From an uncultured bacterium (GTDB taxonomy: Bacteria > Patescibacteriota > Minisyncoccia > UBA6257 > 2-01-FULL-56-20): a stretch of DNA of 64,000 nucleotides. Below the pieces are notes generated by a model. It did no database searches, had not been told where the DNA came from, and saw nothing but the letters and a program-made list of their open reading frames with translations. Made by a program: the position numbers and the translations under genes. Positions within the stretch are counted from its first letter, which is position 1, and each line of letters starts with the position of its first letter. The stretch is from assembly GCA_963844965.1 (NCBI GenBank), contig CAWJQC010000008.1, forward strand, positions 92,185 through 156,184, read 5' to 3'. Shown here one piece after another: positions 1 through 64,000 of the stretch.

Positions 1-1488
1 TTTCCTTATGAGCCGCAGTTCCGTTTCGCCGCGGAGCTCGCGCAGGTCAACTTCGCCAATCTCTCCGGCTTTCTTTTTAATGCTCATAAGGCGCGCGTAA
101 GTATATTGGAGATATGGCGCGCTGTCGCCCGTCAAGTCCAGCATTTTTTTCCAGTCAAAAACGATATCCGTCATGCGGTTTTCTTTGAGGTCGTTGTACT
201 TCAGGGCGCCAACGCCGACCACTTCCGCGATCTTCCGTTTTTCCTCATCGGACGGGCCCTCGGCGGCTTTTTCATAACGCTTGAGGGATTTCTCGTCCAC
301 AACGTCGCGCGCAAGCGTAATCGCTTTCTCCAAGACGTCCGCAAGTAAAATCGTTTTGCCCTCGCGCGTCGCCAATTTTTTGCCAGCTTCGCCGAGAACC
401 AAGCCGTATTTAACGTGCATTAACTCGGCCCCGTCCAACCCCACGATCTTCGCTATCGCGAAAAGCTGTTCAAAGTGCAGCGACTGTTCGTTTCCTACGA
501 CATACAAAATCTTGGCCGGCTTGTATTTCGTCAGGCGGTAATTAAGGTTAGCGATGTCGCGCGTGAGATATAGGCTTGCCCCGTCCGACTTCCGCACCAG
601 CGCCGTCGGCAGGTGAAAACTTTCCAGATTGACGATTAAGGCGCCCGCACTTTCCTGCGCGATGCCCCGCTCCTCCAGATTCTCAAGGAGCGGCTTCAAA
701 TCCTTCTCAAAAAAGCTCTCGCCGATCCACTCGTCAAATTCAATTCCAAGGACTTTATACGTCTTCTTGAGCTCCTTTATGGATTCTTCCCGGAACAGTT
801 CCCACAATTTCCTGTTTTCATTGTCGCCCTCCTCAAGTTTCTTGAATTCTTCCTGCCCGCGTTTTTCCAGATCCAAATTATTTCCCAGTTCTTCGTGAAA
901 ACGGACATAAAGTTTTTGCAATTCCTCAATCGGCCTTGTTCCCATCGCTCTCGCATCGCCCCACAATTTATAGGCGGCGATGATCTTGCCGAACTGCGTG
1001 CCCCAATCGCCCAGGTAGTTCCAGCGGACAACTTTGTAGCCCAAAAATTCAAAAATATTAGCGAGAGCGTCGCCGATGATCGTCGTCCTCAAATGCCCCA
1101 CGTGCATTAGCTTCGCGATATTCGGCTGCGAATATTCCGCGATAACCGTTTTCCATCCACCAATGGAACTTCTGCCGAACCTCTCAGCGTTCTCGTGGAT
1201 GCTTCCGAGCTCGTCCTGAAGCGCCTCGTTGCTTATCCAAAAATTCACGAACCCCGGCGGTGCCGTATCTGTTCTCTCAAAAAATCCCCGCGGTGCGCCG
1301 TTCCAAACGTTAATGGCGATTTCCCTAGCCAAATCAATTGCATTCCTGCCGTTTTTTTTCGCGAGCCGCAGAGCCAAATTAGTGGAATAGTGGCCAAATT
1401 CTTCCCTCTCCGGGACAAAAACGTCAATAACCTCGGCGTCGGTGCCGGCAACCGCTCCTTTTATAATTTCCACGATTTTTTCCTTCAT
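1..1488 (-). CDS. argS: arginine--tRNA ligase, 3' end (C-terminus) beyond window start
   Basis: Minus-strand translation from the ATG (plus cat 1486-1488) gives an Arg-tRNA-synthetase N-domain. It is followed by ...IAEYSQPNIAKLMHVGHLRTTIIGDAL, the class-I HIGH motif context typical of ArgRS. The ORF is open to position 1. Confidence 0.85.
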   Translation of the reverse strand, partial: MKEKIVEIIKGAVAGTDAEVIDVFVPEREEFGHYSTNLALRLAKKNGRNAIDLAREIAINVWNGAPRGFFERTDTAPPGFVNFWISNEALQDELGSIHENAERFGRSSIGGWKTVIAEYSQPNIAKLMHVGHLRTTIIGDALANIFEFLGYKVVRWNYLGDWGTQFGKIIAAYKLWGDARAMGTRPIEELQKLYVRFHEELGNNLDLEKRGQEEFKKLEEGDNENRKLWELFREESIKELKKTYKVLGIEFDEWIGESFFEKDLKPLLENLEERGIAQESAGALIVNLESFHLPTALVRKSDGASLYLTRDIANLNYRLTKYKPAKILYVVGNEQSLHFEQLFAIAKIVGLDGAELMHVKYGLVLGEAGKKLATREGKTILLADVLEKAITLARDVVDEKSLKRYEKAAEGPSDEEKRKIAEVVGVGALKYNDLKENRMTDIVFDWKKMLDLTGDSAPYLQYTYARLMSIKKKAGEIGEVDLRELRGETELRLIRK

Positions 1489-1599
1489 TTCCGGTCAATC
1501 CAACTCATTACAATACTTATTCTAACCGACAACCGCCAAAAAAAACACCACCGACAGGACGGCCTAGAACAGCGCCGTCCCTGCCACGGCACGGACAAA

Positions 1600-2397
1600 C
1601 TATATTTTCACGGCGACCAATGCCCTTTCCCTAAAAAATTCGTCGTTATTTTTATTAGCTTTCTGCAGCAGCGTCATAGCGGCATAAATTTTTTTCTTAT
1701 CAAACGAGAAAAGTGCCTTCCGGAATCCGAGGTCGGACAAATACATCTCAAACCCGTCGGTCGCGAGCAGATAGACGGCATTTTTTCTCAAGTTCGCTTT
1801 TCCATAGCGAACGTAAATTTCGGCCGCCCTCTCGCCCGTGACGACGCCATATCCCTTTTTCTCTCCCCGCGCTCCGACCGCGTTTCTGAAAACCGTGCGC
1901 AAAAGGAAGGTTCTATCCATCTCGGAGTAGCGGGACAAGTCAAATCCGTGGTGGTGAGTGTGGTCGCGATTCCAAAATAATAACCTTCCATCGGGGCCGA
2001 TCGCAGCGACGCCGGCATCGCAGATATTTCCATATTCAACCCGACGACTGCAAATCCGAAGGAAAGCCGCCGTCGCGGCGTAGTAGCAACTCGCGTTTTG
2101 GAAAACGGAATATTTATCACGATTTTTATTGAAAATAAACACGCTGCGGTTTGCCTTTCTGAACGCGTTTTTTAACATTCCGCGCCTAGCGTTGCGGACA
2201 AACACGTCACAAAATTTCTGCGCGAGTTTTCCCGCCGGCGACGGACGGGGATATTTCTTCTTGTATTCGATTCCCTTGTATAGGTGAACTCCGTCCGCCA
2301 CAGCAAAAATTTTATTCTTGGCGTCAACTACCCAAGCGTCTTCTTTCGGAAGGCGTGGTCGATGAGTATGCGGAAAATAAAGTTGAATAATTTTCAT
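1600..2397 (-). CDS. PP2C/SpoIIE-like Ser/Thr phosphatase domain protein (putative)
   Basis: 265-aa ORF with FAVADGVH...LLATDGF motifs reminiscent of PPM-family phosphatases. ATGA overlap with the downstream gene. Confidence 0.4.
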   Translation of the reverse strand: MKIIQLYFPHTHRPRLPKEDAWVVDAKNKIFAVADGVHLYKGIEYKKKYPRPSPAGKLAQKFCDVFVRNARRGMLKNAFRKANRSVFIFNKNRDKYSVFQNASCYYAATAAFLRICSRRVEYGNICDAGVAAIGPDGRLLFWNRDHTHHHGFDLSRYSEMDRTFLLRTVFRNAVGARGEKKGYGVVTGERAAEIYVRYGKANLRKNAVYLLATDGFEMYLSDLGFRKALFSFDKKKIYAAMTLLQKANKNNDEFFRERALVAVKI

Positions 2398-3029
2398 TTG
2401 CGCCGTTTATAAAGATAATGTCCCAAAGCCCAGGCTCTCGTGCCAGGAGGCTTAATTTTGGTAATACGTTTCCCATCTTTAAACATTTCTTTCTGGACTA
2501 TAAATTTTTTACGCAACGCCTCTTTCCATGCGCGTGTTGGCCCTTTTCCCCAGTTGAACCAGGGAGTAAGGTCATCAATCACAATCAGAGAATCTTTGTC
2601 GCAAAGCAGCCTGAAATTAGTGATGTCGGATTTGGCCACTACGTAATCATGTCCGCCGTCTATAAAAACTAAGTCGAAATGAGCATGAGGGTGCTTCTTT
2701 TTAAACTGGGATATGGTTTTTTTAGAGTCCCCATAAATTAACGTGTGTCGTCCGGGAAACTTTCTGTCAACAAATGCCTTGGCGGTTTTTGTATATGGAT
2801 GATCTCCGGTATCGAATGAGATTACCTTGGCGTTGGGTTTTGCCCCTAGGAAGGCATAACTAGAGAAACCAGCATTGAATCCAGTTTCTCCGATAAAGCG
2901 CACATTGTATCGCCGCACCAATCCTATAAGGTAATTGAGTTCTTGTGGGGAGGTAGACCCCTCTGTTACTACATACCCTTTTTTCTTTAAATAGCCAACG
3001 ATTTTTTTGATCTCTTTTTTGATAGACAT
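2394..3029 (-). CDS. class I SAM-dependent O-methyltransferase (family 3-like)
   Basis: 211 aa; IGETGFNAGFSS glycine-rich SAM loop and FIDGGH motif. Confidence 0.55.
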   Translation of the reverse strand: MSIKKEIKKIVGYLKKKGYVVTEGSTSPQELNYLIGLVRRYNVRFIGETGFNAGFSSYAFLGAKPNAKVISFDTGDHPYTKTAKAFVDRKFPGRHTLIYGDSKKTISQFKKKHPHAHFDLVFIDGGHDYVVAKSDITNFRLLCDKDSLIVIDDLTPWFNWGKGPTRAWKEALRKKFIVQKEMFKDGKRITKIKPPGTRAWALGHYLYKRRK

Positions 3030-3032
3030 GTT

Positions 3033-3926
3033 TCAGTCATGAGAAATCTTATCGGGATTTTGTTGGCCACCGTTGTTTAACTTATAGAAATTTTCAAATA
3101 CTTTGGCGACCAGAATCGGGCCGGTGCCGCCCGGAGTGGGAGTGTAAAACGACAATGACGATAATAATGACGAAGACACATCCAGATCGCCGACCAATTT
3201 GCCTTTTTCCGCGTCGGTCTGCGTCAAGTCCGCGTTTGTCTGCGACGGCGCGGGCGCCGTATCATAGCCGAAATCAATCACGCCCGCGCCGGATTTGAGC
3301 ATTTCCGGTTTTATAAGGCCGGCTTTTCCGACCCCCGTTATTACAAGGTCCGCGTTTTTGAGCAAAGAAAAATCGCTGCCACGATGCAAAAGATGAAGTC
3401 CCTTAACTTTTCTCATTAGCCATGTTGAGATCGGTTTCCCCACAAGCGGGCCGAGGCCGACAATGGCAACGGTGGCAGTTGAAAGTTGAAGGTTGAAAGT
3501 TGAAAGGATTTTTTCAACGACGCCGACAGCCGGCGGCACGACAGGATTCCGGTCAGCGTAGAAGGCACCTAGGGCACGCTCGCCCAAAATGTCAACGTCC
3601 TTCTCGCGCGGAATGACATTCAAGATGTACTGGGCATTCACGTGTTCCGGCAAAGGCAGCTGCACGATCACTCCGCCGCAGGTTTTGTGTTCGGAAATTT
3701 TCTGGACCTCATCGCGCAATTCGTCGTTTTTGATATCGGGCGGAAATTTATACAAACGGAAATCAACGCCGAGCTCTTTAGCCGCTTTTTCCTTTTGTTT
3801 TATGAAACTTGCGGAGCTCAGATCGTCGCCGACCAAAAATACTGCCAAGAATTTTTTTGGCGCTGTCTGGGACTTCAATTTTGTCAAAATCTCCGAAGCG
3901 ATTTTTTTACCATCAATCACAATCAT
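3033..3926 (-). CDS. folD: bifunctional methylenetetrahydrofolate dehydrogenase/cyclohydrolase
   Basis: MIVIDGKKIASEI...VQLPLPEH...VGKPIS signature regions. The ATG at plus 3924-3926 was chosen over the longer track ORF. Confidence 0.85.
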   Translation of the reverse strand: MIVIDGKKIASEILTKLKSQTAPKKFLAVFLVGDDLSSASFIKQKEKAAKELGVDFRLYKFPPDIKNDELRDEVQKISEHKTCGGVIVQLPLPEHVNAQYILNVIPREKDVDILGERALGAFYADRNPVVPPAVGVVEKILSTFNLQLSTATVAIVGLGPLVGKPISTWLMRKVKGLHLLHRGSDFSLLKNADLVITGVGKAGLIKPEMLKSGAGVIDFGYDTAPAPSQTNADLTQTDAEKGKLVGDLDVSSSLLSSLSFYTPTPGGTGPILVAKVFENFYKLNNGGQQNPDKISHD

Positions 3927-4105
3927 CAATTTATTATAACAATAAATAATAGAGGCCGGATCAAGAATCCGGCCCTGGCACCGTGTGGGCTTGTTTGGCC
4001 AGACACAACACAACTCTATCCAAAAGCATCTTAGCTTTCGGTTCTTTCCCCTTCTTTGACTGGAAATCCGTTGAGTAAAGATTGAGAAAATTGCCAGGCC
4101 AGCCG

Positions 4106-4479
4106 TCAATGCAAAGTCGCGCTACTATCCATTTTCCCGGAAGATCTTTCGTCCATAACAACGGCCTGCTCGCGTTCTTCGCCGAATTCCTCTTCCACCT
4201 CAACATCTCCCTCCTCTGTTTCCTCGGGCCCCGCAAAAAATAAATCTGTTTCGTAGTTAGTGAACTTGTGCAAAATACCGTTGAGGGACCATTACGAATA
4301 TAGGCGCTGAAAAGCTCCCGGCCGTCGGCGCGCCTGAACTTATTTGAAAGAGAAAGGCACAGATCTTTGAACCCGGAAATGAAACGCTGCAGTTCCGGCG
4401 ATGGATTCGTAAAATCGGCCGGAATAATGTCTGGGACCTCTATTATTACTTTCAAAACGACCTCCGCTTGATGGAACAA
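4106..4479 (-). CDS. hypothetical protein with apparent -1/+1 frameshift near 4275-4290 (acidic C-terminal tail in the alternate frame)
   Basis: The N-part MFHQAEVVLKVIIEVPD...SAYIRN continues in a second frame as ...LNGILHKFTNYETDLFFAGPEETEEGDVEVEEEFGEEREQAVVMDERSSGK...*. The track ORF tail looks non-coding. Confidence 0.3.
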
Positions 4480-4536
4480 GATTCTGGAAACAAGAATACA
4501 AAATTTACCGGATTATTTCAAGTTGGTTTCTAAGGA

Positions 4537-5776
4537 TCAATGTTTTAATGGGAATTTCCTGCAGAGTTTTTTCACCGCGCCGTTCACATTCCTGTTTTGC
4601 GCCAAAACTTCGTCTATCAGCCGCGCGACCTCCTTCATCTCTTTTTCTTTCATGCCGCGTGTCGTGAGAGACGGCGTGCCGATTCTTATTCCCGACGGGT
4701 CAAAGGGCGGCCTGGTGTCGTAAGGCACCGTATTTCTGTTCACAATAATGCTATTCCGCTCCAGACGATCCTGCGCTTCGCGGCCGGAAATTCCGAAATT
4801 CGTGAGGTCAATAAGCATCAGGTGATTTTCCGTACCGCCAGAGACAAGATTGAAACCACGATGGACGAGTTCACGGGCAAGAGTGCCGGCGTTTTTAACT
4901 ATCTGCCTACCGTACTTTTTGAAGGACGGCTGCATAGCTTCGTAGAGGCACGCAGCGATGGCGGCGGTTTGGTTGTCGTGCGGTCCGCCCTGAAGCGCCG
5001 GGAACACCGCCCTGTCAATTTCCTTGCCGATGTCAATTTTCTTCTTAAGGGCAAGCGGCGATACTCTGATTGGCGAAAATCAGCGCGCCGCGCGGTCCGC
5101 GCAGGGTCTTGTGCGTAGTCGTGGTCACGACATCGGCGTAAGGAAACGGCGAGGGATGCGCACCAGCGGCGACGAGACCGGCAATGTGAGCCACGTCCAC
5201 GAGAAGATAAGCGCCAACCTCGCGGGCTATCTTCCCGAATTTTTTGAAATCAAACTTTCTTGTATAAGCGGTCGCGCCGGCAACGATAATCTGCGGACGC
5301 TCTTTGCGCGCCATTTTTCTCACTACTTCGTAATCAATGAAGCCGTTGCGGTCAACGGAATACTGCGCGGACTTGTAAAATCGCGCGGAAAAATTCACCT
5401 TCCAGCCGTGCGTCAAGTGACCGCCGAAGGGAAGCGACATTCCCATGATTTTTTCTCCCGGCCGGAGCAGGGCGTAATAGACAGCCATATTCGCCGGCGA
5501 ACCGGAATACGGCTGAACGTTCACATGCCAATTTTTACCAAGATGGAAAACTTTCCTTGCCCTCTCCTGCGCCAATAACTCAATCTCATCAATCACCGAA
5601 TTGCCCGCGTAGTATCTCTTACCCGGGTAACCCTCGGAATATTTGTTGGTTAGCGCGGACCCCAGTGCCCCGAGCACTCCGGCCGAAACGATATTCTCCG
5701 AGGGAATCAAGTCCAGAGTGTCGTTCTGACGCCGCGTTTCTTTTTTGATTAAATTTTCCACAATCTTGTCGCGCAT
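4537..5776 (-). CDS. glyA: serine hydroxymethyltransferase, split by a single frameshift near 5045-5075
   Basis: The 5045..5776 ORF matches the SHMT N-terminal two-thirds (…[18 protein letters not shown]). In the adjacent frame the sequence continues …[29 protein letters not shown]… into ORF 4537..5007 (…[16 protein letters not shown]…). Confidence 0.85.
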
Positions 5777-5853
5777 TCGTTAATTTTACACTTTTGCGCG
5801 CAGGAAAACAAAACAGCGCACGCGGTGGCGTGCGCCAATTCTCAAATATCCCC

Positions 5854-6219
5854 CTATTCATCACATGCGACAAGGCCCACGAAGAAAAGAAATGTAATCA
5901 TTATGGAATAAGCGGCTATTCCGATGAGAATGGAATAAAGAAGTGACAGCGGCGGCGCGGCGGAGGATATTTTAGAAAAAGCCATGCCGCTTGCGATCGC
6001 CGGCGCGAGCATCGTCGTGGCCAAGAGTCCAAGAACTGCCGATGTCTCAATGTCTTCCATCAGCAATCCACCAAAGGTGAATGCCCCATGAATCATTTTA
6101 TACATAAATCTGGCTCCACGGATATTTAGCAGGTCCACGGCGAATACCAGGACGAAGGGAGCAATGACGCAAAGAGGAATTACCCACCTTAGCGCAACAA
6201 AAAAATTAAGCCAGAACAT
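5854..6219 (-). CDS. hypothetical membrane protein
   Basis: 121 aa, several hydrophobic helices. Confidence 0.4.
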   Translation of the reverse strand: MFWLNFFVALRWVIPLCVIAPFVLVFAVDLLNIRGARFMYKMIHGAFTFGGLLMEDIETSAVLGLLATTMLAPAIASGMAFSKISSAAPPLSLLYSILIGIAAYSIMITFLFFVGLVACDE

Positions 6220-6372
6220 AGCAATGCCTCCACTTAGCTAATAATCAAGCTAAAAACTAAGTAGTATGATAATCGCCTTGCGTAAAAATGTCAAGTACGC
6301 CACGAAAGCCAACTGATACCGCGACATAATTGTGATGCGGCATTGGTTTGATGACGGTTCGGACAGCTTCGC

Positions 6373-6900
6373 CTAGGCGATATTCACTTCGCCCTCGTTC
6401 ACGCGCTCCGGTATCTCCTCGGAAAACGTCCGGAACAATTCACCGCGCCATTCTGGCTTCTCTTTATATTCCACAACTTCCACTCCGGCCGCCCGTAACA
6501 TATCCAACGTTTTGGAATTGCGGTAAATCTTCCCAACGACCATCCGCTTCACGCCGCAAGCGATGGCATACTTGGCGCAATGGATGCATGGAGCATATTT
6601 GCTGTACATGACGGAGCCGACGGTATCTATATTGCCCTGGATCGCCGCCTGCAGAAGCACGTTATGCTCGCCGTGTATGGTGCGGACACAGTGGCCTTCT
6701 TCCATGAGATGACCGACGTCGTTGCAGTGCGGCAAACCGGGCGGAGCACCGTTGTAACCGGTGGCTATAATCCGGTTGTTTTTGATAAGTATCGCACCCG
6801 AATAAAGGCGATCGCAGGTGCCGCGCGTGGCCACCAGCTTCGCGATGGCCATAAAATAATCATCCCAGGACGGCCGATAATGTTTTCTTTCTTCCGGCAT
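6373..6900 (-). CDS. dCMP deaminase (ComEB/deoxycytidylate deaminase family)
   Basis: HGEHN zinc-binding motif plus PCIHCAK (PCxxC) motif of the CMP/dCMP deaminase fold. Confidence 0.8.
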   Translation of the reverse strand: MPEERKHYRPSWDDYFMAIAKLVATRGTCDRLYSGAILIKNNRIIATGYNGAPPGLPHCNDVGHLMEEGHCVRTIHGEHNVLLQAAIQGNIDTVGSVMYSKYAPCIHCAKYAIACGVKRMVVGKIYRNSKTLDMLRAAGVEVVEYKEKPEWRGELFRTFSEEIPERVNEGEVNIA

Positions 6901-7047
6901 GGTTTTTTTTGTAGTGGATTTTAATTATTTTACTTTGTCAGATCCTGAACCGCAATGCCAACCCCGCCTGCGCTGCTTTTAACGGAACGGAATCCGGTCG
7001 CTCAACGAAAGCATTGGCCTATCCTACGATTCTACAATCTTTCGCGG

Positions 7048-7084
7048 GAAAACAAAACCCGCTTCTCAAATTTGAGAAACGGGG
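7048..7084 (-). terminator. Rho-independent terminator (perfect 16-bp palindrome TTCTCAAATTTGAGAA in a GC-clamped stem, then U-run on the minus strand)
   Basis: CCCGcTTCTCAAATTTGAGAAaCGGGG followed on the minus strand by TTTTGTTTTCC, downstream of the 7101..7349 ORF. Confidence 0.6.
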
Positions 7085-7100
7085 TCGGAGGTGGCCGGTT

Positions 7101-7349
7101 TTAGCCGATAATACCCGCGCCGAAGATCGGCGCCTTGGGATTGCCCAGCCAGACCGCAAGCATGAAGACAGTGAGTAGGATGGCAATAAGCAGAAGCAGC
7201 AAGCTTGTGGTAGCGGAGCCTGTGGTAGTGGGTTCCGACTTCAAAATCGGCATCGGTGGTATACGAAAAGACAAGAAGGCAAAAATGAGGGAAGCCAACA
7301 CTATGATCGCGATGCGCACCAAGATTGACGGGCAAAACAAATCCTCCAT
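7101..7349 (-). CDS. small hydrophobic protein (hypothetical)
   Basis: 82 aa, two predicted TM segments. Preferred over the overlapping plus-strand ORF because a terminator follows it. Confidence 0.3.
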   Translation of the reverse strand: MEDLFCPSILVRIAIIVLASLIFAFLSFRIPPMPILKSEPTTTGSATTSLLLLLIAILLTVFMLAVWLGNPKAPIFGAGIIG

Positions 7350-7416
7350 CGGTCACCTCGCCTACAGAATTCAACCACGGAACTAGTTTGACTATAAAGC
7401 GGTAAGTTGCGTCGTG

Positions 7417-8346
7417 TCAAATGCAACCGCCGAAAGTGAAGGCATACGCCCGCAGTCCACGGTCTTTCGCGAAAATTATGAGCTCGCCGCGCGGGGGAGC
7501 CGCCAACGGTCCGCCACCGAAGTCCTTCGCGTTCGCGAGATTGTACATTTTAGTTTCACTTACCTCCAATTCCTTCAAAAGTTTTCCGTCAAGCTCCACG
7601 CGGACCTTTGCAGCGCGCTCGCCATCCGCTCCCATCACGAGATTAATTTCCATCGCTTCAAAATTGAGCGACAGATAATCAACGAATTCTTCGGTTTTCC
7701 TTTCGTACTCAATATATTCCGGATAAACTTTCCAATCACCGGAGAAATTCCAGGTTTTTCCGGCGCGGCCGCGCATCGTACCGAGATAGGTTTCCGGCGT
7801 GGTTGGATAACAAACCCCGCCTTCGCCCTCCGTGGCCTTGACAACGGAGGGCAACTTCTCCCCCGGGTTAATTTCCGAAAGCGCCTTTCGGATTGCCTCT
7901 TCGGTCTCCGCATAAGCTCCCTCTCCGGCATGCTCGTATACTGCTTGGCCATCTTTATTTATCAAAAATTTATGCGGCCAGGAGTTATTGGAATATAAAC
8001 TCCAAATTTGATAGTCGCTATCCATCACGACAGGATATTCAATTCCGAATTCCTTTATGGCCCTCGCGACGTTTTCAACATTCTTCTCAAATTCAAATTC
8101 TGGAGTATGCACGCCAACGATCACGAGACCGAATTTTGCGTATTTATCGTGCCAGCTTCTTATGTGCGGCAGGGTACGGATGCAGTTCACGCAGGAATAG
8201 GTCCAAAAATCCACAAGCACGACATGCTTGCCGCGCAAATCTTTCATACTAAGGCGCTGTTCGCCGCCCAATCCCCCGCCGCTGGGCAAAAGGCCGGCGG
8301 GTAAGTTGAACCAGCGCAAATTTGGAGGAAACTCCGGTGAATGCAT
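7417..8346 (-). CDS. thioredoxin-fold (redoxin/AhpC-TSA-like) protein with C-terminal extension
   Basis: VVLVDFWTYSCVNC CxxC active-site context, 309 aa. Confidence 0.65.
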   Translation of the reverse strand: MHSPEFPPNLRWFNLPAGLLPSGGGLGGEQRLSMKDLRGKHVVLVDFWTYSCVNCIRTLPHIRSWHDKYAKFGLVIVGVHTPEFEFEKNVENVARAIKEFGIEYPVVMDSDYQIWSLYSNNSWPHKFLINKDGQAVYEHAGEGAYAETEEAIRKALSEINPGEKLPSVVKATEGEGGVCYPTTPETYLGTMRGRAGKTWNFSGDWKVYPEYIEYERKTEEFVDYLSLNFEAMEINLVMGADGERAAKVRVELDGKLLKELEVSETKMYNLANAKDFGGGPLAAPPRGELIIFAKDRGLRAYAFTFGGCI

Positions 8347-8370
8347 TGTTTAAATATTAATTTGAACCGC

Positions 8371-8411
8371 GAAAAAAAACAAACACCCCTGCGCGCTACG
8401 CGTCAGGGGTG
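8371..8411 (-). terminator. Rho-independent terminator overlapping the stop codon
   Basis: CACCCCTGcgcgctacgcgtCAGGGGTG stem followed by TTTGTTTTTTTT on the minus strand. Confidence 0.65.
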
Positions 8412-8912
8412 AAACTTCCTGATGATTCTCACCGAAAAGTCGGCCGCAAAAAATTCCTTGTCCCTCGGGCACTTTTTCCCATATGCCTCGGGGTTGGTTT
8501 GATAATCCACGATGTGGCCGACTTCATGGAACAAATCGCCCACCGTCGCGTCCTCCTGAAGGATAATCTCATTAGTGTCGGGCCAGCAGAACGATGTGCT
8601 TGATTCTTCAATGCCAACGCGGTAGCAGAGATACAGGTACGGCCGTAAAAATGTCTTTCGCATGTCCTTCGGCAGAATATAAACGCGCGGGACATCCAGG
8701 TTGCCAAGGCCGGCGCGCGTCAAACCACCGTGAGCGATAAATTCCTTCGTGCTGTCGCGACGCAAGAGAAAACCCGGATTGGAAATAATGCTGAAGCCGA
8801 CAGTGACGTAAAAAAAGGCAAAGATTATGCACGCGTAGACCGGACCGCGAAACAAATCGGGCAGCGGCTTGGCCAAAAAATCAAACCAGAGCCAGCGCAG
8901 GGATTTTTTCAT
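8403..8912 (-). CDS. membrane-anchored putative Zn-metallopeptidase (HExxH)
   Basis: 169 aa, N-terminal TM segment, HEVGH motif. Confidence 0.5.
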   Translation of the reverse strand: MKKSLRWLWFDFLAKPLPDLFRGPVYACIIFAFFYVTVGFSIISNPGFLLRRDSTKEFIAHGGLTRAGLGNLDVPRVYILPKDMRKTFLRPYLYLCYRVGIEESSTSFCWPDTNEIILQEDATVGDLFHEVGHIVDYQTNPEAYGKKCPRDKEFFAADFSVRIIRKFHP

Positions 8913-9087
8913 GAACCACCTCGGTTTATATGTCCTCAGGATCCTATTCTTAGATTACCACTATTTGAAACAAAATCTACCGCACGGCTCCATGGTCCGT
9001 GCCTGTATATCACATGGCAGATACTGCGCAAAAATCAAAAATCTTGTACAATACAGGTCAGCAACTATAAAAACAAGGAGGTGTTTC

Positions 9088-9417
9088 GTGGCGGAGGAAA
9101 AAAATAATAAGCAGAAACTCGCTGCTATCATCGCGTATGTAAGAAAACGGCGGAGGGAATCCAGAATAAAAATCGGCGTACCCCAGCCGCAAACCTCATG
9201 CTGGGGCGGTGGCATAGGAGAATTCGGCAATCTTGTTGAACTTAGTTTACCGTACAGACACGAAGAAGAATGGGATGAGCTCAAGGACCAGGAAACCCTT
9301 GACGGCGTACACCGGTATGTTTCCTATAAACCGCCAAAAAAACCAGAAAAAATGAAGGGAGCCGCAATTAGCGGCCCTTTTTATTTTTTTTGGAGGTGCC
9401 TCACCCGAGGACGTTAG
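9088..9417 (+). CDS. hypothetical small protein (GTG start; 3' end uncertain, ORF runs through a terminator hairpin)
   Basis: Sigma70-like promoter TTGTAC-16-TATAAA (9044-9071) and RBS AAGGAGG precede GTG 9088. The longer track ORF 8869.. was rejected. Confidence 0.35.
   Translation: MAEEKNNKQKLAAIIAYVRKRRRESRIKIGVPQPQTSCWGGGIGEFGNLVELSLPYRHEEEWDELKDQETLDGVHRYVSYKPPKKPEKMKGAAISGPFYFFWRCLTRGR
9361..9391 (+). terminator. Rho-independent terminator
   Basis: GCCGCaattaGCGGC then CCTTTTTATTTTTTTT. Confidence 0.6.
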
Positions 9418-9421
9418 AACC
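9395..9421 (+). repeat. E1 repeat copy a (GGTGCCTCACCCGAGGACGTTAGAACC), immediately 3' of a terminator
   Basis: One of four related ~27-nt copies at 9395, 10364, 11375 and 11685. Confidence 0.7.
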
Positions 9422-9456
9422 TGTTTTACAGAAATGGCCAGCAAATTGTGAGTCCG

Positions 9457-9480
9457 GCAGGTTCGAATCCTGTAGGGGTG
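9457..9480 (+). other. tRNA 3'-end-like fragment (T-arm GCAGG-TTCGAAT-CCTGT plus 3' acceptor strand), no matching 5' half
   Basis: Canonical T-loop TTCGAAT in a 5-bp stem followed by AGGGGTG. No complementary CACCCCT acceptor 5' strand was found upstream. Confidence 0.45.
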
Positions 9481-9497
9481 TCTGCTCCAGAACTGTG

Positions 9498-9533
9498 TTT
9501 GAGAGGAAAAACGATACGACGTATATATTCCGG
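9498..9533 (+). promoter_or_regulatory. E2 repeat copy a: conserved sigma70-like promoter (TTGAGA-17-TATATA)
   Basis: tttgagaggaaaaacgatacgacgtatatattccgg, near-identical to 10739-10775. Lies upstream of ORF 9657 with a ~120-nt structured leader. Confidence 0.55.
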
Positions 9534-9656
9534 GCCTAGGGCCAACCAACGAGTCGGCTGCCCGTCCTTGACGATTACCAGCTCCTTGTGCTTTCATCTA
9601 AATGGCTGGCGAGCCGCAAGCGAGCCAGACTACTTGACAAAGGAGGAAGTGGCCCA

Positions 9657-9950
9657 ATGAGAAACGGGAAACTTCTGCAAATTCCAGGTACTGAACTTTG
9701 GAACGGTTTGGAGGCTCTGCAGGTGGGGGGTGTCACGCCCAACCTGTGGCAGCGTCTCCGCTTAGATCTTTATTTTAGACGATATGCTGTCGAGATGATG
9801 GTCCAAGAGAACATACGCCACCCCGGCCTTTCCGAAGCGGTGGAAGGTTTCCATTACGACACCCCTCGCTCCAAACTCGCTAACGGACTTCGGGAAAGGG
9901 GTTTCTATGTTGTGAAAGGTGAGATACGTAGAGGCCCTCGAGCCACATAG
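9657..9950 (+). CDS. hypothetical protein (GC-rich cassette ORF 1)
   Basis: RBS AAGGAGG 8 nt upstream of ATG 9657; 97 aa. Confidence 0.45.
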   Translation: MRNGKLLQIPGTELWNGLEALQVGGVTPNLWQRLRLDLYFRRYAVEMMVQENIRHPGLSEAVEGFHYDTPRSKLANGLRERGFYVVKGEIRRGPRAT

Positions 9951-9969
9951 CACGTGGCCAGTACACGCA

Positions 9970-10287
9970 ATGGACATCGTTTTCTACCCAATACAGCCAT
10001 TCCGCGCTCTTAATCAGGAAGAGGCCAGAGCTGAGCTCGACGAACGCAAGGTCCGTCCTGCTTACACCGAGGAATTTCTGCGTTTTTGCATGACCAAGCT
10101 TGCATTGGATACCACCTGTAGCCGACAAATCGGCGGGGTGGTAGCTCTGAATGCCTACCGAGATGATTGCGGAGTTCGCGAATATCTTTGTCTGGATCGC
10201 CGCCTTGACGGCAATCCGGCATTGGGTTTCTGGCACCCCGAGCCGACTTTCCCTGGGACGTGGGCGTTTCTGGGAGTCAGGCCATAG
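9970..10287 (+). CDS. hypothetical protein (GC-rich cassette ORF 2; alternative GTG start 9919)
   Basis: 105-122 aa. A strong terminator follows directly. Confidence 0.4.
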   Translation: MDIVFYPIQPFRALNQEEARAELDERKVRPAYTEEFLRFCMTKLALDTTCSRQIGGVVALNAYRDDCGVREYLCLDRRLDGNPALGFWHPEPTFPGTWAFLGVRP

Positions 10288-10318
10288 GTTCAATCTTGCA
10301 GATCGAGCAACTGCTCGT

Positions 10319-10349
10319 CGCCACGACAAAAAAATCGTGGCGCTTTTTT
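10319..10349 (+). terminator. Rho-independent terminator
   Basis: GCCACGAcaaaaaaaTCGTGGC then GCTTTTTTA. Confidence 0.7.
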
Positions 10350-10363
10350 ACGAAAAACACCAG

Positions 10364-10390
10364 GGTGCCTCACTAAAGGACGTCAGAACC
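10364..10390 (+). repeat. E1 repeat copy b (GGTGCCTCACTAAAGGACGTCAGAACC)
   Basis: Follows a terminator, as in copy a. Confidence 0.7.
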
Positions 10391-10493
10391 AGAATAATCG
10401 GGGCGTTACTGAAAAATCGGTATATTTACATACCGGATTTAACTTTGCCAATAACTGCGAGGTAAAGGAATCTATCAGATTTGATAAGCTTCT

Positions 10494-10682
10494 TTACTTT
10501 CCGGCCTTGTCTAAAATCTTTGAACCTATGTTTATTGAACCGACCAAGACAACACCCGCCAGAATTGCATAAATAAGAGAAAATCCTATCGTATCAATCA
10601 AGTATAACGAGAACATAAAAGAAATGCAGACGATTATAATAGCCGGAATCCAAATCAACAAGTAGCCGAGGAGTTTTTTCAT
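10494..10682 (-). CDS. small two-TM membrane peptide (hypothetical)
   Basis: 62 aa, strongly hydrophobic. Confidence 0.35.
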   Translation of the reverse strand: MKKLLGYLLIWIPAIIIVCISFMFSLYLIDTIGFSLIYAILAGVVLVGSINIGSKILDKAGK

Positions 10683-10738
10683 AGATTTATTTTACCTTAT
10701 TTTACCCCACCCCACCACTCACCGTATCTCCAGGCATA

Positions 10739-10775
10739 TTTGAGCGGAAAAACGATATGACGATATATATTCCGG
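10739..10775 (+). promoter_or_regulatory. E2 repeat copy b: conserved promoter (TTGAGC-18-TATATA)
   Basis: tttgagcggaaaaacgatatgacgatatatattccgg. Lies upstream of ORF 10912. Confidence 0.55.
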
Positions 10776-10911
10776 ATGTAAAATCGCAAAATATTCCAGG
10801 CCATAGGCAGTATCGACAATTTTTCTCATCTGTTATATAAGGGATATAGGCCCGCCAGCAAGTATGCGGCGGATGAGGCAGTTTACATCATAAAACAAGG
10901 AGGCGAACGCA

Positions 10912-11316
10912 ATGCGACGATTTGGATTTCTGGCACTCTTTTTGGGAATGACCATTCTGGGGACGTCTGCGCTGGCGGGATCCGCCAAAGACGGCGAATA
11001 TGTTCTTGAAAAAAATCAAATACAACCCATGGGTGAAGATAAGAGCTGCGGTCCATATTTTATCCTGACCACATATGGCGGGCGTTCTGCGGAGAGGATT
11101 GTCTTTCATTTCGTTGACGATGATGGAAAGATTCAGGCCGACGCAATCAAGATTTCGATGGTTTCGGTCGTCGGCGACAAAGACAAAAAAGTCCCAACCG
11201 TTCAGTTCGAAAAAAACGAGGACGAGAGGACAATGATTTTGCGAATTAGCCCGGAGGACAGGCAAGAGGCAACCTGCCTTAAAGCCAAGAGCGACGATAC
11301 CAAAGGAGGCCGCTGA
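10912..11316 (+). CDS. secreted hypothetical protein (signal peptide)
   Basis: RBS AAGGAGG; N-terminal MRRFGFLALFLGMTILGTSALAGSA signal-peptide-like segment; 134 aa. Confidence 0.5.
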   Translation: MRRFGFLALFLGMTILGTSALAGSAKDGEYVLEKNQIQPMGEDKSCGPYFILTTYGGRSAERIVFHFVDDDGKIQADAIKISMVSVVGDKDKKVPTVQFEKNEDERTMILRISPEDRQEATCLKAKSDDTKGGR

Positions 11317-11340
11317 ATCTAAACGGCCCCTTTTTCTTTT
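11308..11340 (+). terminator. Rho-independent terminator overlapping the stop codon
   Basis: GGCCGctgaatctaaaCGGCC then CCTTTTTCTTTT. Confidence 0.6.
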
Positions 11341-11374
11341 CTCGACGCCCTAAAAATATCAACATTTTTCGCCG

Positions 11375-11401
11375 GGTGCCTCACTTGAGGATGTTATTGT
11401 T
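11375..11401 (+). repeat. E1 repeat copy c (GGTGCCTCACTTGAGGATGTTATTGTT)
   Basis: Follows a terminator. Confidence 0.6.
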
Positions 11402-11515
11402 TCGAAAAGAAAAAACCGCCTCGGAAAACCAAGACGGTCGATGCACGTTTCCAGTACATTGGCTTGAGTGAACGGACGGCGAGGGGTATAATGAAGTTAC
11501 TAAAGAAGAAATAGC

Positions 11516-11617
11516 ATGGCTCATCGCGGAGGCAAGAGAACGAAAAATAAGAGGAACCGAAAAGCACGGCGAAAGTTTAATAGTCGGGTTATTTTCCCGT
11601 CAGAAAGAAGGAGATGA
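11516..11617 (+). CDS. very basic 33-aa peptide (MAHRGGKRTKNKRNRKARRKF...), speculative
   Basis: Short ORF not in the track; no strong RBS. Confidence 0.15.
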   Translation: MAHRGGKRTKNKRNRKARRKFNSRVIFPSERRR

Positions 11618-11684
11618 TATCGTGGGCAGTCCGGTCGCGCCGACATGGTAGCCGTATCTGTCCCTCGATAATAAAAATACTTGG

Positions 11685-11711
11685 GGTGCCTTGTTGGATG
11701 TGTTTAGAACC
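11685..11711 (+). repeat. E1 repeat copy d (GGTGCCTTGTTGGATGTGTTTAGAACC; 3-nt deletion variant)
   Basis: Shares the GGTGCC…GTTTAGAACC ends. Confidence 0.5.
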
Positions 11712-11764
11712 GTGAATTGGAATGAATTACGGGAAGGTATGGCGAATTTAAGCTTTGTGGGCGG

Positions 11765-12181
11765 TTAATAAACCCAGATTCCAATAGCAAGCAGGATAAT
11801 CCGCACGAGCATAAAGGCAATTAAGTGGAGCATATAAAATATACCCTTTTCGAACATATCAATGCCCCAAATTTTGAAACAGATAAGAATGACGGCGGAG
11901 TGGACGATAAGGTAAGAGAAACTGCCAATTATCCGGTTGACAGATGGAGGAAGGCCGTTGGATTGGCGCATCCTTCCGAAAGTCATTGCGGTAAAAACGA
12001 CAGAAACCAACACGAGGAAGATACCGATTACGATCGTTGGGATGAGGGGTGAAATAAACGATTGCCACAATTGCACGAAAGGCGCATCAAGGGCGTTAAA
12101 TATCGGCTGGAGCATTTGGGTCGCCGAGGCGACAGCGCTGGAGGAATACACTGGGAAGATAACCGGCGGTGTAGATGTCAT
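11765..12181 (-). CDS. hypothetical integral membrane protein
   Basis: 138 aa, 4 hydrophobic segments. Confidence 0.45.
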   Translation of the reverse strand: MTSTPPVIFPVYSSSAVASATQMLQPIFNALDAPFVQLWQSFISPLIPTIVIGIFLVLVSVVFTAMTFGRMRQSNGLPPSVNRIIGSFSYLIVHSAVILICFKIWGIDMFEKGIFYMLHLIAFMLVRIILLAIGIWVY

Positions 12182-12246
12182 CCCAGCAACATACAGCAGT
12201 TATGGCGGGCTGGTCAATTGGTGGCCGCGGGTTATATAATATCTTT

Positions 12247-13482
12247 AATGAAAATCGAGAGCCAAAAACTCAACGTAACCGAGGCGTTTAAAAACTTCTA
12301 TTACATCGTCCCGCCGTATCAGCGGGAGTATGTTTGGAAGGAGAGAAACGTTGCCCAGTTATTTAACGATATTTACGACGAATATACCAACGATAAAAAC
12401 TCCGAATACTTTATCGGCAGTATCGTCGTAAATAAGCGTGAGGATGGCACATACGAAGTGATCGACGGCCAACAGCGATTAACCACTTTATTTATTAGTC
12501 TTTGTGCGCTTAAACGTGTGTTCAAAAATTCCCAAGATCATTTAAGCGTTATAGAAAATCTGCTCACTTCCCCGACGACGAACGATAAAGGCGAAATCAT
12601 CCGCAGCTCCCATCTTGAACTGCAATATGAAGGCACAGCAGACATTTTACGCGATATTTTGAATGACAAGGAATTAAGCAAAAAAACGTCTGGTTCGGCA
12701 GAACACATCAAAGAAGCCCTCGAAACCATCCTCGAATACCTGAACGCAAACTTCAAAACAGAAAATGACCGAACGCGGTTTTATGGATATTTTATGCACA
12801 AGGTAAATTTTGTGCAGATTGAAACGCCGAGCGTGAGCGACGCTTTGAAAATTTTTGAAACGATCAATGAGCGCGGCGTTGGCCTGAATCCGATGGATTT
12901 GCTCAAAAATTTGATATTTCAGCAATTGCCACGCGACGAGTTTCAAAAGGTTAATGTCGAATGGAAGAAAATAACGAGGACGTTGGAAAAGAATGGGCAG
13001 AAGCCACTCCGCTTTTTACGCTACTTCATAATGGCCAACTATCAGGTCAAGGATACTAAAGACGTCGAGGTTGTGCGTGAGGACGAGATTTACGACTGGG
13101 TGGTAAGACACGCCGAGGTTTGCGGCTATAGGAAAGATCCATTCGGGTTTGTGGGAAAAATCGCCACAGATGCCGAAGCCTACGTTTCATTTTTCAACGG
13201 TATGACGCTGGAGGGCAAGAATAGCGTCGAATTGGAAAACATCAGGAGCTTGGGCGGCGGTGCATTCAGCCAACATTTAGTTATGCTGCTTGCGGCCAAA
13301 GAGTTGCCCGAAGACCTTTTTCTTCATCTCGTTCGACAGGTGGAAAGCTTATCTTTTACTACTTCATTACGAAAACTCCCGCGAAAGCACTGGAAGCCCG
13401 TTTTTCCCGATGGGCGGATGATTTGCGTGATGTAGCGGGCGATGCAGATCAAAAAGCCGCCCTCAATAAATTCATAATGTAA
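12247..13482 (+). CDS. DUF262 (ParB-like nuclease / GmrSD-BrxU N-terminal domain) protein, frameshifted near 13345 and ending inside the IS3 terminal repeat
   Basis: N-terminal YYIVPPYQREYVWK…VIDGQQRLTTLF is the DUF262 signature (DGQQR). The alternate frame after ~13350 reads …LIFYYFITKTPAKALEARFSRWADDLRDVAGDADQKAALNKFIM*. No DUF1524/HNH-like C-terminal domain is present. Confidence 0.7.
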
Positions 13483-13534
13483 AGGATAGGTTTCTTTAGA
13501 CAGTGATTCGACGGCTTTTTGCCGTTTTTTTTCG

Positions 13535-14317
13535 TTAAGCCGCAATCTTCTCGGCAAACACGGACGGCGGCATCTTGAGGGCGGAGTGGATCCGCGTGTG
13601 GTTGTACTGCCACAAGGTGCTGTAGATCTCCGCCACGAGCTCGCCGAAGGTCCCGAACCGGTTGGGATCACCGAGGTCAATCTTGAACTTGTCATAGAAC
13701 GATTCCTGGTAGCCGTTTTCCCATGGGGCACCGGGCCGCGACCGCGAGATCGTGATGCCACAGTCCCCCAGTGTATCGGTGAACGCTCGTGCCTTGTACT
13801 CGCTGCCGTTGTCCGAATGGAAGATGACCGGATGCGGATGGTGGAAAAGCGCGTTGGCCAGGGTCTGTATCGTGAGGGGCGATCCTTTCCGCAACGCCAC
13901 ATGGACGCCCATCAATCGTCTCGTGAAAAGATCGAGTATCGTGGACACGTACACTTTCTTGCCGCGATACAGGAACTCCGTGAAATCGGTTGCCCAGACG
14001 TGGTTCGCGTACGAGGGCATGATGGCAAGTAAGAGGTTCGGAAAGGCCCGCGATGCCTTTGATTTCCGGTATTTCCTGCCTCGCCTCCGGTACGGCCTTA
14101 TGCCGAAGATTCGCATGACGCGCTGCGCTCGCGGACGGCTCACGCCCAGAGCTTGTCCCAAGCGCCGGGAACCGTATGCCGGATGGCGCTGCAATTCTTC
14201 TTCCATGCGGATCTTGAGCGCCCAATCTTTCTTGTCCTGCCGTGATACGTAGTAGAGCGATGCCCGCGAGACGCCCATGGCCCGCGCCATGGCGGACTTG
14301 TTCCGCTTTTCCGTCAA
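13535..14317 (-). CDS. IS3-family transposase OrfB (DDE integrase core, rve domain), expressed as OrfAB fusion by -1 frameshift
   Basis: HSDNGSEYKARAF…ITISRSRPGAPWENGYQESF (DDE/rve). The -1 frame from the CCAAAAAAAG heptamer gives KELTEKRNKSAMARA, which continues OrfB. Confidence 0.8.
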   Translation of the reverse strand: MTEKRNKSAMARAMGVSRASLYYVSRQDKKDWALKIRMEEELQRHPAYGSRRLGQALGVSRPRAQRVMRIFGIRPYRRRGRKYRKSKASRAFPNLLLAIMPSYANHVWATDFTEFLYRGKKVYVSTILDLFTRRLMGVHVALRKGSPLTIQTLANALFHHPHPVIFHSDNGSEYKARAFTDTLGDCGITISRSRPGAPWENGYQESFYDKFKIDLGDPNRFGTFGELVAEIYSTLWQYNHTRIHSALKMPPSVFAEKIAA

Positions 14318-14577
14318 TTCTTTTTTTGGGCCTGGGAGAGCTTCACGGTGAGCTCGCCCACCACTTCAAACAGCTCCCTGTTCTGCTTCTGGAGACGGCT
14401 GAACTCGCCCCAGGAAGGGACGCCCGATGCTCCTGCGCCTAGCCAATTGTAGATGGTGGACTCGTGCAAACCGTGGTCCTTCGCAGCCTGCGCTACGGGG
14501 ACTCCTTCTTCCTTCACCCGGCGGAGGATGTCCGCCTTCACTTCCTTCGCAATCCGATGCCCTTTTTTGTTGCTCAT
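14314..14577 (-). CDS. IS3-family transposase OrfA (HTH)
   Basis: 87 aa, helix-turn-helix. Ends KLSQAQKKN* at the A7G slippery run (plus 14320-14328). Confidence 0.8.
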   Translation of the reverse strand: MSNKKGHRIAKEVKADILRRVKEEGVPVAQAAKDHGLHESTIYNWLGAGASGVPSWGEFSRLQKQNRELFEVVGELTVKLSQAQKKN

Positions 14578-14719
14578 GACACAATGGTAGTTTGTTTCGA
14601 CCTTTGTGTCTAAATTATCCTATCCGGGTCAGTTGAACTCAAAACAGTTTGCCATCAATGCGGATTATTGTTATAAACAAGGCAGCATGACGCCACCCAA
14701 AGCGAAACAAGGAGAGGGA

Positions 14720-15427
14720 ATGAATTTGAAGCTCGGCTTTTCTACCGGCTGTTTACATAGGGCACAATTGCATATTCGTGAGAAGCTGGCCATCATTCAA
14801 AAAATGGGCTGTCGCGCCGTGGAGCTCGGATATGTCAGACTGAAGGATTTCAATTCCGGCGAGCTTGAAACGATAACGACCGAGAATCTCCACGATTTTG
14901 ATCATGTCAGCTTACACGCACCAAAGTTCGATTATGGCAACAACGATGGAACTATCGGGATATTCGAACGAATACGAAAACTGAACAGGGTAAGAAAATT
15001 GGACCTGGTTGTTTTTCACCCCGACACCATCGTCGATCTAGACGTTTTTACGAGAGCCGATTTCAATGTGGCTCTTGAGAACACGGACAACAGAAAAGAA
15101 TTTTGTCGGCGCCCAGAAGAGTTAGAACGATTACTTGCTGGCAACAACTTCGGATTTGTCCTCGATGTAAACCATGTATACAGCAATGATGCCTCGATGA
15201 GGATGGCTGCCGAGTTTTATAAAAAGCTTGGCGGTAGGATTTCCGAGGTTCATCTGAGTGGTTATCGTGGTTACCACGAGCCGCTTTTTGAAACGAAGCA
15301 AGTCGAAATTGTACAGTCAATAATAGATTTCGGCGTGCCGATAATCGTGGAGGGAGAACTGACCCCGGAAAATATCCAAAGTGAACAAGAATATATTCTG
15401 GGCATCATCGGCGGGCTTGAACAATAG
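14720..15427 (+). CDS. sugar phosphate isomerase/epimerase (xylose-isomerase-like TIM barrel)
   Basis: RBS AAGGAGAGGG then ATG 14720. MNLKLGFSTGCL…VELGY…VFHP…HLSGY is the pattern of the AP-endonuclease-2/TIM-barrel family. Confidence 0.55.
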   Translation: MNLKLGFSTGCLHRAQLHIREKLAIIQKMGCRAVELGYVRLKDFNSGELETITTENLHDFDHVSLHAPKFDYGNNDGTIGIFERIRKLNRVRKLDLVVFHPDTIVDLDVFTRADFNVALENTDNRKEFCRRPEELERLLAGNNFGFVLDVNHVYSNDASMRMAAEFYKKLGGRISEVHLSGYRGYHEPLFETKQVEIVQSIIDFGVPIIVEGELTPENIQSEQEYILGIIGGLEQ

Positions 15428-15580
15428 GTCCGCTTTTTGTTTTTCCCACTTCTGACAAATGAACTTTGTGTACGTCGTGTACGTCCTACGGGACCGGGGT
15501 AATTGCCCCGTTCAGCAGTCCTGGCAGTTTTTGCAAGTATTCCCCGAGTCCCAATAATGTCCACTATTTCCACCAAAAAT

Positions 15581-15614
15581 AAAACGTCCCATTATAACGG
15601 GACGTTTTATTTTT
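15581..15614. terminator. bidirectional Rho-independent terminator between convergent genes
   Basis: AAAACGTCCCattataaCGGGACGTTTTATTTTT. Confidence 0.7.
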
Positions 15615-16170
15615 GTACATTCTGCACTCTCTCCACGTTGGCGCGGCGCAAAAGTTCGTCGCGGATCTTTTCGGCAACATCCTTGTCCAGGGCCGGCAAA
15701 ATTCCTTCCGCTTCGCCGGTCTCTCCGGCTTCCTCGTGGCCGGCGGTCAAAATCGTAAGCCTACTCAAGCCGAACATCTGGTAAGACAAGTCGCGTTCGA
15801 TCGTCGCATCCTGAATCTGCCTATAAGGTACGGCGATTTCCTCCTTGTTGAATATTCCCCTCTTAATTTTCAAAGCGTTGTCGCCGAGGCAAAATTTATA
15901 ATTCACGTACACAAGCCAGCCGACGAACGCAGTCACAAGGAAGACCGCAACAAATAAAGCGAACCCGAAAAAACATATCACATACATGTTCAAAGTAAAC
16001 AAATTAAAAACATTCAGGGGCCCTGTTCCCTTTCCGACAAAAAACAACCCTAGAGAAACGAGCAAGACAATCATCGCGAGCCAGCTGCGGTCAAAAATAA
16101 AAAGCCAAAGCGTTTTGCTTCCCAAATTTTCATATTTTTCGGCGCTTGCGACCTCCGGTGTGTCGGGCAT
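15607..16170 (-). CDS. membrane protein with bacterial PH (YdbS/YdbT-like) domain (start at MPDT; track ORF extends to 16254)
   Basis: Two TM helices, then a PH-like domain pattern (…DLSYQMFGLSRLTILTAG). Confidence 0.45.
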   Translation of the reverse strand: MPDTPEVASAEKYENLGSKTLWLFIFDRSWLAMIVLLVSLGLFFVGKGTGPLNVFNLFTLNMYVICFFGFALFVAVFLVTAFVGWLVYVNYKFCLGDNALKIKRGIFNKEEIAVPYRQIQDATIERDLSYQMFGLSRLTILTAGHEEAGETGEAEGILPALDKDVAEKIRDELLRRANVERVQNVQK

Positions 16171-16240
16171 AAATTTATTATACCAAATACCAACTGAAAC
16201 CAGAAATAAAAACGCCCCGAGTCTGATCGGGGCGCAGGTA

Positions 16241-17278
16241 TCAGACAATAACATCTCTTAGCTCTTTGGCCGCGATTTCCGGCGGCACCGGATTGATGTA
16301 CATCTCGGTGTTAATCTCAAAACCGGCCAATTTGGTCATCCTCGGCTTGATCTCAAAATGCCAATGGAAATCATGCTCAATGGTGGATCCATTAGAACGC
16401 TCGTCATTATGGAACCAGGGAGCGGTGTGTAACACGATATTGAAATTGGCATCATTCGTAGCCGATCTGAGTTTCGTAAGTAATTGCACAAACGCCTCCG
16501 CGAGTTCTTCCACTCTCCCCCGAATCTGCATATATTGCTCGAAACAATGATGATGGAGGTCCCGCTTCGGCGCAAGCCATAATTCGTAGGGAAGCTCGCC
16601 GGCGAAATAACACCAGGCGACGAGAGATTTGTTTTCCCAAACAATTCTTTCCTGTGCCGCGTATTCGTCGTCAATAATCCGGCACAACAGGCAGCATCTT
16701 TTCTTGCTGTAATAGTGGCGGGAGTTGTCCAGCTTCTGCATGATGCTGGGTGGCACGATCGGCATGACGATCAATTGCGAATGCGGATGCTCCAACGAAG
16801 TGCCGGCTTCTTTGCCGTGATTCTTGAACAAGACCGGGTATTTAAACCTGTCGTCCACCGAAAACGCGAGCATGCGCAATTTCCACGCCGTGATCAGGAC
16901 CTTCCAGTCATTTGCCGTAAAATCCGCAGGGTGACGGTGGTCTTCGTAGGGATGGTCAACTATCACTTCATGCGCACCAACGCCGTTTTCTATCCAAAAT
17001 TCGCTGAAGCCGACTCTTCTCAATTCCGCGTAATACTCAAGCACATTGAACATATTTGGAGTCACTCTCACGTGCCAATCCGTGCCCTGCGTTTCGGAAA
17101 GATCGGCTTTCAGTGCCAAGATCGTTGAAGGCGTCTTGTGTTCGTTACCGCGGCAAAAAACGCATACATCTTTATCGCCCAAACCATGCGGCCTCCCCGC
17201 TCTCCTTTTATCCATGGCCACAACAACCCAGTTCCCGCTCATCGGGTCTGACCGAAACTTATGAGTAGGATCCAACAT
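16241..17278 (-). CDS. galT: galactose-1-phosphate uridylyltransferase (HIT-family GalT)
   Basis: FKNHGKEAGTSLEHPHSQL (HPHxQ active site). RBS AAGGAGGG before ATG 17278. Confidence 0.8.
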   Translation of the reverse strand: MLDPTHKFRSDPMSGNWVVVAMDKRRAGRPHGLGDKDVCVFCRGNEHKTPSTILALKADLSETQGTDWHVRVTPNMFNVLEYYAELRRVGFSEFWIENGVGAHEVIVDHPYEDHRHPADFTANDWKVLITAWKLRMLAFSVDDRFKYPVLFKNHGKEAGTSLEHPHSQLIVMPIVPPSIMQKLDNSRHYYSKKRCCLLCRIIDDEYAAQERIVWENKSLVAWCYFAGELPYELWLAPKRDLHHHCFEQYMQIRGRVEELAEAFVQLLTKLRSATNDANFNIVLHTAPWFHNDERSNGSTIEHDFHWHFEIKPRMTKLAGFEINTEMYINPVPPEIAAKELRDVIV

Positions 17279-17492
17279 TGTGGTTCCCTCCTTTGTAAAA
17301 AAGCTGATGCTCAACTGTTAGTTATTATAATTCCCATTCACCGCCGATGTCCACCGCCCTTCTCCGCAATTTTGACAAATTGCTGACCGTCGCGTAGTAT
17401 TAAGAAGATTGCGCAGTCAAAAGAGGGTTCAAAAGCCCCATTAAAAAGCCATAATCAAGCCCAGAATAAACAGCCAAATAATCGCGCAGGAA

Positions 17493-17955
17493 TTGCGCGT
17501 GATAGACGAAAGCGGGAAGAACCTCGGCGTATTGAAGCGGGAGGAGGCGCTTGCCTTGGTGAGGCCCGGGTCGGGAATCGATTTGATAGAAATCTCGCCG
17601 AACGCGAAGCCGCCGGTCGCGCGGCTCATGAGCTACGACAAATATCGTTACGAGGCGGAGAAGAAAGAAAAAGGAGCGCCTCGCGCAAAAAGGCGCCGGT
17701 ACAAAACAGGTGCAAATAAGCGCCCGCGCCGCCACGAATGATCTCCTGATAAAAATCCGCCAGCTGGAAAAATTCCTTGCCGAAGGCCACCAAGTTGAGG
17801 TGCATATGCGCCTCAGGGGGCGCGAAAAATATAATAAGGACTGGGCACGGAAGAAACTTAACGATTTTATGAAGATGATAACAACCGAATATAAGGTGGT
17901 AAGCGAACCGAAATTCGGCGGGAGAGGAATGATAATGCAAATAACCAAAAAATAA
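17493..17955 (+). CDS. infC: translation initiation factor IF-3, split by a frameshift in an A5 run near 17683
   Basis: N-part LGVLKREEALALVRPGSGIDLIEISPNAKPPVARLMSYDKYRYE and C-part (17710..17955) …LIKIRQLEKFLAEGHQVEVHMRLRGRE…KVVSEPKFGGRGMIM match the IF3 N- and C-domains. Non-ATG start (TTG/GTG), as is common for infC. Confidence 0.8.
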
Positions 17956-17957
17956 AC

Positions 17958-18082
17958 CATGAATCCCGTTAGAAGCCACGGTCGCGTTGCGGAAAACACC
18001 TATCGGGATAAAAATAAGGATTGCGAATTATAAATATAACCATCAGCAGGCGCCGACCGCGACCTGCTTCTAACGGGATGAA
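17958..18082 (+). mobile_element. MITE-like element copy 3 (TIR TCCCGTTAGAAG / CTTCTAACGGG; 5-bp direct repeat ATGAA) between infC stop and rpmI start
   Basis: ATGAA-TCCCGTTAGAAG…(92 nt)…CTTCTAACGGG-ATGAA. The right ATG is the rpmI start codon. Confidence 0.6.
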
Positions 18083-18245
18083 AAAAAGTGTTTCCAAAAG
18101 AATCAGAATCACGAGGAACGGCAAAATGATGCGGCGGCCGATGGCCACCGATCATTTTCGCACGCGCCACACGCAAAAAAATATAAGGCGTAAATCAAAA
18201 ACGCTCGGAGTTGACTATCCGAGGAAAAAAATCGTAAACTACTAA
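18078..18245 (+). CDS. rpmI: 50S ribosomal protein L35
   Basis: MKKSVSKRIRITRNGKMMRRPMATDHFRTRHTQKNIRRKSK… is basic and L35-like. Sits in the infC-rpmI-rplT order. Confidence 0.75.
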   Translation: MKKSVSKRIRITRNGKMMRRPMATDHFRTRHTQKNIRRKSKTLGVDYPRKKIVNY

Positions 18246-18248
18246 GCA

Positions 18249-18593
18249 ATGCCAAGGGTTAAGAGAGGAGTAAACGCGACAAAAAAACGGGAGCGGCTTC
18301 TCCGATACACGAAGGGTTTCCGCTGGGGAAGAAAATCAAAGGAGCGTGCGGCGAAAGAAGCTCTGCTTCACGCATGGACACACGCTTTCCGGGGGCGGAA
18401 AGAAAAAAAGCGGGATTACCGCGGGCTTTGGAATGTCCGCATCAACGCCGCTGCCCGCGCCGAAGGCACAAAATACAGCAAACTTATTGCCGATCTCAAA
18501 AAGAAAAACGTGAGGCTCGATCGGAAAATCCTGGCGGAACTCGCCGCTAACGAACCGGCAGTGTTCAAAAAAATTGTGGAATTCGCGAAATAA
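18249..18593 (+). CDS. rplT: 50S ribosomal protein L20
   Basis: MPRVKRGVNATKKRERLL…NVRINAAAR…VRLDRKILAELA is the L20 signature. Confidence 0.9.
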   Translation: MPRVKRGVNATKKRERLLRYTKGFRWGRKSKERAAKEALLHAWTHAFRGRKEKKRDYRGLWNVRINAAARAEGTKYSKLIADLKKKNVRLDRKILAELAANEPAVFKKIVEFAK

Positions 18594-18622
18594 AAGCTCC
18601 GGAATTGCGCCGGAGCTTTTTG
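18593..18622. terminator. bidirectional Rho-independent terminator
   Basis: AAAAGCTCCGGaattgcgCCGGAGCTTTTT. Confidence 0.7.
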
Positions 18623-18626
18623 ATTC

Positions 18627-18959
18627 TTAGTTGATCCATCGGTTCACGCTTCCACTGCGCGCTGTAAAGGACGCATCTTTGGAAATTTTCGGATTTGGAT
18701 GTTCAATAAGATAAATAACGGCAAATACAAGTATATAGGCAAAGGCCGCCACGAGGCCGAAGAGCCAGAAAAATAAACTTCCCGTTCCAAGTTGGCGGTC
18801 AAGTTTCATTCCCTCAACAAATGCGTTTGCCGTAACAAGCGAAGCGAGTAACACAAAAAGAAAAAAGGCAGAAACTGGACGTCCACGGCCGCGTGGACCC
18901 CGGAAAAAATTTCTCCATACCAGAAGCATCGCCCAGTAGTATTTCGGTACTATTCGCAT
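18627..18959 (-). CDS. hypothetical membrane protein
   Basis: 110 aa, 3 hydrophobic helices. Confidence 0.4.
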   Translation of the reverse strand: MRIVPKYYWAMLLVWRNFFRGPRGRGRPVSAFFLFVLLASLVTANAFVEGMKLDRQLGTGSLFFWLFGLVAAFAYILVFAVIYLIEHPNPKISKDASFTARSGSVNRWIN

Positions 18960-19020
18960 CGCAAGTCTCCTCTCAATATGCCGGAGGTAATGTTAACAAA
19001 CCAGACAGAAGAAATCAATG

Positions 19021-19527
19021 CTAACGAACAGCGCCGTGATGATGCCGCCGACTCCTTGCCAAAAGAAAGTCATGCGCCTGTTTTAAAATCCGCTTTACGC
19101 CTTGATACTTTTTCCCAACGGTCTTTACGGCGTCTTCGTAAGTGAACCAACCAAACCCGCTATGCTCGCGTGTCGATATTTTCACTTCCGCCTTGTGGGT
19201 TTCCGCAAGATAGAGAATAACTGTGTCGTGTATCTTTTCCTCGCCGCGCTGGAAATAAAATTTTTCGTACGCGCGGAATCCCTGCATCATCCGGAGTTCG
19301 GATTTCCTGATCCCCGTTTCCTCCTCAACTTCCCGCAGAGCAGCCTCCAAACTTGTTTCGCCGACCTCAAAATGCCCCTTGGGAAAATTCCAGTATGAAC
19401 CACGGCGGTATAAAAGTAAAAACTTTATGCCTTCGTGGGTACGCCTGTAAATCACAAAACCGGCGACAAACTGCCGCCGTGCTCGCACTTCATTGCGCCT
19501 AAGATATGTACGGAGATTTGTTGTCAT
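19021..19527 (-). CDS. NUDIX hydrolase
   Basis: Nudix box GHFEVGETSLEAALREVEEETGI. Confidence 0.8.
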   Translation of the reverse strand: MTTNLRTYLRRNEVRARRQFVAGFVIYRRTHEGIKFLLLYRRGSYWNFPKGHFEVGETSLEAALREVEEETGIRKSELRMMQGFRAYEKFYFQRGEEKIHDTVILYLAETHKAEVKISTREHSGFGWFTYEDAVKTVGKKYQGVKRILKQAHDFLLARSRRHHHGAVR

Positions 19528-19530
19528 TGG

Positions 19531-21264
19531 TTATTTAAGAAACTTTAACATCTTTTCAATTGGCCAGGAATTAATTATATCTTTTTTCCCAGCCCAGCCG
19601 CGGCGTGCCTGCGCGATGCCGTACTCCAAACATCCACAATGCGCCGGCGAATGGGCGTCGGAGTCAATCGCCAATTTAACACCAGCATCCACGCATTTTT
19701 TTATGTATTCGTCTTTGAGGTCAAGCCGGTCGGGAAAGGCGTCTATTTCCATTATCGTCCCGGTCTGCTTTGCGGTTTTTATAAGTTCATCCACGTCAAC
19801 TTCGTAAGGAGGGCGGCGGTTGATGATACGCCCCGTCGGATGGAAAATTATGTCCACATTCGGATTCCGCATCGCTTTCCTAATCCGCTCTGTCTGCTCC
19901 TCGCGCGGCAGATTGAAATATGAATGGACTGACGCGCCGACAACATCAAGCTTGGCCAAAATATCGTCAGGCAAGTCAAGCGAACCATCTTTCAAAATAT
20001 CGCATTCGCTGCCCTTTAAAATTTTAATTTTACCGCCGAACTTTTTATTGAGCCGGTCAATTTCGGTCATTTGTTTCAAAATTCCCTTTTCATCCAAACC
20101 ATGGGTCATCGCCAGACGTTTTGTGTGATCCGTGATAGCGATATATTCCAATCCGGCCTCGCTCGCGATCTTGGCCATTGTTTCTATGGAATCCGAGCCG
20201 TCTGTCCAGTCCGTCTGCACCTGTAAGTCGCCAAGCAAATCGTCATAGCCGATTAATTTCGGGAGTGTGTGGTTCTGCGCCAATTCTATCTCGCCCGTAT
20301 TTTCTCTCATCTCCGGCTCTATATAATCCATTCCCAGTGCTTTATATAATTCTTCCTCTGTTTTCCCAGCGATTTGCACTTCGCGCTTCGCGCCCTGCTT
20401 AAACAACCCATACTCGTTGAGTTTATATCCTTTTTTAATGGCAATCTGCCGCAGGGCAACATTATGGTCTTTGGAACCCGTAAAGTAGTTAAGGGCCGCG
20501 CCGTAGGAATCGCTCTCAACGACGCGCAGATCAACATTAATGCCGGATTTGAGTTTAATTGCCGATCTCGTTTCGCCGTGCGCATTAACTAGGGCAACTT
20601 CCGGCATTTTCACGAAGTAATTCATGACCGGTCCTGGGTTTTTGGAAATCGCTAGGATATCTGCATCGCCAATCGTCTCTTTCATCCGCCTTACCGAGCC
20701 GGCGACAACGACGCGCTCAATACCACCAAACTCCCGCAGGCGTTTTTCTATCATCCGTATCTCCGGCATGACAAAGCCTAAAACGAAACGCCCGCCGGAT
20801 TTTTTGGTGAACTCTATGCCTTGCAGAATTTTCTCCTCGCTTTTTTTGCCGAAGCCCTCAAGCTTGGCAATCTTTCCGGCCTTGGCCGCCTTTTCCAAAT
20901 CGGCGATATTCCTGATTCCCAATTTTTGATAAAGTTTTCTGACGGATTTCGGTCCCAGCCCTTCAATCGCCCCGAGCGAAGCAAGGTCAACTGGCGTTTT
21001 CTTTTTCAAATTTTCGTAGTCCTTTATCCGTCCGGTTGTGAGCAATTCTTCTATCCGTTCAGCTATTCCCCTGCCGACCCCGGGAATTCCTTCAAGCGCC
21101 TTCACGCCGCCCTTCCTGTATATTTCTTCCACTTCTTCTTCCAGACCAGCGATCACGCCCGCGACTTTCTCGTAAGCGCGTGGCTTGAACGGCACATCAT
21201 ACATCTCCAGATATTCGGCGATCTCCTTCAAAATTTCCGCGATTGATTGGTTAGAAATATTCAT
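19531..21264 (-). CDS. polX: DNA polymerase X family protein (Pol-beta-like core plus C-terminal PHP phosphoesterase domain)
   Basis: 577 aa. Helix-hairpin-helix motifs (GIPGVGRGIAERI, GLGPKSVRKL), a nucleotidyltransferase core (GSVRRMKETIGDADIL), then PHP-like histidine-rich segments. Confidence 0.75.
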   Translation of the reverse strand: MNISNQSIAEILKEIAEYLEMYDVPFKPRAYEKVAGVIAGLEEEVEEIYRKGGVKALEGIPGVGRGIAERIEELLTTGRIKDYENLKKKTPVDLASLGAIEGLGPKSVRKLYQKLGIRNIADLEKAAKAGKIAKLEGFGKKSEEKILQGIEFTKKSGGRFVLGFVMPEIRMIEKRLREFGGIERVVVAGSVRRMKETIGDADILAISKNPGPVMNYFVKMPEVALVNAHGETRSAIKLKSGINVDLRVVESDSYGAALNYFTGSKDHNVALRQIAIKKGYKLNEYGLFKQGAKREVQIAGKTEEELYKALGMDYIEPEMRENTGEIELAQNHTLPKLIGYDDLLGDLQVQTDWTDGSDSIETMAKIASEAGLEYIAITDHTKRLAMTHGLDEKGILKQMTEIDRLNKKFGGKIKILKGSECDILKDGSLDLPDDILAKLDVVGASVHSYFNLPREEQTERIRKAMRNPNVDIIFHPTGRIINRRPPYEVDVDELIKTAKQTGTIMEIDAFPDRLDLKDEYIKKCVDAGVKLAIDSDAHSPAHCGCLEYGIAQARRGWAGKKDIINSWPIEKMLKFLK

Positions 21265-21281
21265 CTATGGCGTGCAATTTT

Positions 21282-21923
21282 CTATGGCAAAGTAATTCGC
21301 GGAGGCGACGATTTTCTCTCCATCCTCGAACCATCCAATTTCGGAAAAAGCATGAGAAGAAGTGAGGATGCGATCAAATTTAGAATTGCCGCCACGGCAA
21401 AAGTCGTTCTAAAGCCATAAGCATCGGCAATTATCCCGCCAATCGCGCCGCCGACGGCAGTGGAAACGGTCAGACCGAAAACGCTGAATATGCTCCACTC
21501 AACACCCTCGGAAACCTTGTCAACGTGATGCGCGAAGATCGTATAGTAAGCAGCCATAAGACAAGCATCGCCGACCCCGCAGACGGCTTCCATTACGTAT
21601 AACTGCCAGGTAAACTTTATGAACATTAAGGTTAAGGGATAAACAACGCCTATCGCGCAGCCCAAAAGCATCACGCGGAAATCGTCTTTTTCCCCGGATT
21701 TTCTGTCTATTCTTCTCGCAATCGGTATCTGGAGAATTGATTTCACTATCGCGTAGATGGCGATCGCGAAACCAGCCGTTCTTAGGCTCGCCCCGACGAG
21801 CGTGCCCGTGATGAAAACCGCGAAAAGCGGCGCGAAAAGTCCGCCGCTCGCGTTCAGGATAAACAGGAAAAAAAGCAGGAGTTCAATTACCCTATTTATG
21901 GAAATGTTCAGTTTTATTCTCAT
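21282..21923 (-). CDS. MFS-type transporter-like membrane protein (6 TM; possibly a half-size or truncated MFS)
   Basis: Hydrophobic 6-helix pattern. Start ATG (plus cat 21921-21923) lies inside the MITE-like repeat; the track N-terminal extension RPISNGM comes from that repeat. Confidence 0.45.
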   Translation of the reverse strand: MRIKLNISINRVIELLLFFLFILNASGGLFAPLFAVFITGTLVGASLRTAGFAIAIYAIVKSILQIPIARRIDRKSGEKDDFRVMLLGCAIGVVYPLTLMFIKFTWQLYVMEAVCGVGDACLMAAYYTIFAHHVDKVSEGVEWSIFSVFGLTVSTAVGGAIGGIIADAYGFRTTFAVAAILNLIASSLLLMLFPKLDGSRMERKSSPPRITLP

Positions 21924-22054
21924 CCCGTTAGAAATAGGGCGCAACGCCGCCGCTCGTCCTCTTTATTATTTAATATTCGGCCATTTTGTTGATGTAATAT
22001 CCGCAAAGCGTCCGCGCCTGCCTGCCGGCAGGCAGGATTTCTAACGGGACCCAT
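21919..22054 (-). mobile_element. MITE-like element copy 1 (TIR TCCCGTTAGAAAT; flanks ATGGG/ATGAG) between the clpB-like stop and the MFS start
   Basis: On the minus strand: ATGGG-TCCCGTTAGAAAT…ATTTCTAACGGG-ATGAG. Contains the 20-bp palindrome at 22017-22036. Confidence 0.6.
22017..22036. repeat. perfect 20-bp palindrome CCTGCCTGCCGGCAGGCAGG (copy 1 of 3)
   Basis: Identical at 31099-31118 and 38023-38042. Confidence 0.9.
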
Positions 22055-24629
22055 TACTGTTTTACTATCTGATCTCCCAGTTCCACAAAACCGACCTCGT
22101 CGCCCTGCGTCGTGAGTTTTATATGGCTCCCGTGCTCAACTTTTTTCTCCAAAATTTTCTGCGCGAGCGGCGCGCGCAATTTTTCTTCTATCACGCGCCG
22201 CAGAGGTCTCGCGCCGAACGCGGGATCATATCCGATCCGCGCGAAAAGTTTTATAACCGCCGGATCAATTTCCATCTTTATCCCCTGCTCGCTCACCAAC
22301 TCTGCGACATCCTTAAGATTCAGCGCGACTATTTTTTCCAAATCCGCCGGCTCTAAATTTTTGAACACGACAATCCGCGAGAACCTGTTCAAAAGTTCTG
22401 GTTTGAAAATGTCGGTCAGTTTTCTCTTCAGATAGTCGGCGATCTGCGCCACCGATTGACCCTGGCTCAGGGCGTCATTGATGATATCCGAATGGGCATT
22501 AGAGGTGGCGATTATAATCGTGTTCTCAAAATCAACCGTGCGGCCGAGATTATCCGTGAGCCGGCCATCGTCAAACACCTGCAAAAATAAATTCAAGATA
22601 TCAGGGAAGGCCTTCTCAAATTCATCCAAAAGGATCAAACTATACGGCTTTTGCAGAATCGCGTCCGTCAAAGCTCCGCTTACCTGGCCATCGGGCGTTC
22701 CGATAAACCTGAAAAAACTCTGCTTATCCTGATATTCCGTCATGTCAAACCTCACCATTTCCTTATCCGAACCGAATTGGACCTTCGCCAAGATTTTGGC
22801 GAGTTCGGTTTTGCCGACGCCGGTCGGACCGACGAAAAGAAAACTGGCGATCGGTCCGCCTGGCCGCGCGAGCCCGCTCCTGTACTCGCGCAGGGCATCC
22901 GCCACGACCCCCACCGCCTCCTCCTGGTCGATCATCCGTTCGTGTATTGTCTCCTCCAACTTGAGAAGTTTTTGCGCCTCGGCTTCGGTTGCCTCGTGCA
23001 GCGGAATATTTACCTTTGCTTCGGCCACGCTTACCACCCTGTCCGGCCCCACGTACTTTTCCCCGCGCCTTTGGGCGTCAACCAAAGCGCTCTTCAATAT
23101 CTCCTCGGCGCTTGAAGGCAGAAATTTACTGCGCAAATATTTTTTTGCGAGCACAACCGCCTTCTTTATCGCGCCGAAACTTATGGTTACCCTGAACTGA
23201 CGCTCGAGTATCAGACTCTCGTAGGTTAAAATTTTTTCCGCGTCGGCGACGCTCACTTCGCTCACCCTGATTATTTCAAACGCGCCAGCAAAATCGCTAC
23301 GCGGCTCTATGAACTGCTTGAAGTCGCGCGGAAAAGTGAGCCGATCACCGGAAAGGCATTGTTTGTTATTATCGGCATCAAGGCATCAGCGGCGGAAATG
23401 TACGCGGCGCCGGAGGTGCGCACCAAGTTGTGTATGTTCGGGATGTAAATGATGATGTTCCCGGCGATGGTGATTTCTTCAATTATGTCTTTGAGCCGCG
23501 CGGTCAGTACTTCGGGCGGCGCGCCCGCCACAAGACTTTCAAGCTCAAGCGACACCAACCGCTTGTCAAACAACGCCGGCGGAACTTCGTCCTTAACAAG
23601 TTCCGCGGCGAGGTGAGAAATTATGGTTTCCTTGCCGATGCCGGCCTCCCCGACCAAAATAGCGTTGGGATTTATCGGCCGCGCCAACACTTCCACCAGC
23701 CGTTCAAACTCCTCTTTGTGACCGATCAAAAAACCGGTCTGATTCTGGCGGGCAAGATCGGTAAAGTCGGTTGAATATTTATCAAGGGTAGGCGTCGGCC
23801 GCGACGTCCACGCCCTATTCATTATGCGGTGTCGTATTTTCGGAGCACCAAACACAAAAAAGCCGCCGAGCGTCACTGGAATGCGGCGACTCATACTATG
23901 ACCCAGGGAACTGAAGATCATAGCGCGCTCAAGGTCGCCTACCTCGATCCCAAAAATGTTGAAAAGTCGGCTCATGGCTTCGTTTTTGACGAGAGGCATC
24001 GCCGAAAACAGGTCACTTGATTCTATGAAGTTGTGGCTCGCGCCCATGGCCTGTTCCAAGGCCAAAAGCACGAGCGTTTCCGCGTTCGCCAATCTATCTT
24101 CTTTGGAAATCGCGGACCACTCCCCGCTTTTTGAACTCTCGCCGAGAAACGCTTCTGTTTTCTGTTTGAATTCCTCTGGTTTTACATCAAGACGCTTTAA
24201 CCCCTCTTCTATGTCGGACAAATTTAGAAGCTGATGCGCCGTTTCCAGAAAGAAATTCTGCTTGGTGATCATGCTCCGGTCAAATGCCCTCTCCAGGGCG
24301 GCGAACGCCTTCGGCCGCAGATAACTCGCCATATTAACTCTGCCTCTTTTCGGCAACTCTATAAGCGGCTTGTCGCCCTCGTTCAGGTGGAGAAAGCGGT
24401 CAAACAGGAACAAAGCGAGAAATATTCCCGCATAGCGCAGTCCCCAGACCCCGGAGAGAAGAAACGAAGCCGCCGTAGCCGCAGTCACGAGGTACATCAC
24501 ATAACTTAGAACTCTTACGAATAATCTGCCCGGAAACGTCATCAAGAGTCGCGGGTCCTTATAACAGAAAACCGGACCCTCTCCAGCGACGCCCGCTGAC
24601 GCTGTTCCTTTACTATTTTCTTCGCTCAT
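22054..24629 (-). CDS. ClpB/ClpC-like two-domain AAA+ ATPase with N-terminal membrane anchor; split by a frameshift near 23265-23310
   Basis: ORF 23307..24629 has 2 N-terminal TM helices and a first AAA+ domain D1 (ILVGEAGIGKET…IIIYIPNIHNLV; Walker A/B look degenerate). ORF 22054..23265 is a second AAA+ domain D2 with intact GPTGVGKTELAK Walker A, LILLDEFEKA Walker B and the sensor-2 motif GARPLRR. Confidence 0.7.
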
Positions 24630-24988
24630 GGAGAATAGGAATGGAAATTAGTAGCGGCGAGAATAATAATAACCGGCGGAATCAAAACCCAAACAAGGTA
24701 AATAACAAGGAACACCAATCCCAAGAATAAATAGAGAACGCCGCCGATAAGTATCCTCCCTAAACGAAAGATCACGCCGAGAACTCTCCCGACTATCGTG
24801 TAATCCTTGTATAACGGCTGGAAGAAATATTTTATGGTAAGGCGAATCGCCAAAGACTTGTCCACCTCCTCCAAGATGGAAACAAACTTATGCGCCAAAA
24901 GACGCGAGCCGTCCACGTACCAGTGATGGAAAAAATCCAAAATCCTGTAAATGGCGCGATTGATTAAATAAACCAAGGCGAAGTTCAT
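24626..24988 (-). CDS. small membrane protein (hypothetical), translationally coupled upstream of the Clp-like ATPase
   Basis: 120 aa, two TM helices; ATGA overlap. Confidence 0.35.
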   Translation of the reverse strand: MNFALVYLINRAIYRILDFFHHWYVDGSRLLAHKFVSILEEVDKSLAIRLTIKYFFQPLYKDYTIVGRVLGVIFRLGRILIGGVLYLFLGLVFLVIYLVWVLIPPVIIILAATNFHSYSP

Positions 24989-25119
24989 TTATTTAAATTA
25001 TACCCGTTTGAGCCCAAGAGAACAAAAGATGCGCACGAAGGACGAAAATAAAAAAACCCGCGCATTGGTGCAAGCAATGGCGAGTATTCATATGAACACC
25101 GACTATCTCCACGGACCAA

Positions 25120-25521
25120 TCACTGTCTTTTCAGTTTGTGTTTTTCGCAACGCTTCACGAAAAGACTTGTCGCGCAAATCGCGCCATCGGGTAGCCGTAC
25201 CAAAAATGGGAGAGATTCGGTAAAATAGAATAATCCTGTGTAATCTATCCACGAACCAAGCAAGCCGAATAGCATGTACTCAGGATCAAGCCCTTTCGTT
25301 TTGTAGAAAGCCAGAAGCTCTTCAAACGTAAACTGCGTCCAACGACCCTTTTCCTGGAAGAAACGGACCAGTGCCACGGCGGCTTCTTCCACCTCGCACT
25401 TTCCGAACGTCTCTGAAAGTCCGTCGGAGAGATCAATATCGCTTGGCCTGGTTTTTTGGCTTGGTTTGTCGGCGGATTCACTGATCACACTAAAACTAAC
25501 CCCCTCTGCTGTTTTAAACAT
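25120..25521 (-). CDS. hypothetical protein
   Basis: 133 aa ORF, no recognisable motif. Confidence 0.3.
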   Translation of the reverse strand: MFKTAEGVSFSVISESADKPSQKTRPSDIDLSDGLSETFGKCEVEEAAVALVRFFQEKGRWTQFTFEELLAFYKTKGLDPEYMLFGLLGSWIDYTGLFYFTESLPFLVRLPDGAICATSLFVKRCEKHKLKRQ

Positions 25522-25596
25522 AACACCTCCTTCACACTACAAGCTAAGCGCAGATTAGCATATCGGCAATTTATCTGTCAAATTCGTCGCCGGGTT

Positions 25597-26238
25597 TTAA
25601 AACAACTTCGGCTGCGGCGGTTTCTTCGGCTTAGTTTCTTTCGCGGCGACGGCACCCGGCATTATGACGGTGAGCGGTGATTCTGTAAGAAATTTTCCCG
25701 AAACGATGTCCGGAAGCTTTTTGAAATCATCGCGGAGCTGATTCAAAACTTCGGTGGAGCGCAAGGCTGCTGCCGTGTGAAAAAGAGGAATGACCAGCCG
25801 ACCGTCAACTTTAAAAACCTTCCCGTGATCTCTTGAAATTTTGGCTTCGGGCAAAAAATAATTCATGGCGAACCGCCCCACGGCCGCAATGATTTTCGGG
25901 TTGATTATTTCAACCTGCTTTGTCAGATATGGCTTATATGCCTCAATTTCGTCCGGGCTAGGGTCGCGGTTCTCCGGCGGGCGGCGCTTGACAATGTTCG
26001 TGATATATACATTCCCACGCTTCCAGCCGATTGCTCTGATAAACTCGTCCAAAAGTTGCCCGGCGCGACCGACAAACGGCCGCTTGAGGCGGTCTTCGTG
26101 AAACCCCGGTGCCTCGCCAATGAACATAACTTCGCAATCGGGATTGCCTTCGCCGAAGACCAAATTCGTCTGAAGTGGCAGGGACTTGTCGGCGGCGATT
26201 TCGGCTTCAAGTTTTTTGAGTTCGTCGTCTTTGCTCAT
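25597..26238 (-). CDS. uracil-DNA glycosylase, family 4
   Basis: MFIGEAPGFHEDRLKRPFVGRAGQLL (GEAPG motif). Start at MSKDD (plus cat 26236-26238), downstream of a terminator. Confidence 0.75.
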   Translation of the reverse strand: MSKDDELKKLEAEIAADKSLPLQTNLVFGEGNPDCEVMFIGEAPGFHEDRLKRPFVGRAGQLLDEFIRAIGWKRGNVYITNIVKRRPPENRDPSPDEIEAYKPYLTKQVEIINPKIIAAVGRFAMNYFLPEAKISRDHGKVFKVDGRLVIPLFHTAAALRSTEVLNQLRDDFKKLPDIVSGKFLTESPLTVIMPGAVAAKETKPKKPPQPKLF

Positions 26239-26333
26239 ATCAGAAATTATACACGAGTTCATTTTTTGTAGTAATACCGGAAAATTATCGTGACACTGAA
26301 ACGAAAGATGGCAACGTAAATCTTCCCAACGTA

Positions 26334-26369
26334 AAAAGCCGGTCGCCTGAGGCGACCGGCTTTTTATTT
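26334..26369. terminator. bidirectional Rho-independent terminator
   Basis: AAAAGCCGGTCGCCtgaGGCGACCGGCTTTTTATTT. Confidence 0.75.
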
Positions 26370-26389
26370 GCTGTCGCGACAGCAAATCG

Positions 26390-26671
26390 TTAGAGTATCG
26401 CTTCCTTCGCGGCTTTGGCAACGCGGAATTTCACAACCGTCTTCGCCTTGATCTGGATCTGCTCGCCGGTTGCCGGATTTCGTCCCATTCGGGCCGCGCG
26501 GTGCTTCTTCACCAGTTTTCCAAATCCAGGAAGAGAAAACTCGCCCGCGGATTTAACCTGGCCGTAAGCAATCTCAGCAAGAGTGTCCAAAAACATTCCC
26601 GCCTGCTTTTTTGACACCTCGGCTTTCTCGGCAAGCTTCCCCAAAAGCTCCGACTTCGTCATTTTCGCCAT
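26390..26671 (-). CDS. hup: DNA-binding protein HU
   Basis: 93 aa. …GFGKLVKKHRAARMGRNPATGEQIQIKAKTVVKFRVAKAAKEA is the HU/IHF arm signature. Confidence 0.85.
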   Translation of the reverse strand: MAKMTKSELLGKLAEKAEVSKKQAGMFLDTLAEIAYGQVKSAGEFSLPGFGKLVKKHRAARMGRNPATGEQIQIKAKTVVKFRVAKAAKEAIL

Positions 26672-26797
26672 GAGTTTGGTTTTGAATTAAATTTATGCCG
26701 ACCTTGTGTATATGTATATTATATAACAAATCAGGGCTTGCACACAAAGCGGCTTATATGCTAAAACACAATCAGTAAAAATTGGCAGGAGAATAAG

Positions 26798-28003
26798 GTG
26801 AAAATCGAAATTGCCTTCAAGGATTTCAAACTGCAATCCCTGAACGCGCTCCCGGTGGGAAAACGCATCCAGCGGATATCTTTGGGGATCAAAAAGGGCA
26901 TGGATTACCCCCGCGGTAAGGTTGGCAAATTCATCTTATCGCAATTCGGCACCATACACCTCGTAAGTCCGCTTCTTCCGGAAAGCATAGTCACGACAAA
27001 TTACGCGCTTTGCAATGAGGCGAGAGAACTGCTCGGCGAAATGTATGAATCCTGTGGCAAAGAAGCGCCGAAGGTGGCCTGCGGGAGTAGGGTAATTCCC
27101 GGTTCAAGCTTCGAAAAATCACGGCGTTTGGAAAGAAATGGTGTCGTTATCCCATTTTCCGGCGGGAAAGACGGCGCGCATCATTACCTGAAATCCATGA
27201 AATCCGGTCTTACCCCGCGCCTTGTCCATATTCGCAACATGAACCTCGCGTCCACTTCTGAAGAATTCGCGTGGGCGGGAAAACTTTCAAGTTTTCTTGA
27301 GGAAGATCTGGACATAATTCATCTGCACAACGGCGTACCCAAGAACGGCTTTGACACCATGAGATTCCGCGACATGTTCCTCGTCGCTCTGATGATCCCA
27401 TATAACCTCAAATACGGCGCCGAAAAAACGATCATAGAGGGCTTTGCCGACGAACTTGAGGGCAACATGGAGCTTTTCAGCGGCAAAGAAAGTGAAATGA
27501 AAAAATTTAACGAGCTGCTCAACGATTTGGGATTCCCGATAAAAATTTCGTGGTACAACATGCCGGAATGGCGAGTTTTGAAATGGCTGATCCTGAACCA
27601 TCCCGATGTTCTCGCGAATACTAACAGCTGTTTCGCGTATCCACTCTTGAAACTCCAGCAGAAGGATAGGGTAAAAGAACTTTTTCCCGGCTTCCCTTTC
27701 TTTGAAAGCCAATGCGGAATGTGCTTCAAGTGTTTCATAGTGAACCTCGCGCGAATCGCTTTTGACGACGTAGATTGTCCGGCAGAAATTTTGAGAAGAT
27801 ATGTAATTACCGCCGATGCGTGGCTTGCGAAGAAAATCAAGAATTTGGGCGCGTATTACAATGACCCGAGTTTTTCCCGCCTGCTCGCGCTAACCAAACA
27901 AAAGATACAGACAGTTCAGCCGCCGACCAAGGGTCCGGCGGTTTTAGTTTTCGGCCGCGCGCCAGAAATCCTCTTATTGCGCCCCGGCGGTATTCCGTGT
28001 TAA
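26798..28003 (+). CDS. PP-loop (adenine-nucleotide alpha-hydrolase superfamily) ATPase with C-terminal Cys cluster (QueC/TtcA-like), GTG start
   Basis: PFSGGKDGAHH PP-loop (SGGxD) motif; C-terminal CGMCFKC. Confidence 0.45.
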   Translation: MKIEIAFKDFKLQSLNALPVGKRIQRISLGIKKGMDYPRGKVGKFILSQFGTIHLVSPLLPESIVTTNYALCNEARELLGEMYESCGKEAPKVACGSRVIPGSSFEKSRRLERNGVVIPFSGGKDGAHHYLKSMKSGLTPRLVHIRNMNLASTSEEFAWAGKLSSFLEEDLDIIHLHNGVPKNGFDTMRFRDMFLVALMIPYNLKYGAEKTIIEGFADELEGNMELFSGKESEMKKFNELLNDLGFPIKISWYNMPEWRVLKWLILNHPDVLANTNSCFAYPLLKLQQKDRVKELFPGFPFFESQCGMCFKCFIVNLARIAFDDVDCPAEILRRYVITADAWLAKKIKNLGAYYNDPSFSRLLALTKQKIQTVQPPTKGPAVLVFGRAPEILLLRPGGIPC

Positions 28004-28117
28004 AAATTAAGCAGCAAAATTAAAGTCGCTGGAGCGGATAATGAGCAAGAAACACCGGAAAAATAAGCGGTTATTAGGACTATCTACTGTTCAGGAAGGA
28101 AACCGCGGGAGCGTGCC

Positions 28118-28411
28118 ATGCGATGGCTGATTACACTTAAAACCGAAGATGGCCTTATCGTACCCTGCCGGCTCATGAATGCGTTCCGCTGCAAGGGATT
28201 GAAAATCGTGACCTTGGCCATGGCGGCCCGGCCGTGTGGCTATTCCATGATGGCGGTCGTGGAGCCACCGGAAGGCGCTGACGCCGACTACATCTTTAAC
28301 TTCCTGCGCCGCATGGGGGGCGTTCAGAGTGTTGTTATCAACAAAAAACCACCATCAGCAGAAAAAGAGGAGTACGAAATTGTTTTTTTCGCGCCGCCTG
28401 CGCCAAAGTAG
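28118..28411 (+). CDS. hypothetical protein
   Basis: 97 aa ORF. Confidence 0.3.
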   Translation: MRWLITLKTEDGLIVPCRLMNAFRCKGLKIVTLAMAARPCGYSMMAVVEPPEGADADYIFNFLRRMGGVQSVVINKKPPSAEKEEYEIVFFAPPAPK

Positions 28412-28444
28412 GCGGCTTTTTGTTTTGTCGCACAAACACGCAAA

Positions 28445-28519
28445 AAATTAAATTGGTGCCCCCGCGAGGAATTGAACCTCGACCACCTCCTTCGGAGGGA
28501 GATATTCTATCCGTTAAAC
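28445..28519 (-). tRNA. tRNA-Arg (anticodon CCG), CCA encoded
   Basis: Minus strand: GCCCCCG acceptor, anticodon stem TCTCC/GGAGG with loop CTCCGAA (anticodon CCG), T-arm CGAGG-TTCAATT-CCTCG, CGGGGGC-A-CCA. Confidence 0.85.
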
Positions 28520-28538
28520 TACGGGGGCTGGCTTTGAG

Positions 28539-28609
28539 CTTACTTTACCCCCACACCCAACAGCAAGCAAGTTTTCTGCTTACAGTTACTTGCTGTCAGG
28601 TGTGGGGGC
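28539..28609. repeat. long imperfect hairpin (about 25-bp stem) between the transporter gene stop and tRNA-Arg
   Basis: CCCCCACACCcAACAGCAAGcAAGT…ACTTGCTGTcaGGTGTGGGGG. Confidence 0.6.
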
Positions 28610-29729
28610 TTACAATAAAATAGTAGACCCCGTAAATTGCAGCAAGTATGAACACAAGCGAAATCACGTTCAAGAGAATTCGTTTCACGCCGCCGATCTG
28701 GAGAACTTTTTTCCCGACCAAAATTATCAAGAGATACTGCAAGCTCAAGAACACGCCGCCGGTGAGGCCAATCACGTTAGCGAAATTATTCAAACCAAGG
28801 TAAACCAGAGCTAGCGGCAAAAGAAGCGTAATTCCAAGGCCTAATCCTCGCGACAGGCGCAGGTCGTTAACGAGCGAGTGCTTGATCTCCAAACTTATGG
28901 GTAAATGCGAGGTCCAGATCGCGAAGATGCCCATAACGGCGAGCAGGGCAATTTTGTAGCCCGGCCAGCCGATGAGCCCAGACAAAGTATCCGATGTGAT
29001 CATGGACGATGAACCGAAAATTCCCACGACAAACATAAGATACAGCACCGCGACGATCGCAGTTCCCGCGGCCAGCGCCAAATACGGCTGAGCCGCCGGC
29101 GCAAGGTCGGATTTCAATCTCCTCTCCGTGTCAAACACCGGCTCAACCGCGGTCCAGCCGGCCAATGCGAAAAGGATCGCGCCGAAAGGAAAAAAAATAT
29201 TCCTGAAATTGACGGCGTGAGCGGCAGACAACGCCCCGACCGGATTTGAAGAAAAAAAGATGAAAAATATTATGGCTGCGGTTAAAATTATTCCTAAAAT
29301 TTCCAAGTTAAGACCGCGGCGTTCCTTAAGTAGGAGCGGCAACGCTGTCACAAACCAAAAGATGGGTAAAGCCAGTGCCACAGGCACAAAAGGAAACAAT
29401 AATCTGACGAACTGACCTCCCAAAATCAAATAAGCGACAAGCGCCAAGATCAAGCCTCCCAATATCACGAACAATCCAACGCCAAAACCCAATCTGCCAA
29501 GGTATCCGCGCGAGAGGCCGAGCAATCTGTTCCTCTCTTTAACTTTTTCCAAGACGCGGAAATACAAAGCGTGAGCGGACACGACAATCGCCGAAAAAAT
29601 CAGCAAATAAAAAAGGCCGGTAAACCATCCGGCCGCGAGAAACACGTAAGGCAGTGCGAAAACTCCCGCTCCGATAGTCGCCGCGGCCGCAAGCCCGGCT
29701 TCTTTCACGAAACTTTTTAGCGGACCCAT
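28596..29729 (-). CDS. amino-acid permease-like polytopic membrane transporter
   Basis: 377 aa, about 11 TM helices. N-terminal KSFVKEAGLAAAATIGAGVFALP resembles aromatic/APC-type permeases. Confidence 0.5.
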   Translation of the reverse strand: MGPLKSFVKEAGLAAAATIGAGVFALPYVFLAAGWFTGLFYLLIFSAIVVSAHALYFRVLEKVKERNRLLGLSRGYLGRLGFGVGLFVILGGLILALVAYLILGGQFVRLLFPFVPVALALPIFWFVTALPLLLKERRGLNLEILGIILTAAIIFFIFFSSNPVGALSAAHAVNFRNIFFPFGAILFALAGWTAVEPVFDTERRLKSDLAPAAQPYLALAAGTAIVAVLYLMFVVGIFGSSSMITSDTLSGLIGWPGYKIALLAVMGIFAIWTSHLPISLEIKHSLVNDLRLSRGLGLGITLLLPLALVYLGLNNFANVIGLTGGVFLSLQYLLIILVGKKVLQIGGVKRILLNVISLVFILAAIYGVYYFIVSPHT

Positions 29730-29769
29730 TGAGGATTTACCGATTACTAATTGCCAATTTCCAAACTAG

Positions 29770-30033
29770 TTATTCCGCCCCAAAAACCTGGTCTCCTTCC
29801 CGGACCTTGCCCTCAACTTTAATGCCGACTTCCTGGCCCTTTTTTGCTGACTCTATCGGTTTGTGGTCGTACTGCATTGATTTTATATCTTCCGTAAAAT
29901 CGGTTGTCGCGCCCTTATAGTGGAGTTTTGCGCCAACGTCAACCTTCTTATTGAATTTAACGATGGCAACCTCCAAATTGCCGAAGTAGTGGGTCACCTC
30001 CCCGATCGGTTTTGGTTCCGAAGATTTTGGCAT
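29770..30033 (-). CDS. hypothetical small protein
   Basis: 87 aa. Confidence 0.3.
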   Translation of the reverse strand: MPKSSEPKPIGEVTHYFGNLEVAIVKFNKKVDVGAKLHYKGATTDFTEDIKSMQYDHKPIESAKKGQEVGIKVEGKVREGDQVFGAE

Positions 30034-30128
30034 TGTATTATTGTTAATCGCTCAGCGCCAAGCACGTATCACACAATTCGCAGTTCGCACTTTGCGCTTA
30101 GCCAATAAATTTTCGACCTTTGCTCAAT

Positions 30129-30722
30129 TTATTTCTCCTTCTCCTCTTCTTCTATCAAGGTCACGACCTTGTCCAGAAGCTCCTCTGGATCACCCGAATA
30201 AACCACCTTGCCGCCGCCTTTGCGCGACTTCTCAATTATTTCCTTAATCATATCGCATACGCCACCCGTGCCGGTCAAAACCCCCTGTGGCTTCTGATCC
30301 TCAAAGCCGATGGTGAATTCGTTCAAGGTCCCCATGCGCCCGCAAATCGTGATAATCGCGTCCGCGGAACGCGTGAGAAGTAAATTGCGCCCGGAGTATT
30401 CAAAGCCGGTATAAACTATAAGATCGTGATAGTCGGTGGGCAAATGGTAAGAATTCACGTGAGCAAGTTTTGACGCCGCCGGAGAAAGTCCTATCACTAT
30501 CCCTCCGGCTTCCTTCGCGCCCTTCGCTGCCCAGTAAGGGATGCCTGTCGTCGCGCCGGTGACCAAAATCATATTGCGCTCGGCGATTAATTTGCCGAGC
30601 CTCTCGGCCTTCTCCACGGCGTCTTGCGAGCAAATATCGGTTTCGGCCGCTCCCGAAATGCAAATTTTATACTTAAGATGCTGTGTCCCCAATTTGGAAT
30701 GATTTGCCTTCATCTTTGGCAT
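30129..30722 (-). CDS. LOG/TIGR00725-family Rossmann-fold nucleotide-binding protein
   Basis: ISGAAETD…GGIVIGLSP…GRMGTLNEF resembles LOG (lysine decarboxylase-like) family proteins. Confidence 0.55.
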   Translation of the reverse strand: MPKMKANHSKLGTQHLKYKICISGAAETDICSQDAVEKAERLGKLIAERNMILVTGATTGIPYWAAKGAKEAGGIVIGLSPAASKLAHVNSYHLPTDYHDLIVYTGFEYSGRNLLLTRSADAIITICGRMGTLNEFTIGFEDQKPQGVLTGTGGVCDMIKEIIEKSRKGGGKVVYSGDPEELLDKVVTLIEEEEKEK

Positions 30723-30854
30723 GGTCTAAGTATAACAAATATAAAAAATAATTCGAGCGTTGAACACTCTATAACTTTCCAATTTCTGTCCGGCGCGACG
30801 CGAAGCTGGCCTTTTTCGTAGATGCGTCTTATGTGGTGCTCGCAAGATTTAAAA

Positions 30855-31134
30855 TGAACTACCGCCGCTTAAGAGCGGTGGTATTAGAACTGCCACGCCT
30901 CGCACGCAACCAGATTTTACATCACTTAGCATGCGGTAGTTCACCCCGCCCCCACTTTTACTTATGACACTTGCGATTCTTTTTCCGTGTTGATGGCACA
31001 AACCTATACATTTTTCTCCTGACGTTTTAAGTAAAAGTGAGGCGGGGTTTATGTTTTCCATTCCGCAATCCTGCCCCGCTCTACTGGCGGGGGGGTATTC
31101 CTGCCTGCCGGCAGGCAGGCTTGCGGGGAAAACA
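30855..31134. repeat. hairpin-dense noncoding block: three consecutive long imperfect stem-loops plus the 20-bp palindrome (candidate structured RNA or degenerate MITEs)
   Basis: Inverted-repeat pairs: 30855-30864 with 30932-30941; 30943-30960 with 31030-31046; 31050-31067 with 31120-31134. Inner hairpins at 30859-30880 and 31072-31092. Palindrome at 31099-31118. The 30849..31142 track ORF is probably spurious. Confidence 0.5.
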
Positions 31135-31143
31135 TAAAACAAA

Positions 31144-32525
31144 TTAAGTCAGTTCAACTTCTTCTCCTGCCTTCGGCACTTCGGCGAGAACCGCGAAGTC
31201 GTCCTTGATTTTAGTGGCCAAGGCCTCGCTTGCGCCTTCCTCGCCCTGCACGACGAAAACTTTTTTAAGCGTTCTGCGCATTGGTTCAAGCCATTTCAAA
31301 AGCAACGGCTGGTCGGCGTGCGCGGAATAACCGCCGATTACCACCTTCCTGCAACGAACGGGGACTTCTTCCCCGAAAATTTTTACAGAGGTGGCGCCGT
31401 CAAGAATCTGCCTGCCGAGCGAGCCCGCCGCCTGATATCCGACAAAGAGAATCGTATTTTTCTCCCCGGGAAGGTAGCGCAATTCGTGATGCAGGATCCT
31501 TCCACTGTGCGACATGCCGGAACCGGCGACAACGACTTTCGGCGGCGGCACGTCGTTGATTTCTTTGGATTGCTCCGTGGTAAGCGTGAGCCGCAAGCCG
31601 GGGAAATTCAGGATGTCATCGCCGGAATGCGCCAATTTTTCCGTTTCGGGATTGAAATAATTCTCGTATTTTTTATAAATCGCCGTAAGTTTTATGGCTA
31701 GCGGGCTGTCAATGAAAACCGGTACTCGCGGCACTCTTTTTTCCGTAAACAACTGGTGCAGGTGGTATAGAAGCTCCTGCGTGCGTTCCATCGCGAACGT
31801 CGGTATGAGCAGCACGCCCTTCCGCCTCACGGTGTCTTCAATCGCGTCCTCAAGCATTTCCCTGCGCTTGTCTATCCCCTCGTGAACCCTGTCACCGTAC
31901 GTGGACTCAATCAGACAATAGTCGGCAGAATTTATCTTTTCCGTCGGTTGAATTATCGGCGCGGGATAATTTCCGAGGTCACCGGAGAAAACAACCGTTT
32001 TCCCCTCGGCGATAACTTTTATTATGGCTGAACCCAGTATGTGTCCCGCGTCAAAAAGCTCAACCCGCCAGCCCGAGGCCGGTCCGCCTCCGGAGGAGAA
32101 ATTGCCGATACTCAACCGGCGTGTGGTAATCAAGTTTCCGCCACAATTTCATCAGTTCAAATATATCCTGCGTAGTGTAGAGCAACGGTTTTTTCTCCCG
32201 TTCCGCTTCCTGGGCCAATATGTGCTCCGAATCTAAAAGCAAAAGTTCTGCGAAGTCTTTTTGTCGCGGGCGTGGAATAAACCGTTCCGCGGAAACCATC
32301 TTTCCAAAGTTTGGGTAAAAGACCTATGTGGTCAATGTGCGAATGGGTTATGAAAACCGCCTCTACGTTCTTGGGATCGTAAGGAAACGGTTCAAAATTT
32401 CTGCGCTCGGCATAATGGCCTCCCTGGTGAAGTCCGCAATCAATCATAATCTTTTTCCCACCCGACTCAAGAATATAGTTGGCGCCGGTAACCTCGCCGA
32501 CGCCACCATAGAAAGTTAAACGCAT
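31144..32525 (-). CDS. rnj: ribonuclease J-like (metallo-beta-lactamase / beta-CASP / RMMBL) protein, split by two frameshifts (about 32290 in an A5 run, and about 32110)
   Basis: HxHxDH motif (ITHSHIDHIGLLPKL) in frame A; KDFAELLLLDSEHI… in frame B; beta-CASP/RMMBL body (…VVAGSGMSHSGRILHH…GGYSAHAD…) in frame C. Confidence 0.75.
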
Positions 32526-32587
32526 TCTTAAATTGTAAATCTCCTTAATGATAAAAACAAAGCGCGTTGACGCAAATTTGTGTGAAG

Positions 32588-33898
32588 TTATCGATGCCCG
32601 CTCTTGAGTGTCTCCTCAACGACAAGTCGTTCGTTCCAGGGAATTTTTTCGCCTTTTTCTATATGAATCCAGTCCTCGCTTCCCTTGCCGGTCAGCACAA
32701 CAACGTCGCCGTTTCTGGCCACAGAAACCGCTTTCTTAATCGCCTCGCGCCGGTCGGTAAGTTCCCTTGTCGCATATCGCTTGTCACTTGTCACTCCGGA
32801 TTTTATCTCCGATAAAATCTGGCTAGGATTTTCGTCGTATGGGTCTTCGTTCGTCAGAATAATTTCATTGCAATATTCGGCGGCGATTTTTCCCATTTCC
32901 GGCCGCTTCCACCTGTCTCTGCCGCCACCCGCCGCCCCGAGAACACATATCAACTTGGACCTTGGAACTTTCAAAAAAGAATAAACTTTTTTTAATGAAT
33001 CCGGCGTATGGGCGTAATCTATAACAACCGAGAACGGGGTTCTTTGCACAAATTCCATCCTCCCCGGAACACCGCGGAAGGATCGTATCGCCTCTCTCGT
33101 CGCGTCTTCGCCGACCCCGATATCTCGCGCTACCGCAACGGCGGCGGCAATATTTTCTTTATTGAAATCTTCCAGCGGAAATTCACTGCGTGAATTGTCG
33201 GCGGCAACCCGAAGCGGACCTCGCCGCGGCAATAGCCGAGAAACATTCCCGTCATTCACCGAATACGCGGCTGGTCTGAATTTCTTGAGCGCATCAAAAA
33301 AGAAACCGGCGCTCTTATCCTCCGCATTGATGAAAATCTTTCCGCCCTTCTCGCCCACATAGCGCAAGAAATCAAGCTTGGCCTCACGATATTTTTCAAA
33401 AGAACCGTGCGCTTCAATGTGCTCCGGAGCGAGATTTGTCAAAATCCCCATATTCCAATTCACGAACAGATGGCGCGACAAAATCACGCCCTGCGAAGTG
33501 GCCTCAATCAACGCATACTGGCAATCGGCGCGGACTGCTTTACGCAAGAAGCGTTGAATGTAGGCGCGGCCTGGCATACTGTTTCCCGTTGGGTTCTTCT
33601 CGGAGCGATCGCCGATTTTCACGCGAAGCGACGAAAGCAGGGCAGTTTTTTTGCCCGCCGCCTCTAGAATTGCGTTCAAAAGTTCAAGAGTCGTCGTCTT
33701 GCCCTTCGTGCCCGTTACGCCGACCACAAAAATATTCCTGCTTGGAAAACCGCAAAAAACTGCGCCGAAAAAAGCCCAAAGGAAATGGTAAAGCCAAGCC
33801 GCGCCCGACAAATTATAGAAAAACCCGACCAGGGGAAAATTTTTTATTTTCTCCATCATAAATAATGACCGGCCAATAAGATTGCTAAACTTTACCAC
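32588..33898 (-). CDS. Mur ligase family protein (MurE/MurT-like)
   Basis: VVGVTGTKGKTTT P-loop and IDYAHTPDS motifs of Mur ligases. Confidence 0.65.
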   Translation of the reverse strand: MVKFSNLIGRSLFMMEKIKNFPLVGFFYNLSGAAWLYHFLWAFFGAVFCGFPSRNIFVVGVTGTKGKTTTLELLNAILEAAGKKTALLSSLRVKIGDRSEKNPTGNSMPGRAYIQRFLRKAVRADCQYALIEATSQGVILSRHLFVNWNMGILTNLAPEHIEAHGSFEKYREAKLDFLRYVGEKGGKIFINAEDKSAGFFFDALKKFRPAAYSVNDGNVSRLLPRRGPLRVAADNSRSEFPLEDFNKENIAAAVAVARDIGVGEDATREAIRSFRGVPGRMEFVQRTPFSVVIDYAHTPDSLKKVYSFLKVPRSKLICVLGAAGGGRDRWKRPEMGKIAAEYCNEIILTNEDPYDENPSQILSEIKSGVTSDKRYATRELTDRREAIKKAVSVARNGDVVVLTGKGSEDWIHIEKGEKIPWNERLVVEETLKSGHR

Positions 33899-34466
33899 TC
33901 AGAATCTTAAGCGCAGCCTTCAACCGTTCTTCCAAATTAACAATTTTCTCGTCAACTTTTCCGAGCGCTGCCTTGGCCTGTTCGCGGCGGTAGCCCAAGC
34001 CGACGAGCGTCTCAACGAGGTCAGCGTCAACCTCCATTTTGCCCACGGCAATCTCGGATTTTTCTGATTGTACTTTGCTCTTCAATTCCAGAATAATCCG
34101 CTCGGCCGTTTTCCTGCCGATCCCCGACGCGCGCGTGAGCAAATCCGGTCGCCCCTCTTTGATGGCTGCCGCCAAATTTTTCAGCTCGGCAACTTCCATT
34201 ATAGACAACGCCGACTTCGGCCCCACGCCGGAAACGGAAATCAATAGCTCAAAAAAGTTCAATTCGGCTTCCGTCAGAAATCCGTAGAGTTCCAGTCCGT
34301 CCTCGCGCATATGCAAATGACAGAAAAATTTAACGGCCAAGCCAATGGGTGGTAAAGCACCCAGCGTGCGACCGCTTACAAAAACCTTGAGCCCCAATCC
34401 AGCCGCGTCCACAACCGCGAAGTGTTCGCTCTTTGACATCAGTTTGCCCGAGACGCTGTAGAGCAT
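33885..34466 (-). CDS. ruvA: Holliday junction branch migration protein RuvA
   Basis: …LYGFLTEAELNFFELLISVSGVGPKSALSIM… are RuvA HhH motifs. Confidence 0.85.
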   Translation of the reverse strand: MLYSVSGKLMSKSEHFAVVDAAGLGLKVFVSGRTLGALPPIGLAVKFFCHLHMREDGLELYGFLTEAELNFFELLISVSGVGPKSALSIMEVAELKNLAAAIKEGRPDLLTRASGIGRKTAERIILELKSKVQSEKSEIAVGKMEVDADLVETLVGLGYRREQAKAALGKVDEKIVNLEERLKAALKILSGKV

Positions 34467-34622
34467 ACCCAGTAGAGGAATTTCGAATTATAACTTTCGG
34501 CTTTCTCGACTAAGCCGTTGACTTGTTCCCGTTGCGCTGATGGTGAAATTGTCCATAAAATAGGTGTTCGGCAGTAGGCGTTCGAAATTCTCCTACTGGG
34601 CATAATTCAATTATACGGCTAC

Positions 34623-34650
34623 TTGCACTTTTTTTCATATGCCATATACT
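34623..34650 (+). promoter_or_regulatory. sigma70-like promoter for rpsT (TTGCAC-16-TATACT)
   Basis: Located 10-38 nt upstream of the rpsT ATG. Confidence 0.45.
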
Positions 34651-34660
34651 GAAACCTAAC

Positions 34661-34936
34661 ATGCCCATCACCCAGTCCGCAAAAAAAGCCATGCGCCAGA
34701 CGAGAAGGCGGTACGCAAGGAACCTCATCAAAAAAGAGGCCTATAAAAAAGCGGTAAAAAATTTCAGGAAACTGGTCGTAGAAAAGAAAGTGGAGGAAGC
34801 AAAAAAAATACTGCCTGCGGTTTATAAAGCACTGGACAAAGCAGCTAAAACAAACGTTATCGCGAAGAATAAAGCTTCGCGGCTCAAGTCGCGGCTTTCT
34901 CATCTGATAGCCAAATCAACCAAGACCTCCTCGTAA
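34661..34936 (+). CDS. rpsT: 30S ribosomal protein S20
   Basis: MPITQSAKKAMRQTRRRYARN…NKASRLKSRL. Confidence 0.9.
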   Translation: MPITQSAKKAMRQTRRRYARNLIKKEAYKKAVKNFRKLVVEKKVEEAKKILPAVYKALDKAAKTNVIAKNKASRLKSRLSHLIAKSTKTSS

Positions 34937-35721
34937 TCCAATTTCCCGGATTTTACCTTAAGATCATATTCCGCCATCTGCGGAACTCTCTCGCGCCAGC
35001 CGGAAGCCAAAATATTAAATATCTTGGGCGGCGGGTCGCCAATCGCAAAAAGTTTTTCAAGCGCTGCGATACGGGTTTTCAAATCCTGGCTTTTCAGTCC
35101 GCCGAATAACGCCCAGTAGTCGGGCGCTATTTCCAAATCCAAGTCGGCCAAGTCCTTCTTGTCAATAATGCCGCTTTTTAAGTTTCTGATTTTTTCAAGC
35201 TCGGTCACGAGTCCCCAGGTGTTATTCTGATAAACCGCGGCAAGGAATTTAAACGCGAAATCCGAAAATTCCAACCCAAGTTTTTTCGCCCGTCCCCTCG
35301 CGAATATTTCCCATTCATAGCCGGTCAAAAATTCAAATTTCTCCGCTGTCGCGGTCGGCTTTTCAATCAAAAAATCCAGGGCCTTGTTGGGCTTCCCTTT
35401 TTCCGAGCACAGAACAATTGTATCTTTTTTTGCGACAATTTCGTGGAGCACATCCTTTATTTTTTCCTCGTCCGCCTCATAAAGATTTTCCAAAATTGCC
35501 AGTTTCTTGCTCTCTCCTCCGGAGGCGGATCCGCCTACGGCGGAAAAAAGTGGCTGCGCGCGAGCGAACCCCCTGAATTCCTCAAGTGTATCTTTTCCCT
35601 CCTCGGCAAAATCAAATGTCCGCACGCTCAGGGCGGAGTATTTTTTCTCAAACTCCTTTATATACCATCTCTTTTTTTCTTCCCGGCGATAATCGTCCGG
35701 GCCGTAGAGGAAAATTATCAT
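34900..35721 (-). CDS. holA: DNA polymerase III delta subunit
   Basis: MIIFLYGPDDY… N-terminus and overall HolA-like length. Confidence 0.65.
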   Translation of the reverse strand: MIIFLYGPDDYRREEKKRWYIKEFEKKYSALSVRTFDFAEEGKDTLEEFRGFARAQPLFSAVGGSASGGESKKLAILENLYEADEEKIKDVLHEIVAKKDTIVLCSEKGKPNKALDFLIEKPTATAEKFEFLTGYEWEIFARGRAKKLGLEFSDFAFKFLAAVYQNNTWGLVTELEKIRNLKSGIIDKKDLADLDLEIAPDYWALFGGLKSQDLKTRIAALEKLFAIGDPPPKIFNILASGWRERVPQMAEYDLKVKSGKLDYEEVLVDLAIR

Positions 35722-37364
35722 TTTTTGATTGCCACTTTGATAAATTCTTTAAATAATGGATGCGGGCTAAGAGGGCGTGATTTCAATTCTGGATGAAATT
35801 GCGTTCCGACAAAGAATGGGTGCTTATCGTGCGGCAACTCGGCAATTTCCATTAGACGCTTATCCGGGGAAATGCCGGAGAAAATAAGGCCGCGTTTCTC
35901 AAGGCGCGAAATATAGGCGGGATTCACCTCGTAGCGATGGCGATGTCGCTCGGAAATATGCGTCATGCCGTAGGCGCCGCACGCTATGCTGTTCGCTTTT
36001 AAGATGGCCGGATACGCCCCGAGCCGCATCGTGCCGCCGTAGTTTTTTACCGCCAACTTCTCTTTCTGCTCGGGCATTATGTCAATCACAGGATACGGTG
36101 TTCTGGGATTGATTTCCGTCGTGTCGGCGTTCTTTAATTTCAAAACATTCCGCGCGAATTCAACAACCGCAAGCTGCATGCCGTAACAAAGACCGAAATA
36201 GGGAATTTTATGTTCGCGGCAGTATTCTATCGCTTTTAATTTACCCCTGACGCCGCGGCTACCGAAGCCGCCGGGAACTATTATGCCGTCATAATCGCCG
36301 AGTTTTTTAAGCTCGCGCGCGCTCCGCTCAAATTTCTCGGCATCAAGCCACGTTATTTCCGGCCTCACGCCCCAGAAAGCAGAAGCGTGCTTTATGGATT
36401 CAATCACGGAAATATAGGAGTCAGTAAGGACAAAGTTGCCGCTGCCGAAGTATTTGCCGACAATGCCAATCTTCGCCACTTTTCGCGAATTCTTAACAGC
36501 ACTGGAAAAACGGCGCCAATCTTTTAAATCCCTGCGCCTCGATTTAATTCCAAGTTTTTTTGTAATCCTGTTCCCTAAATTGTCCTTCTCAAAATTTATC
36601 GGCACATCATAAATACTTTCCACGTCTGGTGCAGAAATAACATTTCCTTTATCAATGCTACACATAAATTCTATTTTCTCTTTTCGTTTCCCGTCCAGCG
36701 GAACCGCCGCGCGTCCCAAGATAAAATCCGGATGAATGCCGACCGAATTCAAATTTCTCACGGCGTGTTGCGTTGGTTTCGTTTTCAATTCGGTGCCGCC
36801 GGCGCCCAATGCCGGCAAGAAACTTACCAGGATCAGAACAACATCCTGCGGCTGGCGCAGCTTAAGCATCCTCACCGCCTCAAGAAAAAGAATGTTCTCG
36901 TATTCCCCGACCGTTCCGCCGATTTCCGTAATGGCGATGTCCGCCTTTTCCTTGACCCGCGCCTTTTCAATTCTGCCTATCACCTCGAGCGGAATTCTCG
37001 GGACCACCTCCACCTGCCTGCCTCCATATTCCAAATTTCGTTCTTTTTGTATCACCGAAAGATAGATGCTTCCGGTCGTCATGTAGTTCGCGCCGGTGAG
37101 GTCGCGGTTCAGAAATCTTTCGTAGTTGCCCATATCCTGGTCGCACTCCGTGCCGTCGTCCAGAACAAAAACTTCGCCATGCTCCGTGGGATTCATTGTG
37201 CCGGCATCAACGTTCACGTACGGGTCAATTTTTATCGCCGTTACTTCAAAACCATAGGACTGCAAAATTTTCCCGATGGACGCCGAAGCCACGCCCTTGC
37301 CGACGCCCGACATCACGCCGCCGACAACGAAAATGTATTTTGGATTTACTTTTCTTTCTGGCAT
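35718..37364 (-). CDS. pyrG: CTP synthase
   Basis: KYIFVVGGVMSGVGKG…GLCYGMQ…GTQFHPE are CTP synthase / glutamine amidotransferase signatures. Confidence 0.9.
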   Translation of the reverse strand: MPERKVNPKYIFVVGGVMSGVGKGVASASIGKILQSYGFEVTAIKIDPYVNVDAGTMNPTEHGEVFVLDDGTECDQDMGNYERFLNRDLTGANYMTTGSIYLSVIQKERNLEYGGRQVEVVPRIPLEVIGRIEKARVKEKADIAITEIGGTVGEYENILFLEAVRMLKLRQPQDVVLILVSFLPALGAGGTELKTKPTQHAVRNLNSVGIHPDFILGRAAVPLDGKRKEKIEFMCSIDKGNVISAPDVESIYDVPINFEKDNLGNRITKKLGIKSRRRDLKDWRRFSSAVKNSRKVAKIGIVGKYFGSGNFVLTDSYISVIESIKHASAFWGVRPEITWLDAEKFERSARELKKLGDYDGIIVPGGFGSRGVRGKLKAIEYCREHKIPYFGLCYGMQLAVVEFARNVLKLKNADTTEINPRTPYPVIDIMPEQKEKLAVKNYGGTMRLGAYPAILKANSIACGAYGMTHISERHRHRYEVNPAYISRLEKRGLIFSGISPDKRLMEIAELPHDKHPFFVGTQFHPELKSRPLSPHPLFKEFIKVAIKK

Positions 37365-38155
37365 TTAGGACAAAAATAAGATGACCTTCCGCCAATTTTT
37401 ATTTTCTTTATTTTAGCACAGCACCGAAAACATTTCTCACCCTCGCGATCATAGACCTTACGGGAATCCTGGTAATAACCCGAACTGCCGTCGGTCCGGC
37501 GGTAATCACGCAGCGTAAAACCGCCCTTTTTGATGGCTTCGCGGAGAATTTCCTTGATTGAACGCACCAAACGCACGATTTCCCGACTCTTTAGCGCGCC
37601 ACTCCGTCGCATTGGGTGGATTTTGGCTGTCCATAGGCTCTCATCCGCGTAAATATTGCCCAATCCGGCGACGAGCCGCTGGTCAAGTAGTGCCGATTTT
37701 ATCAGCTTTTTCCTGCCATACAGCAATTCACCCAGCTTTTTAGCATTAAAATCCTTTGAAAGCGGCTCTACTCCCGGTTGCGGAAGCGATTGCGCATCGG
37801 TTTGCCACTCAATCGTGCCGAAACGCCGGGCGTCAACGAACCGCAAAACCGAACCGTCGGAAAAATAAAATCTCGCCCGTTCGTGCGGCATCCTTTCCGG
37901 GCCTAGCCGCATTTGCCCGGTCATGCGGAGGTGGATAATGCAACGTAAACCATTCTCAAAGCTAAGGATTATAAATTTCCCGCGGCGGCGCACAGAAACG
38001 ATTTCCAGCGGCAAAACAAAGCCCTGCCTGCCGGCAGGCAGGCGCGGCTTCCCGATTTTCTTCACGTCAAAAACCGCAAACTTAATCAATTTTTTGCCGA
38101 CCAAGATGTGCGAGAGCTCGCGCGTTATGGTCTCAACTTCCGGAAGTTCGGGCAT
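37346..38155 (-). CDS. mutM: formamidopyrimidine-DNA glycosylase (Fpg/MutM); carries the 20-bp palindrome in-frame (…KPRLPAGRQGF…)
   Basis: MPELPEVE N-terminus (Pro2 active site) and a C-terminal zinc finger (CFRCCAKI…CPKC). Confidence 0.85.
   Translation of the reverse strand: MPELPEVETITRELSHILVGKKLIKFAVFDVKKIGKPRLPAGRQGFVLPLEIVSVRRRGKFIILSFENGLRCIIHLRMTGQMRLGPERMPHERARFYFSDGSVLRFVDARRFGTIEWQTDAQSLPQPGVEPLSKDFNAKKLGELLYGRKKLIKSALLDQRLVAGLGNIYADESLWTAKIHPMRRSGALKSREIVRLVRSIKEILREAIKKGGFTLRDYRRTDGSSGYYQDSRKVYDREGEKCFRCCAKIKKIKIGGRSSYFCPKCQKEK
38023..38042. repeat. perfect 20-bp palindrome CCTGCCTGCCGGCAGGCAGG (copy 3, inside the fpg coding region)
   Basis: Identical to 22017-22036 and 31099-31118. 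Confidence 0.9.
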
Positions 38156-38199
38156 GATAAGAAATTTAAAATGTAAAAATCAAAATGTAAAATGAATGA

Positions 38200-38245
38200 G
38201 CCCTGCACCACTTTTGTGTACGCAAAAGTGGTGCAGGGCGATTCT
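38200..38245. terminator. bidirectional Rho-independent terminator
   Basis: GCCCTGCACCACTTTTgtgtacgcAAAAGTGGTGCAGGGC then GATTCTTT. Confidence 0.7.
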
Positions 38246-38275
38246 TTAATAATTTTATACCTTACGCTTTCAACT

Positions 38276-39622
38276 TTACGCTTTTATCACTCCTCCACCG
38301 CAACTTCGTGCGCCGGGATCAAAGCCTGGGTCGGTCGGCAGGGTAAAATGCAAAACGGTGCCGCGTCCGAGCTCAGAATCGGCCCAGATCTTGCCGCCGT
38401 GCGCCTGAATGATGTTTTTTGCGATGTAAAGTCCCAAGCCGGAACCCTCGGTTTTGGTCTTGAGAGCATTGTCCGCGCGGAAAAACTTTTTGAAAAGCTT
38501 GTCCATGTCTTGCGGCGCTATGCCAATACCGGTGTCCCTTACGCTTATCTCCACGAAGGGCTCATCTATGACTTTGTCTATTTTAACCGTAACCTCGCCT
38601 CCTTCAACGTTATAGCGAACGGCGTTCTCTAAGATATTATTGACGGCCAGCAACAATTTTTGCGAATCTATCATGAGCTTCGGAAGCGGCGCTTTCGGTT
38701 TTTCAAAATAAATCTTTATGCCCGCGCGCCGCGCGACGGGGATAGCCTGCAGAAGAATTCCGTTCACGAAATCAACCGCATCGGCTTCTTCAAAATTGTA
38801 ACCGAAGCGCCCTTCTTCGATTTTCGCGATATTAAGTAGGTCCTCTACTATTTTTAGAAGTTCCTTCCCCGCTGCGAGCGAATTGCCGACAACGTTTTTT
38901 GACTCCCCGCTCAGGGTCTTGTCGCTGGCTAAAACCTCTAAACCCCAGTTTAATTCCGTAACTGGCGTCCGGAGCTGATGCGAAGCAACTGTCAAGAATT
39001 CATTCTTTGAACGGATGAGTGACAGCTCCCGCGTGCGATCGTGAATGATCTTCATAAAACCCAAAAGCTTTCCGTTCTCGTCGTTAACCGGCAAGGTTGA
39101 CACACGAAGGTCCAAAACCGGCTCGGCAAAAGAAAGATCGGCAACTTGAGGATACTGGCCGGCCACGGAACGGCTTGTGATTTCGGGGGCAAGAGACGGA
39201 AAAATGACCTGCGTAAGCAATTTTAGAGGCGGCTTTTCAGTGTCTTGAGGGGTAAACTCGTGATTCACGACAGTTTTGGAATCCAGCTTGAAAAGCCGCT
39301 CCGCCACGGGGTTAAAAAATAATATTTTAAAATCGTTATCGTAAACGACCAAAGCGTCCTCCAGGCCGGACAGAACACTTTTGAACTGATTCCGTTCTAC
39401 TTTATTTTTCCTTTCAATATCAGCCACGCGGTAAACCAACGCGAACGTGAGCGCCGCCGTGATAACAATCAGACCGCCCTGGAGAATGATGAACCCGAGA
39501 GACAAACTGTAGCCGGCGGCAAAAACGAACGCGAGGAGTATTAAAATCGGCCAAACGCCGCGAAGCTCTGGCCAAGAAATGACCTCTCTTATTTTTTTGA
39601 AGCTGAAAATTTCTCCGCTCAC
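38276..39622 (-). CDS. PAS-domain sensor histidine kinase (2 TM)
   Basis: HisKA H-box (…ASHQLRTPVTEL…) and HATPase_c motifs (…RDTGIGI…GGLGLGLYIA…). Confidence 0.85.
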   Translation of the reverse strand: MSGEIFSFKKIREVISWPELRGVWPILILLAFVFAAGYSLSLGFIILQGGLIVITAALTFALVYRVADIERKNKVERNQFKSVLSGLEDALVVYDNDFKILFFNPVAERLFKLDSKTVVNHEFTPQDTEKPPLKLLTQVIFPSLAPEITSRSVAGQYPQVADLSFAEPVLDLRVSTLPVNDENGKLLGFMKIIHDRTRELSLIRSKNEFLTVASHQLRTPVTELNWGLEVLASDKTLSGESKNVVGNSLAAGKELLKIVEDLLNIAKIEEGRFGYNFEEADAVDFVNGILLQAIPVARRAGIKIYFEKPKAPLPKLMIDSQKLLLAVNNILENAVRYNVEGGEVTVKIDKVIDEPFVEISVRDTGIGIAPQDMDKLFKKFFRADNALKTKTEGSGLGLYIAKNIIQAHGGKIWADSELGRGTVLHFTLPTDPGFDPGARSCGGGVIKA

Positions 39623-39629
39623 TTTAGTA

Positions 39630-42151
39630 TCATAATTTTTCCATATTCCCCCAGTCCTTCCCGCAGGAAACGTTCACCACAAGCGGCACTTTCAGGGTGT
39701 ATATTTTTTCCATTGTGCCTCCAATCAGCTCTGCAGTTTCTCTTATCTTATCATCGCGGACCTCGAACAGCAATTCATCGTGAATAGAGAGAATCAATCG
39801 CGCGCCAGCGCCCCAAATCCCGGCCTCTTCCAAAACCTTACGCGATCTAATCATTGACATTTTTATAATATCGGCGCCAAATCCTTGGATTGGAAAATTT
39901 ATCGCCGCCCGCTCCGCTTCGGAGACCAAGCGCGGCGAATCCGTGGCTGCACCGAAGAGATAGCGCCTCCGGCCGGTCGGCGTCCGCGCGAAACCGGAAG
40001 TTCTAACTTCACTTTTTATTTTCTCCTGCCAAACTTTTATCTGCGAAAATGCCTTAAAATACGCAGTGATGAATTCGCGTGCTTTTTCTGTTGTGAGGCC
40101 GCTCGTCCTTGCGAAAGACGGCGCCCCCATGCCATAGATCAGCCCGAAATTAAGTGTCTTCGCGAGACGCCGCTCAGCTGGACCGACCTTTTCAAGCGGA
40201 ATTCCAAAGACGCGCGAAGCGGTGACTTTATGGATATCCAGTCCCCTCTCAAAAGCTTTTATCATCTGCGAATCACCGGTAAGCGAGGCGAGGATGCGAA
40301 GTTCAATTTGGGAATAGTCAAAAGCGAGAAACGAAGAATCCCTTCGGCGCCTCAAAGGCCGCCCGCAGTTCCTTGGTCCAGATCGATTCCTGGGGAATGT
40401 TCTGCAAATTCGGCGTCTGCGAACTCAATCTGCCAGTAGCCGTTCCCGTCTGCACGAATTCCGTGTGAAGCCGTTTACCGGCTGAGAGTTCCAAAAGCGG
40501 GCGCGCGTATGTGGATAAAATCTTGAAATTCTCGCGATAATCCAAGAATCAAACCGACTATCTCGTGCGCCCCGCGCAATTCTTCCAAATTAGCCGCGCG
40601 CGTTGTGCGCATCCCGGTCTTCGTCCTCCGGACGCCATCACCGAGCCCCAGCTTGTCAAAGATAATCTCGCCGACTTTCTTGGGCGAATTGATGTTAAAT
40701 TCTTCTCCGGCAGCCGCGTAAATTTCTTTCGCGAGGCCGTCTAATTTTTTCGTGATTTTTTCTTCAAGCGTCGTGAGTTTCTCCAGCGAAATCAAAATGC
40801 CGTGGCTTTCCATTTCCGCCAAAATTCGCAGAAGCGGCATTTCAATTTCCTCAAAGACTTTAGCAAGGCCATACTCATTGATTTTTCTCGCGGCAAAATC
40901 ATACGCGTACTTCAAGTCGGCAATGTCACCTCTCCACTCTTTGTTAAAAAATTTCTTGAATACCGCCGGCGGCGCGTATTGCTTGAAATCCGGGTCAATC
41001 ATCCAGAAAGCGACGCCTAGGTCAAAGTACGGCGCGCTTAAATCTTTGCCTTGCCTCCATAGATTTTTGAGCGTTTTTTTCAGATCAAAACCGACTTTGG
41101 GTTTTGAAGAAAGATAAGCCGCAGAATATGCCTCGCCGTCTCTTATAAAAATAACTTCTTGTTTTTCGGCATTTTGCGCGACGGCTGAGCCGACTTCCGG
41201 CATGGGAAAAATCCGGCCCTGCTCGCCCCGTTTGCGGCGGACCATTGGGGCTGGCGTTTCCTTTCCCGGCTCGGGGACGTGCACCTCCATTCCACCCTCC
41301 AATCTCTTGAGTAGTGTCTCAAAACCGAGTTTTCGGAAATATGTTTTTATCGGGGAATAATTTTCTTCAATTTTCAGTTCATCAATGTTTTTTACCTCAA
41401 GCGGCACCCCCCGGTTGAGAATCACGAGGCTTCTCGCCAGTTCCGCTTCCTTCCTAAATTGACCCAATTTTTTCTCCAGCTTCGAATCGGCTGCCAAATT
41501 TTTATACGCGTTTTCAAGCGTCCCGAAGCGCTGAAGTAGTTCGGCGGCGGTCTTCGGACCGATCCCAGGAACGCCTTTTATGTTGTCGGATGTGTCGCCA
41601 ACGAGCGCTTTGTAATCAATAAGTTGCGGCGGCCGAAGGCCATAGCGTTCGCGCACGGCCTCTTCATCGTAGAGCATCGTCTCGCTCACGCCTTTTTTGA
41701 AGGTCCTCACCAAAATTTTTCCGTTCTCCACGAGCTGGAGAGTGTCCAGGTCACCGGTAAGTATTATAACTTTAATATCTTTTTCCTTGCTGAATTTCAC
41801 GGCGAGCGTCGCGATCAAATCGTCGGCTTCGTAGCCGGGAATTTCAAAAGTTTTTATGCCGAAGACGGAAAAAGATACGTGAGCATCGGCAAGCTGCGGC
41901 ACGAGATTGTCCGGCGTCGCCGGCCGCTGTGCTTTATACTCGGCATATTCTTTCTCGCGGAATGTCTGCTCCGGCCTGTCAAAAAGCGCCGCGACGTAGT
42001 CCGGTTTATCCTCGCGCCAAAGCTTAAGCAAGATGCTCGCTAAGCCGTAAATCGCATTTATCGGCCTACCGTCCAGGGTCGTGAGCGGCGGCAAAGCATG
42101 AAAGGAACGATGAATTATGGAGTTAGCGTCTATTAAAAGAAGGGTTTCCAC
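39630..42151 (-). CDS. polA: DNA polymerase I, split into three ORFs by two frameshifts (about 40475-40545 and about 40318-40355)
   Basis: 40475..42151 is the 5'-3' exonuclease domain (…GYEADDLIATLA…) plus the N-terminal part of the polymerase. 40318..40545 and 39630..40355 carry motif A (DYSQIELR), motif B (RRLAKTLNFGLIYG) and motif C (ILSIHDELLFEV). Confidence 0.85.
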
Positions 42152-42183
42152 TTCTTAATCATAAATGCGATACATGAATAAAA

Positions 42184-42215
42184 CAAAAAACCCGAGCGCG
42201 ACCTGCTCGGGGGTT
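42184..42215. terminator. bidirectional Rho-independent terminator
   Basis: AAAAAACCCGAGCgcgacctGCTCGGGGGTTT. Confidence 0.7.
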
Positions 42216-42227
42216 TACTGACAATAT

Positions 42228-42569
42228 TCACCTGGAAAACGATCCACCGCATCCGTGATTCTTGCTAACGTTGGGATTTATAAAAACAAACCCCTCGCAA
42301 TCGCCACCAGCCACATAGTCAATTCGCGCGTTATCCACATAACGTGCGCTGTCGGGGTCAACTCGGATTTCAACGCCGAAATACTCGCGTTGAAAATCTG
42401 TCGGGCGCGCTGGTTTTTTATCGTAAAGTATGCTGTAACCAAACTCCGCGCAACCGCTGTCCCGAGCAACAATTCTCATAACAGCGCCGGCCATGCCTTC
42501 TTTTTCCGCGATTCTTTTGAATTCAGCCGCAGCTCTTTCTGTCAGCTCAATTTGCATACGTTCCTCCAT
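42228..42569 (-). CDS. HesB/IscA-family iron-sulfur cluster insertion protein
   Basis: C-terminal …FINPNVSKNHGCGGSF (CGCG-like) motif. Confidence 0.75.
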   Translation of the reverse strand: MEERMQIELTERAAAEFKRIAEKEGMAGAVMRIVARDSGCAEFGYSILYDKKPARPTDFQREYFGVEIRVDPDSARYVDNARIDYVAGGDCEGFVFINPNVSKNHGCGGSFSR

Positions 42570-42635
42570 AAAATAAAACGGCTGGCATCATCGTAGCACG
42601 GCTAGCCAAAACGACAAGTCCGCCGGGGAAAAATT

Positions 42636-43097
42636 CTAAAATCTGATTGTTCTCTCGTTCTCTTTTGCACCGTGCGAGAAATAAATCCAAGTGGAGTTCT
42701 CGGGTAAAATCCTTTTAATATTGTCGGCCCATTCTATAAGAACTATGTTTTTGGAATCGGCAAAAATCTCTTTCAGCCCGAGCGCTGGAAGTTCGCACGG
42801 CTTTTTGATGCGGTAAGCATCAACGTGATGTAAATTTTCAATTTTCAATTTACAATTTTCAATTTTGAAACGGCGCATAATGATAAACGTTGGACTCGTT
42901 GTTTTTTTGCGAATTCCGAGACCGCGCAGAAAACCCTGAATAAAGGTGGTCTTCCCGCTGCCTAGGTCGCCTGCAAGCGCAAAAACAAGCGCACCACGCA
43001 GTTTGGAAATTGAAAATTGAAAATTGAAAATTCTCTTGGCAAGTTCACTGCCAAGGTTCTTCGTCTCTCGCGAAGAAAAGCTTTGATAGGTTTTCAT
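42636..43097 (-). CDS. tsaE: tRNA threonylcarbamoyladenosine biosynthesis protein TsaE (contains two in-frame inverted heptamer-repeat insertions)
   Basis: GDLGSGKTTF P-loop and …SPTF… motif. Confidence 0.75.
   Translation of the reverse strand: MKTYQSFSSRETKNLGSELAKRIFNFQFSISKLRGALVFALAGDLGSGKTTFIQGFLRGLGIRKKTTSPTFIIMRRFKIENCKLKIENLHHVDAYRIKKPCELPALGLKEIFADSKNIVLIEWADNIKRILPENSTWIYFSHGAKENERTIRF
42833..42867. repeat. heptamer array (AATTTTC)x5 inside tsaE
   Basis: aattttcaattttcaatttacaattttcaatttt; inverted relative to the 43006-43033 array. Confidence 0.8.
43006..43033. repeat. heptamer array (GAAAATT)x4 inside tsaE, the inverted partner of 42833-42867
   Basis: gaaattgaaaattgaaaattgaaaattc. 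Confidence 0.8.
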
Positions 43098-43623
43098 TTC
43101 TCTTTAATAAAAACATAATTATGGCGGTCAAGACAACTGCCGCGCCGAGCATCGTGCTCCAAAATTCAACCGTGCCAAGATTTTTGTTAAGCGAAGTGCC
43201 GACAGGATACGTATTGTGAAGTATGCTTGTGTTTAACAAAATCTTGTTCGCCGCGCCGGGCGTCGGATCGCTCCAGGCAAATTGCTGCGCCAAACTCTCG
43301 GGATTATAGCCAATCCTTGAAAAACTTTTTCCCTCAGGCGCGCTGCCCAAAAATCCCGATTCATCAACAAGTTTGCCAGTTGCATCATAAAGAAAAAGTT
43401 TTTCGTCAGTGTTTTTCAGAACCAGTTTTGTGTCGGTGCGCTTCAGAACCAGATACTCACCGGCGCCGATTGCGCCTTTTAAGTTGTATTTGCTGGTGCC
43501 TGTGGTTTTTATAGTCCAGCCGCCCAAACTCGCGGGCACATTGCCGTTATTGAACAATTCCACCCATTCGCCCGTCGCATCGTTCCCGACCGGATTTGGA
43601 AGCCATTCGTTGATGAAAATCAT
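43045..43623 (-). CDS. lamin-tail-domain (LTD) protein with C-terminal TM anchor
   Basis: MIFINEWLPNPVGNDATGEWVELFN is the LTD signature. Confidence 0.6.
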   Translation of the reverse strand: MIFINEWLPNPVGNDATGEWVELFNNGNVPASLGGWTIKTTGTSKYNLKGAIGAGEYLVLKRTDTKLVLKNTDEKLFLYDATGKLVDESGFLGSAPEGKSFSRIGYNPESLAQQFAWSDPTPGAANKILLNTSILHNTYPVGTSLNKNLGTVEFWSTMLGAAVVLTAIIMFLLKRNENLSKLFFARDEEPWQ

Positions 43624-43757
43624 ACCTCATACATTATTTGTAACACACGCGAATTGCAAGTCTCCCACGTAAACAAAAAACTAGAACAAATTTAAGATCT
43701 CGCAGAAGAAAAGTTTGACAAAAATTAAAATAACGACCGCCTGACCACAAGCGGCCG

Positions 43758-44258
43758 TTATCTAATCCAAAGTTCTCCACGCCTCACCACCTTATTAACA
43801 AGGAAAATGGCCTCTGTGCGATTACTGCGGACGTCCAGCCAGCGCTTTGCGAACTCCTCGCAAAGCGCCTCTTCAACCTTGCGCGGAGGAACCCATCTTC
43901 TTTCTGGCGGCTTTACAAGAATATCATAACCAAAAGTGTGGCAAAGTTCGTGACCGACGGTTTTGGCTATATAGTCAACGTCAAGCGGGGCATCAATGTC
44001 AAGCGGGGTAACAAGATCGAATTCTATCCAAAAACCTCCGTCTCTCCTTGGGCAAAGATGGCCTCCGCCACGAAAGTGCCCGGCTCTGCATCGTAAGTCG
44101 AGAAAATACAGACATCGTATATCCCGCTCTTTTAGTTGATCAACAACTGGCGCTGCGGGAAGAAAACCAAGAAACTTTTCTATCAACCGCGCATTCTCGG
44201 TATTGTCGGTGATATCCCCGGGATACCAAAACTGACGTCTCCGTTCATCAGACATCAA
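43758..44258 (-). CDS. putative HExxH metallopeptidase-like protein (hypothetical)
   Basis: HELCH motif; 166 aa. Confidence 0.35.
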   Translation of the reverse strand: MMSDERRRQFWYPGDITDNTENARLIEKFLGFLPAAPVVDQLKERDIRCLYFLDLRCRAGHFRGGGHLCPRRDGGFWIEFDLVTPLDIDAPLDVDYIAKTVGHELCHTFGYDILVKPPERRWVPPRKVEEALCEEFAKRWLDVRSNRTEAIFLVNKVVRRGELWIR

Positions 44259-44319
44259 CCAACCTCCTACAATCTGCTAGACAGAATGTAGCACAAGAAG
44301 TTGTGTAGACGCAAGACAA

Positions 44320-45315
44320 TTACAGTAAATCACCTCTCCTAACTATTCCCAAATGGTCGTACGCCGCCGGCAGAGCAATTCTGCCGGCCGACGAGCGCTG
44401 TAAAAAACCCAACGTCATCAAATATGGCTCGTAAATATCCTCAATTACGCCCTTTTCCTCGCTCAAAGCCGCGGAAAGCGTGTTTATTCCGACAGGTCCA
44501 CCGTTAAACTTCTTTATTATTGTCTCTAATAAACGCCTGTCCTGCGGTTCAAGCCCAAGGTCGTCAATTTCCAGCATTTCCAGGGTCTTTTTGGCCACTC
44601 CGGCGTCAACTATTTTCTTACCGTTCACCTCCGCGTAGTCGCGGGCGCGCTTCAAAAGCCGGTTTGCCACGCGCGGCGTGCCTCGCGAGGCCTTTGCCAA
44701 AATTTCCACCGAGGCGGGCTCAATCGAAACACCCAGAAGTTTCGCCGAGCGCGCAAGAATCTTCTTGATATCATCCTGCACATAATAATTCAAACGGAAC
44801 GTGGCGCCGAAACGGGAGCGTAGCGGTTGCGAGAGCAGGTTTTCCCTTGTCGTCGCGGCGATAAGCGTGAACGCCGGCAGGTCCAAACTCAAAGTCCGCG
44901 CTGAAGGACCTTTGCCGACGACAAGATGAAGCTTCCGCGACTCCATCGCCGGGTAAAGCACCTCCTCAATCAATGGATTAACTCTATGTGCCTCGTCTAT
45001 GAAAAGAATCTCGCCCGGTTCAAGATTCGTAAGTATCGCCGCGAGGTCACCAGCTTTCTCGAGCGCGGGCCCCGAGGTCGTCCGCACGCCACAGCCAAGT
45101 TCTTTTCCGACCAAATAGGCGAGCGTGGTCTTCCCGAGTCCCGCGGGACCGGAAAAAAGAAAATGATCCGCAGATTCTTTCCTTTTTTTCGCGGCGTCAA
45201 TGATAACACGAAGGTTGTTTTTTATTTTCTCCTGGCCAACGTACTCGTCCCACTTCGTGGGACGGAGGGCCTGATCAATACTCATATCCTCCTTTGTTTT
45301 GGCGTCAATTTTCAT
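44320..45315 (-). CDS. ruvB: Holliday junction DNA helicase RuvB
   Basis: LFSGPAGLGKTTLA Walker A, …ILFIDEAHRVN…, RuvB C-terminal winged helix. Confidence 0.9.
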   Translation of the reverse strand: MKIDAKTKEDMSIDQALRPTKWDEYVGQEKIKNNLRVIIDAAKKRKESADHFLFSGPAGLGKTTLAYLVGKELGCGVRTTSGPALEKAGDLAAILTNLEPGEILFIDEAHRVNPLIEEVLYPAMESRKLHLVVGKGPSARTLSLDLPAFTLIAATTRENLLSQPLRSRFGATFRLNYYVQDDIKKILARSAKLLGVSIEPASVEILAKASRGTPRVANRLLKRARDYAEVNGKKIVDAGVAKKTLEMLEIDDLGLEPQDRRLLETIIKKFNGGPVGINTLSAALSEEKGVIEDIYEPYLMTLGFLQRSSAGRIALPAAYDHLGIVRRGDLL

Positions 45316-45361
45316 GAAAATCTATAAAATTAGCCGCTTTCTTCTAAGGTATTGACAACAG

Positions 45362-45390
45362 ATAATTTTTATGCTAACATATGGCAGAAT
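45362..45390 (+). promoter_or_regulatory. near-consensus sigma70 promoter (TTGACA-17-TAACAT) with no downstream ORF
   Basis: attgacaacagataatttttatgctaacat. Confidence 0.5.
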
Positions 45391-45396
45391 GCTGGT

Positions 45397-45590
45397 TTTA
45401 CAAGGTTTTTAAGCTCCTTCAAATCTGGGGGCGGGAACGATCCTTAGCTACTCCAGGAAGGCGTGGTTTCGGCGACGCCTCTCCTCGGGATAATTCTAAC
45501 CTCTTTTGATTTTATTAAAAGAGAATCTTGTTCCGACTCCGGTCGGAGCATGCCCCCAGGTTTGAGGGAGTTTTGTTTTCAAAATTAAAT
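45397..45590 (+). ncRNA. candidate structured ncRNA: closing helix CTGGGGGC/GCCCCCAGG around three internal hairpins, then U-rich tail
   Basis: 45435-45442 pairs with 45562-45570. Internal hairpins GGCGTgg…ACGCC, CTCTTTTgattttattAAAAGAG and CCGACtccGGTCGG. Followed by TTTTGTTTTC. No ORF. Confidence 0.4.
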
Positions 45591-45670
45591 ATTAAAAACA
45601 AAAATTAAAGATATTATGATTTTTGATTTAATTCCTCGACCTTTGTATACTTATTTTTAATATTTGATTT

Positions 45671-47363
45671 TTAATCTGTCTGCTGTTTCCACTCTATCCT
45701 GCCGGTAACCGACTCCACTTCGTCAAAACTCGTTAAACCCTGAAGGACCTTCAGAATTCCGTCGGCTTGCATGCTCACCATTTCCTGGGAGTCCGCGAAT
45801 TTTTTCAGGGCCACCTCCGATGCCTCTTTCAGTATCACTTCTTCCAAGGCAATGCCTCCCTCCAAAAATTCGTACACTCCCACGCGGCCGCGGTAGCCGA
45901 GGCCGCTGCATTTCGCGCAACCGACTGGTTCGTAAACATTTATTTTCTCATATGCGGCCTGGTTCACCCGTTTCGGTAAATTATCCAAAAATTTTTGTAT
46001 CTTGGCTCGGAAGCCACCGTCCAACGCTTTCGCCTTCTTGCATTCGGCACAAAGGCGCCGCACGAGACGCTGGGCGATAATCAAATTGAGCGCCGGCCCG
46101 ATACTCACGGCTTTCACGCCCAAATTTATCAGGCGTGGGACGGCACCGACGGCATCATTCGTGTGAAGCGTTGAGAGGACCAGGTGGCCGGTAAGCGAGG
46201 CTTGAAGCGCAATATCCGCAGTATCCAAATCCCTGATCTCACCTACGAGAATTATGTCCGGGTCCTGACGCACGACCGCCCGCAACCCCTTCGCGAACGT
46301 ATAGCCGGCCTCGGAATCAACCTGCGTCTGTTCTATGCCCGGAATCCTGTACTCTATTGGATCTTCAAGGGTTATTATTTTTATTTCGGGGCTGTTAACC
46401 CTCTTCAAAAACGCGTAAAGGGTGGTGGTTTTCCCGGAGCCGGTGGGACCAGTGTTTAAAATAAGGCCGTTGGGCTTTTCTATTTGGCGATTTACAATAA
46501 CGAGGATCGTCTTCCCTTATGCCCAGCCCGCCGAGGTCAATCGCGATAACATCCGGGTCCAGGATCCGCAGGACAATGGTCTCGCCGAATTCCGCCGGTA
46601 TAACCGAGGCGCGAATTTCTATTTCCTTTTGCCCGAAACCTATCGTGAACCGACCGTCCTGTGACTCGCCTTTTATATTTATCTTCATTCCGGAGAGAAG
46701 CTTGAGGCGCGAAACCAAGGACTCGTAATTCTTAAGCGGCAACTCCTCGAAAATATCGTGCAACAAGCCGTCAACTCTGTAGCGCATGCGCGCGTTTTTC
46801 TCCCCGGCCTCAAAATGTATGTCGGACGCCTTAAGACCCATGGCGCCGGCCAGGACAACCTCGATAAGAGTGACCGGGGTCGTCTTTGTAAAATCCAATT
46901 TTCCTATTTCGCTTTTTACCGCGGAGAAATTAACGAGTATCGCGGAGAGTTCTTCAAGCCGCTTTTTTTCGATTTTCACCTTGCCGGTAATCTCTTCCGC
47001 CTCCGGTTTGACAAATTTATAAAAGCGCCAGGCGTCGCCGAGTCCCGAAAGTGACGTGACGAACGTTTTTACCTCGTATTTTTTATTTTCCAGGTCTTTG
47101 ATAATTTTTTGCACCGCGGGCGCGCGGGGATCGGCGGCGGCTAAAGCCACTCTCCTGACCTTGACCTCAATCGTTGCGACCCTCGCGCCGCGCGCCACAT
47201 CTTCCAGAACAAGTTTTAACGCGTCCGTGGAAACGGGGGTCTTGGATAAATCCACATAAGGAAACCCTGCGTCACTAGCCAAACGTTGCGCCGCCCGCTC
47301 CTCGCCTTCGCGGTGGAGAACGGTAAGTTTACTTTGCAGAACGGATGGCTTTTGAGGATCCAT
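45671..47363 (-). CDS. GspE/PilB-family secretion ATPase (type II/IV pilus assembly), split by one frameshift near 46500
   Basis: N-terminal GspII_E_N-like domain (…DAGFPYVDL…). The alternate frame supplies NTGPTGSGKTTTLYAFLKRVNSPE (Walker A). The C-part has the tetracysteine motif CAECKK…CAKC. Start ATG (plus cat 47361-47363) is inside MITE-like copy 2. Confidence 0.8.
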
Positions 47364-47483
47364 CCCGTTAGAAATAGGACGCGGATAAAGCCACCGCGCC
47401 ATTTTTAATTTTTTGTAGTGCTCTGACCATTTACAATGATTCTTCTATTTTGCAACGCATCCGCAATTTCTAACGGGATCCAT
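47359..47483 (-). mobile_element. MITE-like element copy 2 (TIR ATCCCGTTAGAAAT; perfect 5-bp direct repeat TCCAT/ATGGA) at the gspE/pilB start codon
   Basis: On the minus strand: ATGGA-TCCCGTTAGAAAT…ATTTCTAACGGG-ATGGA. Confidence 0.65.
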
Positions 47484-47556
47484 TTATCCTGATGTTAGCC
47501 CGCGAATGCTTTATTTACAAGGATTTTTGGGACATTCCTGTGTATATCTTTCGTGC

Positions 47557-47585
47557 TTGACAATACGCTTGTTTGGATATATAAT
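47557..47585 (+). promoter_or_regulatory. sigma70-like promoter (TTGACA-17-TATAAT)
   Basis: Upstream of the 47654 operon. Confidence 0.5.
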
Positions 47586-47653
47586 TAAAGTAGTTTAGTT
47601 GGCAGTAATACCAGCCGAGTTCATTGGCCGGAAATCACAAGGAGGATAGGACC

Positions 47654-48439
47654 ATGAAGAAACGATTGATTCTGTCGCAACTGATTGTATTTCTATTCGT
47701 CGTTTTCGTATCCATCTCAATGGCCACGCAAGGACAGCATTCCACACCCGCGCCACGAAGCAGCCCCCCTGGCGGTGGCCAAAAAGTTGTTGCGCCACCC
47801 ACGCAACGCGGCGGCCCACAACGAACCACTCCGGCACAACTACAACGTCCCACCCAAAATCGAACCTATCGCATTCCCGCGCAGGGACCTTTGCCACAGG
47901 CGCGCGGTGGCCCCGGTGTTTACAACCGATCATATTATCCGCAAATGCCCAGTCCGCGCCAGAACAACCGGCGACGGTTTAGTGGAGAATATCGCGGCGG
48001 TGAAAGCCGCTTCGGCGGCTACGGCGGGCGCTACTTCGGTGGCGGACGCAACCGCGGTTATTACGGCGGTTTGAGGGGCTACGGCGGGAGAAGCCACGGC
48101 TGGGGGTATGGGTACCACAGTTGGAGCTATATCTGGTTTTTACTCTTCGGTTTTGAATATGGACCACCCCCTTGGTATTGGGATCCGTTCTATTGGGATT
48201 CGTCGTACTATGGCGCCTACTGGGGACCGTGGTTCGGAAGGTGGGGGATCACCTATTGCCCGTATCCGTACTATCCATACTATCCATACGATGCGGCCAT
48301 TGGCTACTGCGGTCGCACCGGTGTGAAGTTTGACACCGGCGAGATCACGGACAGCACCGACAAAAAAATCATCCGCGAGAGCGAAGTATACGTGGACGGC
48401 CCTACGCCGGCATTGTTAAGGACTTTGACGGCCGGCTGA
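47654..48439 (+). CDS. secreted Gly/Tyr/Trp/Arg-rich low-complexity protein
   Basis: RBS AAGGAGG; N-terminal MKKRLILSQLIVFLFVVFVSISMA signal-peptide-like segment; GGYGGRYFGGGRNRGYYGGLRGYGG…PWYWDPFYWDSSYYGAYWGPWFGRWG. Confidence 0.55.
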   Translation: MKKRLILSQLIVFLFVVFVSISMATQGQHSTPAPRSSPPGGGQKVVAPPTQRGGPQRTTPAQLQRPTQNRTYRIPAQGPLPQARGGPGVYNRSYYPQMPSPRQNNRRRFSGEYRGGESRFGGYGGRYFGGGRNRGYYGGLRGYGGRSHGWGYGYHSWSYIWFLLFGFEYGPPPWYWDPFYWDSSYYGAYWGPWFGRWGITYCPYPYYPYYPYDAAIGYCGRTGVKFDTGEITDSTDKKIIRESEVYVDGPTPALLRTLTAG

Positions 48440-48474
48440 GGGGTGGGCTTCGTTTAGGCGCTGGAAATCATAAT

Positions 48475-48840
48475 GTGGAGGTGCGGTTGCCAAACAACCA
48501 AACCTTCACAAAGGAAGTGGATGTGCGGCAGTGTCAGGTTACGATTATACACATCCCACAACCTCCGCACCCCGCCACTTCCGGCTCGGCCACCCAACCC
48601 CAAAAGACAGAACCTCGGCAGGAAGGGAAAGTGAGCAAGCAACAAGACGAGAAGCTTGCCACCCCGACCCCGCCGATCACTGCCCCCGGCAATCCCGCCG
48701 GGCAGTCAACCGAGGATGAATTGGGGCAGCTACAGGAAGCGCGCAAAACGACAGCTGACGAGAATGCGCGCATCTTGAAGGAGTTGGACGAAGAAATCCA
48801 GAAGTTGCAGCAGAAAGCAAAAGAAGGAAACAAGCAATAA
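48475..48840 (+). CDS. hypothetical Pro/Thr-rich protein with C-terminal coiled-coil (GTG start)
   Basis: 121 aa; co-transcribed with 47654. Confidence 0.35.
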   Translation: MEVRLPNNQTFTKEVDVRQCQVTIIHIPQPPHPATSGSATQPQKTEPRQEGKVSKQQDEKLATPTPPITAPGNPAGQSTEDELGQLQEARKTTADENARILKELDEEIQKLQQKAKEGNKQ

Positions 48841-48866
48841 TTGTAGGTCCCGCTCGCAGGAGACCG

Positions 48867-48905
48867 GCCCAACCACCACAACTACCACAGGTTGGGCTTT
48901 TTTTA
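48867..48905 (+). terminator. Rho-independent terminator
   Basis: GCCCAACCaccacaactaccacaGGTTGGGCTTTTTTTAT. Confidence 0.7.
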
Positions 48906-49056
48906 TCCAAACGGCGTATTATAATCTAATTGATTTTGGCTTTTAAAAATTTTTCCACTTTCAATATGTCCGGCCATTCGCATTGGGCGGGCCGTCTACG
49001 GCGAGCCTCGCCCGGGAGTAGAACGTAAAATTGGGGTAAATTATTAAATTATAAAC

Positions 49057-49605
49057 ATGTCAGGCCATAGTCATTGGGCGGGAATAAAACATAAAAAAGG
49101 AGAGACCGACCAGAAGCGCGGAAAGGTTTTTTCCAAACTTCTCGCGGCTATTTCCGCCGCCGCGAAGTCCGAGCCGAACCCGGAATTCAACCCGCGCCTC
49201 CGGACAGCCGTGGAAAAAGCTAAGGAGGCGCACGTACCCGCGGAAAACATAGAACGAGCTATCAAACGCGCCACCGAGACAGGCGCGAATCTTGAGGAAC
49301 TTATTTTTGAGGCCTATGGGCCAGGCGGCACGGCAATCCTTGTTGAGGCGATTAGCGACAACAAAAACCGCACCGTGCAGGAGATCAAAAAAATACTGAA
49401 CGAACTCGATGGCAAGTGGGCAGAATCGGGAAGCGTGCGCTGGGCATTTTCCGCCGAAGGTGGATCCGCCTCAGGCGGAGAACGCGTCTGGCGCGCTAAA
49501 TTTCCTCAGGAACTCAACGAGGAGGACAAGAAAAAACTCCAAGAACTTATCGCCGCGCTTGAAGAACAGGACGACACGCAAAAAGTATACACCAATGCGG
49601 CATAA
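49057..49605 (+). CDS. YebC/PmpR-family probable transcriptional regulator (short form)
   Basis: MSGHSHWAGIKHKKGETDQKRGKVFSKL…NPRLRTAVEKAK…; 182 aa. Confidence 0.75.
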   Translation: MSGHSHWAGIKHKKGETDQKRGKVFSKLLAAISAAAKSEPNPEFNPRLRTAVEKAKEAHVPAENIERAIKRATETGANLEELIFEAYGPGGTAILVEAISDNKNRTVQEIKKILNELDGKWAESGSVRWAFSAEGGSASGGERVWRAKFPQELNEEDKKKLQELIAALEEQDDTQKVYTNAA

Positions 49606-49631
49606 CCGCGTCGTAATTTTCAATTTTTAAA

Positions 49632-50123
49632 ATGACCATTCTCGGCATTGATCCCGGCACGTCACGGATCGGCTATGGAATAATAAAAAAGCTTGCCGCG
49701 AACAAACTTGAACTCTTGGACGCCGGCCTTCTCGCTGTCGCCACAAAAGGTGCTGCCGCTCGCGGAAAGTATGACCACCTCAAAAACGCGAGGGGCGCGC
49801 TTGAGGAACTCATAAGAAAATTCAAGCCCGAAATTCTGGCAATAGAAAAAATCTACTTCATGAAGAACCAAAAAACGGGCATTTCTGTCGCCGAGATGCG
49901 CGGTGTCCTGATCGCGACAGCTACGGAAAACAACTTAGAGATTGACGAATATAGCCCGAACGAGATCAAAACCTGCGTGACCGGCTATGGCTTCGCGGAC
50001 AAAAAGGCGGTCCTAAAAATGGTGAGGTTGATACTCAACAAGCCAGACTTGAGCGTGATAGATGATGCAAGCGACGCAATCGCGGCAGCCATAGCGTCGG
50101 CAGGCGGCATCCACACGCGCTGA
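49632..50123 (+). CDS. ruvC: crossover junction endodeoxyribonuclease RuvC
   Basis: MTILGIDPGTSRIGYGII…; the catalytic Asp context typical of RuvC. Confidence 0.85.
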   Translation: MTILGIDPGTSRIGYGIIKKLAANKLELLDAGLLAVATKGAAARGKYDHLKNARGALEELIRKFKPEILAIEKIYFMKNQKTGISVAEMRGVLIATATENNLEIDEYSPNEIKTCVTGYGFADKKAVLKMVRLILNKPDLSVIDDASDAIAAAIASAGGIHTR

Positions 50124-50394
50124 TCCTTCGCTAGAATAGCGCACTAACCGGCAAAAAGTTATCCACACCCGCGGCAGGGTTGACCCCCACACCACAAGGT
50201 GGATAATTGTTTTTAAAAGCTGGGGTTTTATTGTACAAAAACCAATAATCCCGCTACCAAAAGTGGATTTTCAGAAATGAGATATCAATCCATATTTGGT
50301 CTGGGGGGGTTGACACGAGCCTGCTTTAGAATATACTCCTGAAAATCACCACAAAACCCAACTTGGAAATTAAAAAGGTCGAGAATTTTTCAAT

Positions 50395-50562
50395 ATGGCG
50401 GTTCGCGAAACACAAAAAATAAACCATTTTGAAACAATGTTCCGCGCATTAAGCGACGAGGAGCCGGAAGACGGCGGAGTACCGGAAGGGGGCGACGATC
50501 TCGACTCGGATCAACCAGAAAATTTAGAAGAGGGAGAAAAGGAGGAGGGAACGGACATATAG
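50395..50562 (+). CDS. small acidic protein (55 aa), speculative
   Basis: MAVRETQKINHFETMFRALSDEEPEDGGVPEGGDDLDSDQPENLEEGEKEEGTDI. A TTGACA-16-TATACT promoter lies at about 50309-50336. Confidence 0.2.
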   Translation: MAVRETQKINHFETMFRALSDEEPEDGGVPEGGDDLDSDQPENLEEGEKEEGTDI

Positions 50563-50826
50563 CGGTTCGTCCGACCCTTGGCCCAAATCAGTTAAAACAG
50601 ACCCATCTTCCTACGCAGCTCCAGTTGCGCAAGAAATCTACGAACGGCGCCGACCCATTGCAAAACGACATGCTTTGGTAAGCGGCCGTTTTTGATTGTT
50701 TGACACGGACACACGGGGACGATTTGCAATCCAAAAAATTGTGGTAGAAAATTAGTTCAACGACGAACCCAGCTGTCGTGGGCAGTCTCGTTTCAAATTA
50801 ACCGGAGGACGCACTAACGATTATCA

Positions 50827-53251
50827 ATGGCGATTGTCAAAAAAATAATTTTGATTATATTCATAATCGGCGCCGTAGGCACGGCAACCTCTGTTTTGGC
50901 ATATTTTTATTTTGCTAGAGATCTTCCTACTATGGAGCAGATAAAAGACAGGCAAATAAGTCAATCTACAAAAATCTACGATAAGACGGGAACGGTGCTT
51001 TTGTACCAAATAAGCGGCTCGGAGGACAGGACCATCGTCCCATTCGAAAGCATCCCGCAGAATTTGAAGGACGCAACCATTGCTATTGAGGATAAAAATT
51101 TTTACAACGAACCCGGATTCTCGTGGAGCGGCTATCTGCGAGCCTTTATCACGAACCTCGTTCACGGGCAAATACTACAAGGCGGTTCAACAATTACCCA
51201 ACAGTTGGCAAGGAACACCTTCCTCACGACGGACCAAACCGTTACCAGAAAAATCAAAGAGCTCATACTGGCCATAAGAACTGAACCGCTACTATACCAA
51301 AGACCAGATACTTGCGCTCTACCTCAACGATATCCCGTACGGCCCTACCGCCTACGGAGTGGAGGAGGCCAGCCAAGAATATTTCAACAAATCCGCGCGG
51401 GATTTGAACCTCGCCGAAAGCGCCACGCTTGCCGCGATTCCCAAAGCCCCAACTTACTATTACCCCTGGGGAAATCACGTGAGCGACCTCATAAGCCGCG
51501 AGAAACTGGTCCTGGAAAAAATGCTTGAACTCGGGAAAATCACACAGAAGGAATACGACGGAGCGGTGAAATATAAAATCGTTTTCGCGCCGCAGGGGAA
51601 AGAAATAAAAGCCCCGCATTTCGTGATGGCTGTTCAGGATTACCTTGCGCAAAAATATGGTGAGGATATGGTGCGTGAGGGTGGCCTTCGCGTCGTGACT
51701 ACTCTTGACTGGAATCTTCAGCAGATCGCAGAAAAAGCGGTCGCCGACGGTGCCGCGCAGAACGAATCCCTCTACCAAGGAAAAAACGCGGCGCTCGTCG
51801 CCGAAGACGCGAAGACCGGCCAGATACTCGCCCTGGTCGGTTCGCGCGACTATTTTGACACGAAAAACGACGGTAATTTTGATGTCGCAACACAAGGATT
51901 ACGCCAGCCGGGTTCTTCCCTAAAACCATTCGTTTACCTCACGGCGTTCGAAAAAGGGTACACTCCCGACACCGTTGTCTTTGACGTGCCGACCGAATTC
52001 GCGGCTAACAATCCCGTCTGCCCGCCGAATCCCGATTACAAAAACGACAATCCGCAATGCTTCCATCCAGAAAATTTTGACGGCCAATTCCGCGGACCGG
52101 TGACCCTAAGGCAAGCCCTTGCTCAATCTATAAACGTCCCCTCGGTAAAAGTTCTTTACCTTGCCAGCTTGAACGATTCGGTGAAGAACGCCTACAACTT
52201 CAGCCTGACGACGCTCACCAACCCGAACCTCTACGGTTTGTCGCTGGTTTTAGGAGGAGGAGCTGTTAAATTAATTGACCTGGTCGGAGCCTATTCGGCT
52301 CTTGCCCAGGACGGCATCAAGCATGCACAGTCGATGATACTGGAGGTTAGTGACGCCACAGGGAACACGTTGGAGTCTTATCAGGACGAGAACACCAAAG
52401 TCTCCGATCCACAACCAATAAGATTGGTCAACAACATCCTCTCCGACGCGGAAGCGCGCAGTGGGCTTTTTCAAAACAGTTTAGACCTCACCGTCTTTCC
52501 GGATCACGATGTGGCGCTCAAAACTGGGACATCCAACGACTACCGTGACGCCTGGGCCATCGGCTATACTCCCTCGCTCGTTGTCGGCGTCTGGGCCGGA
52601 AACAACGACAACTCTCCGATGCAGCGTCATGGTTCAAGTATTCTGGCCGCCGTCCCGATATGGCACGCTTTCATGGCCGAAGCCATAAAGAATCTGCCGC
52701 TTGAAACATTCAATCGTCCCGACCCAACTAACCCGCAAAAGCCGATCTTAGCCGGAAATTACCTGTACAACAAACAGATTCATACAATCCTTTATTATGT
52801 TGACAAGACGGACCCCGAAGGCCCGCCCCCGACAAATCCATTCAACGATTCCCAGTTCGTGAACTGGGAATACGGAGTTCTCGCGTGGGCCAAAGATAAT
52901 CTTCCCGACTTTTCTAGCTATAACCAGTCAATAACCACAACAAACCAGGCGACAAGCACGTCCGTAAATATCCCGCCAAAGATTGAAATAAAAAACCCTG
53001 TGGTCGGTAGTTTTATAAGCGGCCCGATAAATATCAACGCCGCAATCACGGCTTCCGCTCCGATTGCTAAAATAAGGGTCTATTTCAACAACCAACTCGT
53101 CGACGATTCAGGTCTTAGTGGTAGTTTAAACTACAATTTTAACTGGTCGTTCACGCCCCGAGACACACAACCGCAAAATTTGATCCAAGTGGAAGTAGTA
53201 GACCAAAACAACATTTCAACGCGCGAGGGAGTAATTGTATATGGCCAGTAG
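50827..53251 (+). CDS. class A penicillin-binding protein (transglycosylase + transpeptidase), split by a frameshift near 51290-51320
   Basis: GT51 motifs EDKNFY and GGSTITQQLA in ORF 50827... The transpeptidase body (…SLKPFVY…KTGT…) is in 51359..53251, and its frame continues upstream as TKDQILALYLNDIPYG. Confidence 0.85.
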
Positions 53252-53266
53252 CCGATTCTAAATTCG

Positions 53267-54380
53267 TCAACTGTTCGCTATGGGTTTCAGAATATAAAGA
53301 TACGAATTATCGTTGGGTGATTTTATAAGAGCTGGTTCGCTGTCGCTTGTGATCCCCAAAAATACTTCTTCCGCTTTCAGGATTTTAATAACGTCGGCCA
53401 AATATCTCCAGTTAAAAATAGTTTTATTTGGTTTTCCTTGAATTTTCGCCGGCAACAGATATTTATTCTCACCAATAACCTGGTCAGACGATTCAACCTC
53501 TAGGACTTTTTTATTTTCCTGGATATTAAGGGTTGTCTCGCTGCTCCTTGTCCCAAAAATGCCGGCTAACTTCAGAGCTTCGGTAAATTCCTGTTTATTG
53601 ATTATGATTTCCGCGCCGAACTTTCTGGGTATTATCGCATTATAATCGGGGAAGTTTCCTTCGATCAGGCGCGAAAGGAATTCTAATTGCTCGGTTTTAA
53701 ATAATATTTGATTACTATCGTGGTAAATCCTGACGATATTCATTATTATTCAGGATTCTTATAAGTTCTTGAGTTGTTTTTAAAGGAATAAGAACTCTGA
53801 AATTTTCCTTGGAATTAGCGGTAAATTCTGAAGAGTTTATTGTCTTCTCAGCTAATCTAAAGCTGTCGGTTGCGGCTAATTTAATATTATTCACCGAAAA
53901 TTCAAACAAAACACTATTTAACTCCGGTCTCAAATCGGAGAATTGAGAGGCGACAAGTACTTGATTAAGTGCTTCTCTGAATATTTCTGTTTTTATTTCT
54001 ATATATTCTTCGTTATTTTTTATCTTCGGAGTTATAGGAAAATCATCAGCCGCAAGACCGTGGACCGAAGCGTTATAATTATCGGTTTTTATTTCCAATT
54101 TATTTCCCCTTTTTTCTATATTTAATCTTTCGCTTTGAATATTATTTATCAGATTATAAATCACACTTATCGGCACGGTGAACTTTCCGTTTTCAATAAT
54201 TTTGCCTGATATATTACAACTTATTGCAATTTCTAAATTAGTAGTTGTTAGTCTTATTTTATTATTCTCAACCTCAAAGAGAACGTTTTTTAATATCGGC
54301 AAATTCAGATTGTCTCCGGCTCCTCGTTCGGTCACCGCAAGGCCGTCCTTTAGGTTTGTTTTAATAACTATAAATTTCAT
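53267..54380 (-). CDS. dnaN: DNA polymerase III beta sliding clamp, split by a frameshift near 53715-53745
   Basis: N-terminal MKFIVIKTNLKDGLAVTERGAG… is typical of DnaN. The C-part is in ORF 53267..53743. Confidence 0.8.
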
Positions 54381-54501
54381 TTATTTATATTAATACTTAT
54401 TGTTGTAGTTATTTTTATTATTATACTGTTAGTTGTGTGAATAAGTAAATAAACTTTAATTTACAGTTTCAATTTTTAATTTCTTTTTTGTTCATATCTT
54501 G

Positions 54502-55863
54502 TTATGAACTTTTATAAATCATCTCTTTTATCATTAAGATCTTCTGATTTAAATTTGAATTCCTGTTGACTTCCTGATTTATTTTTTCGTAGGAATGTAT
54601 GGCTGTTGTGTGGTCTCTGCCCATTTTATCCCCAATATACGGATACGACAACTCCAAGATATCCCGAAGAAGATACATTGCTATCTGTCTCGGCTCTACT
54701 ATTTCCTTCTTTCTATTATGACTTACGAGACTTTCTATTGAGATATTAAAGAATTCGGCTACCGATTTTAAAACCTGGCCATCGTTTACGTGCTTAGCAA
54801 GCGTCTGTATTGATTTTTCTATTATTTCTCCGGCTATCTTTTCCGTCACTTCAACCTGCTTTCTTTCTTTGTAGAATAATATTTTCTTTAAAACTCCTTC
54901 TAATTCTCTTATGTTTTTCTTGACTTTTTTGGCTATTAGATCAATAACCGCGTCGCTTAGTTCACTATTTGCCTCTTGAAGTTTACTTTTTATAATAGCG
55001 ACGCGCATTTCATATTCCGGATATATGATATCCGCCACCAAACCTCCTTCAAATCTGGACCTCAGCCGCTCTTGAAGTGTTGGTATGGATTGCGGCGGCC
55101 TATCTGAAGATATAATAATTTGTTTGTTCATCTCGTATAAAGCATTGAAAGTATGAAAAAATTCTTCTTCGGTTTTTTCTTTTCCTCCGATGAATTGGAT
55201 GTCATCAATAATTAGAACGTCAACATCTCTGTATTTTTTCTTAATATCTTCCATCCGTTTGTTCCTTATAGCCCAAACAATATCGCTCGTAAACCTTTCC
55301 GACGGTACGTATCGCGGCTTTATTTTGTTTTGGAAGTTCGCGCGCACTTCGTTCCCTATCGCCTGGATAAGATGGGTTTTACCAAGACCAACGCCTCCAT
55401 ATACGAAGAACGGGTTGTATTTCGTTCCGATTTCTTTGGCGACGGCCGAAGCAGCCGCGAACGCCAATTCGTTTGATGGGCCGACAATGAACGAGTCTAG
55501 GGTGTAGCGCGGATTCAGATTGGTTTCCGGATCTACTTTGAAATCCAGATCAATAGCGTTTTCAGCGCCCGCCTGATTTAACATCGCCACCTTCTTGTTA
55601 GAGGTATCGGGTTCGCGGCTATCAACCATAAATTCAAGTTTTTTGGCAGAGTTGTCGAAGTTTCTCAGAATTCCGAGGATGTTTTTTTGATATTTATTCT
55701 CAACCCACTCTTTCGCAAAGTTATTCGGTAGGGAGACATAGAAAACCCCATCTCTTTTATCTACCAGGCGGCTGTTTTTGAGCCAGGTGGCGAAATTGGC
55801 CCTCGATAATTGGACTTCTATCTCTCCTAAGGTTGTCTGCCAGAGCTGGTTCAGGTCGTCCAT
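54502..55863 (-). CDS. dnaA: chromosomal replication initiator protein DnaA
   Basis: Start MDDLNQLWQTTL; GVGLGKTHLIQAIGNE Walker A; a C-terminal DNA-binding domain. Confidence 0.9.
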   Translation of the reverse strand: MDDLNQLWQTTLGEIEVQLSRANFATWLKNSRLVDKRDGVFYVSLPNNFAKEWVENKYQKNILGILRNFDNSAKKLEFMVDSREPDTSNKKVAMLNQAGAENAIDLDFKVDPETNLNPRYTLDSFIVGPSNELAFAAASAVAKEIGTKYNPFFVYGGVGLGKTHLIQAIGNEVRANFQNKIKPRYVPSERFTSDIVWAIRNKRMEDIKKKYRDVDVLIIDDIQFIGGKEKTEEEFFHTFNALYEMNKQIIISSDRPPQSIPTLQERLRSRFEGGLVADIIYPEYEMRVAIIKSKLQEANSELSDAVIDLIAKKVKKNIRELEGVLKKILFYKERKQVEVTEKIAGEIIEKSIQTLAKHVNDGQVLKSVAEFFNISIESLVSHNRKKEIVEPRQIAMYLLRDILELSYPYIGDKMGRDHTTAIHSYEKINQEVNRNSNLNQKILMIKEMIYKSS

Positions 55864-56051
55864 GAAAATTTTGTTAATTCGTTTAGAAAGTTTATACCAC
55901 CAAACCCACAACAAAACAATATCAGTCTAATTCTATTTTTAATTCCGTTGTAATTGAAGAGCTTGGATATCACAATTTGGGGATTAACTGTTAATAACTT
56001 TTTTAATATATATACTACCACGGTTAATGACAATTCAAAAATAGTATGTTA
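55864..56051. promoter_or_regulatory. putative oriC / dnaA-rpmH divergent control region (AT-rich, DnaA-box-like 9-mers)
   Basis: ATATCACAA and TTATCCTAA(rc)-like boxes. Conserved rpmH-rnpA-yidC-jag / dnaA-dnaN synteny. Confidence 0.4.
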
Positions 56052-56186
56052 GGATAACGGAATGTCGGTTACATACCAGCCCAAAAAGAGAAAACGGCGC
56101 CGAACGCATGGTTTCAGGACGAGACAAAGGACCAGCGGCGGACGGAACGTTTTGAGCCGCCGGAGACAAAAAGGCAGGCGCAGACT
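56052..56186 (+). CDS. rpmH: 50S ribosomal protein L34
   Basis: [44 protein letters not shown]; not in the ORF track (44 aa). Confidence 0.85.
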
Positions 56187-56306
56187 GATAGTTTGACGCC
56201 GCTGGCCGTCGTCTGCCCGGGCACCGATCGGATTGTCGTCAGGTATGTTTAGCGGCAGTTCGATGGGGTTCGGTAAGGATTTTGGCGGCTGGTGGTGATT
56301 TGCGCG

Positions 56307-56648
56307 ATGCTCGCGAAGAAATTTCGTTTGCCGCTTGCAAAAAAAACCACAGGATTTAGGCGATTGTATTCCTCGCCGTATTTTTTGATAAAATTAAGTG
56401 AAAACAGCGAGGGATATAATAGATTCGGAATCATAGTTCCGGCAAGCGCAGTCAGGAAATCTGCACGGAGACATTTCTGGAAGCGTCAGATAACAGAATG
56501 TTTCAGGCGCTGGCCGAATTTTAAAAAAGATTTTTTAGTGATAGTTTCTCCGAAAATAGAAAGCGCTGACAAAAAAATTATAAAATTGGAACTTGAAAGG
56601 GCGGAGAAGGCACTTAGCAATCAAATTAATCAGTCATTAAATTATTAA
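56307..56648 (+). CDS. rnpA: ribonuclease P protein component
   Basis: …FGIIVPASAVRKSARRHFWKRQITECFR… is the RnpA RNR-motif region (alternative GTG start 56292). Confidence 0.8.
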   Translation: MLAKKFRLPLAKKTTGFRRLYSSPYFLIKLSENSEGYNRFGIIVPASAVRKSARRHFWKRQITECFRRWPNFKKDFLVIVSPKIESADKKIIKLELERAEKALSNQINQSLNY

Positions 56649-56718
56649 ATCATCGGGCGCGAGTTGTTCGCACACAATAATTCAAACAGCTTATTACTCA
56701 TTAACCGATAAAAGTTAA

Positions 56719-57450
56719 ATGCTTTCCCTTTACAATACAATATTATATCGGCCCCTCTTGAACATCCTTATTTTTTTCTACAACACGATCGCGTTCAAGG
56801 ATTTGGGATTATCCATAATATTTTTGACGGTTCTCATTCGTCTGATACTTTTCCCGATCTTTCACAAAAGCGCGCGGCATCAAACCGTAATGCAGCGGTT
56901 GCAGCCGGAACTCAAGAAAATCCAAGAGCTGCACAAGGGCAATCGCGAGAAACAGACCGAAGCGATGATGAATCTCTATAAACAATATAACGTGAACCCA
57001 TTTTCCGGTTTTTTGTTGCTCTTGGTCCAGATACCGATTCTCATAGCTCTTTATCAGATAATTTTAAAAAGTTTGAGGCCGGGTTTTTCGTCCGGACTTT
57101 ATAGTTTTGTGAGCGCGCCGGTCTCCATCAATTCTAATTTTTTGGGCTTGATAAATTTGGCCGGGAGGAGTATTGTTGTAGTGGCGTTGGCGGCTTTAGC
57201 CCAGTATTTTCAAGGAAAATTGAGCCTCCCGCAGAACACCGGGAACGCGGCGTCGGATCCCGCACAAAGAATAAGCCGCCAGATGGTTTTTGTGGCGCCA
57301 GTTGTGACCCTTATAATTTTCTACAACCTGCCGGCCGCCATCGGGCTTTATTGGCTGGTCGCCTCTTTGTTCTCGGTTTTTCAGCAGCTTGTAGTCAATC
57401 GCCAAAAAGAAAATGGAAAATTTGGAAACGTTGGTAAAAAAAATAATTGA
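56719..57450 (+). CDS. yidC: YidC/Oxa1-family membrane protein insertase (short form)
   Basis: 243 aa, 5 TM; conserved position after rnpA. Confidence 0.8.
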   Translation: MLSLYNTILYRPLLNILIFFYNTIAFKDLGLSIIFLTVLIRLILFPIFHKSARHQTVMQRLQPELKKIQELHKGNREKQTEAMMNLYKQYNVNPFSGFLLLLVQIPILIALYQIILKSLRPGFSSGLYSFVSAPVSINSNFLGLINLAGRSIVVVALAALAQYFQGKLSLPQNTGNAASDPAQRISRQMVFVAPVVTLIIFYNLPAAIGLYWLVASLFSVFQQLVVNRQKENGKFGNVGKKNN

Positions 57451-57859
57451 ACTAATGGGCTTTTCCGATTTTAAGGTTGACCTAAAATCCGATCAGAGGC
57501 GCGGTTCGGTTTTTATATACGACAGCCCGACTTTGGTGAAGGAGAATTTGCCGGTGCTGGTGGAGAGCGTGAACCACATTCTGCAAATGGTTACGAAAAA
57601 AAGGTCCGAGCCGCCGGTTTTTTTTGATATCAATGGTTATCGGCAGGAGCGCGAAAATCTGATAGCGGAATTGGCGCGCGCCGCGGCGAAGAAGGTTTTG
57701 CAGACCAAGACGCGCGTTTCTCTTCCGGCGATGAATTCATATGAAAGGCGGATCGTCCACATGGAATTAGCCATCCATCCCGAAGTTACCACCGAAAGTT
57801 TCGGAGCGGGGAAGGAGCGGTATGTGATAGTCAAGCCCGTGGAGGAGAAGGTTGGTTAG
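57413..57859 (+). CDS. jag: Jag/KhpB RNA-binding protein (KH + R3H domains)
   Basis: R3H motif …YERRIVHMEL…; position after yidC. Confidence 0.75.
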   Translation: MENLETLVKKIIELMGFSDFKVDLKSDQRRGSVFIYDSPTLVKENLPVLVESVNHILQMVTKKRSEPPVFFDINGYRQERENLIAELARAAAKKVLQTKTRVSLPAMNSYERRIVHMELAIHPEVTTESFGAGKERYVIVKPVEEKVG

Positions 57860-57887
57860 CCCCCGACGCTGTTCGCCGGTTCCCAAC

Positions 57888-57925
57888 AAAACAGCTTTTC
57901 GCGCGAAAAGCTGTTTTATGTTATT
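57888..57925. terminator. bidirectional Rho-independent terminator
   Basis: AAAACAGCTTTTCgcgcGAAAAGCTGTTTTATGTTATTT. Confidence 0.75.
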
Positions 57926-57943
57926 TGCGTCAGAGCCGGAGAC

Positions 57944-59194
57944 CTATTTCAGCGATATCCAGTATAATTTCTGGTCGTAACGATTAATGAACAAAAGATA
58001 ACCGTTGAATATTTTTAAATCCGTCGCGTCTAGATTCTGCGAGACATCGGCGAATACTTGCGTTATGTTCCCATCGTTGAGATTGATTTTATAGAAATCG
58101 TCTACGGTGAAAAGCTTGTTTTTATAATAATCGTCTGGTAATGTACTCGCGCGAAACTCATCAGCATCTCTCGGCAGAGCGCAGTACATAAACGGTGTTT
58201 GTGCTACGTTCGTGGTCGAGCTCGTTATTTTTGTCGTTGTCGCTTGTCCTCCAACCACCTGGAAAGTGCATTTCGATGGCAGGGTGAGAACAGTGAAATC
58301 GTTAAGCATTTTTCCGGAAGTATCCAGGAAGCTCAGTTTTCCTCCGTGCTCGCTTATGTCGGCAGTAAAGATTACGCCGAGATTCGCCGCTCCGCTCCAG
58401 GCCGAGTCCAGTCCGGGTTCATCGCTCACGATAGCCGCCATCGTTTTCTTCTTTACGTCAAGTGCCCATATCGATCCCGCGTAGTACGCGCTTGGCTTAT
58501 CCGATATGATTATTTCTCCAGGAGCTATCCAGTTAAGTTTTACGTCCTCAATGTGTAATTTAATCAGGTCGTTCGCCTTTGCTTTTGGGTTGGACACGTC
58601 AAAAGTCGTGATAGCGCTGACGCCGCCGCTCTCGTTGAAGATGTAGGCGATTTGGTAGCTTGACGGTGACCACACTACCGATTTCGCGCCGGCGGAAAGC
58701 GGCTGCCAAAATTTACCGGCGACATCAAAAATACTTTCCTGCGGGGTAGAGGCGTTTCCGAACGCGGTGATGATTTTATTTCCGTCGTAAGAAAAGTCGG
58801 CGCTGATAAGGTTTGCTATGGCGGACGAATTCAAAACCGACTGACTCCCGTTCATGACTTTGACGACTTGGCCGTCCGGCTGGACGATGACGGCGTTATT
58901 CTGGTTGTCTATGAAATAGTTAAGTACCTGGTTTTGGGCGACGAGGCCGAATTTCTGCCGCTGGACATTCGCGCCGGTCGCGCCGACGCCGGCATTTGTT
59001 CCGACTCCGGATGGAGACGGCGTTTGGGCGCCGGACGGATTTGACTGTGTCTGCGTCTGAGGAAGTCCGGCATTTTGGGCCTCATTGGTTGTTTCCGGTG
59101 TAGCAACCTCCGAACGGTAACGCAGGAAATAGAAAACTCCCACGACAACCAATACTGTGACGATTATTCCTAAAATATAATATGAACGTTTCAT
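57944..59194 (-). CDS. membrane-anchored beta-rich surface protein (hypothetical; T4SS-locus associated)
   Basis: N-terminal TM helix, Ser/Thr/Gln-rich linker, ~300-aa beta-strand-rich domain. Confidence 0.4.
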   Translation of the reverse strand: MKRSYYILGIIVTVLVVVGVFYFLRYRSEVATPETTNEAQNAGLPQTQTQSNPSGAQTPSPSGVGTNAGVGATGANVQRQKFGLVAQNQVLNYFIDNQNNAVIVQPDGQVVKVMNGSQSVLNSSAIANLISADFSYDGNKIITAFGNASTPQESIFDVAGKFWQPLSAGAKSVVWSPSSYQIAYIFNESGGVSAITTFDVSNPKAKANDLIKLHIEDVKLNWIAPGEIIISDKPSAYYAGSIWALDVKKKTMAAIVSDEPGLDSAWSGAANLGVIFTADISEHGGKLSFLDTSGKMLNDFTVLTLPSKCTFQVVGGQATTTKITSSTTNVAQTPFMYCALPRDADEFRASTLPDDYYKNKLFTVDDFYKINLNDGNITQVFADVSQNLDATDLKIFNGYLLFINRYDQKLYWISLK

Positions 59195-59206
59195 GGATTT
59201 ATATTT

Positions 59207-59935
59207 TTATTGGCAATTTGTAGTTGTAAAGTTATTGCATGGTCCAGCACAAGATAATCCTGGACAATCTTTTCCAGATACACACATAGGAGTTCCCGAT
59301 CCCGGGTCGCAACTGGACGACAAAACAGTGCCGCTTCCACTGGAATTAGTGCAGCTTGGTTGGTTGTAATTTGAACATGGTCCAGCACAAGATAATCCTG
59401 GACAATCTTTTCCAGATACACACATAGGAGTTCCCGATCCCGGGTCGCAACTGGATGATTGGGCGTTACTGCTTTGCTGGCATGTGCCGCTGATGCATGA
59501 TTGCCCCGAAGGGCAGCTACCAGTTGGGTTAGTGCTACTGCAACCGCTCGTCGTCGCCGTCGTCGACACCGAAACACCGGAAAGCAGAAAATTCCAACTC
59601 GTCAGATTAGGATTGATGATATTTAAAATCGTATAAGCGCCGACAAGAAGCAGGAGTCCGATTAAGGCGCCCTTCACCCACTCTTTTCCTTCTGTTTGGC
59701 CAGTGGGGTTTCCGGCTGCCAGCGTGTACTTTATTCCGCCGTAGACGATAGCCCCGAACGCCAGAATGCCGGCAAGCATCATGGCAAATTTATAAAGATA
59801 GTCAACAAAGTTCCCCAAGCCGGAGCTGCCAGAAGGTTGCCCTGGCAGATTTGTGTAGATAGTGACCGCGAGAGCGGCAAGGTTGGGGCAAAACAAGAGC
59901 AGACCGCTTAGATAATATAAAAGCTTCTTGGACAT
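59207..59935 (-). CDS. VirB2/TrbC-like pilin candidate with C-terminal Cys-rich tandem repeat
   Basis: Signal peptide plus two hydrophobic helices (pilin-like topology). Then SSCDPGSGTPMCVSGKDCPGLSCAGPC is repeated twice; this is an exact 80-bp DNA direct repeat at 59238-59317 and 59376-59455. Confidence 0.45.
   Translation of the reverse strand: MSKKLLYYLSGLLLFCPNLAALAVTIYTNLPGQPSGSSGLGNFVDYLYKFAMMLAGILAFGAIVYGGIKYTLAAGNPTGQTEGKEWVKGALIGLLLLVGAYTILNIINPNLTSWNFLLSGVSVSTTATTSGCSSTNPTGSCPSGQSCISGTCQQSSNAQSSSCDPGSGTPMCVSGKDCPGLSCAGPCSNYNQPSCTNSSGSGTVLSSSCDPGSGTPMCVSGKDCPGLSCAGPCNNFTTTNCQ
59238..59317. repeat. 80-bp perfect direct repeat, copy 1 (period 138 bp, in-frame)
   Basis: Identical to 59376-59455. 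Confidence 0.9.
59376..59455. repeat. 80-bp perfect direct repeat, copy 2
   Basis: Identical to 59238-59317. Confidence 0.9.
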
Positions 59936-60627
59936 TATTTGACTAAGGTTAGGGTTTTCATATCGGAAGCCGCCTCCGTGGAATTCTTCGTGTTCGTTAT
60001 CGTGAGCCCTATGTTTACGGCGGAACCGGCTGGCGCGTCGGTGTTCAACGTTACCGTGAGGTCTGCCGGATTTTCCTTATTGGATGCCGTTTCGCCATTG
60101 ACCGACCAAGTGAAATCAAGGGTGGACGGATTAAGCGCGGTGAAGAAGTATGGCGTGCCTATGACGTGAATTGCGTTGGTTAGAAATTTTTCGCCAGGGT
60201 ATGGCGCTTCCACGACCGCTTCGGGGTAGACGATAGGCAGCTGTATAGCCCTGGACGATTCGCCTATTTGGACTCTTATCTCCGGCGGCGTCACAATGAC
60301 GGGGTCCATGAATAAACTTGCCCCCTGCACTCCGGTGCCGCCGCTAAACAACTCGTCGTTCACATACCAGTATATGTCTTGTTTGGACAAGTCAGCAGGA
60401 ACGCCATTTTCAAGAACATCTACGGAGAAGTTAATGATAGAGTTCATGGTCGGGAGAGCTTTGCCAACGTATCGGGGCGGCGTGTATGTTGCAGCCCTCC
60501 ACGTAAGCAAGATCTGCTGATCCGCGGTTTGGGCTTGGCTTTTGTGTGCAAGGAATATCGCGAAAAAAGCAGCGAATAACAATCCGGCAGCTGATAACCT
60601 GATAACAGATTTGGGGTGCTTTACCAT
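59935..60627 (-). CDS. secreted hypothetical protein (signal peptide)
   Basis: 230 aa; N-terminal MVKHPKSVIRLSAAGLLFAAFFAIFLAHKSQA. Confidence 0.45.
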   Translation of the reverse strand: MVKHPKSVIRLSAAGLLFAAFFAIFLAHKSQAQTADQQILLTWRAATYTPPRYVGKALPTMNSIINFSVDVLENGVPADLSKQDIYWYVNDELFSGGTGVQGASLFMDPVIVTPPEIRVQIGESSRAIQLPIVYPEAVVEAPYPGEKFLTNAIHVIGTPYFFTALNPSTLDFTWSVNGETASNKENPADLTVTLNTDAPAGSAVNIGLTITNTKNSTEAASDMKTLTLVK

Positions 60628-60636
60628 TATTGTTTA

Positions 60637-61596
60637 TTATAACATTTCTTTGTTTTCCCCTCCCTCGGTCTTTTTCTTTTGCTCTTTGTCGCGCTTGTGC
60701 GCTTCCTCTATATCTTTCTTCAGTTTTAACCCCCCTAGCCACTCTCCGGCTTCTTTTTTCACTTGCTGGCGATGTTTTTCTTCCCACGTGAGGTGCGGCA
60801 CTTCTTCCTCGCCTTCTTTTGTCGGTTTTTCTTCCTCTGGTGGGACCTCTCCCTTCAAACCTAACTCTTGTGGAAGTTTTTCTAGTGGTGTCGGTTCTTC
60901 CCCTATCGCTTCTTTTTCTTCCGGCGTGGTTGCGGCCCTCTCCGGAGCCCCTCCTTCCTCTTTCGGCGCGCCTTCTTCCGGCGCGGCTCCTGCTTCTTCG
61001 GCCGGCAAGCCGACCTCTTCCGGCGCGACCCCGACTTTTTGAGCTTGCTCCTCGGCCGATGGCCCGACTTCGGTCGGAGCGCCTTCAATCGCGGGCACTT
61101 CTTCCACTCCGACAGCTCCGGGCGCGCCGGCCGCCGCACCGGCTTTCATTTCGCCTTCGGCCGCCCCCACGCCAGCTTTTGCTTCGCCCTCGACCGCCTT
61201 GGCGCCGCCCGCCGCTCCTCCTACTCCGCCTGCGCCGGTAGCCACGGCTGCTACCGATACGACAGCCTGCAGCTTGGGATGATTTTCTGTATACACGACA
61301 ATAATGAACGTAGCCGTTCTAATTGGAAGATCTCCTATCCATGGGATTAGTTTTATCAGGTTGCCTATCAGTAAATAATTGCCCTTAACCCCCTTGAGGT
61401 ACATATAAATTTGAGTTGCCGGAAATGCGACAATGCTCGTGACATCGCTCGTGGGAAAAGCGAAAAGCAAGCCAAGGATATCTATCGTGTCAACGAGGGC
61501 GATAAACGAACCGACAAGCAGCGCCTCCGGCAGGGGGAATTTAGATTGATGCTCCTGTTCAGACTGGGGTGTTTGTGTTTGAGTTTCTTCGTCCAT
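60637..61596 (-). CDS. membrane protein with N-terminal TM helices and a long Ala/Gly/Glu/Pro-rich low-complexity tail (possible VirB3/VirB6-like T4SS component)
   Basis: 319 aa; hydrophobic N-terminal third, then AGE-rich repeats. Confidence 0.4.
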   Translation of the reverse strand: MDEETQTQTPQSEQEHQSKFPLPEALLVGSFIALVDTIDILGLLFAFPTSDVTSIVAFPATQIYMYLKGVKGNYLLIGNLIKLIPWIGDLPIRTATFIIVVYTENHPKLQAVVSVAAVATGAGGVGGAAGGAKAVEGEAKAGVGAAEGEMKAGAAAGAPGAVGVEEVPAIEGAPTEVGPSAEEQAQKVGVAPEEVGLPAEEAGAAPEEGAPKEEGGAPERAATTPEEKEAIGEEPTPLEKLPQELGLKGEVPPEEEKPTKEGEEEVPHLTWEEKHRQQVKKEAGEWLGGLKLKKDIEEAHKRDKEQKKKTEGGENKEML

Positions 61597-61642
61597 CTTG
61601 ATTCATATAAAACAAACAGTATAGAATGTTTTATTTTGATTT

Positions 61643-63379
61643 TTACACCAGCCCTTTCTCTTCCTCCAATAATTGTTCCGGATTTGTCGTGATGATCTGG
61701 TCTTCGTAATAGGAAGCGACCGTTTGGATCGCCACATGCCGCTTGCCGGCGAAGAAAAGTCCTGTGCCGACATCCGCTCCCAAGAGCAGATTTTTTTCCG
61801 CTTCAGTGAGCCCGAACGCTTTGCCCACTATATCTATTGTCGCCGGCGCCTGTTTAAGAAGAAGCTGGAGCGAGGAATTTGTGATGATCGGCCGGCCGTA
61901 TGGCGAGCGCAGGAAGTCCTCAACGTCTTGTGTGATCGTGGAAACGCCGAGGTAATATTTCCTGGCGCGCTTCACGAGGCCGAAGAGAAATGTCGCGCTG
62001 TCCTGGTTTTTCATCATCCACCATGCCTCGTCTATTATAAGAAGCCGTTTCTTGAGTTCCGCCCGGATCATGTTCCAGATGAAATTCAATATCACGTACA
62101 TCGCTATTGGCCGTAGTTCGTCCTCAAGATCGCGGATAGAGAAAACAATCAGACGGTTCGTGATATCAATGTTCGTTGGCTGGTTGAGAAAGCCGGCAAA
62201 GCTGCCTTTAGTGAATTTGTAAAGTCGGTCGGCCATTTCCCGTCCGCCCTCCAAGTCGCGCAGTACCGTTTCCAGATCCTCAAGAACAGGAGGTTCCGCG
62301 CGGGAGAAATCCTGCCCGGCCACGATTTCGCGCGAGGCATATGTTTCCGTGATCGCGCGGTCCAGGAGCGCGTCTTCTTCGGCCGAGATGTTTCCGAGCA
62401 TGAGTTTTAGGAGTCCCGCCACGTTTACGATGTGCGATTTGAGAACGTCGGATGGCGATTCGTCTTTGGGTATCAGGGGTATATCAAAGGGGTTTATGTG
62501 CTCGTGTGAGGATAGTGAGATATTGAATACGCTGCCTCCGAAGGTGTTGGCAAGCCGCCTGTATTCGTTTTCCGGGTCAATTATTATGGCCGTTTCCACG
62601 CCGGCCATGAGCGAGCGGATTACCTCAAGTTTCGTCGCGTACGACTTTCCGGAGCCGGATTTCGCGAAGACTACCTGGTTGGCGTTTTCCAGCGAGAATC
62701 TGTCGAAAATAACCAGACTGTTGTTGTGGAGATTCACGCCGTACATGATTCCCTGGTTTGACGAGAGGTCTTCGGAAACGAACGGGAAGAACGATGAAAT
62801 CGGTCCAGAGTTCATCGGAGTTCTGACGCCTATTTTGTCGTCATTGAGCGGCAATACGGAGAAGAGCCCTTCTAGTTGTTCAAAAAGCGCCGGCTTCATG
62901 TAAATCAACTTGGCCTCCATCAGTGAAACGATCTTGGCTTCAAGATGCGAAATTTCTTCAAGCGTGTCTCCGTAGATGGTGAGGTAGACGCCGGTACTGA
63001 ATAATTTTTCCGTGGACTGCTGGAGAGTGTCGCGCAGCGTTTCCACGTCCTGGAGCGCCGTTTCCAGGAGTGGATCGCGGACGAGCCCCTTCTCCTGCTG
63101 GTCCATTATCTGCGATTCTATTTGCGCCGCCTTTTTTCTGAGGTTCTTTAGTGCGGTGCCGGTGTCCACGGGATTTACGAAAATGGAAATGTCAAAAAGG
63201 TTTGGCAGGTCAATCAGCGGCTCGAACCAGCCGGTTGAGAGGTACCTTGGATAAGAGAACACGAAGAATGTCTTCGCGAATTTGCCACCGATTTTCAAGT
63301 GGCTCTGCTCCACCTCCACGCCGGACGGCGCGATTATTTTTGTGATATCACCTAATTTATTGTCGTTATCTTCGGGCAT
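61643..63379 (-). CDS. VirB4/TrbE/CagE-family type IV secretion ATPase
   Basis: Walker A VVFAKSGSGKSYAT and Walker B LLIIDEAWWMM. Length and motif spacing fit the VirB4 C-terminal ATPase domain. Confidence 0.8.
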   Translation of the reverse strand: MPEDNDNKLGDITKIIAPSGVEVEQSHLKIGGKFAKTFFVFSYPRYLSTGWFEPLIDLPNLFDISIFVNPVDTGTALKNLRKKAAQIESQIMDQQEKGLVRDPLLETALQDVETLRDTLQQSTEKLFSTGVYLTIYGDTLEEISHLEAKIVSLMEAKLIYMKPALFEQLEGLFSVLPLNDDKIGVRTPMNSGPISSFFPFVSEDLSSNQGIMYGVNLHNNSLVIFDRFSLENANQVVFAKSGSGKSYATKLEVIRSLMAGVETAIIIDPENEYRRLANTFGGSVFNISLSSHEHINPFDIPLIPKDESPSDVLKSHIVNVAGLLKLMLGNISAEEDALLDRAITETYASREIVAGQDFSRAEPPVLEDLETVLRDLEGGREMADRLYKFTKGSFAGFLNQPTNIDITNRLIVFSIRDLEDELRPIAMYVILNFIWNMIRAELKKRLLIIDEAWWMMKNQDSATFLFGLVKRARKYYLGVSTITQDVEDFLRSPYGRPIITNSSLQLLLKQAPATIDIVGKAFGLTEAEKNLLLGADVGTGLFFAGKRHVAIQTVASYYEDQIITTNPEQLLEEEKGLV

Positions 63380-63441
63380 TGTTATGTTGAGTTTTGTCGT
63401 CGGCGCCCTGTGGCTTTGACCGTGGTGCGACTTTTATGTTT

Positions 63442-64000
63442 TCAATTTTGTTGGGGTATATTTATGTTCTCTCGTTCTATGGACTCCGGATTGTAAAAAT
63501 TATAGAAAAGTTCAACAAGCTGTTCGCCGTTTAGAACGGCCGCCTCTAGTCCCATCGAAAGGATCCCTTCCACAACCTGGTTTACGCGTTGTTTCAGCTG
63601 GGACACGTTTTCGTTGAAGTGCGCTTCCGCTTCTTTTTCGGCTTTTTCCTTGGCCTCCTTGTTCTTTTTCAAAAACGGGAGGTACTTGCTGAATGTGCTC
63701 GTGGAGCCTACCGAGGGAATGGATATCGGGAAAAACGGCACCACAGTGAGGAAGGTTTTCTCCATGATCGGGTTTTTTGCAACGAATCCACGGACAAATT
63801 CGCGGTATTCTTCCGCCTGATTGCGGAGCAGAGACGTTTCCTCCCGCTCCTGGTACACCTTGAGACCGTCAAGATATTTTTCTATATTTATTTTCCGTGA
63901 GTGGATTATGATCTGCAGCGAGAAATCTATGCCGTTCAGGAAATTTTGGTAGGCCTGCGTTATGAGATTTTGTTCCGCCTCCGATTTTAAGGAGAAATTC
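63442..64000 (-). CDS. hypothetical protein, 5' end beyond window (T4SS-locus associated)
   Basis: The frame stays open from 63858 up to 64000 on the minus strand; the track GTG 'start' is internal. Confidence 0.4.
   Translation of the reverse strand, partial: NFSLKSEAEQNLITQAYQNFLNGIDFSLQIIIHSRKINIEKYLDGLKVYQEREETSLLRNQAEEYREFVRGFVAKNPIMEKTFLTVVPFFPISIPSVGSTSTFSKYLPFLKKNKEAKEKAEKEAEAHFNENVSQLKQRVNQVVEGILSMGLEAAVLNGEQLVELFYNFYNPESIERENINIPQQN

Follow-up and report, generated by a model that had tools for sequence, protein, structure and literature searches.

Three abutting DNA hairpins and an inserted 20-bp palindrome in an intergenic spacer of a Patescibacteria genome

The closest described counterparts of the locus examined here are small palindromic or inverted-repeat elements and free-standing homing endonuclease genes. 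Bacterial MITEs, such as the Correia elements of Neisseria, the pneumococcal BOX and RUP elements and enterobacterial ERIC, are non-coding units of about 90–105 nt in which terminal inverted repeats enclose a non-palindromic interior. They form long hairpins on either strand and lie in intergenic DNA, in many cases immediately downstream of a stop codon. Some lineages have them and others do not, and they are marked by further copies, target-site duplications and cognate transposases. REP/BIME sequences, which are mobilized by RAYT transposases, consist of abutting imperfect palindromes downstream of genes, where they act incidentally as stabilizers of mRNA 3' ends or as terminators; the REPs are 20–40 nt long, highly repeated and united by a shared consensus. 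Rickettsia palindromic elements (RPEs), about 100–150 bp long and restricted to one genus, are palindromic selfish DNA that occupies intergenic positions, protein genes, in which it lies in frame, and RNA genes, leaving its hosts intact. Free-standing GIY-YIG homing endonuclease genes, including seg genes of phage T4 such as SegB in a tRNA cluster, are small ORFs situated beside or within tRNA genes, with part of the target duplicated. The present analysis sets a hairpin-rich spacer of a Patescibacteria genome against these systems, using a contiguous stretch of 64 kb, referred to throughout as the window.

The spacer is 421 nt long and separates two genes of the minus strand. The upstream gene (31144..32525, with its stop codon at 31144–31146) encodes a beta-CASP metallo-beta-lactamase nuclease with Lactamase_B, Beta-Casp and RMMBL domains; in the present assembly a break near 32140 divides it between two frames. 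It had been labelled rnj in the initial annotation, a name that is imprecise, the protein being nearer to aCPSF1/Cas14 than to RNase J; the aCPSF1 and Cas14 models score far above RNase J1, and the scores fall below every NCBIfam cut-off. The downstream gene (30129..30722) encodes a LOG-like protein of the TIGR00725 family, homologues of which were found nearly all in Patescibacteria/Paceibacteria MAGs. An extended -10 element of this gene, TGTTATACT (30729..30737, minus strand), aligns with relatives and ends 6 nt ahead of the LOG ATG at 30722, a placement from which a leaderless-type LOG mRNA is predicted. Just upstream of this promoter, a terminator scan identified a small terminator-like hairpin, GAGTGTTCAACGCTC and then GAATTATTTT (30745..30769, minus strand). 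It is followed by unstructured spacer (30770..30854, minus strand) with no homologue in the relatives, and folding of 30750–30854 is no better than that of shuffled sequences (z +1.8 and 0.1).

The remainder of the spacer consists almost wholly of three hairpins, H1, H2 and H3, which abut directly with zero spacer and together span 284 nt (30855–31138). H1 (30855..30943, 89 nt) is bounded by perfect 11-bp terminal inverted repeats, TGAACTACCGC/GCGGTAGTTCA, and is followed by TTTT on the minus strand. It contains an inner GC hairpin, ACCGCCGCTTAAGAGCGGTGGT (30861..30882), which the scan flags on the minus strand as terminator-like, with a stem and then AGTTCATTTT. H2 (30944..31047, 104 nt) has the inverted terminal repeats CCCCGCC-CC-CACTTTTACTTA / TAAGTAAAAGTG-A-GGCGGGG, in which 7 and 12 perfect base pairs are split by a CC/A asymmetry. 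Its interior of 63 nt is AT-rich and essentially unpaired, and that of H1 is largely unpaired as well (loops of ~65 nt). H3 (31048..31138, 91 nt), which begins 6 nt from the beta-CASP stop codon, has perfect 12-bp outer arms, TTTATGTTTTCC/GGAAAACATAAA, inner arms of 13 nt (CCGCAA.../...TTGCGG) and a second inner GC hairpin at about 31076–31093. The 3' arm of H3 also houses, as a secondary insertion, the perfect 20-bp palindrome CCTGCCTGCCGGCAGGCAGG (31100..31119), hereafter PAL. The initial annotation had described a hairpin-dense block of 420 nt with three long stem-loops, two inner GC hairpins and one copy of the palindrome. All of these structures were located, and the stem-loops are present and abutting; their lengths are those given above, the arm lengths reported earlier (10, 17–18 and 15 bp) were slightly off, and the dense part is the 284-nt segment, to the exclusion of the unstructured stretch next to the LOG gene.

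Statistical comparison established that H1–H3 are real and far beyond chance. The whole block folded with z-scores of -5.1 on the plus strand and -5.6 on the minus strand (-150 kcal/mol) relative to shuffles, and the single hairpins ranged from -2.8 to -7.5 (H1, -4.0 and -2.8; H2, -4.6 and -4.3; H3, -7.5 and -6.8). After correction for GC content, H3 ranked second in stability among the 100-nt windows of the 64 kb. The window contains 17 perfect inverted repeats (at least 11 bp, 20–150 nt apart), vs. 2.4 +/- 1.4 in first-order Markov simulations, and three of the 17 fall within the hairpin block. The two strands proved similarly stable. Stem mismatches also favored neither of them: the inner hairpin of H1 has a G.U on the plus strand and an A.C on the minus strand, while H2, with a U.G on the minus strand and the CC/A loop on the plus strand, closes better on the minus strand. 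Because both strands are equally stable and the mismatches are not strand-consistent, DNA palindromes fit the block better than an RNA under selection.

Comparison with the same junction in relatives sets this spacer apart. The gene order Mur ligase, beta-CASP, LOG, small ORF and amino-acid transporter is common to four relatives (comparison loci L001, L124, L125/L126 and L127), with LOG protein identities of 76–86%, so that the nearest relative with DNA stands at only 86%. Their beta-CASP/LOG spacers measure 105, 103, 44 and 80 nt, respectively, vs. 421 nt here, and H1–H3 are absent from all four. Each spacer of the relatives has its own, different short hairpin. Alignment of the spacers showed only the last ~25 nt to be common, TTATnT..TATAMT..ACC-ATG, with TATAMT ending 6–7 nt before the ATG. 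The absence of H1–H3 from the four relatives suggests that the block represents a lineage-specific addition of about 300–380 nt.

Searches for a recognizable RNA gene or protein gene in the block gave negative results. At Rfam 15 gathering thresholds, the whole window yielded a single tRNA (28457–28528) and nothing in the block, with the models for RNase P, SRP, tmRNA, 6S and riboswitches among those covered. A permissive scan (E<=10) of 30600–31300, a segment that takes in the 30700–31160 region singled out earlier for such a search, returned nothing above a gathering threshold; its hits were chance matches of eukaryotic miRNA, lncRNA and snoRNA models to generic hairpins, all far below their cut-offs, and the best of them, mir-4436, scored 25 bits where 74 is required. 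ARAGORN called neither a tRNA nor a tmRNA in the block. A sigma-70 scan found no promoter in the region; by eye, the best -10-like hexamer inside the block was TATACA, a poor one that lies on the plus strand within the loop of H2. The terminator scan found three sites, compared with 1.2 expected in shuffles; the minus-strand terminator-like sites at 30879–30861 (then UUUU) and 30769–30755 are a loose fit, and neither H2 nor H3 is followed by a U-run. The hairpins are not conserved, the spacers of the four relatives being without any sequence on which covariation could be counted. The proposal of one or more structured RNAs is not supported, given the lack of an Rfam match and of a good promoter hexamer, the absence from four relatives and the strand-neutral mismatches, although this absence is compatible with an RNA function that may be young and lineage-specific. 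The only ORF of the block (30849..31142, minus strand, TTG start, 97 aa), which the initial annotation had called implausible, was compared with 5.8 billion proteins and gave no homologue with the threshold relaxed to E<=10.

The resemblance of the block to known repeat families is partial. H1 and H2 possess terminal inverted repeats, small size and no coding capacity, and their anatomy appears MITE-like, as do the either-strand hairpins of the block, its intergenic site right after a stop codon and its variable presence among lineages. Unlike MITEs, H1–H3 came without a second copy, a target-site duplication or a cognate transposase in the data searched, and three different units abut. Searches with blastn-short found no second copy in the window and none in 123, later 163, comparison loci (1.2 Mb), and the block had no real match among 47 tRNA genes; the window, loci and tRNA genes gave chance matches of 8–17 nt only. 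The gapped H2 arms had one match in JGI metagenomes, an unrelated AT-rich sequence (L128), and the arms of H1, H2 and H3 and the inner hairpin of H1 had none in IMG/VR. No target-site duplication was present at the borders of H1, H2, H3 or the whole block in the flanks read directly, where the sole direct-repeat candidate was a 9/10 match, TATAACAAAT/TAAAACAAAT, in AT-rich sequence 395 nt apart. H1–H3 can be regarded only as candidate members of a repeat family. The initial annotation had offered nested degenerate MITEs as one reading of the region, of which the nesting stands for the 20-bp palindrome and the terminal-inverted-repeat anatomy for H1 and H2; neither a second copy nor a target-site duplication was found in the sequences searched. 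REP/BIME sequences are like the block in their abutting imperfect palindromes downstream of a gene, but H1–H3 are 71–104 nt long and mutually unrelated, and no RAYT gene was seen in the window.

Several more specific origins were considered and rejected. The window contains an IS3-family IS at 13484–14625; its inverted repeats, TGTCTAAA..CCTATCC, show no relationship to the arms of H1–H3, and an IS3-derived MITE was rejected on this ground. A TIGR or CRISPR-like array was rejected for want of direct repeats in the block, and a replication origin on account of the location of dnaA and the GC-skew switch near 55–56 kb. A supposed identity of the H1 arm GCGGTAGTTCA with the 5' part of E. coli tRNA-Asp found no test support and was dropped.

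PAL, by contrast with H1–H3, is repeated. It occurs three times in the window, vs. 0 expected. The second copy (22017..22036) is intergenic and abuts one arm of a TCCCGTTAGAAAT inverted-repeat pair, while the third (38023..38042) lies in frame inside fpg/mutM as a clean insertion of seven codons, PAGRQGF (PAL plus 1 nt), which is missing from the 13 closest homologues. A census of species-representative genomes, restricted to exact matches, found PAL in at least 120 stretches, where about 0.5 would be expected by chance for a given 20-mer on a rough estimate that was not tool-computed. The genome matches listed come from many Patescibacteria classes, Bacteroidota, Omnitrophota, Planctomycetota, Gamma- and Deltaproteobacteria, Bdellovibrionales, Nitrospirota and Chloroflexi, and include the cultured Bacteroidota Winogradskyella, Flagellimonas, Longitalea and Flavivirga. 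The corresponding census of IMG/VR, again of exact matches, gave 35 viral-contig stretches with PAL and 0 with the mirrored palindrome of the same composition. PAL-bearing loci also contained 42 near-copies with 1–3 mismatches, vs. 0 for the control. The flanks of PAL have no relatedness between loci, and ~20% of the copies lie within stop-free stretches of at least 200 codons.

The contexts of these copies identify PAL as an insertional element. This conclusion follows from three cases in which the host sequence is coherent or intact around the insert: the 71-nt hairpin that H3 forms without PAL (z -6.3 and -6.7), the clean insertion in fpg, and a tRNA-Met with PAL in its variable loop (L153), which ARAGORN calls both with and without the insert. 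In five further loci (L018, L040, L088, L102 and L160), a tRNA D-loop has PAL at its 3' end, and no duplication accompanies the insert. Direct repeats flank a minority of copies; exact 7-bp repeats were found in four cases, vs. 0.03 expected, and longer ones were noted by eye around PAL in viral contigs. Among described elements, RPEs are similar to PAL, sharing with it a palindromic, selfish character and the occupation of intergenic DNA, RNA genes and, as in fpg, the reading frame of protein genes with hosts left intact. The size and the one-genus distribution of RPEs do not apply to PAL, which is 20 bp long (5–7x smaller) and is found as identical copies across many phyla as well as on viral contigs. 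A full-text literature search for the PAL sequence and its substrings returned nothing relevant, and searches of the literature on GIY-YIG, tRNA and palindromes and on Patescibacteria and MITEs found no description of a PAL element.

A recurrent neighbor of PAL is a gene for a small GIY-YIG nuclease. A GIY-YIG ORF of about 80–90 aa begins 16–42 nt downstream of PAL in five loci (L040, L063, L109, L121 and L160), GIY-YIG remnants occur within about 150 nt of it in two (L013 and L042), and in another (L080) a PAL variant takes the same position upstream of such an ORF. The tRNA cases have the order duplicated tRNA 5' part with PAL, GIY-YIG ORF, intact tRNA, and in L121 a 15-nt direct repeat flanks the PAL plus GIY-YIG unit. 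Free-standing homing genes are like these loci in their small ORFs at tRNA genes and in the partial duplication of the target; they differ in that the ORFs at PAL encode the nuclease domain only and that most PAL copies have no GIY-YIG gene nearby, with none in the 64-kb window. Any causal link in the association of PAL with these genes is putative. Tentatively, PAL could be an undescribed, ultra-small insertional element of at least eight phyla and viral contigs, one that inserts precisely, often without target duplication, where stem meets loop in DNA that folds into hairpins (the D-loops and variable loops of tRNAs, and H3) and in frame in protein genes (fpg), and that is possibly mobilized in trans by the small, structure-specific GIY-YIG nucleases. 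The hairpin-dense spacer would then be a natural sink for palindromes whose insertion is guided by structure. This reading of PAL is plausible rather than probable.

For the block as a whole, the favored interpretation, to which we give a probability of roughly 55%, is not an RNA gene but a lineage-specific accretion, selfish or neutral, of non-coding palindromic DNA within a spacer that evolves fast. Ancestrally, this spacer would have resembled the 44–105 nt of the relatives, with a single small terminator hairpin and, 6–7 nt ahead of the LOG start, the -10 box. To it, about 300–380 nt would have been added in this lineage, comprising two MITE-like units, H1 and H2, and the 71-nt palindrome H3, with arrival by insertion of mobile or template-switch-generated palindromes; PAL, inserted later into the 3' arm of H3, is the youngest layer and the one that can be demonstrated. 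The presence in the window of other mobile DNA, namely the IS3-family IS, and of other long inverted repeats provides supporting context. Because the block directly follows a stop codon and no promoter of its own was seen, its transcription probably occurs only within the beta-CASP mRNA, as a 3' untranslated tail. Any function would be incidental, through 3' stem-loops that slow exonucleases or through termination at the inner hairpin of H1 with its U-run or at 30755–30769. The exact abutment of three different hairpins is unlike what independent random insertions would predict and counts against accretion by insertion.

The main competitor assigns the block a selected role in cis, as a beta-CASP 3' UTR that stabilizes the mRNA, terminates transcription or insulates ahead of the LOG promoter, or serves as an autoregulatory substrate of the nuclease. 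Such a role, which is not mutually exclusive with accretion, would suit a block that starts 6 nt beyond the stop codon and shares its transcribed strand with both genes, the strong folding of that strand, its two terminator-like sites and the small, different hairpins in the spacers of the relatives. It nevertheless seems rather unlikely, in that 44–105 nt suffice in those relatives, stability is strand-symmetric and U-runs are missing at H2 and H3; moreover, H2 and most of H1 are not extended helices, but arms of 11–20 bp around unpaired loops of ~65 nt. Independent small RNA genes, one or more, of a family outside Rfam are improbable. Their case draws on the strong folding z-scores and on the poor coverage of Patescibacteria in RNA family libraries, and it is opposed by the lack of an Rfam match, the empty sigma-70 scan without a good -10 hexamer, the equal folding of the two strands, the absence from the syntenic site in four relatives and the absence of similar sequence from the 1.2 Mb of loci and the collections scanned.

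Two other explanations concern the inverted repeats themselves, and both appear remote. In the one, the hairpins are invertons, with a recombinase flipping the ~65-nt interiors between inverted repeats that are perfect over 11–12 bp; other inverted-repeat pairs do lie just upstream of genes in the window, among them a family whose three members have the same arms. Interiors of 63–67 bp are, however, very short for recombinase synapsis, they lack a convincing promoter, the conserved LOG promoter lies outside the block, and the annotated ORFs of the window include only the IS3 transposase and neither an invertase nor a tyrosine recombinase. In the other, the inverted repeats are an assembly artefact that arose from fold-back or chimeric reads. 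Frameshifts interrupt at least six conserved genes of the window (SHMT, beta-CASP, PolA, PilB, PBP1 and dnaN); the assembly therefore probably carries uncorrected indel errors, so that single bulges and small stem details of H1–H3 may be sequencing errors. Fold-back chimeras would be expected to look different from these short arms (11–20 bp) with unique loops. The flanking genes and their synteny are also intact, and exact copies of PAL recur in independent assemblies made with different technologies, cultured isolates among them, all of which makes an artefact very doubtful.

The findings bear on annotation, on PAL and on the genome that holds them. Blocks of this kind are a warning to annotators against calling them sRNAs or ORFs. 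PAL is a more valuable lead than the block and deserves a study of its own: tRNA genes and enzymes can carry it and stay intact, distant phyla and viruses have it in common, and few known insertional elements would be as small, provided that PAL is indeed mobile. That it recurs just ahead of tiny GIY-YIG genes gives the search for a mechanism a testable starting point. As for the organism, accretion of the block would mean that selfish hairpin DNA is tolerated, and builds up, between two housekeeping genes of a Patescibacteria genome, a kind of genome usually called streamlined.

PAL (CCTGCCTGCCGGCAGGCAGG), the perfect 20-bp palindrome present in the window at 22017-22036, 31100-31119 and 38023-38042, is an insertional element. 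Among the matches listed, identical copies occur in at least 120 genomes from many phyla, and 35 stretches of viral contigs carry them as well. The palindrome is harbored by tRNA genes, at D-loop and variable loop positions, and lies in frame within proteins, as in the fpg gene of the window, which contains a 7-codon insertion. At two of the fetched loci, L021 and L045, PAL is nested in itself, and small GIY-YIG nuclease ORFs are found with PAL 16-42 nt upstream.

The viral contig L162 carries at least 10 tandem copies of a PAL-like 21-nt unit (CATGCCTACCGGCAGGCAGG plus 1 nt) at 3916-4125, possibly a 7-residue coding repeat. At about 880-930 of L042, a GC-rich palindrome distinct from PAL, CCCGCCCGTACCGAACGGGTACGTTCGGGCGGG, lies in the D-loop of a duplicated tRNA-Val 5' fragment, adjoined by a GIY-YIG remnant. 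Because this different palindrome occupies the D-loop position that PAL has elsewhere, the design of a palindrome within an old tRNA copy is not unique to PAL.

A separate set of inverted repeats lies at or close to start codons. Three pairs (17963-18079, 21923-22049 and 47362-47479) share arms of TCCCGTTAGAA(A/G)(T/C), which are 89-101 nt apart; the interiors that they enclose are unrelated to one another. The 3' arm, read on the coding (minus) strand, is followed after 0-4 nt by the ATG of a different gene in each case: one of unknown function, one for an MFS transporter and one for PilB. Such a motif could act as a recombinase site, or as a hairpin common to the three genes with an anti-RBS or regulatory role; none of the fetched loci was found to contain it. 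The inverted repeat upstream of ruvA (34465-34603; 23-nt arms, 93 nt apart) has a matching design. The ruvA ATG forms the end of its 3' arm, and its 5' arm opens with another ATG immediately preceded by a TATAAT box. The LOG-like gene and its orthologues in the syntenic loci L001, L124 and L125 have a TATAMT box ending just 6-7 nt before the ATG (box and start codon lie at 30722-30737 in the window) and lack a Shine-Dalgarno sequence, which together suggest that these genes undergo leaderless translation. The layout of ruvA is the same as that of the LOG-like gene.

Elsewhere in the window, an IS3-family insertion sequence (13484-14625), bounded by 19-nt imperfect inverted repeats, contains orfA (14314-14577) and orfB (13535-14317), the latter with an rve domain, and adjoins a GmrSD-type restriction gene (12062-13435). 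Conserved genes for SHMT (4537-5776), the beta-CASP nuclease (31144-32525), DNA polymerase I (39630-42151), PilB (45671-47402), a class A PBP (50827-53251) and DnaN (53267-54380) are each broken into a pair of ORFs that differ in frame; the occurrence of six such genes within 64 kb points to assembly indel errors rather than pseudogenes. Both dnaN and dnaA (54502-55914, minus strand) adjoin a stretch of 36% GC, and GC skew switches sign at about 56 kb. This region (54000-56700) is probably the chromosomal replication origin.

Follow-up and report, generated by a model that had tools for sequence, protein, structure and literature searches.

Among described RNAs, those that invite comparison with the candidate small RNA reported here are 6S RNA (SsrS, RF00013) and Ms1, bacterial 4.5S RNA (RF00169), the Y RNAs and YrlA, the cis-antisense RNAs RNA I and CopA, and the raiA, OLE and ROOL RNAs. 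Like 6S RNA and Ms1, it is about 150-190 nt long, has a strong promoter and is present in a single copy, its 5' and 3' ends make up a long closing stem, it is mostly double-stranded, and its peripheral parts vary among lineages. Unlike them, it matches neither model, and in its main family the four-way junction is tightly stacked and takes the place of a single-stranded central bubble; in addition, its helices are conserved in sequence whereas 6S RNA conserves shape and not sequence. With 4.5S RNA it shares a terminal helix of the GGGGGC/GCCCCC type and a housekeeping-style gene, but it is branched and not a single hairpin, it is without the GNRA tetraloop and the symmetric and asymmetric loops of domain IV, and the 4.5S model does not match it at E<=10. 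Y RNA and YrlA are of similar size and also have a terminal stem with a sequence-conserved segment, which in Y RNAs is the protein-binding site, and a variable multi-branched module opposite to it; here, however, there is no model match, no tRNA-like module with T-loop and D-loop, and no TROVE/Rsr gene among the nearby genes checked. RNA I and CopA resemble it in that they are highly structured, have their own strong promoter and lie opposite a potential mRNA, in this case a pilB-ruvB read-through transcript, but they use accessible kissing loops while here each loop is a UNCG tetraloop or variable, and one locus (L055) retains the fold although the RNA is not antisense to any gene there. Finally, raiA, OLE and ROOL are orphan structured ncRNAs that were likewise defined solely by covariation and conservation and are lineage-restricted; the present RNA differs in having no sequence or structure match in Rfam 15, in being smaller than OLE, ROOL or GOLLD, and in its occurrence in Parcubacteria/Paceibacteria as far as sampled.

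Bacteria of the candidate phyla radiation (CPR) account for a large share of bacterial diversity and almost all of them are uncultured. To our knowledge, apart from rRNA, tRNA and a diverged RNase P RNA, hardly any of their non-coding RNAs have been charted. The RNase P RNAs of CPR bacteria are reported to have diverged and yet to be detectable with RF00010 at lowered thresholds (PMC8172020), and this was the only relevant paper returned by a text search of a collection of papers, which gave no description of an RNA such as the present one in CPR, Patescibacteria, Parcubacteria or Paceibacteria. The stretch of DNA that we analysed, referred to as the window, is 64,000 nucleotides long. Judged from comparative sequence evidence, its intergenic region 45316-45670 carries on the + strand a real, conserved, strand-specific gene for a structured small RNA (sRNA) of about 170-190 nt with a four-armed fold, which belongs to a new RNA family found in several Parcubacteria lineages. 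It is assigned to a new family of small-RNA genes because the fold and the promoter are conserved while there is no conserved reading frame, no credible Rfam match and no description in the papers searched. The RNA is probably a stand-alone and abundant transcript. The two genes that flank it, ruvB and pilB, are both on the minus strand, and no gene follows the promoter on the + strand. In the window pilB consists of two overlapping ORFs (45671-46408 and 46395-47402), whereas in relatives it is a single ORF of 557-572 aa. The coordinates of all features are given in Table 1.

Table 1. Features of the sRNA locus, numbered from the first nucleotide of the window
Feature	Coordinates	Strand	Remarks
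ruvB	44320..45315	-	Pfam RuvB_N, AAA_lid_4, RuvB_C; divergent from sRNA; start codon 36 nt from the sRNA -35 box
-35 hexamer TTGACA of sRNA promoter	45352..45357	+	exact TTGACA in 101 representative homologous loci
Extended -10 TGcTAACAT	45372..45380	+	TG 45372-45373, TAACAT 45375-45380, 17-nt spacer
Predicted transcript	45387..45581	+	start (~7 nt past the -10) and end (U-tract after P1) predicted from promoter geometry and U-tract
P1 5' strand AAGCUCCUUCAAAUCUGGGGGCG	45411..45433	+	pairs with 45551-45573; 23 pairs = 19 Watson-Crick + 4 G.U
P2 5' strand GGAACGAUCC	45434..45443	+	pairs with 45488-45497; 8/10 pairs in the window
Asymmetric internal loop, 5' side UUAGCUACUCC	45444..45454	+	G45447 pairs with C45486; YUAR motif conserved
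P3 hairpin	45455..45485	+	AGGA/UCCU base, 5-bp covarying stem, tip G-GU[UUCG]GC-G
P2 3' strand GGAUAAUUCU	45488..45497	+	followed by junction nucleotides AA(C)
P4 hairpin CUCUUUUGA...UUAAAAGAG	45501..45523	+	9/9 pairs with double changes in the family
P5 hairpin UGUUCCGAC UCCG GUCGGAGCA	45529..45550	+	5/5 pairs with double changes in the family
P1 3' strand UGCCCCCAGGUUUGAGGGAGUUU	45551..45573	+	from covariation alignment and window pairing
U-rich tract UUUUGUUUU	45571..45579	+	at/after P1 end; probable 3' end
pilB-type T2SSE ATPase	45671..47402	-	Pfam T2SSE, MshEN; convergent with sRNA

The promoter was sought in the 109 representative loci that have enough upstream sequence, and it was detected in 102 of them. 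All 102 have TAnnnT in the -10 box, and among them TTGACA is exact in 101, the TG of the extended -10 is present in 99, and the spacer is 17 nt in 96. The distance from the end of the -10 box to the P3 block has a median of 70 nt, which places the box about 15 nt ahead of P1. In the window, 22 promoter-like sites with at least 10 of 12 matches were found on the two strands together, and the extended -10 TG occurs only in the sRNA promoter. Since hexamers of such quality are not rare in the window, the sRNA promoter is convincing only through its conservation in relatives. Transcription would start near 45387 from this sigma-70-type promoter on the + strand.

The + strand from 45385 to 45600 folds at -91.4 kcal/mol, compared with -56.4 +/- 4.6 kcal/mol for 200 dinucleotide shuffles, none of which was as good (z = -7.6). 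Within the closing helix P1, CTGGGGGC lies at 45425-45432 and GCCCCCAGG at 45552-45560; the distal part of P1 covaries in the family, and its inner part CUGGGGGC, with U.G wobbles, is almost invariant. The long-range helix P2, formed by GGAAUUAUUU with GAGUAAUUCU, encloses P3; this helix was obtained with RNAalifold on 23 sequences, and the single-sequence fold showed a 'first hairpin' instead. P2 has two mismatches in the window, where the minimum free energy (MFE) fold favours a local hairpin and an extended P3 (-87.7 vs -70.3 kcal/mol), and this choice between P2 and the local hairpin is a lineage-specific ambiguity. Every feature that an earlier, sequence-only reading had listed for this locus is present, namely, the near-consensus promoter TTGACA-17-TAACAT, which is also conserved in relatives, ends that pair with each other, and three arms inside the closing helix followed by the U-rich tract. 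The coordinates given there are, however, each 10 nt too high, and the helix formed by the pairing ends is real but longer than that reading had it, with 23 pairs between 45411-45433 and 45551-45573.

The conserved fold is specific to the + strand. A covariance model built from the consensus structure of the family matched the window at 45401-45581 on the + strand with 147.1 bits (E = 2e-36), and on the minus strand with 42.2 bits. The minus strand folds at -69.9 kcal/mol, and eight pairs for which G.U or U.G is the commonest type on the + strand would be A.C mismatches on the minus strand. These comparisons bear on the question of whether the selected structure belongs instead to the minus strand or to the DNA, that is, a ruvB leader, a terminator or processing site of pilB/ruvB, or an inverted-repeat site bound by a protein. 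The element does lie directly upstream of ruvB in the orientation of ruvB, the minus strand, too, is more stably folded than its shuffles (z = -4.9), and in some variants P1 could terminate transcription in both directions because it is flanked by an A-run and a U-run. Such a structure is nevertheless very unlikely given the eight wobble pairs, the gap of 21 kcal/mol in folding energy between the strands, and the near-perfect + strand promoter, which relatives keep at a constant spacing ahead of the fold. A site at the DNA level is further disfavoured because the wobbles stay wobbles and show no drift to a perfect inverted repeat.

Relatives of the RNA were collected by two scans with exact patterns taken from the RNA, each of which leaves free the segment that the other one fixes. 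With the pattern based on P1, GTDB species genomes gave 20 species, all of them CPR and with one copy each; the independent pattern, made up of the P3 arm plus the junction with no constraint on P1, retrieved 119 contigs from metagenomes. In both cases the segment left free was still conserved, whereas the apparent invariance of the patterned segments is inflated because exact patterns were used in both scans. Pooling gave 120 distinct sequences, and clustering at 96% identity reduced these to 113. When the covariance model was run on 100 representative sources, every one of them had exactly one match on the sense strand, with scores that range from 185 bits down to about 38 bits in the most divergent locus, L044; antisense scores were about 26-59 bits. 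No matches were found in IMG/VR viral contigs, PLSDB plasmids or GenBank phages, and on these grounds, together with the single sense match per locus, we rejected the possibility that this is an RNA of a mobile element, phage or plasmid. As far as sampled, the family is restricted to Parcubacteria/Paceibacteria, and in it the element was found in Lipton-, Wolfe- and Azambacteria.

The 96 best sense matches were aligned by fitting them to the model (alignment A3). In A3, 94.6% of the cells in paired columns can pair, compared with 85.5% after shuffling and 42-54% when the partners are slid by 1-3 columns. Double changes occur in 42 of the 59 pairs, and none of 500 shuffles reached any of the observed measures, these being shuffle statistics in which kinship is ignored. 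Because A3 was fitted to the model, the count of paired cells was repeated on a plain MAFFT alignment of 23 sequences (A1), in which 92.6% of the cells are paired and 42-57% when slid; in A1 the distal part of P1, P2 and P3 each have 4-5 pairs with double changes. In the family as a whole, P2 has 96.4% of its cells paired and double changes in five of its ten pairs, and P3 has double changes in five pairs while its tip and base are invariant in sequence. With P4 and P5 (Table 1), alignment A3 supports all five helices by covariation. RNAalifold missed P4 on the plain MAFFT alignment because that alignment is out of register at P4. A scan for pseudoknots and tertiary pairs by mutual information over all column pairs gave only one convincing addition, an R:Y pair that closes the internal loop (A3 columns 53-93), in which A-U and G-C replace each other (mutual information 0.83, 99% canonical). 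The remaining high scores follow the two main clades.

In the consensus, P1 is about 24 bp long and is followed after 0-1 nt by P2 of 10 bp. The internal loop has YUA and a variable bulge on its 5' side and 1-2 nt on its 3' side, and is closed by the covarying R:Y pair; beyond it stands P3 with its AGGA/UCCU base, five covarying pairs and the tip G-GU[UYCG]GC-U. The junction then has two nucleotides (AR), P4, a variable spacer, P5, 2-4 nt and the 3' strand of P1. In this fold the RNA is a four-way junction made up of the closing stem P1, a long arm that consists of P2, the asymmetric internal loop and P3, and the two arms P4 and P5. The columns that stand out as conserved are those of CUGgGGGc/gcCCcCAG, of GGAAU/AUUCU, of AGGA/UCCU and of the P3 tip, and few single-stranded positions are conserved. 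The first of these blocks is the inner part of P1, which is conserved as CUG-N-GG/CC-N-CAG and in the main family reads UUCAAAUCUGGGGGC/GCCCCCAGGUUUGA with two fixed U.G wobbles, and the second is the junction-proximal part of P2, which has a fixed G.U. The loops are stable UNCG tetraloops or variable, and the unpaired nucleotides of the junction are few. Six divergent loci (L055, L045, L044, L035, L096 and L104) and one of the main family (L010) were also folded singly, and each MFE fold independently gave P1-P2-loop-P3 and P4. P4 is variable in sequence and yet is present in all variants examined. On the other hand, P5 is absent in Wolfebacteria-type variants and Azambacteria have an extra hairpin, with the P1-P2-P3 core retained throughout. 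At the junction between P1 and P2 the Wolfebacteria type leaves 6 nt unpaired on the 5' side; its 3' side there carries a hairpin, together with about 12 nt that do not pair.

The sequence-only reading had suggested that the element could be 6S-like. The general shape, the length of about 180 nt and the strong promoter agree with this, but the main family lacks the single-stranded central bubble that defines 6S RNA. If the RNA were an analogue of 6S RNA, or another RNA that binds RNA polymerase such as Ms1, it would act by sequestering RNA polymerase. The size of about 150-190 nt, the strong housekeeping-type promoter, the single copy and the long closing stem with a long arm would all fit, and the open junction of the Wolfebacteria type resembles a central bubble with a hairpin on its 3' side. 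In the main family, however, P1 and P2 are only 0-1 nt apart on the 5' strand and, therefore, there is no single-stranded template strand; moreover, P2 is supported by covariation, and the side arms P4 and P5 protrude whereas 6S RNA is a smooth rod. Together with the lack of any match to 6S (RF00013) or Ms1 at E<=10 in the window locus, L010 and L055, these features make it improbable that the RNA is such an analogue, and 6S RNA and Ms1 themselves were rejected.

The search for known families used the 4227 families of Rfam 15, at gathering thresholds for the whole window, at E<=10 for 45280-45720, for the main-family relative L010 and for the Wolfebacteria variant L055, and at E<=1 for eight divergent loci. 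At gathering thresholds the only match in the window was a tRNA-Arg elsewhere. At E<=10 the locus gave only snoRNA, leader and sRNA noise far below threshold, the main-family relative and, at E<=1, the eight divergent loci likewise gave noise, and in L055 the matches were a terminator or noise far below threshold, e.g., plant and animal miRNA models. The Infernal search against Rfam and the look for covariation in related genomes had both been proposed with the sequence-only reading. The search, which could have named a known family, gave no credible match, and the covariation described above bears out the suggestion of a structured non-coding element of about 190 nt that is possibly novel, since over 100 relatives keep the fold, the promoter and the strand, with compensatory changes, and no Rfam family covers it. 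By these comparisons the RNA appears new as a family only, with no detectable relation to the 4227 families of Rfam 15 and no description in the papers searched. Stable, structured sRNAs with a gene of their own are a familiar type of object in bacteria, and the novelty claimed here concerns the family, not a mechanism.

Several known RNAs were rejected one by one. For the bacterial small SRP RNA (RF00169) and the large SRP RNA (RF01854) there was no match at gathering thresholds, at E<=10, or at E<=1 on the divergent loci. The resemblance of the G-rich/C-rich ends to 4.5S/SRP RNA, which had been remarked upon in the sequence-only reading, did not hold up on anatomy either, because the RNA is branched by a four-way junction and not a single rod, its apical loop is a UNCG tetraloop and not a GNRA loop, and the GGAA tetraloop, the AGCA motif and the loops of domain IV are absent. 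For Y RNA and YrlA there was no model match, no UUCRANY T-loop is present in the consensus, and no TROVE/Rsr gene is among the nearby genes checked. ARAGORN found in the window only the tRNA-Arg at 28454-28528 and gave no match at the sRNA, which disposes of tRNA and tmRNA. RNase P RNA has the P4 pseudoknot, the conserved regions CR-I to CR-V and a length above about 270 nt; the present RNA is only about 165-190 nt long and matched neither RF00010 nor RF00011 at E<=10. A riboswitch or self-cleaving ribozyme was rejected as well, there being no credible Rfam match, nearly all conserved positions being paired, and no gene following the RNA on the same strand in the window. It could still be asked whether the RNA is a highly divergent member of a universal family (SRP/4.5S or Y RNA), or an unrecognised riboswitch or ribozyme, as the G-rich/C-rich terminal helix is like that of E. 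coli 4.5S RNA and the size and the strength of the promoter are like those of housekeeping RNAs. We regard this as very doubtful in view of the absence of such Rfam matches in the window, the main-family relative and the Wolfebacteria variant at E<=10 and in the eight divergent loci at E<=1, the four-way junction with its UNCG tip in place of a GNRA loop with the domain IV loops, and the absence of a T-loop-like tRNA module, with nothing found by ARAGORN at the locus. There are also very few conserved unpaired nucleotides that could make up a ligand pocket or a catalytic core.

That the RNA has no ORF, as the sequence-only reading had it, is borne out in the window and in relatives. The + strand at the locus has only short ORFs of 31-42 aa, and among 96 homologues no reading frame is conserved: when the three sense frames were anchored on the conserved block, each had a stop in at least 92 of the 96. 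The longest ORF across the homologues has a median of 27 aa. A hidden gene for a small protein was thus rejected. As to the 3' end of the transcript, U-runs are found immediately 3' of P1 in the divergent variants L035, L044, L045 and L136, and in L055 a canonical terminator, a hairpin with a U-run, follows about 40 nt after P1. Most main-family genomes are without a terminator, and in them P1 extends at its distal end up to or into the stop codon of pilB. The RNA would end at the U-tract after P1 or, in relatives that have neither U-tract nor terminator, presumably be trimmed back to P1.

The distribution of the conserved nucleotides gives an indication of how the RNA may work. Conservation that is concentrated in helices is typical of RNAs recognised by proteins and untypical of base-pairing sRNAs, riboswitches and ribozymes. 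Protein-recognised RNAs also tend toward a conserved core with peripheral arms that are gained or lost, a very strong promoter and a single copy. Because the conserved nucleotides here are in helices, often as fixed G.U wobbles, the loops are UNCG or variable, and the junction has few unpaired nucleotides, we favour the proposal that the RNA works in trans by binding protein, as the scaffold of a ribonucleoprotein, like 6S, Y and SRP RNAs, and put its chance of being right at about even. Target pairing, ligand binding or self-cleavage by the RNA is unlikely. Pairing with the translation start of ruvB was examined with RNAduplex, and the outcome was negative, since matched pairs of RNA and start (-26.3) did not outperform mismatched pairs (-25.4) or shuffled pairs (-24.1 +/- 5.1), in a crude comparison in which one start was mis-assigned.

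The place of the gene beside ruvB allows a different reading. The closest RuvB proteins are in metagenome-assembled genomes labelled Candidatus Liptonbacteria, Paceibacteria, Minisyncoccia or Patescibacteria, which marks the source of the window as a CPR bacterium of the Parcubacteria type. In all six relatives that were looked up (12 loci, L001-L012; RuvB 78-90% identical) the element is upstream of ruvB on the opposite strand, and in five of the six pilB is on the far side of the element, with a spacer of about 220-350 nt, while L012 is without pilB there. Over a wider range, 130 of 151 loci have ruvB no more than 400 nt away from the RNA, and the identity of RuvB to the window protein is 60-90% across loci. 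The RuvB proteins beside divergent variants were named by their sources as those of Candidatus Azambacteria (L044) and Candidatus Wolfebacteria (L050 and L096). The main rival to a trans-acting scaffold is that the RNA is a cis-antisense regulator or an insulator of read-through from pilB into ruvB, which would uncouple or tune the expression of ruvB either by collision, through its strong opposing promoter, or by an antisense duplex and its cleavage by RNase III. The gene is inside the pilB-ruvB spacer on the opposite strand, so that a read-through mRNA would carry its full complement; pilB and ruvB are on the same strand with no terminator between them in the main family; and a search of the ruvB strand opposite the sRNA gave no sigma-70-like promoter that is conserved. 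A cis role is possible because the RNA stays beside ruvB even at RuvB identities of 60-66%, and the median distance between the sRNA -35 box and the start of ruvB is about 48 nt, which leaves little room for a separate ruvB promoter.

However, an antisense RNA or a colliding promoter needs no four-way junction, no invariant helices and no fixed G.U wobbles. Furthermore, linkage to ruvB says little by itself because the order pilB-ruvB, of two functionally unrelated genes, is about equally conserved and may reflect a general conservation of gene order in small genomes. Importantly, in the L050/L055 (Wolfebacteria) type the RNA gene is away from ruvB, between ORFs of its own strand and with its own terminator, and it retains the core fold, which argues for action in trans. 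We therefore consider regulation of ruvB in cis unlikely. The combination of a four-way junction with linkage to ruvB also led us to consider a mimic of the Holliday junction that would titrate RuvA, RuvB or RuvC; since some lineages have a three-way version of the RNA away from ruvB, this has at best a marginal probability.

Returning to the trans-acting scaffold, we put forward more tentatively, as something rather less than an even chance, that Parcubacteria (class Paceibacteria) possess a lineage-specific housekeeping ribonucleoprotein of which this RNA is the RNA part, which would make it a new class of abundant stable RNA alongside 6S, SRP, RNase P, tmRNA and Y RNAs. Such a ribonucleoprotein may stand in, in one regulatory task, for standard machinery that is missing from these reduced episymbionts. 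A strongly promoted, single-copy and heavily covarying RNA in Lipton-, Wolfe- and Azambacteria is a testable candidate for a lineage-specific core component, and the family is a target for pull-down, structural and metatranscriptomic work. The alignment and the covariance model are ready for use in annotating Parcubacteria genomes. Among the neighbouring genes that were checked, namely, ruvB, pilB, the gene for an LTD protein and tsaE, no gene for an RNA-binding protein recurs beside the RNA. In single loci, a gene for a beta-CASP RNase is near the RNA in L055, and a gene for a small winged-helix protein is downstream of it in L045 and in L136.

The extra elements seen in two homologous loci carrying the RNA are insertions particular to their lineages. 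In L126 about 100 extra nt lie in the region of the side hairpin P5, and the match to the covariance model built from the family structure is 277 nt long, while the Azambacteria variant (L044) has an additional hairpin between the closing helix P1 and P2 of the long arm. In the subfamily of L045, L096 and L136, the true P1 3' strand, which is UUGUUCACAGAG or UUGUCCACAGAG, has a near-copy of itself, AUCCACACA, directly on its 5' side. The near-copy could be an alternative partner for CUGUGGA of the P1 5' strand, and because it could replace the true strand in this pairing these RNAs may have an alternative conformation.

Where pilB and ruvB do not flank the RNA, its neighbours vary (table). Since there are too few cases (L055 for the RNase; L045 and L136 for the winged-helix gene), no association was called between the RNA and either gene. 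On the Wolfebacteria contig of L096 a partial 23S rRNA gene (Rfam LSU_rRNA_bacteria, 1191 bits) is found about 5.6 kb from the RNA. Within the 64-kb window, the sole RNA gene of a known family is a tRNA-Arg (CCG).

Positions of features in the window and in homologous loci
Feature	Source	Positions	Strand	Remark
beta-CASP/RMMBL RNase (RNase J-like)	L055	4587-6140	-	neighbour of the RNA
Small protein with C-terminal winged-helix HTH	L045	1610-1996	+	same strand, downstream of the RNA
Small protein with C-terminal winged-helix HTH	L136	3955-4389	+	same strand, downstream of the RNA
Model hit	L126	279-555
Partial 23S rRNA gene	L096	1-1822	-
tRNA-Arg (CCG)	window	28454-28528	-
ruvA homologue	window	33885-34466	-
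PolA	window	40475-42151	-
pilB	window	45671-47402	-
Promoter	window	47557-47585	+	TTGACA-17-TATAAT
ORF	window	47624-48439	+	downstream of promoter
YebC/TACO1	window	49057-50123	+	49057-49605 and 49632-50123

The anomalies in pilB, YebC/TACO1 and PolA are frameshifts or truncations, which assembly indels or genuine gene decay could have caused. In the window pilB consists of two overlapping ORFs (335 and 245 aa), whereas related genomes have a single ORF of 557-572 aa; YebC/TACO1 is also split, and PolA, at 558 aa only, comprises the 5'-3' exonuclease and a polymerase-domain stub. The promoter at 47557-47585 is a perfect consensus (12/12). The ORF that follows it has no Pfam match; at the same position the relatives encode a protein of 396 aa, which has no Pfam domain either. 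About 10 kb separates ruvB from the ruvA homologue, which by tblastn is 32% identical to E. coli RuvA, and in the relatives ruvC-yebC lies beyond pilB, on its far side; thus, the ruv genes are dispersed and do not form a ruvAB operon.

What the first reader, a model, noticed from the sequence alone, without database searches (positions are those of the whole stretch)
47557..48905. Operon for a secreted Gly/Tyr/Trp/Arg-rich low-complexity protein
A promoter, RBS and signal peptide are followed by about 120 residues dominated by GGY/RGG/YGG repeats, then a Trp/Tyr/Phe/Pro-rich block (PWYWDPFYWDSSYYGAYWGPWFGRWG…PYPYYPYYPY). It is co-transcribed with a Pro/Thr-rich coiled-coil protein and closed by a strong terminator. 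The composition resembles adhesive, phase-separating or amyloid-forming extracellular proteins. An epibiotic CPR organism could use these for host attachment.
Basis: partly seen in the sequence, partly recalled or inferred. Interest (0 to 1): 0.5.

Follow-up and report, generated by a model that had tools for sequence, protein, structure and literature searches.

The report
Exported sticky PEGA-domain protein, split by frameshift
The "two-gene operon" is one gene, broken by a single missing base that is probably an assembly error; it encodes an exported protein with a disordered Arg/Gly/Tyr tail, a very Trp/Tyr-rich block, a small PEGA-type beta-sandwich and a coiled coil, and it belongs to a widespread family of unknown function.

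Summary
The unusual composition is real. A perfect sigma-70 promoter, an AGGAGG site, a signal-peptide-like N-terminus, a Gly/Arg/Tyr stretch, a 47%-aromatic block and a terminator all sit at the stated coordinates.

The "operon" is not real. ORF1 (47654-48439) and ORF2 (48475-48840) are one gene, split by a 1-nt deletion at about 48400. Three homologues read straight through that point, including a syntenic 396-aa orthologue. Neighbouring dnaN, PBP1 and the pilus ATPase carry similar 1-nt indels, so assembly error is the likeliest cause.

The repaired 395-aa protein reads, in order:
- signal peptide
- basic disordered P/Q/R then G/R/Y region
- W/Y/F/P block
- divergent PEGA (transthyretin-like) beta-sandwich, which spans the frameshift
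- Pro/Thr linker
- coiled coil

The signal peptide, disordered region, aromatic block and PEGA domain recur in that order in hundreds of uncharacterised proteins. These come from Parcubacteria and also from Acidobacteriota.

The window does come from a CPR/Parcubacteria organism. Nothing ties the protein to host attachment, though. The most likely role, which is inferred and not shown, is a multivalent self-associating cell-envelope or matrix protein.

I rate it a new variant of a known but uncharacterised kind, of modest interest.

The parts
47557..47585 (+). sigma-70-type promoter (TTGACA, 17 nt, TATAAT)
   Evidence: 12 of 12 consensus matches. The orthologous position in L001 has TTGACA-16-TACAAT, 11 of 12.
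47640..47645 (+). Shine-Dalgarno AGGAGG, 8 nt upstream of the ATG
   Evidence: Read directly from the sequence. L001 has AAAGGAGGG at the same place.
47654..47725 (+). signal peptide, residues 1-24 (MKKRLILSQLIVFLFVVFVSISMA|TQ)
   Evidence: Only Kyte-Doolittle peak in the protein. Relatives have equivalent N-termini: A-x-A|Q in P0002, P0249, P0015, P0154, P0153, P0158 and P0023, and V-V-A|Q in P0025. SignalP was not available.
47726..47965 (+). basic disordered region, residues 25-104, Pro/Gln/Arg/Thr-rich (net charge +10)
   Evidence: Composition and charge. The equivalent part of P0002 has pLDDT below 50. The sequence is not conserved but the composition is.
47966..48121 (+). Gly/Arg/Tyr-rich stretch, residues 105-156 (RGG, GGY, YGG, GGR motifs; net charge +8)
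   Evidence: G 36.5%, R 19.2%, Y 15.4%, against a window background of 7.8%, 5.6% and 3.5%. Only the last ~20 residues align with P0002.
48122..48295 (+). aromatic block, residues 157-214, including the short hydrophobic segment WSYIWFLLFGFEY and PPPWYWDPFYW...PYPYYPYYPY
   Evidence: 47% Y+W+F. Well conserved with P0002 and P0003. Low-confidence in the AlphaFold2 model, apart from a short helix over the hydrophobic segment. An aromatic-rich block upstream of the domain is family-wide: median Y+W+F is 0.30 in 121 representatives.
48296..48567 (+). divergent PEGA / transthyretin-like beta-sandwich domain, residues 215-305; it spans the frameshift
48398..48402 (+). frameshift site: 1 nt missing in GGCCC (GACGG-CCCTAC against GACGGAACTTAC in the orthologue)
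   Evidence: P0002, P0003 and P0249 read through this point.
48568..48702 (+). Pro/Thr/Ala/Gln-rich linker, residues 306-350
   Evidence: Composition. Variable in length and sequence against P0002.
48703..48840 (+). C-terminal amphipathic helix / coiled coil, residues 351-395, plus the TAA stop
   Evidence: Heptad pattern. The equivalent helix 363-395 of P0002 has pLDDT 95-98. A similar Gln/Glu/Lys/Leu-rich C-terminal stretch is present in P0003.
48866..48904 (+). intrinsic terminator (9-bp GC-rich stem, 15-nt loop, U7)
   Evidence: Fold of 48838-48910. L001 has a terminator at the same place, with 6 of 8 stem-arm positions identical to the window's.

Best explanation
SHOWN.
- 47654-48840 is a single monocistronic gene with its own promoter, Shine-Dalgarno site and terminator.
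- In this assembly it is split into two ORFs by a 1-nt deletion at about 48400.
- The repaired product is 395 aa, in this order: a Sec-type signal peptide; about 130 residues of basic, disordered P/Q/R then G/R/Y-rich sequence; a 58-residue block that is 47% Trp/Tyr/Phe; a divergent PEGA (transthyretin-like) beta-sandwich; a Pro/Thr linker; and a C-terminal amphipathic helix.
- It belongs to a large uncharacterised family with the architecture signal peptide - disordered region - aromatic/Gly block - PEGA domain. The C-terminal coiled coil, the Trp-rich motif PPPWYWDPFYW and a short hydrophobic helix are specific to this small clade.

INFERRED.
- The frameshift is an assembly or sequencing error, not a real lesion.
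- The protein is exported through Sec and cleaved after SMA.
- Outside the cell it acts as a multivalent envelope or matrix component. The coiled coil would oligomerise it. The PEGA domain would be the folded interaction module. The cationic Arg/Gly/Tyr tail and the aromatic block would provide many weak 'sticker' contacts, with anionic wall or membrane polymers, with the membrane interface, or with copies of itself.
- The binding partner is unknown.
For: One gene:
- The frame of ORF2 is open back to about 48331 and overlaps ORF1.
- The syntenic orthologue P0002 (396 aa, 42% identity over 97% of the repaired protein; 67% in the core) reads ...ESEVYADGTYAGIVKDFDG... across the junction.
- The DNA alignment shows exactly one missing base.
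- P0003 and P0249 also read through.

Error rather than lesion:
- dnaN (~53738), PBP1 (~51279) and the T2SSE ATPase (~46506) each carry a 1-nt indel relative to the same relative, all within about 9 kb.

Expression unit:
-, with conserved signals in L001.

Export:
- One N-terminal hydrophobic segment with an AxA-type site, repeated across relatives.
- Two cysteines are conserved in the close clade, at the two ends of the domain.

Domain:
-.

Family:
- 365 cluster representatives at E <= 1e-3.
- An aromatic-rich block upstream of the domain is the rule.
- Members are named 'hypothetical' or 'PEGA domain-containing', from Parcubacteria, Acidobacteria and Vicinamibacterales.

Sticky regions:
- Net charge +18 over residues 25-156.
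- Wimley-White interfacial free energy of -24 kcal/mol for residues 157-214.
Against: - No experimental datum exists for any family member: no names beyond 'hypothetical' or 'PEGA domain', no solved relative by sequence, and no paper found.
- SignalP/DeepTMHMM and phase-separation or amyloid predictors could not be run.
- The reads were not available, so the frameshift could be real.
- Pfam PEGA is just below its gathering score.
- The structure model is of the orthologue P0002, not of the window protein.
- The G/R/Y stretch itself is poorly conserved in P0002, so its exact sequence may not matter.
- No retention mechanism at the surface is visible: no lipobox, no sortase signal, no further transmembrane segment.
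Confidence: 0.6

Rival explanations
1. One reading: a two-gene operon, with a secreted low-complexity protein and a separate Pro/Thr-rich coiled-coil protein.
For: As deposited, the sequence has a TGA at 48437 and a GTG-started ORF at 48475. The database holds the 261-aa ORF1 product as a called protein (P0001).
Against: - ORF2 has no Shine-Dalgarno site.
- Its frame is open about 145 nt upstream of its GTG and encodes the missing half of the beta-sandwich.
- Three homologues are single ORFs across the junction.
- A Pfam domain match spans the junction.
Confidence: 0.03
2. The frameshift is genuine and the gene is a recently inactivated pseudogene. Alternatively it yields a truncated 261-aa secreted low-complexity protein without the PEGA domain.
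For: The deletion is in the deposited assembly. It does not lie in a long homopolymer: CCC here, possibly CCCC originally. A secreted aromatic-block protein without a PEGA domain does exist elsewhere, in L086.
Against: At least three other genes within 9 kb carry 1-nt indels against the same relative, including the essential dnaN and PBP1. That is what an error-prone assembly looks like. Both halves are still well conserved, with no further stops.
Confidence: 0.1
3. An adhesin dedicated to attaching the CPR epibiont to its host cell, possibly working with the type IV pilus whose ATPase gene lies next door.
For: - The organism is Parcubacteria-like.
- The gene sits divergently next to a T2SSE/PilB-type ATPase in three syntenic loci.
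- The composition is sticky and cationic.
- Type IV pili mediate host binding in cultivated Saccharibacteria (abstract of PMC11623550, listed).
Against: - The ATPase-gene adjacency is lineage-specific synteny. Closer RuvB relatives have the ATPase without this gene.
- Subfamily members in L002 and L005 sit among housekeeping genes.
- The architecture is also found outside CPR, in MAGs labelled Acidobacteria and Vicinamibacterales.
Confidence: 0.15
4. A membrane protein: the N-terminal segment is an uncleaved signal anchor and WSYIWFLLFGFEY is a second membrane-spanning or re-entrant helix. That would place the PEGA domain and coiled coil in the cytoplasm.
For: - The first hydrophobic stretch is long (about 17-20 residues).
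- AlphaFold2 puts a short helix on the second segment in P0002.
- That segment has the best interfacial score in the protein.
Against: - The second segment has only about 12 apolar residues, contains Glu, and never exceeds Kyte-Doolittle 0.9 in a 19-residue window.
- It is absent from the wider family, which keeps the same order of parts.
- PEGA was defined in cell-surface proteins (PMC2447325).
- AxA|Q sites are conserved.
Confidence: 0.07
5. A spurious ORF created by low-complexity DNA.
For: Extreme composition. No functional annotation anywhere.
Against: - A syntenic orthologue exists, with 67% identity in the core and conserved promoter and terminator positions.
- A more distant syntenic homologue exists.
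- There is no DNA tandem repeat.
- The orthologue has a confidently folded domain.
Confidence: 0.01

Closest known systems
PEGA domain proteins (Pfam PF08308; transthyretin-like clan with CarboxypepD_reg PF13620/PF13715), in particular the uncharacterised 'VYVDGxYxGxVDDFDG' group
   Same: - Same order of parts: signal peptide, disordered region, Tyr/Gly/Trp-rich block, then a ~75-residue beta-sandwich.
- Domain-only profile comparison gives 99.3% probability, E = 3e-20, 38% identity.
- The fold matches the transthyretin-like domains of carboxypeptidases D, N and M.
   Different: - The window protein scores just under Pfam's PEGA cutoff (19.1 against 20.8 bits).
- It has KDFDG instead of DDFDG, and an extra helix-bearing N-terminal part of the domain (TGVKFDT..STDKKIIRESE).
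- Its aromatic block is unusually Trp-rich.
- It carries a C-terminal linker plus coiled coil, seen only in the closest relatives (P0002, P0003).
- No member of this group has a known function.
'GLKFDL' subfamily of small exported proteins (P0015, P0012, P0046, P0051, P0151-P0158; P0151 is from a Candidatus Parcubacteria MAG)
   Same: - Nearest sizeable group, at E 1e-25 to 1e-45 against the subfamily profile.
- Same signal peptide with A-x-A|Q, a basic Q/R/S-rich region, YG-rich repeats, and the same domain start (TG[VIL]KF[DN]).
- P0015 occupies the same genomic slot, between the T2SSE ATPase gene and yebC-ruvC.
   Different: - About 30% identity.
- Shorter (120-275 aa).
- No coiled coil.
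- No PPPWYWDPFYW motif and no hydrophobic helix.
Eukaryotic RGG/[G/S]Y[G/S] low-complexity domains (FUS-type 'sticker-spacer' phase-separating regions) and plant glycine-rich cell-wall proteins (GRP, PF07172)
   Same: - Composition of residues 105-156 (Gly 37%, Arg 19%, Tyr 15%).
- Some relatives give weak, sub-threshold GRP hits (P0046: 18.5 bits against a cutoff of 30; P0154: precomputed PF07172).
   Different: The resemblance is compositional only. There is no homology, the window protein has no GRP hit, the compartment differs (bacterial exterior), and behaviour is untested. The comparison with FUS-type domains rests on my own knowledge, not on a test.
Functional bacterial amyloids (curli CsgA, Fap, TasA, chaplins)
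   Same: Exported, possibly self-associating, unusual composition.
   Different: - No imperfect repeat units.
- No hit to any amyloid family in Pfam or NCBIfam.
- No nucleator or secretion partner genes nearby.
- The low-complexity part is predicted to be disordered rather than beta-solenoid.

Membership tests
PEGA domain (PF08308) | Score at or above Pfam's gathering threshold (20.8 bits) | tested here: not met
   19.1 bits for the isolated repaired domain and 13.8 bits for the full protein. P0002 has no PEGA hit at E <= 0.1; P0003 scores 14.3 bits.
PEGA domain (PF08308) | Demonstrable homology to domains that do pass the threshold | tested here: met
   hhalign of the close-clade domain profile (A7) against a profile of 18 'VDDFDG' domains (A6): 99.3% probability, E = 3.3e-20 over 61 columns. 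Of the A6 source proteins scanned, P0016, P0010 and P0019 pass Pfam PEGA at 77, 41 and 29 bits. The HMM search with the core profile also retrieves them.
PEGA domain (PF08308) | About 70-residue transthyretin-like beta-sandwich fold | tested here: met
Sec-exported protein with a signal peptidase I site | Positively charged n-region, hydrophobic h-region, small residues at -3 and -1, no lipobox Cys | tested here: met
   MKKR / LILSQLIVFLFVVFVSI / S-M-A|T. It is the only hydrophobic peak. Relatives have A-x-A|Q or V-V-A|Q at the same place. This is by inspection only.
Sec-exported protein with a signal peptidase I site | Prediction by a trained tool (SignalP/DeepTMHMM) or experimental export | not testable with these tools
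   No such predictor is available here.
   Homologues are single ORFs. A 1-nt gap explains the split. There is no Shine-Dalgarno site before 48475.
Functional amyloid subunits (curli-like) | Tandem imperfect repeats forming a beta-solenoid; dedicated nucleator or secretion genes nearby | tested here: not met
   No repeat units. No family hits. The neighbours are ruvB, a T2SSE ATPase gene, yebC, ruvC, a PBP1 gene and dnaN.
Phase-separating RGG/YG low-complexity domains | Arg and Tyr 'stickers' spaced by Gly/Ser in a disordered region | tested here: met
   Residues 105-156 hold 10 Arg, 8 Tyr and 19 Gly. The equivalent region of P0002 is modelled as disordered. This is composition only.
Phase-separating RGG/YG low-complexity domains | Demixing of the purified protein | not testable with these tools
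   Needs an experiment.
Polytopic or bitopic membrane protein | A second hydrophobic segment long enough to span the bilayer | tested here: not met
   No 19-residue window beyond the N-terminus exceeds Kyte-Doolittle 0.9. The segment WSYIWFLLFGFEY has about 12 apolar residues and one Glu.

The most novel reading that the evidence does not exclude
The whole 'signal peptide - cationic disordered region - aromatic block - PEGA' family could be a so far unrecognised class of bacterial extracellular 'sticker-spacer' proteins. These would condense or gel on the cell surface. In this Parcubacteria clade they would be oligomerised by a coiled coil and might serve as cement at the epibiont-host contact, or as a cationic trap for extracellular DNA next to the pilus machinery.
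Probability: 0.1. Interest if true: 0.7.

Novelty: new variant of a known kind. Interest (0 to 1): 0.3.

Why it matters
The practical point is that this assembly contains single-base indels that split real genes: this one, dnaN, PBP1 and the pilus ATPase gene. Any 'operon' or 'small protein' call in this window therefore needs checking against relatives.

The biological point is modest but real. An extremely aromatic, cationic, disordered segment fused to a PEGA beta-sandwich is a recurrent architecture in hundreds of exported bacterial proteins, and none has been studied. If these turn out to be surface matrix or adhesion proteins, the family would offer a compact model for how bacteria use low-complexity 'sticky' sequences outside the cell. 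This small CPR member, with its extra coiled coil, would be a natural place to test that. Nothing here yet shows such a function.

Tried and rejected
- NCBIfam gave nothing.
- A sequence search of PDB chains with the subfamily profile gave nothing significant.
- The afdb50 fold library was not installed.
- The first related-loci run failed because the three-row alignment had no conserved stretch.
- The repeat scan of GTDB genomes with YWDPFYW and HSWS.. patterns found no relative. Neither this species nor its close kin with the gene are among the species representatives.
- An exact-pattern scan of JGI metagenomes around the frameshift found no second copy of the same population, so the error-versus-real question could not be settled from other assemblies.
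- The protein-pattern scan of metagenomes found only L086. That is a different exported protein, with a similar W/Y/G block (…WWYWDPFYY…) but no PEGA domain.
- P0001 is not in the gene-position index.
- Cluster look-ups returned no organism names.
- Paper searches for the assembly accessions found nothing. Papers mentioning 'PEGA domain' contain nothing on this family.
- No homologue lies near ruvB or the T2SSE ATPase gene in the 80 RuvB loci.
- A programmed frameshift was considered and rejected, because unrelated neighbouring genes carry similar indels.
- A DNA-repeat artefact was rejected.
Full report
**What is at the coordinates**

- The plus strand carries a perfect sigma-70 promoter, TTGACA-17 nt-TATAAT, at 47557-47585.
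- AGGAGG lies at 47640-47645, 8 nt before an ATG at 47654.
- An ORF runs to a TGA at 48437-48439 (261 aa). A second ORF, called from a GTG, runs 48475-48840 (121 aa).
- A hairpin at 48866-48898 has a 9-bp stem and a 15-nt loop, with the run of seven U at 48898-48904. The 73-nt stretch 48838-48910 folds at -23.7 kcal/mol, z = -3.1. The pattern scan missed it only because its loop limit is 8 nt.

**Composition**

- Residues 1-24 (MKKR-LILSQLIVFLFVVFVSI-SMA|TQ) are the only strongly hydrophobic segment.
- Residues 25-104 are Pro 20%, Gln 15%, Gly 12%, Arg 11%.
- Residues 105-156 are Gly 37%, Arg 19%, Tyr 15%.
- Residues 157-214 are Tyr 24%, Pro 16%, Trp 14%, Phe 9%.
- The long ORFs of the window give a background of G 7.8%, R 5.6%, Y 3.5% and W 1.1%. 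Against that, naive binomial tails are about 1e-13 to 1e-17.
- The 27 aromatics in 58 residues compare with a maximum of 17 in any other open frame of at least 100 codons, in all six frames of the window.
- Tandem Repeats Finder finds only three tiny 9-nt repeats, so this is not a microsatellite artefact.

The Gly/Arg/Tyr stretch covers about 52 residues.

**The 'operon' is one gene**

- In the three-frame translation, the frame of ORF2 is open well upstream of its GTG. There it reads ...YAGIVKDFDGRLRGGLRLGAGNHNVEVRLPNN..., while ORF1 ends ...ESEVYVDGPTPALLRTLTAG*.
- Joining the two at GAC GGC CC|TAC gives ...ESEVYVDG(P)YAGIVKDFDG..., a continuous beta-sandwich-like sequence.
- A search of 5.8 billion proteins with the joined 395-aa sequence returned two hits. 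One is the deposited ORF1 product (P0001). The other is P0002, 396 aa, 42% identical over 97% of the query. P0002 reads ...ESEVYADGTYAGIVKDFDG... straight through.
- The DNA alignment shows exactly one base missing in the window: GACGG-CCCTACGCC against GACGGAACTTACGCC.
- Two further relatives, P0003 and P0249, also read through.
- ORF2 has no Shine-Dalgarno sequence.

**Error or real mutation?**

P0002 lies on a contig, L001, that is collinear with the window. The order is ruvB, T2SSE-type ATPase gene (minus strand), this gene (plus strand), yebC, ruvC, PBP1 gene, dnaN, dnaA, rnpA, yidC, jag.

A tblastn of the L001 proteins against the window shows further genes broken across two frames:
- the ATPase gene, with a 1-nt insertion at about 46506;
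- PBP1, with a 1-nt insertion at about 51279;
- dnaN, with a 1-nt insertion at about 53738;
- a 65-aa ORF.

An organism cannot live with a broken dnaN, so the simplest reading is an assembly with indel errors. The deletion at about 48400 is probably one of them. I could not see the reads. A scan of JGI metagenomes for the exact flanks found no second copy. A real lesion therefore keeps about 10%.

**The folded part**

- Pfam gives a sub-threshold PEGA hit for the repaired domain: 19.1 bits against a cutoff of 20.8. It also gives a CarboxypepD_reg alignment that runs across the junction.
- An exhaustive HMM search of 1.84 billion cluster representatives with the conserved core found 365 proteins at E <= 1e-3.
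- The closest are P0002, P0003 (a fragment) and P0004/P0249.
- Next comes a subfamily of 120-275-aa proteins whose domain starts TG[VIL]KF[DN].
- Beyond that are hundreds of proteins with the motif VYVDGxYxGxVDDFDG. Of the six scanned against Pfam, three clear the PEGA threshold, at 29-77 bits.
- A domain-only profile-profile comparison of the close clade against 18 such domains gives 99.3% probability, E = 3e-20 and 38% identity.
- AlphaFold2 on P0002, with a 50-sequence alignment, gives:
  - a helix for the signal peptide;
  - no confident structure from residue 27 to about 245, apart from a short helix on WTWYLLFGLE;
  - a beta-sandwich at 246-330 with pLDDT 93-98;
  - a C-terminal helix at 363-395 with pLDDT 95-98.

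The domain is therefore a divergent PEGA, transthyretin-like module. In this assembly it is cut in two by the frameshift.

**The family architecture**

- Across 121 representatives with enough upstream sequence, the 60 residues before the domain have a median Y+W+F fraction of 0.30. In 87 of them it is at least 0.25.
- 87 of the 133 representatives that carry the domain motif have an N-terminal hydrophobic segment.
- In the relatives read by eye, this segment ends in A-x-A|Q (P0002, P0249, P0015, P0154, P0153, P0158, P0023) or V-V-A|Q (P0025).
- Between signal peptide and aromatic block lies a basic, Pro/Gln/Arg/Ser/Gly-rich stretch. Its composition is conserved but its sequence is not. In P0002 the G/R/Y part is mostly replaced by a longer P/G/R/Q/S/T region.
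- The low-complexity parts are thus a conserved feature of the family and not an accident of this gene.
- Specific to the close clade are the motif GPPP[WF]YWDPFYW, the short hydrophobic helix, two conserved cysteines at the ends of the domain, and the linker plus C-terminal amphipathic helix.
- Every source name is 'hypothetical protein' or 'PEGA domain(-containing protein)'. The few organism labels are Candidatus Parcubacteria, Acidobacteria and Vicinamibacterales.
- PEGA was defined as a ~70-residue domain of cell-surface proteins (PMC2447325). I found no paper on this architecture.

**Organism and context**

- The window's RuvB is closest (74-75% identity) to MAGs labelled Parcubacteria group or 'uncultured Candidatus Saccharibacteria'. 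Next come Paceibacterota, Ryanbacteria, Sungiibacteriota and Colwellbacteria. The CPR assignment holds.
- The slot between the ATPase gene and yebC is filled by this gene in L001. In L003 a 30%-identical subfamily member, P0015, fills it.
- In the three nearest RuvB loci checked (L006-L008) the ATPase gene and ruvB are adjacent without this gene. In L014 the ATPase gene abuts yebC-ruvC directly.
- Subfamily members in L002 (Parcubacteria) and L005 lie among tRNA synthetase, YceG, topoisomerase I, RelA/SpoT and ParB genes.
- There is therefore no conserved functional partner. The pilus-ATPase neighbour is lineage synteny and is not an operon, since the two genes are divergent.

**How it most likely works**

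Shown: one gene with its own promoter and terminator, both conserved in position in L001; a Sec-type N-terminus; a long disordered cationic region (net +18 over residues 25-156); an aromatic block with a very favourable interfacial free energy (-24 kcal/mol on the Wimley-White scale); a PEGA sandwich; and an amphipathic C-terminal helix.

Inferred:
- The protein is exported and cleaved after SMA.
- The coiled coil makes it oligomeric.
- The Arg/Tyr/Trp-rich disordered parts give many weak contacts, so the protein behaves as a multivalent envelope or matrix component.
- Candidate partners are anionic wall polymers, the membrane interface, or itself.
- The PEGA domain is the specific module.

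I put 0.6 on this package. The anatomical part is near certain. The functional part is perhaps one in three.

A dedicated host-attachment role (0.15) is a special case that the data neither support nor exclude. The family's presence outside CPR argues that it is not the general function.

**Verdict**

The finding is a real but frameshift-split gene for a divergent member of a large, unstudied family of exported PEGA-domain proteins with an extreme low-complexity region. It is worth a note, not a headline.

Noticed in passing
window 46506, 51279, 53738, 45540-45612: Single-base indels relative to the collinear relative L001 split the T2SSE/PilB-type ATPase gene, the PBP1 (transglycosylase-transpeptidase) gene, dnaN and a 65-aa ORF into two frames each. 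The assembly seems to carry indel errors, so other ORF calls in this window need the same check.
   Followed up: partly
window 47364-47477 and 21924-22048: A ~114-nt insertion, absent from L001, sits directly upstream of the ATPase gene's start codon. It is bounded by perfect 12-nt inverted termini (CCCGTTAGAAAT / ATTTCTAACGGG) and flanked by a duplicated GGATCCAT. The same termini recur as a pair at 21924-21935 and 22037-22048 (4 matches against 0.41 expected by chance), with an unrelated interior. On the ATPase mRNA strand the region folds into a long hairpin (-43.1 kcal/mol, z = -3.7). It could be a MITE-like element or a 5'-UTR structure.
   Followed up: partly
window 48966-49028 (L001 11309-11375): A 20-codon ORF (MSGHSHWAGRLRRASPGSRT*) repeats the first nine codons of yebC about 90 nt upstream of the real yebC start at 49057. 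A GC-rich inverted repeat follows it. It is conserved in L001 and absent from L003. It could be a remnant of a partial duplication or a leader peptide.
   Followed up: no
window 49057-49605: The YebC/TACO1-family protein is only 182 aa here, and 182 and 184 aa in L001 and L003. From my own knowledge the usual length is about 240 aa.
   Followed up: no
L086 4563-5789: An unrelated exported protein from a JGI metagenome carries a very similar Trp/Tyr/Gly block (…SAPWWYWDPFYYSSFYGPYGYY…), followed by a long Ser/Arg/Thr/Asn-rich tail and no PEGA domain. Such aromatic blocks may be a module in their own right, or convergent.
   Followed up: no
L003 3940-4833: In the more distant syntenic locus, an extra 297-aa signal-peptide-bearing protein with no Pfam hit sits between the ATPase gene and the homologue P0015.
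   Followed up: no

Follow-up and report, generated by a model that had tools for sequence, protein, structure and literature searches.

The question raised by this locus is what a set of secretion-like genes is doing next to a bacterial replication origin. It lies at the end of a 64,000-nt stretch of DNA from an uncultured bacterium (the whole stretch analysed is referred to here as the window), and an earlier note, made from the sequence alone, had described it as a type IV secretion system (T4SS)-like locus that might be a minimal machine for contact-dependent secretion or DNA uptake. Most ultra-small Patescibacteria (CPR) have a chromosomal T4SS beside the replication origin, and the locus is very probably the downstream half of such a Patescibacteria-clade system, derived from the MPF_FATA conjugation machinery of single-membrane bacteria and most likely serving host contact or exchange rather than conjugation. 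The Patescibacteria-clade T4SS was already described in 2023–2025, so the locus is real, not new; what is modestly new is the variable cargo at the C-terminus of the pilin domain, along with several accessory genes that are conserved but unannotated.

Gene calling on the window gave six minus-strand ORFs in a row, from 57944 to the window edge at 64000, following the jag terminator just as the earlier note had reported. With the terminator itself, the features are:

57888..57917, no strand assigned, bidirectional intrinsic-terminator-like palindrome (15+15 nt, 100% complementary)
57944..59194, minus strand, predicted membrane-anchored beta-propeller (416 aa; AlphaFold model, Foldseek)
59207..59935, minus strand, VirB2-like pilin-domain protein (242 aa; PF18895, AlphaFold model)
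59935..60627, minus strand, secreted protein with a two-fold internal repeat (230 aa; signal segment, alignment)
60637..61596, minus strand, small polytopic membrane protein (319 aa; alignment motifs, profile-profile matches)
61643..63379, minus strand, VirB4 ATPase, middle and C-terminal domains (578 aa; conju_CD1110, P-loop_TraG, 4AG5)
63442..64000, minus strand, 3' part of the VirB4 N-terminal domain, TrsD-like (5' end open, 185 codons in the window)

The intergenic gaps across the locus are 12, -1, 9, 46 and 62 nt, so that the six genes are consistent with a single operon. The palindrome, with arms AAAACAGCTTTTCGC/GCGAAAAGCTGTTTT that pair perfectly and with A and T runs on its flanks, separates the convergent jag (end at 57859) from the last T4SS gene, which specifies the 416-aa protein; it is this gene that adjoins jag, and not the VirB4-like ATPase with which the note's list had begun. 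The genes dnaA, dnaN, rnpA, yidC and jag immediately adjoin the locus, and the minimum of cumulative GC skew falls at about 54–56 kb, an interval with a GC content of 36.5%. Taken with matches above curated thresholds for both VirB4 and the pilin, this bears out the description of a T4SS-like locus beside the origin genes. For the 416-aa protein the only record reached was a Logan contig of 2.5 kb on the jag side, and exact look-ups of the VirB4 and pilin sequences retrieved no record.

The motor is the most readily identified component. The 578-aa protein matches NCBIfam NF045971 (conju_CD1110) at E 8e-114 and 381.5 bits, above the cut-off of 325, over profile positions 188–734 of 752, which comprise the ATPase and middle domains. 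It also matches Pfam P-loop_TraG (E 3e-26) and positions 290–893 of the VirB4_plasma profile, and its best solved-structure match is 4AG5, the VirB4 of Thermoanaerobacter (E 5e-40), with TrwK at E 1e-4. The Walker motifs noticed at the outset are in place, with AKSGSGKS at residues 239–246 (window 62642–62665) and LLIIDE at residues 446–451 (window 62027–62044). The N-domain of about 200 aa is not contiguous with this ATPase in the window and forms a separate ORF, 63442..64000. That ORF has a weak match to VirB4_plasma positions 234–286, directly preceding the match of the ATPase ORF, and it aligns to residues ~40–220 of the fused 768–800-aa VirB4 of relatives, with E-values down to 6e-52. Two complete orthologues, from loci L004 and L002, match NCBIfam TrsD at scores below its cut-off (E 8e-10 and 1e-7) as well as positions ~1–120 of VirB4 profiles. 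Going by these alignments, the ORF is a separately encoded, TrsD-like VirB4 N-terminal domain, of which about 39 codons at the 5' end fall past 64000; the earlier note was right that it is open at the window edge but counted it as an extra component, which it is not, since it is part of VirB4.

A motor in two pieces could arouse suspicion of a defect, and the loci of the 80 best VirB4 relatives (52–79% VirB4 identity) were used as the comparison set. In 60 of the 80, VirB4 is divided at the corresponding point, in all three relative reading frames, while seven near relatives have a fused VirB4, a single ORF of 768–800 aa that aligns to both window pieces. In the window, the N-domain ORF ends with TGA at 63442–63444, followed by the 62-nt gap, and its frame differs from that of the ATPase gene. 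A frameshift or sequencing error was rejected because 60 related loci keep the split, which occurs there in each of the three relative frames, and UGA recoding because the ORF meets another in-frame stop further on and the ATPase gene begins in a different frame. The split is no defect but a TrsD arrangement, as is usual in the Patescibacteria clade.

The same 80 loci indicate what lies beyond the window edge. Their assemblies were deposited under Patescibacteria/CPR lineages or as metagenome bins, either unclassified or labelled otherwise, sources that are consistent with membership of the Patescibacteria clade. The gene order in relatives is KsgA, families c18, c14, c3 and c4, PrgI, VirB4 N-domain, VirB4 C-terminal part, small membrane protein, secreted protein, pilin and propeller, followed by convergent jag, then yidC, rnpA, dnaA and dnaN. 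Of the 80 loci, 67 have PrgI, 55 the pilin, 52 c3 and about 35 jag/dnaA. The PrgI proteins of relatives match Pfam at E 2e-9 to 5e-9. The c3 proteins have six to seven predicted transmembrane segments, four of 14 members match the CD3337/EF1877 mobilome membrane family (best E 3e-6), and there is a weak match to TrbL_4, so c3 may be VirB6-like; profile searches of solved structures with the c3 family returned no significant match, and the soluble c4 family matched nothing. The operon of the window's clade showed no recognisable VirB8-like or VirB1-like gene. From these syntenic relatives, at or below 79% VirB4 identity, the DNA past 64000 would be expected to encode PrgI/VirB3 and a soluble protein, then an extended VirB6-like channel protein together with one or two exported surface proteins, and, upstream of all these, the housekeeping gene ksgA. 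The earlier expectation that remaining components lie past 64000 agrees with this, as in the relatives PrgI/VirB3, VirB6-like and exported proteins are encoded just upstream of the two VirB4 parts, but the word 'minimal' does not suit a complete operon that is inferred to have about 10–11 genes.

Is the locus then an integrative and conjugative element (ICE), or the decayed remnant of one, that moves DNA between cells? The VirB4 is nearest to ATPases of Firmicutes and Mycoplasma ICEs (conju_CD1110, VirB4_plasma), and the PrgI and CD3337/EF1877-like membrane protein of relatives are ICE-type parts. Against this, about 35 genomes at VirB4 identities of 53–79% share one gene order and the same neighbours, ksgA at one end and jag-yidC-rnpA-dnaA-dnaN at the other, which indicates vertical inheritance, and the GC content of the locus (49–52%) is the same as that of its flanks and the remainder of the window. 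No relaxase or coupling protein was found among the six genes, ten other window ORFs that were scanned, or the scanned neighbour proteins of relatives within 10 kb, and no integrase was found among those neighbours; the conserved genes that recur there are UvrD, a ComM-like Mg-chelatase and KsgA. In the published survey, just 103 of 3,035 genomes have relaxases, which seldom lie close to virB4 (PMC12102498). An ICE origin of the present locus is therefore considered highly improbable. The absence of relaxase and VirD4 that the earlier note had remarked upon holds for the ORFs scanned, but its statement that no other pilus-biogenesis gene is visible in the window does not, as the scan of ten further ORFs revealed an interrupted PilB/GspE-type ATPase at 45671–47402; dnaN and polA are interrupted as well, and assembly errors may account for these interruptions. 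A type IV pilus or competence pilus was rejected as an identity for the locus, the pilin being of VirB2 type and the ATPase a VirB4.

The pilin gene lies three genes downstream of virB4. Its product has hydrophobic segments at residues 5–30, 46–69 and 86–109, and it matches Pfam T4SS_pilin (PF18895) at E 2.4e-9 and 37.6 bits, above the cut-off of 26.6, with a sub-threshold match to the Mycoplasma ICE pilin-like family NF045849 (E 1.3e-4); at E<=0.1 the classical TrbC/VirB2 family PF04956 was not among the reported matches. The pilin topology and Cys-rich C-terminal module recognised in the earlier note are thus both present, the latter as a tail of 133 aa that has 16 Cys beyond residue 130 and in which a 28-aa module occurs in two copies (59375–59458 and 59237–59320). 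At the DNA level these form an 83-nt repeat that is 99% identical, with a spacing of 138 nt. AlphaFold predicts helices at residues 2–23, 40–72 and 77–107, the hairpin comprising residues 40–107, with pLDDT above 90 over residues ~50–100, dropping along the tail to below 50 from residue 158. In the fold test that the earlier note had suggested, the modelled hairpin is confident, but there was no significant Foldseek match among solved structures: all matches in the PDB had E>1 and were assorted helical hairpins, including an archaeal conjugation pilin (8dfu) at rank 11 with E 4, and the fold is too simple to discriminate. A profile search of solved structures with the pilin family found transmembrane-helix similarity to HtrII only.

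The hairpin is the only conserved part across 112 pilin homologues, most of which have tails of 100–270 aa. With the Cys-rich tail alone as query no homologue was found at E<=0.001, and the pattern C-x8-C-x5/6-C-x4-C occurred in six of the 112 homologues compared with about two expected by shuffling. By these comparisons the tail appears clade-specific and hypervariable. In relatives, the same pilin domain is fused to SLT_3 lysozyme-like domains, M23 peptidase domains or tails of 1,100–2,100 aa. Tails of that length, or peptidoglycan hydrolases, would be hard to fit into every subunit of a helical filament, an observation that speaks against a filament role.

Does the 'pilin' build a filament at all? 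The two-helix domain could instead anchor variable extracellular domains in the membrane or carry them for export, with the T4SS acting only as a channel. The long tails of most homologues, the enzymatic and giant fusions, the conservation of the hairpin alone, and the normal absence of a pilus from conjugation systems of single-membrane bacteria all fit such a role. Other evidence points to a filament. In Saccharibacteria the PF18895 domain occurs as short pilins (~127–139 aa) in essential arrays, and tubular structures have been seen at one patescibacterial host interface (2026 preprint). The anchor or carrier role is possible but doubtful. In VirB2-type pili, as in the F and T pilus structures, the C-terminus is directed outward, and this could let a 130-aa tail be displayed on a filament. 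It might be speculated, and we do so tentatively, that the Paceibacteria VirB2-like domain is a modular carrier, with one pilin gene per operon displaying a tail that evolves fast and is rich in disulfides, either on the T4SS filament or at the mouth of the channel, and that this, together with four unannotated conserved parts, defines a patescibacterial T4SS subtype with an architecture of its own. If so, host recognition and wall penetration would be encoded by the pilin tail and not by short-pilin arrays of the Saccharibacteria type.

Those four parts, namely the small membrane protein after virB4, the soluble protein before PrgI, the secreted repeat protein and the anchored beta-propeller, are conserved yet unannotated components of the machine. 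The small membrane protein (319 aa) has a core at about residues 15–140 and a tail at residues 151–319 that is rich in E (24%), A (13%), G (12%), K (12%) and P (10%), much as the earlier note had described it. Its alignment shows conserved D-[LI]-[LI]-D and E-x-IP-x3-LP-x2-T motifs, and the tail of about 170 aa is present, among aligned members, only in the window and in loci L001 and L006. Pfam scans of the protein and its family matched no family, but it has 279 representatives at E<=1e-3, and profile-profile comparison with the gene following virB4 in other clades gave probabilities of 95.7% and 95.6%. The 230-aa and 416-aa proteins had been taken for signal-peptide or membrane-anchored proteins, and each has a feature of that kind. 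The former has a signal-like N-terminus, with a hydrophobic segment at residues 6–29 followed by SQA|Q, and a two-fold internal repeat of about 90 aa in which W/P/F-rich motifs recur in the alignment. A related locus has a weak Ig-like BiPBP_C match, and the profile search of solved structures gave only non-significant matches to immunoglobulin constant domains; the repeats are probably beta-sandwich domains. The gene is present at the corresponding position in 28 of the 80 loci. The 416-aa protein is predicted to have a single N-terminal transmembrane helix (residues 2–28), a disordered P/Q/T/S linker (30–80) and an extracytoplasmic beta-propeller (82–416). Its AlphaFold model has a mean pLDDT of 87.9 and a pTM of 0.80, and Foldseek relates it to WD40, TolB and prolyl-oligopeptidase propellers at E ~1e-8. 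There are 40 homologues, none of them named, and the gene occupies the corresponding position in 37 of the 80 loci.

A working model can be drawn from these parts. A membrane translocon would be built of VirB3, VirB4 and VirB6, and VirB4 would pull the pilin out of the membrane so that it polymerises into a short tube or pilus. The Cys-rich tails would lie on the exterior of the tube because VirB2 topology puts both termini outward, and the secreted and anchored beta-rich proteins may be wall-spanning or host-contact parts. Since no relaxase or coupling protein is attached, and since the Saccharibacteria orthologue is essential for epibiotic growth, the machine would most likely be for host-cell contact and macromolecule exchange and not for conjugation, a function that for the Paceibacteria T4SS is extrapolated from Saccharibacteria. 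The evidence for essentiality comes from Southlakia epibionticum, in which the T4SS cluster SEML1_0006-0019 is required for epibiotic growth (Wang et al. 2023, PMC10633639), and a 2026 preprint describes tubular structures, possibly T4SS pili, that reach the host envelope.

The direction of transport might also be inward, the machine importing DNA, RNA or nucleotides from the host or environment in the manner of archaeal Ced or Helicobacter ComB. Such an importer would accord with the missing relaxase and coupling protein and with the lack of nucleotide synthesis in Patescibacteria, and the same preprint proposes host-RNA uptake via the tubular structures. The VirB4 also has a weak, partial similarity to CedB (E 7e-11 over ~75 residues), but this is confined to the shared P-loop region and scores 41 bits against a cut-off of 700. 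In Southlakia, moreover, competence needs type IV pili and ComEC, and as ComEC is dispensable while the T4SS is essential, ComEC-dependent natural transformation cannot explain the essentiality of the T4SS. A dedicated importer is rather unlikely, and host contact with exchange is preferred.

How does the locus compare with known systems? Like the VirB2/TrbC/TraA pilins of double-membrane bacteria, its pilin has a cleavable leader, two hydrophobic helices with a short conserved loop, and a gene beside virB4; it differs from them in lacking a PF04956 match, in a mature length of ~218 aa versus ~70, the excess coming from the 16-Cys tail, and in being a putative filament subunit. With the MPF_FATA systems (pCF10 Prg, pGO1 Trs, CTn2 CD1110) it shares a VirB4 above the CD1110 cut-off, a TrsD-like protein as in pGO1, a PrgI-type VirB3 (in relatives) and the lack of an outer-membrane core. 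However, it has no relaxase or coupling protein at the locus and no PrgB-type adhesin, it has a VirB2-like pilin that those systems do not, and it is chromosomal and vertically inherited, whereas they are carried on mobile elements.

Closer to it is the Southlakia cluster (PMC10633639), with the same order of PrgI, a 293-aa protein and a VirB4-type ATPase, and with genes for TrbL/VirB6-like and PF18895 pilin proteins. Southlakia, however, has six short pilins in an array, an NTF2-like (VirB8-like) protein, and peptidase and lysozyme genes after virB4, whereas the window has one Cys-tailed pilin gene, a small polytopic membrane protein, a two-fold-repeat secreted protein and a beta-propeller. 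Apart from the patescibacterial one, no T4SS is known to be required for the growth of its own carrier bacterium.

The closest counterpart is the Patescibacteria-clade T4SS defined from 2,425 VirB4 proteins, in which TrsD, VirB3, VirB6 and PF18895 pilins are found near virB4, without a relaxase, and which in Paceibacteria adjoins dnaA/dnaN/rnpA/ksgA (Quinonero-Coronel et al. 2025, PMC12102498). The present locus is alike in its MPF_FATA-affinity VirB4, the TrsD-like gene directly upstream, the PF18895 pilin near virB4, the PrgI/VirB3 and VirB6-like genes upstream in its syntenic relatives, the lack of a nearby relaxase or coupling protein, and the adjacency of dnaA, dnaN, rnpA and ksgA. There is no difference in the core; the long Cys-rich, enzymatic and giant pilin tails are not discussed in that study (PMC12102498), and in its Table S3, in the entries for one genome, the gene between VirB4 and VirB2 stands without annotation. 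Set beside these systems, the window locus is a clean Paceibacteria example of a two-piece VirB4, unnamed conserved accessory proteins and a cargo-bearing pilin domain.

The earlier note had described six minus-strand genes, which were confirmed as ORFs from 57944 to the end of the window, with intergenic gaps of 12, -1, 9, 46 and 62 nt. Its reading of them as a locus resembling a type IV secretion system (T4SS) was right in substance, since a VirB4 ATPase and a PF18895 pilin both pass their family cut-offs. The 578-aa protein (61643-63379) matches NCBIfam conju_CD1110, a family of VirB4-like conjugal transfer ATPases, with 381.5 bits (cut-off 325; E 8e-114), and its next best profiles are the VirB4 of the Mycoplasma integrative conjugative element (ICE), F-type TraC and a general VirB4/CagE model. 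Pfam P-loop_TraG also matches (E 3e-26), Walker A (AKSGSGKS) and Walker B (LLIIDE) motifs are present, and the closest solved structure is Thermoanaerobacter VirB4 (4AG5; E 5e-40), with TrwK of R388 next.

Because the profile match begins at position 188, this ORF lacks the N-terminal domain. That domain is encoded by the open-ended ORF at the window edge, which extends about 39 codons past 64000: this second ORF aligns with residues ~40-220 of fused VirB4 proteins (768-800 aa) from seven near relatives (best E 6e-52), and the 578-aa protein with residues ~204-790 of the same proteins. Complete copies of the N-terminal piece in the two closest long loci match VirB4 profile positions ~1-120, and also NCBIfam TrsD/TraD (E 8e-10 and 1e-7, both under the cut-off). 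The piece ends in TGA, followed by a second in-frame stop, and the ATPase starts 62 nt further on in a different frame. A scan of species-representative genomes gave at least 586 loci with VirB4 relatives, of which the best 80 (VirB4 identity 52-79%) were used; their assemblies were deposited under Patescibacteria/CPR lineages or are unclassified or differently labelled metagenome bins. VirB4 is split at one common point in 60 of these 80, the two ORFs occurring in all three relative frames, and an error as the cause of the split was rejected given the paired stops, the frame change and this recurrence. Seven fairly close relatives (L010, L012, L013 and L023-L026) carry the fused single ORF, whereas the 60 loci have ORFs of ~220 and ~580 aa, so at least one splitting or re-fusion has occurred within the group.

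The 242-aa protein (59207-59935) passes Pfam T4SS_pilin PF18895 (37.6 bits; gathering score 26.6). Its similarity to a Mycoplasma ICE pilin-like family is weak, and for the classical TrbC/VirB2 family the scan reported nothing at E<=0.1. The AlphaFold model of the protein, computed from 53 sequences, consists of a leader helix (residues 2-23) followed by a helix-loop-helix hairpin (40-72 and 77-107); pLDDT exceeds 90 between residues ~50 and ~100 and drops along the tail, to below 50 from residue 158. The pilin fold suspected in the earlier note is thus compatible with the hairpin, but Foldseek cannot discriminate, as nothing in the PDB scored better than E 1 and an archaeal conjugation pilin appeared, non-significantly, at rank 11. 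Comparison with relatives suggests that the leader is cut after ALA (residue 24), ahead of a conserved x-I-x-Y-x-x-(I/L)-P-G motif. Residues 110-242 form the tail, with 16 Cys and three C-x8-C-x5/6-C-x4-C units, the final two lying within a duplicated 28-aa module that corresponds to an 83-nt DNA repeat, 99% identical. Among 112 pilin homologues the hairpin is the only conserved part; most tails are 100-270 aa, often with 8-29 Cys, and others contain lysozyme-like SLT_3 domains, alone or with an M23 peptidase, or are 1,100-2,100 aa long. Divergent C-terminal cargo of these kinds is seen in proteins of related genomes that grouped with the window pilin, at L035:537-2642, L041:14279-20620, L048:5371-10800 and L037:108-3479, and in P0077 and P0103, the 1,100-2,100-aa tails of this group holding 50-66 cysteines; PF18895 was confirmed in P0077 and P0103, L041 lies just under the cut-off, and L035, L048 and L037 were grouped by BLAST clustering only. 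With tails so varied on a hairpin that matches a pilin family, the domain may instead be a non-polymerising anchor, a less likely reading than that of a polymerising pilin.

In the 319-aa protein (60637-61596) an N-terminal core of ~125 aa is conserved, which includes several hydrophobic segments together with the motifs D-[LI]-[LI]-D and E-x-IP-x3-LP-x2-T; only two relatives share its E/A/G/K/P-rich tail. Pfam and NCBIfam scans found no family for it; profile-profile comparison linked it to small membrane proteins after virB4 in two other clades (95.7% and 95.6% probability), and an exhaustive search recovered 279 representatives at E<=1e-3. The 230-aa protein (59935-60627) combines a signal peptide with a two-fold internal repeat (~90 aa, with many conserved W, P and F), its only similarity, non-significant, being to Ig constant domains. 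The high-confidence model of the 416-aa protein (57944-59194; pLDDT 87.9, pTM 0.80) shows a TM helix at the N-terminus, then a disordered linker (P/Q/T/S) and a predicted beta-propeller of generic fold, for which Foldseek returned WD40, TolB and prolyl-oligopeptidase propellers (E ~1e-8).

ORFs were called in the 80 loci and clustered, giving the recurrent order KsgA, c18, c14, c3, c4, PrgI, VirB4-N, VirB4-C, small membrane protein, secreted protein, pilin, propeller, convergent jag, yidC, rnpA, then dnaA and dnaN. The four upstream clusters are:
c18, after KsgA: exported, ~260 aa
c14, after c18: exported, 490-870 aa, with a PKD domain in one
c3, after c14: 6-7 predicted TM segments and a large C-terminal part
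c4, between c3 and PrgI: soluble

PrgI, the equivalent of VirB3, passes Pfam in those members that were tested. Four of 14 c3 members match the CD3337/EF1877 mobilome membrane protein family (best E 3e-6) and the TrbL_4 match is weak, making c3 a tentative VirB6-like candidate. The scanned neighbour proteins of relatives include no relaxase, coupling protein or integrase; KsgA, a UvrD-type helicase and a ComM-like Mg-chelatase are the conserved ones that recur. With no conjugation-specific partner among these scanned neighbours, and a GC content (49-52%) like that of the remainder of the window, the locus is very unlikely to be an ICE, notwithstanding its matches to Mycoplasma ICE profiles.

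The final ORF of the T4SS set (57944-59194) is convergent with jag, and the junction contains:
57413-57859, plus strand: jag, facing the 57944-59194 ORF
57888-57917: perfect palindrome of 15+15 nt between the two, with A and T runs at its flanks

The palindrome is a bidirectional terminator-like site. On the far side of jag lie yidC, rnpA, dnaA and dnaN, and at 54-56 kb GC falls to 36.5% and cumulative GC skew reaches its minimum, so the T4SS locus adjoins the replication origin. The operon lies to the right of this minimum (origin ~56 kb) and is encoded on the minus strand, so its transcription heads for the origin and meets the replication fork head-on. Transcription and replication run the same way in jag, yidC and rnpA on one side, and in dnaA and dnaN on the other. 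Syntenic relatives keep the T4SS orientation relative to the origin.

Elsewhere, an interrupted PilB/GspE-type secretion ATPase (45671-47402, minus strand) contradicts the earlier statement that the window has no pilus-biogenesis genes, since it means that a type IV pilus / T2SS gene is present. Its first ORF covers MshEN and T2SSE positions 10-133 and its second T2SSE 165-369, with Walker A GSGKTTT in the second frame, upstream of the second ORF's first start codon. dnaN (53267-54380, minus strand) is broken into two ORFs that overlap, one of 221 aa (53715-54380) and one of 158 aa (53267-53743), and is a single gene of 362-389 aa in all relatives; the break reflects either a frameshift around 53715-53745 or an indel in the assembly. 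DNA polymerase I (39630-42151, minus strand) also appears split, into an N-terminal ORF at 40475-42151 (558 aa) and one at 39630-40355 (241 aa, DYSQIELR motif). The interruption of three housekeeping genes within 64 kb points to indel errors in the assembly or to gene decay. A GmrSD-type restriction endonuclease (12062-13435, plus strand) adjoins an IS3-like element (region 12062-14577) with an rve integrase (13535-14317, minus strand) and a small overlapping upstream ORF (14314-14577, minus strand).

By established T4SS biology, VirB3, VirB4 and VirB6 would form the membrane translocon, and VirB4 would power extraction and polymerisation of the pilin. VirB2 topology places the C-terminal tail outward, and the Cys-rich module would therefore decorate the filament or channel mouth. 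Wall-spanning or host-binding roles may fall to the secreted protein and the anchored propeller. By extrapolation from Saccharibacteria, the function is probably contact-dependent exchange with a host cell. A 2026 preprint reports tubes at patescibacterial host contact, possibly T4SS pili, and proposes uptake of host RNA; that the present machine imports nucleic acids is a less likely rival reading.

The locus is the T4SS already described by Quinonero-Coronel et al. 2025 (PMC12102498) and not a new kind of system. In that study the Patescibacteria VirB4 clade is monophyletic, nested within MPF_FATA and present in 2,407 of 3,035 assemblies; TrsD, VirB3, VirB6 and PF18895 pilins occur near virB4, relaxases are almost absent, linkage of coupling proteins is rare, and the Paceibacteria locus adjoins dnaA, dnaN, rnpA, ksgA and rpmH. 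In the one genome examined from its Table S3, the gene between VirB4 and VirB2 is without annotation. Small-scale novelty may lie in the long C-terminal cargo of the pilin domains, which that paper does not discuss, and in a set of conserved components that lack names: the small membrane protein family after virB4, the soluble protein preceding PrgI, the secreted protein and the propeller. These are leads rather than a new system type. A 2025 review (PMC12857230) regards these systems as unique among single-membrane bacteria for their essentiality and pilin genes, and Tn-seq found the Southlakia cluster essential for epibiotic growth (Wang et al. 2023, PMC10633639). According to the supplementary tables of the latter, that cluster has the same order of PrgI, 293-aa protein and VirB4, together with TrbL/VirB6-like and PF18895 genes.
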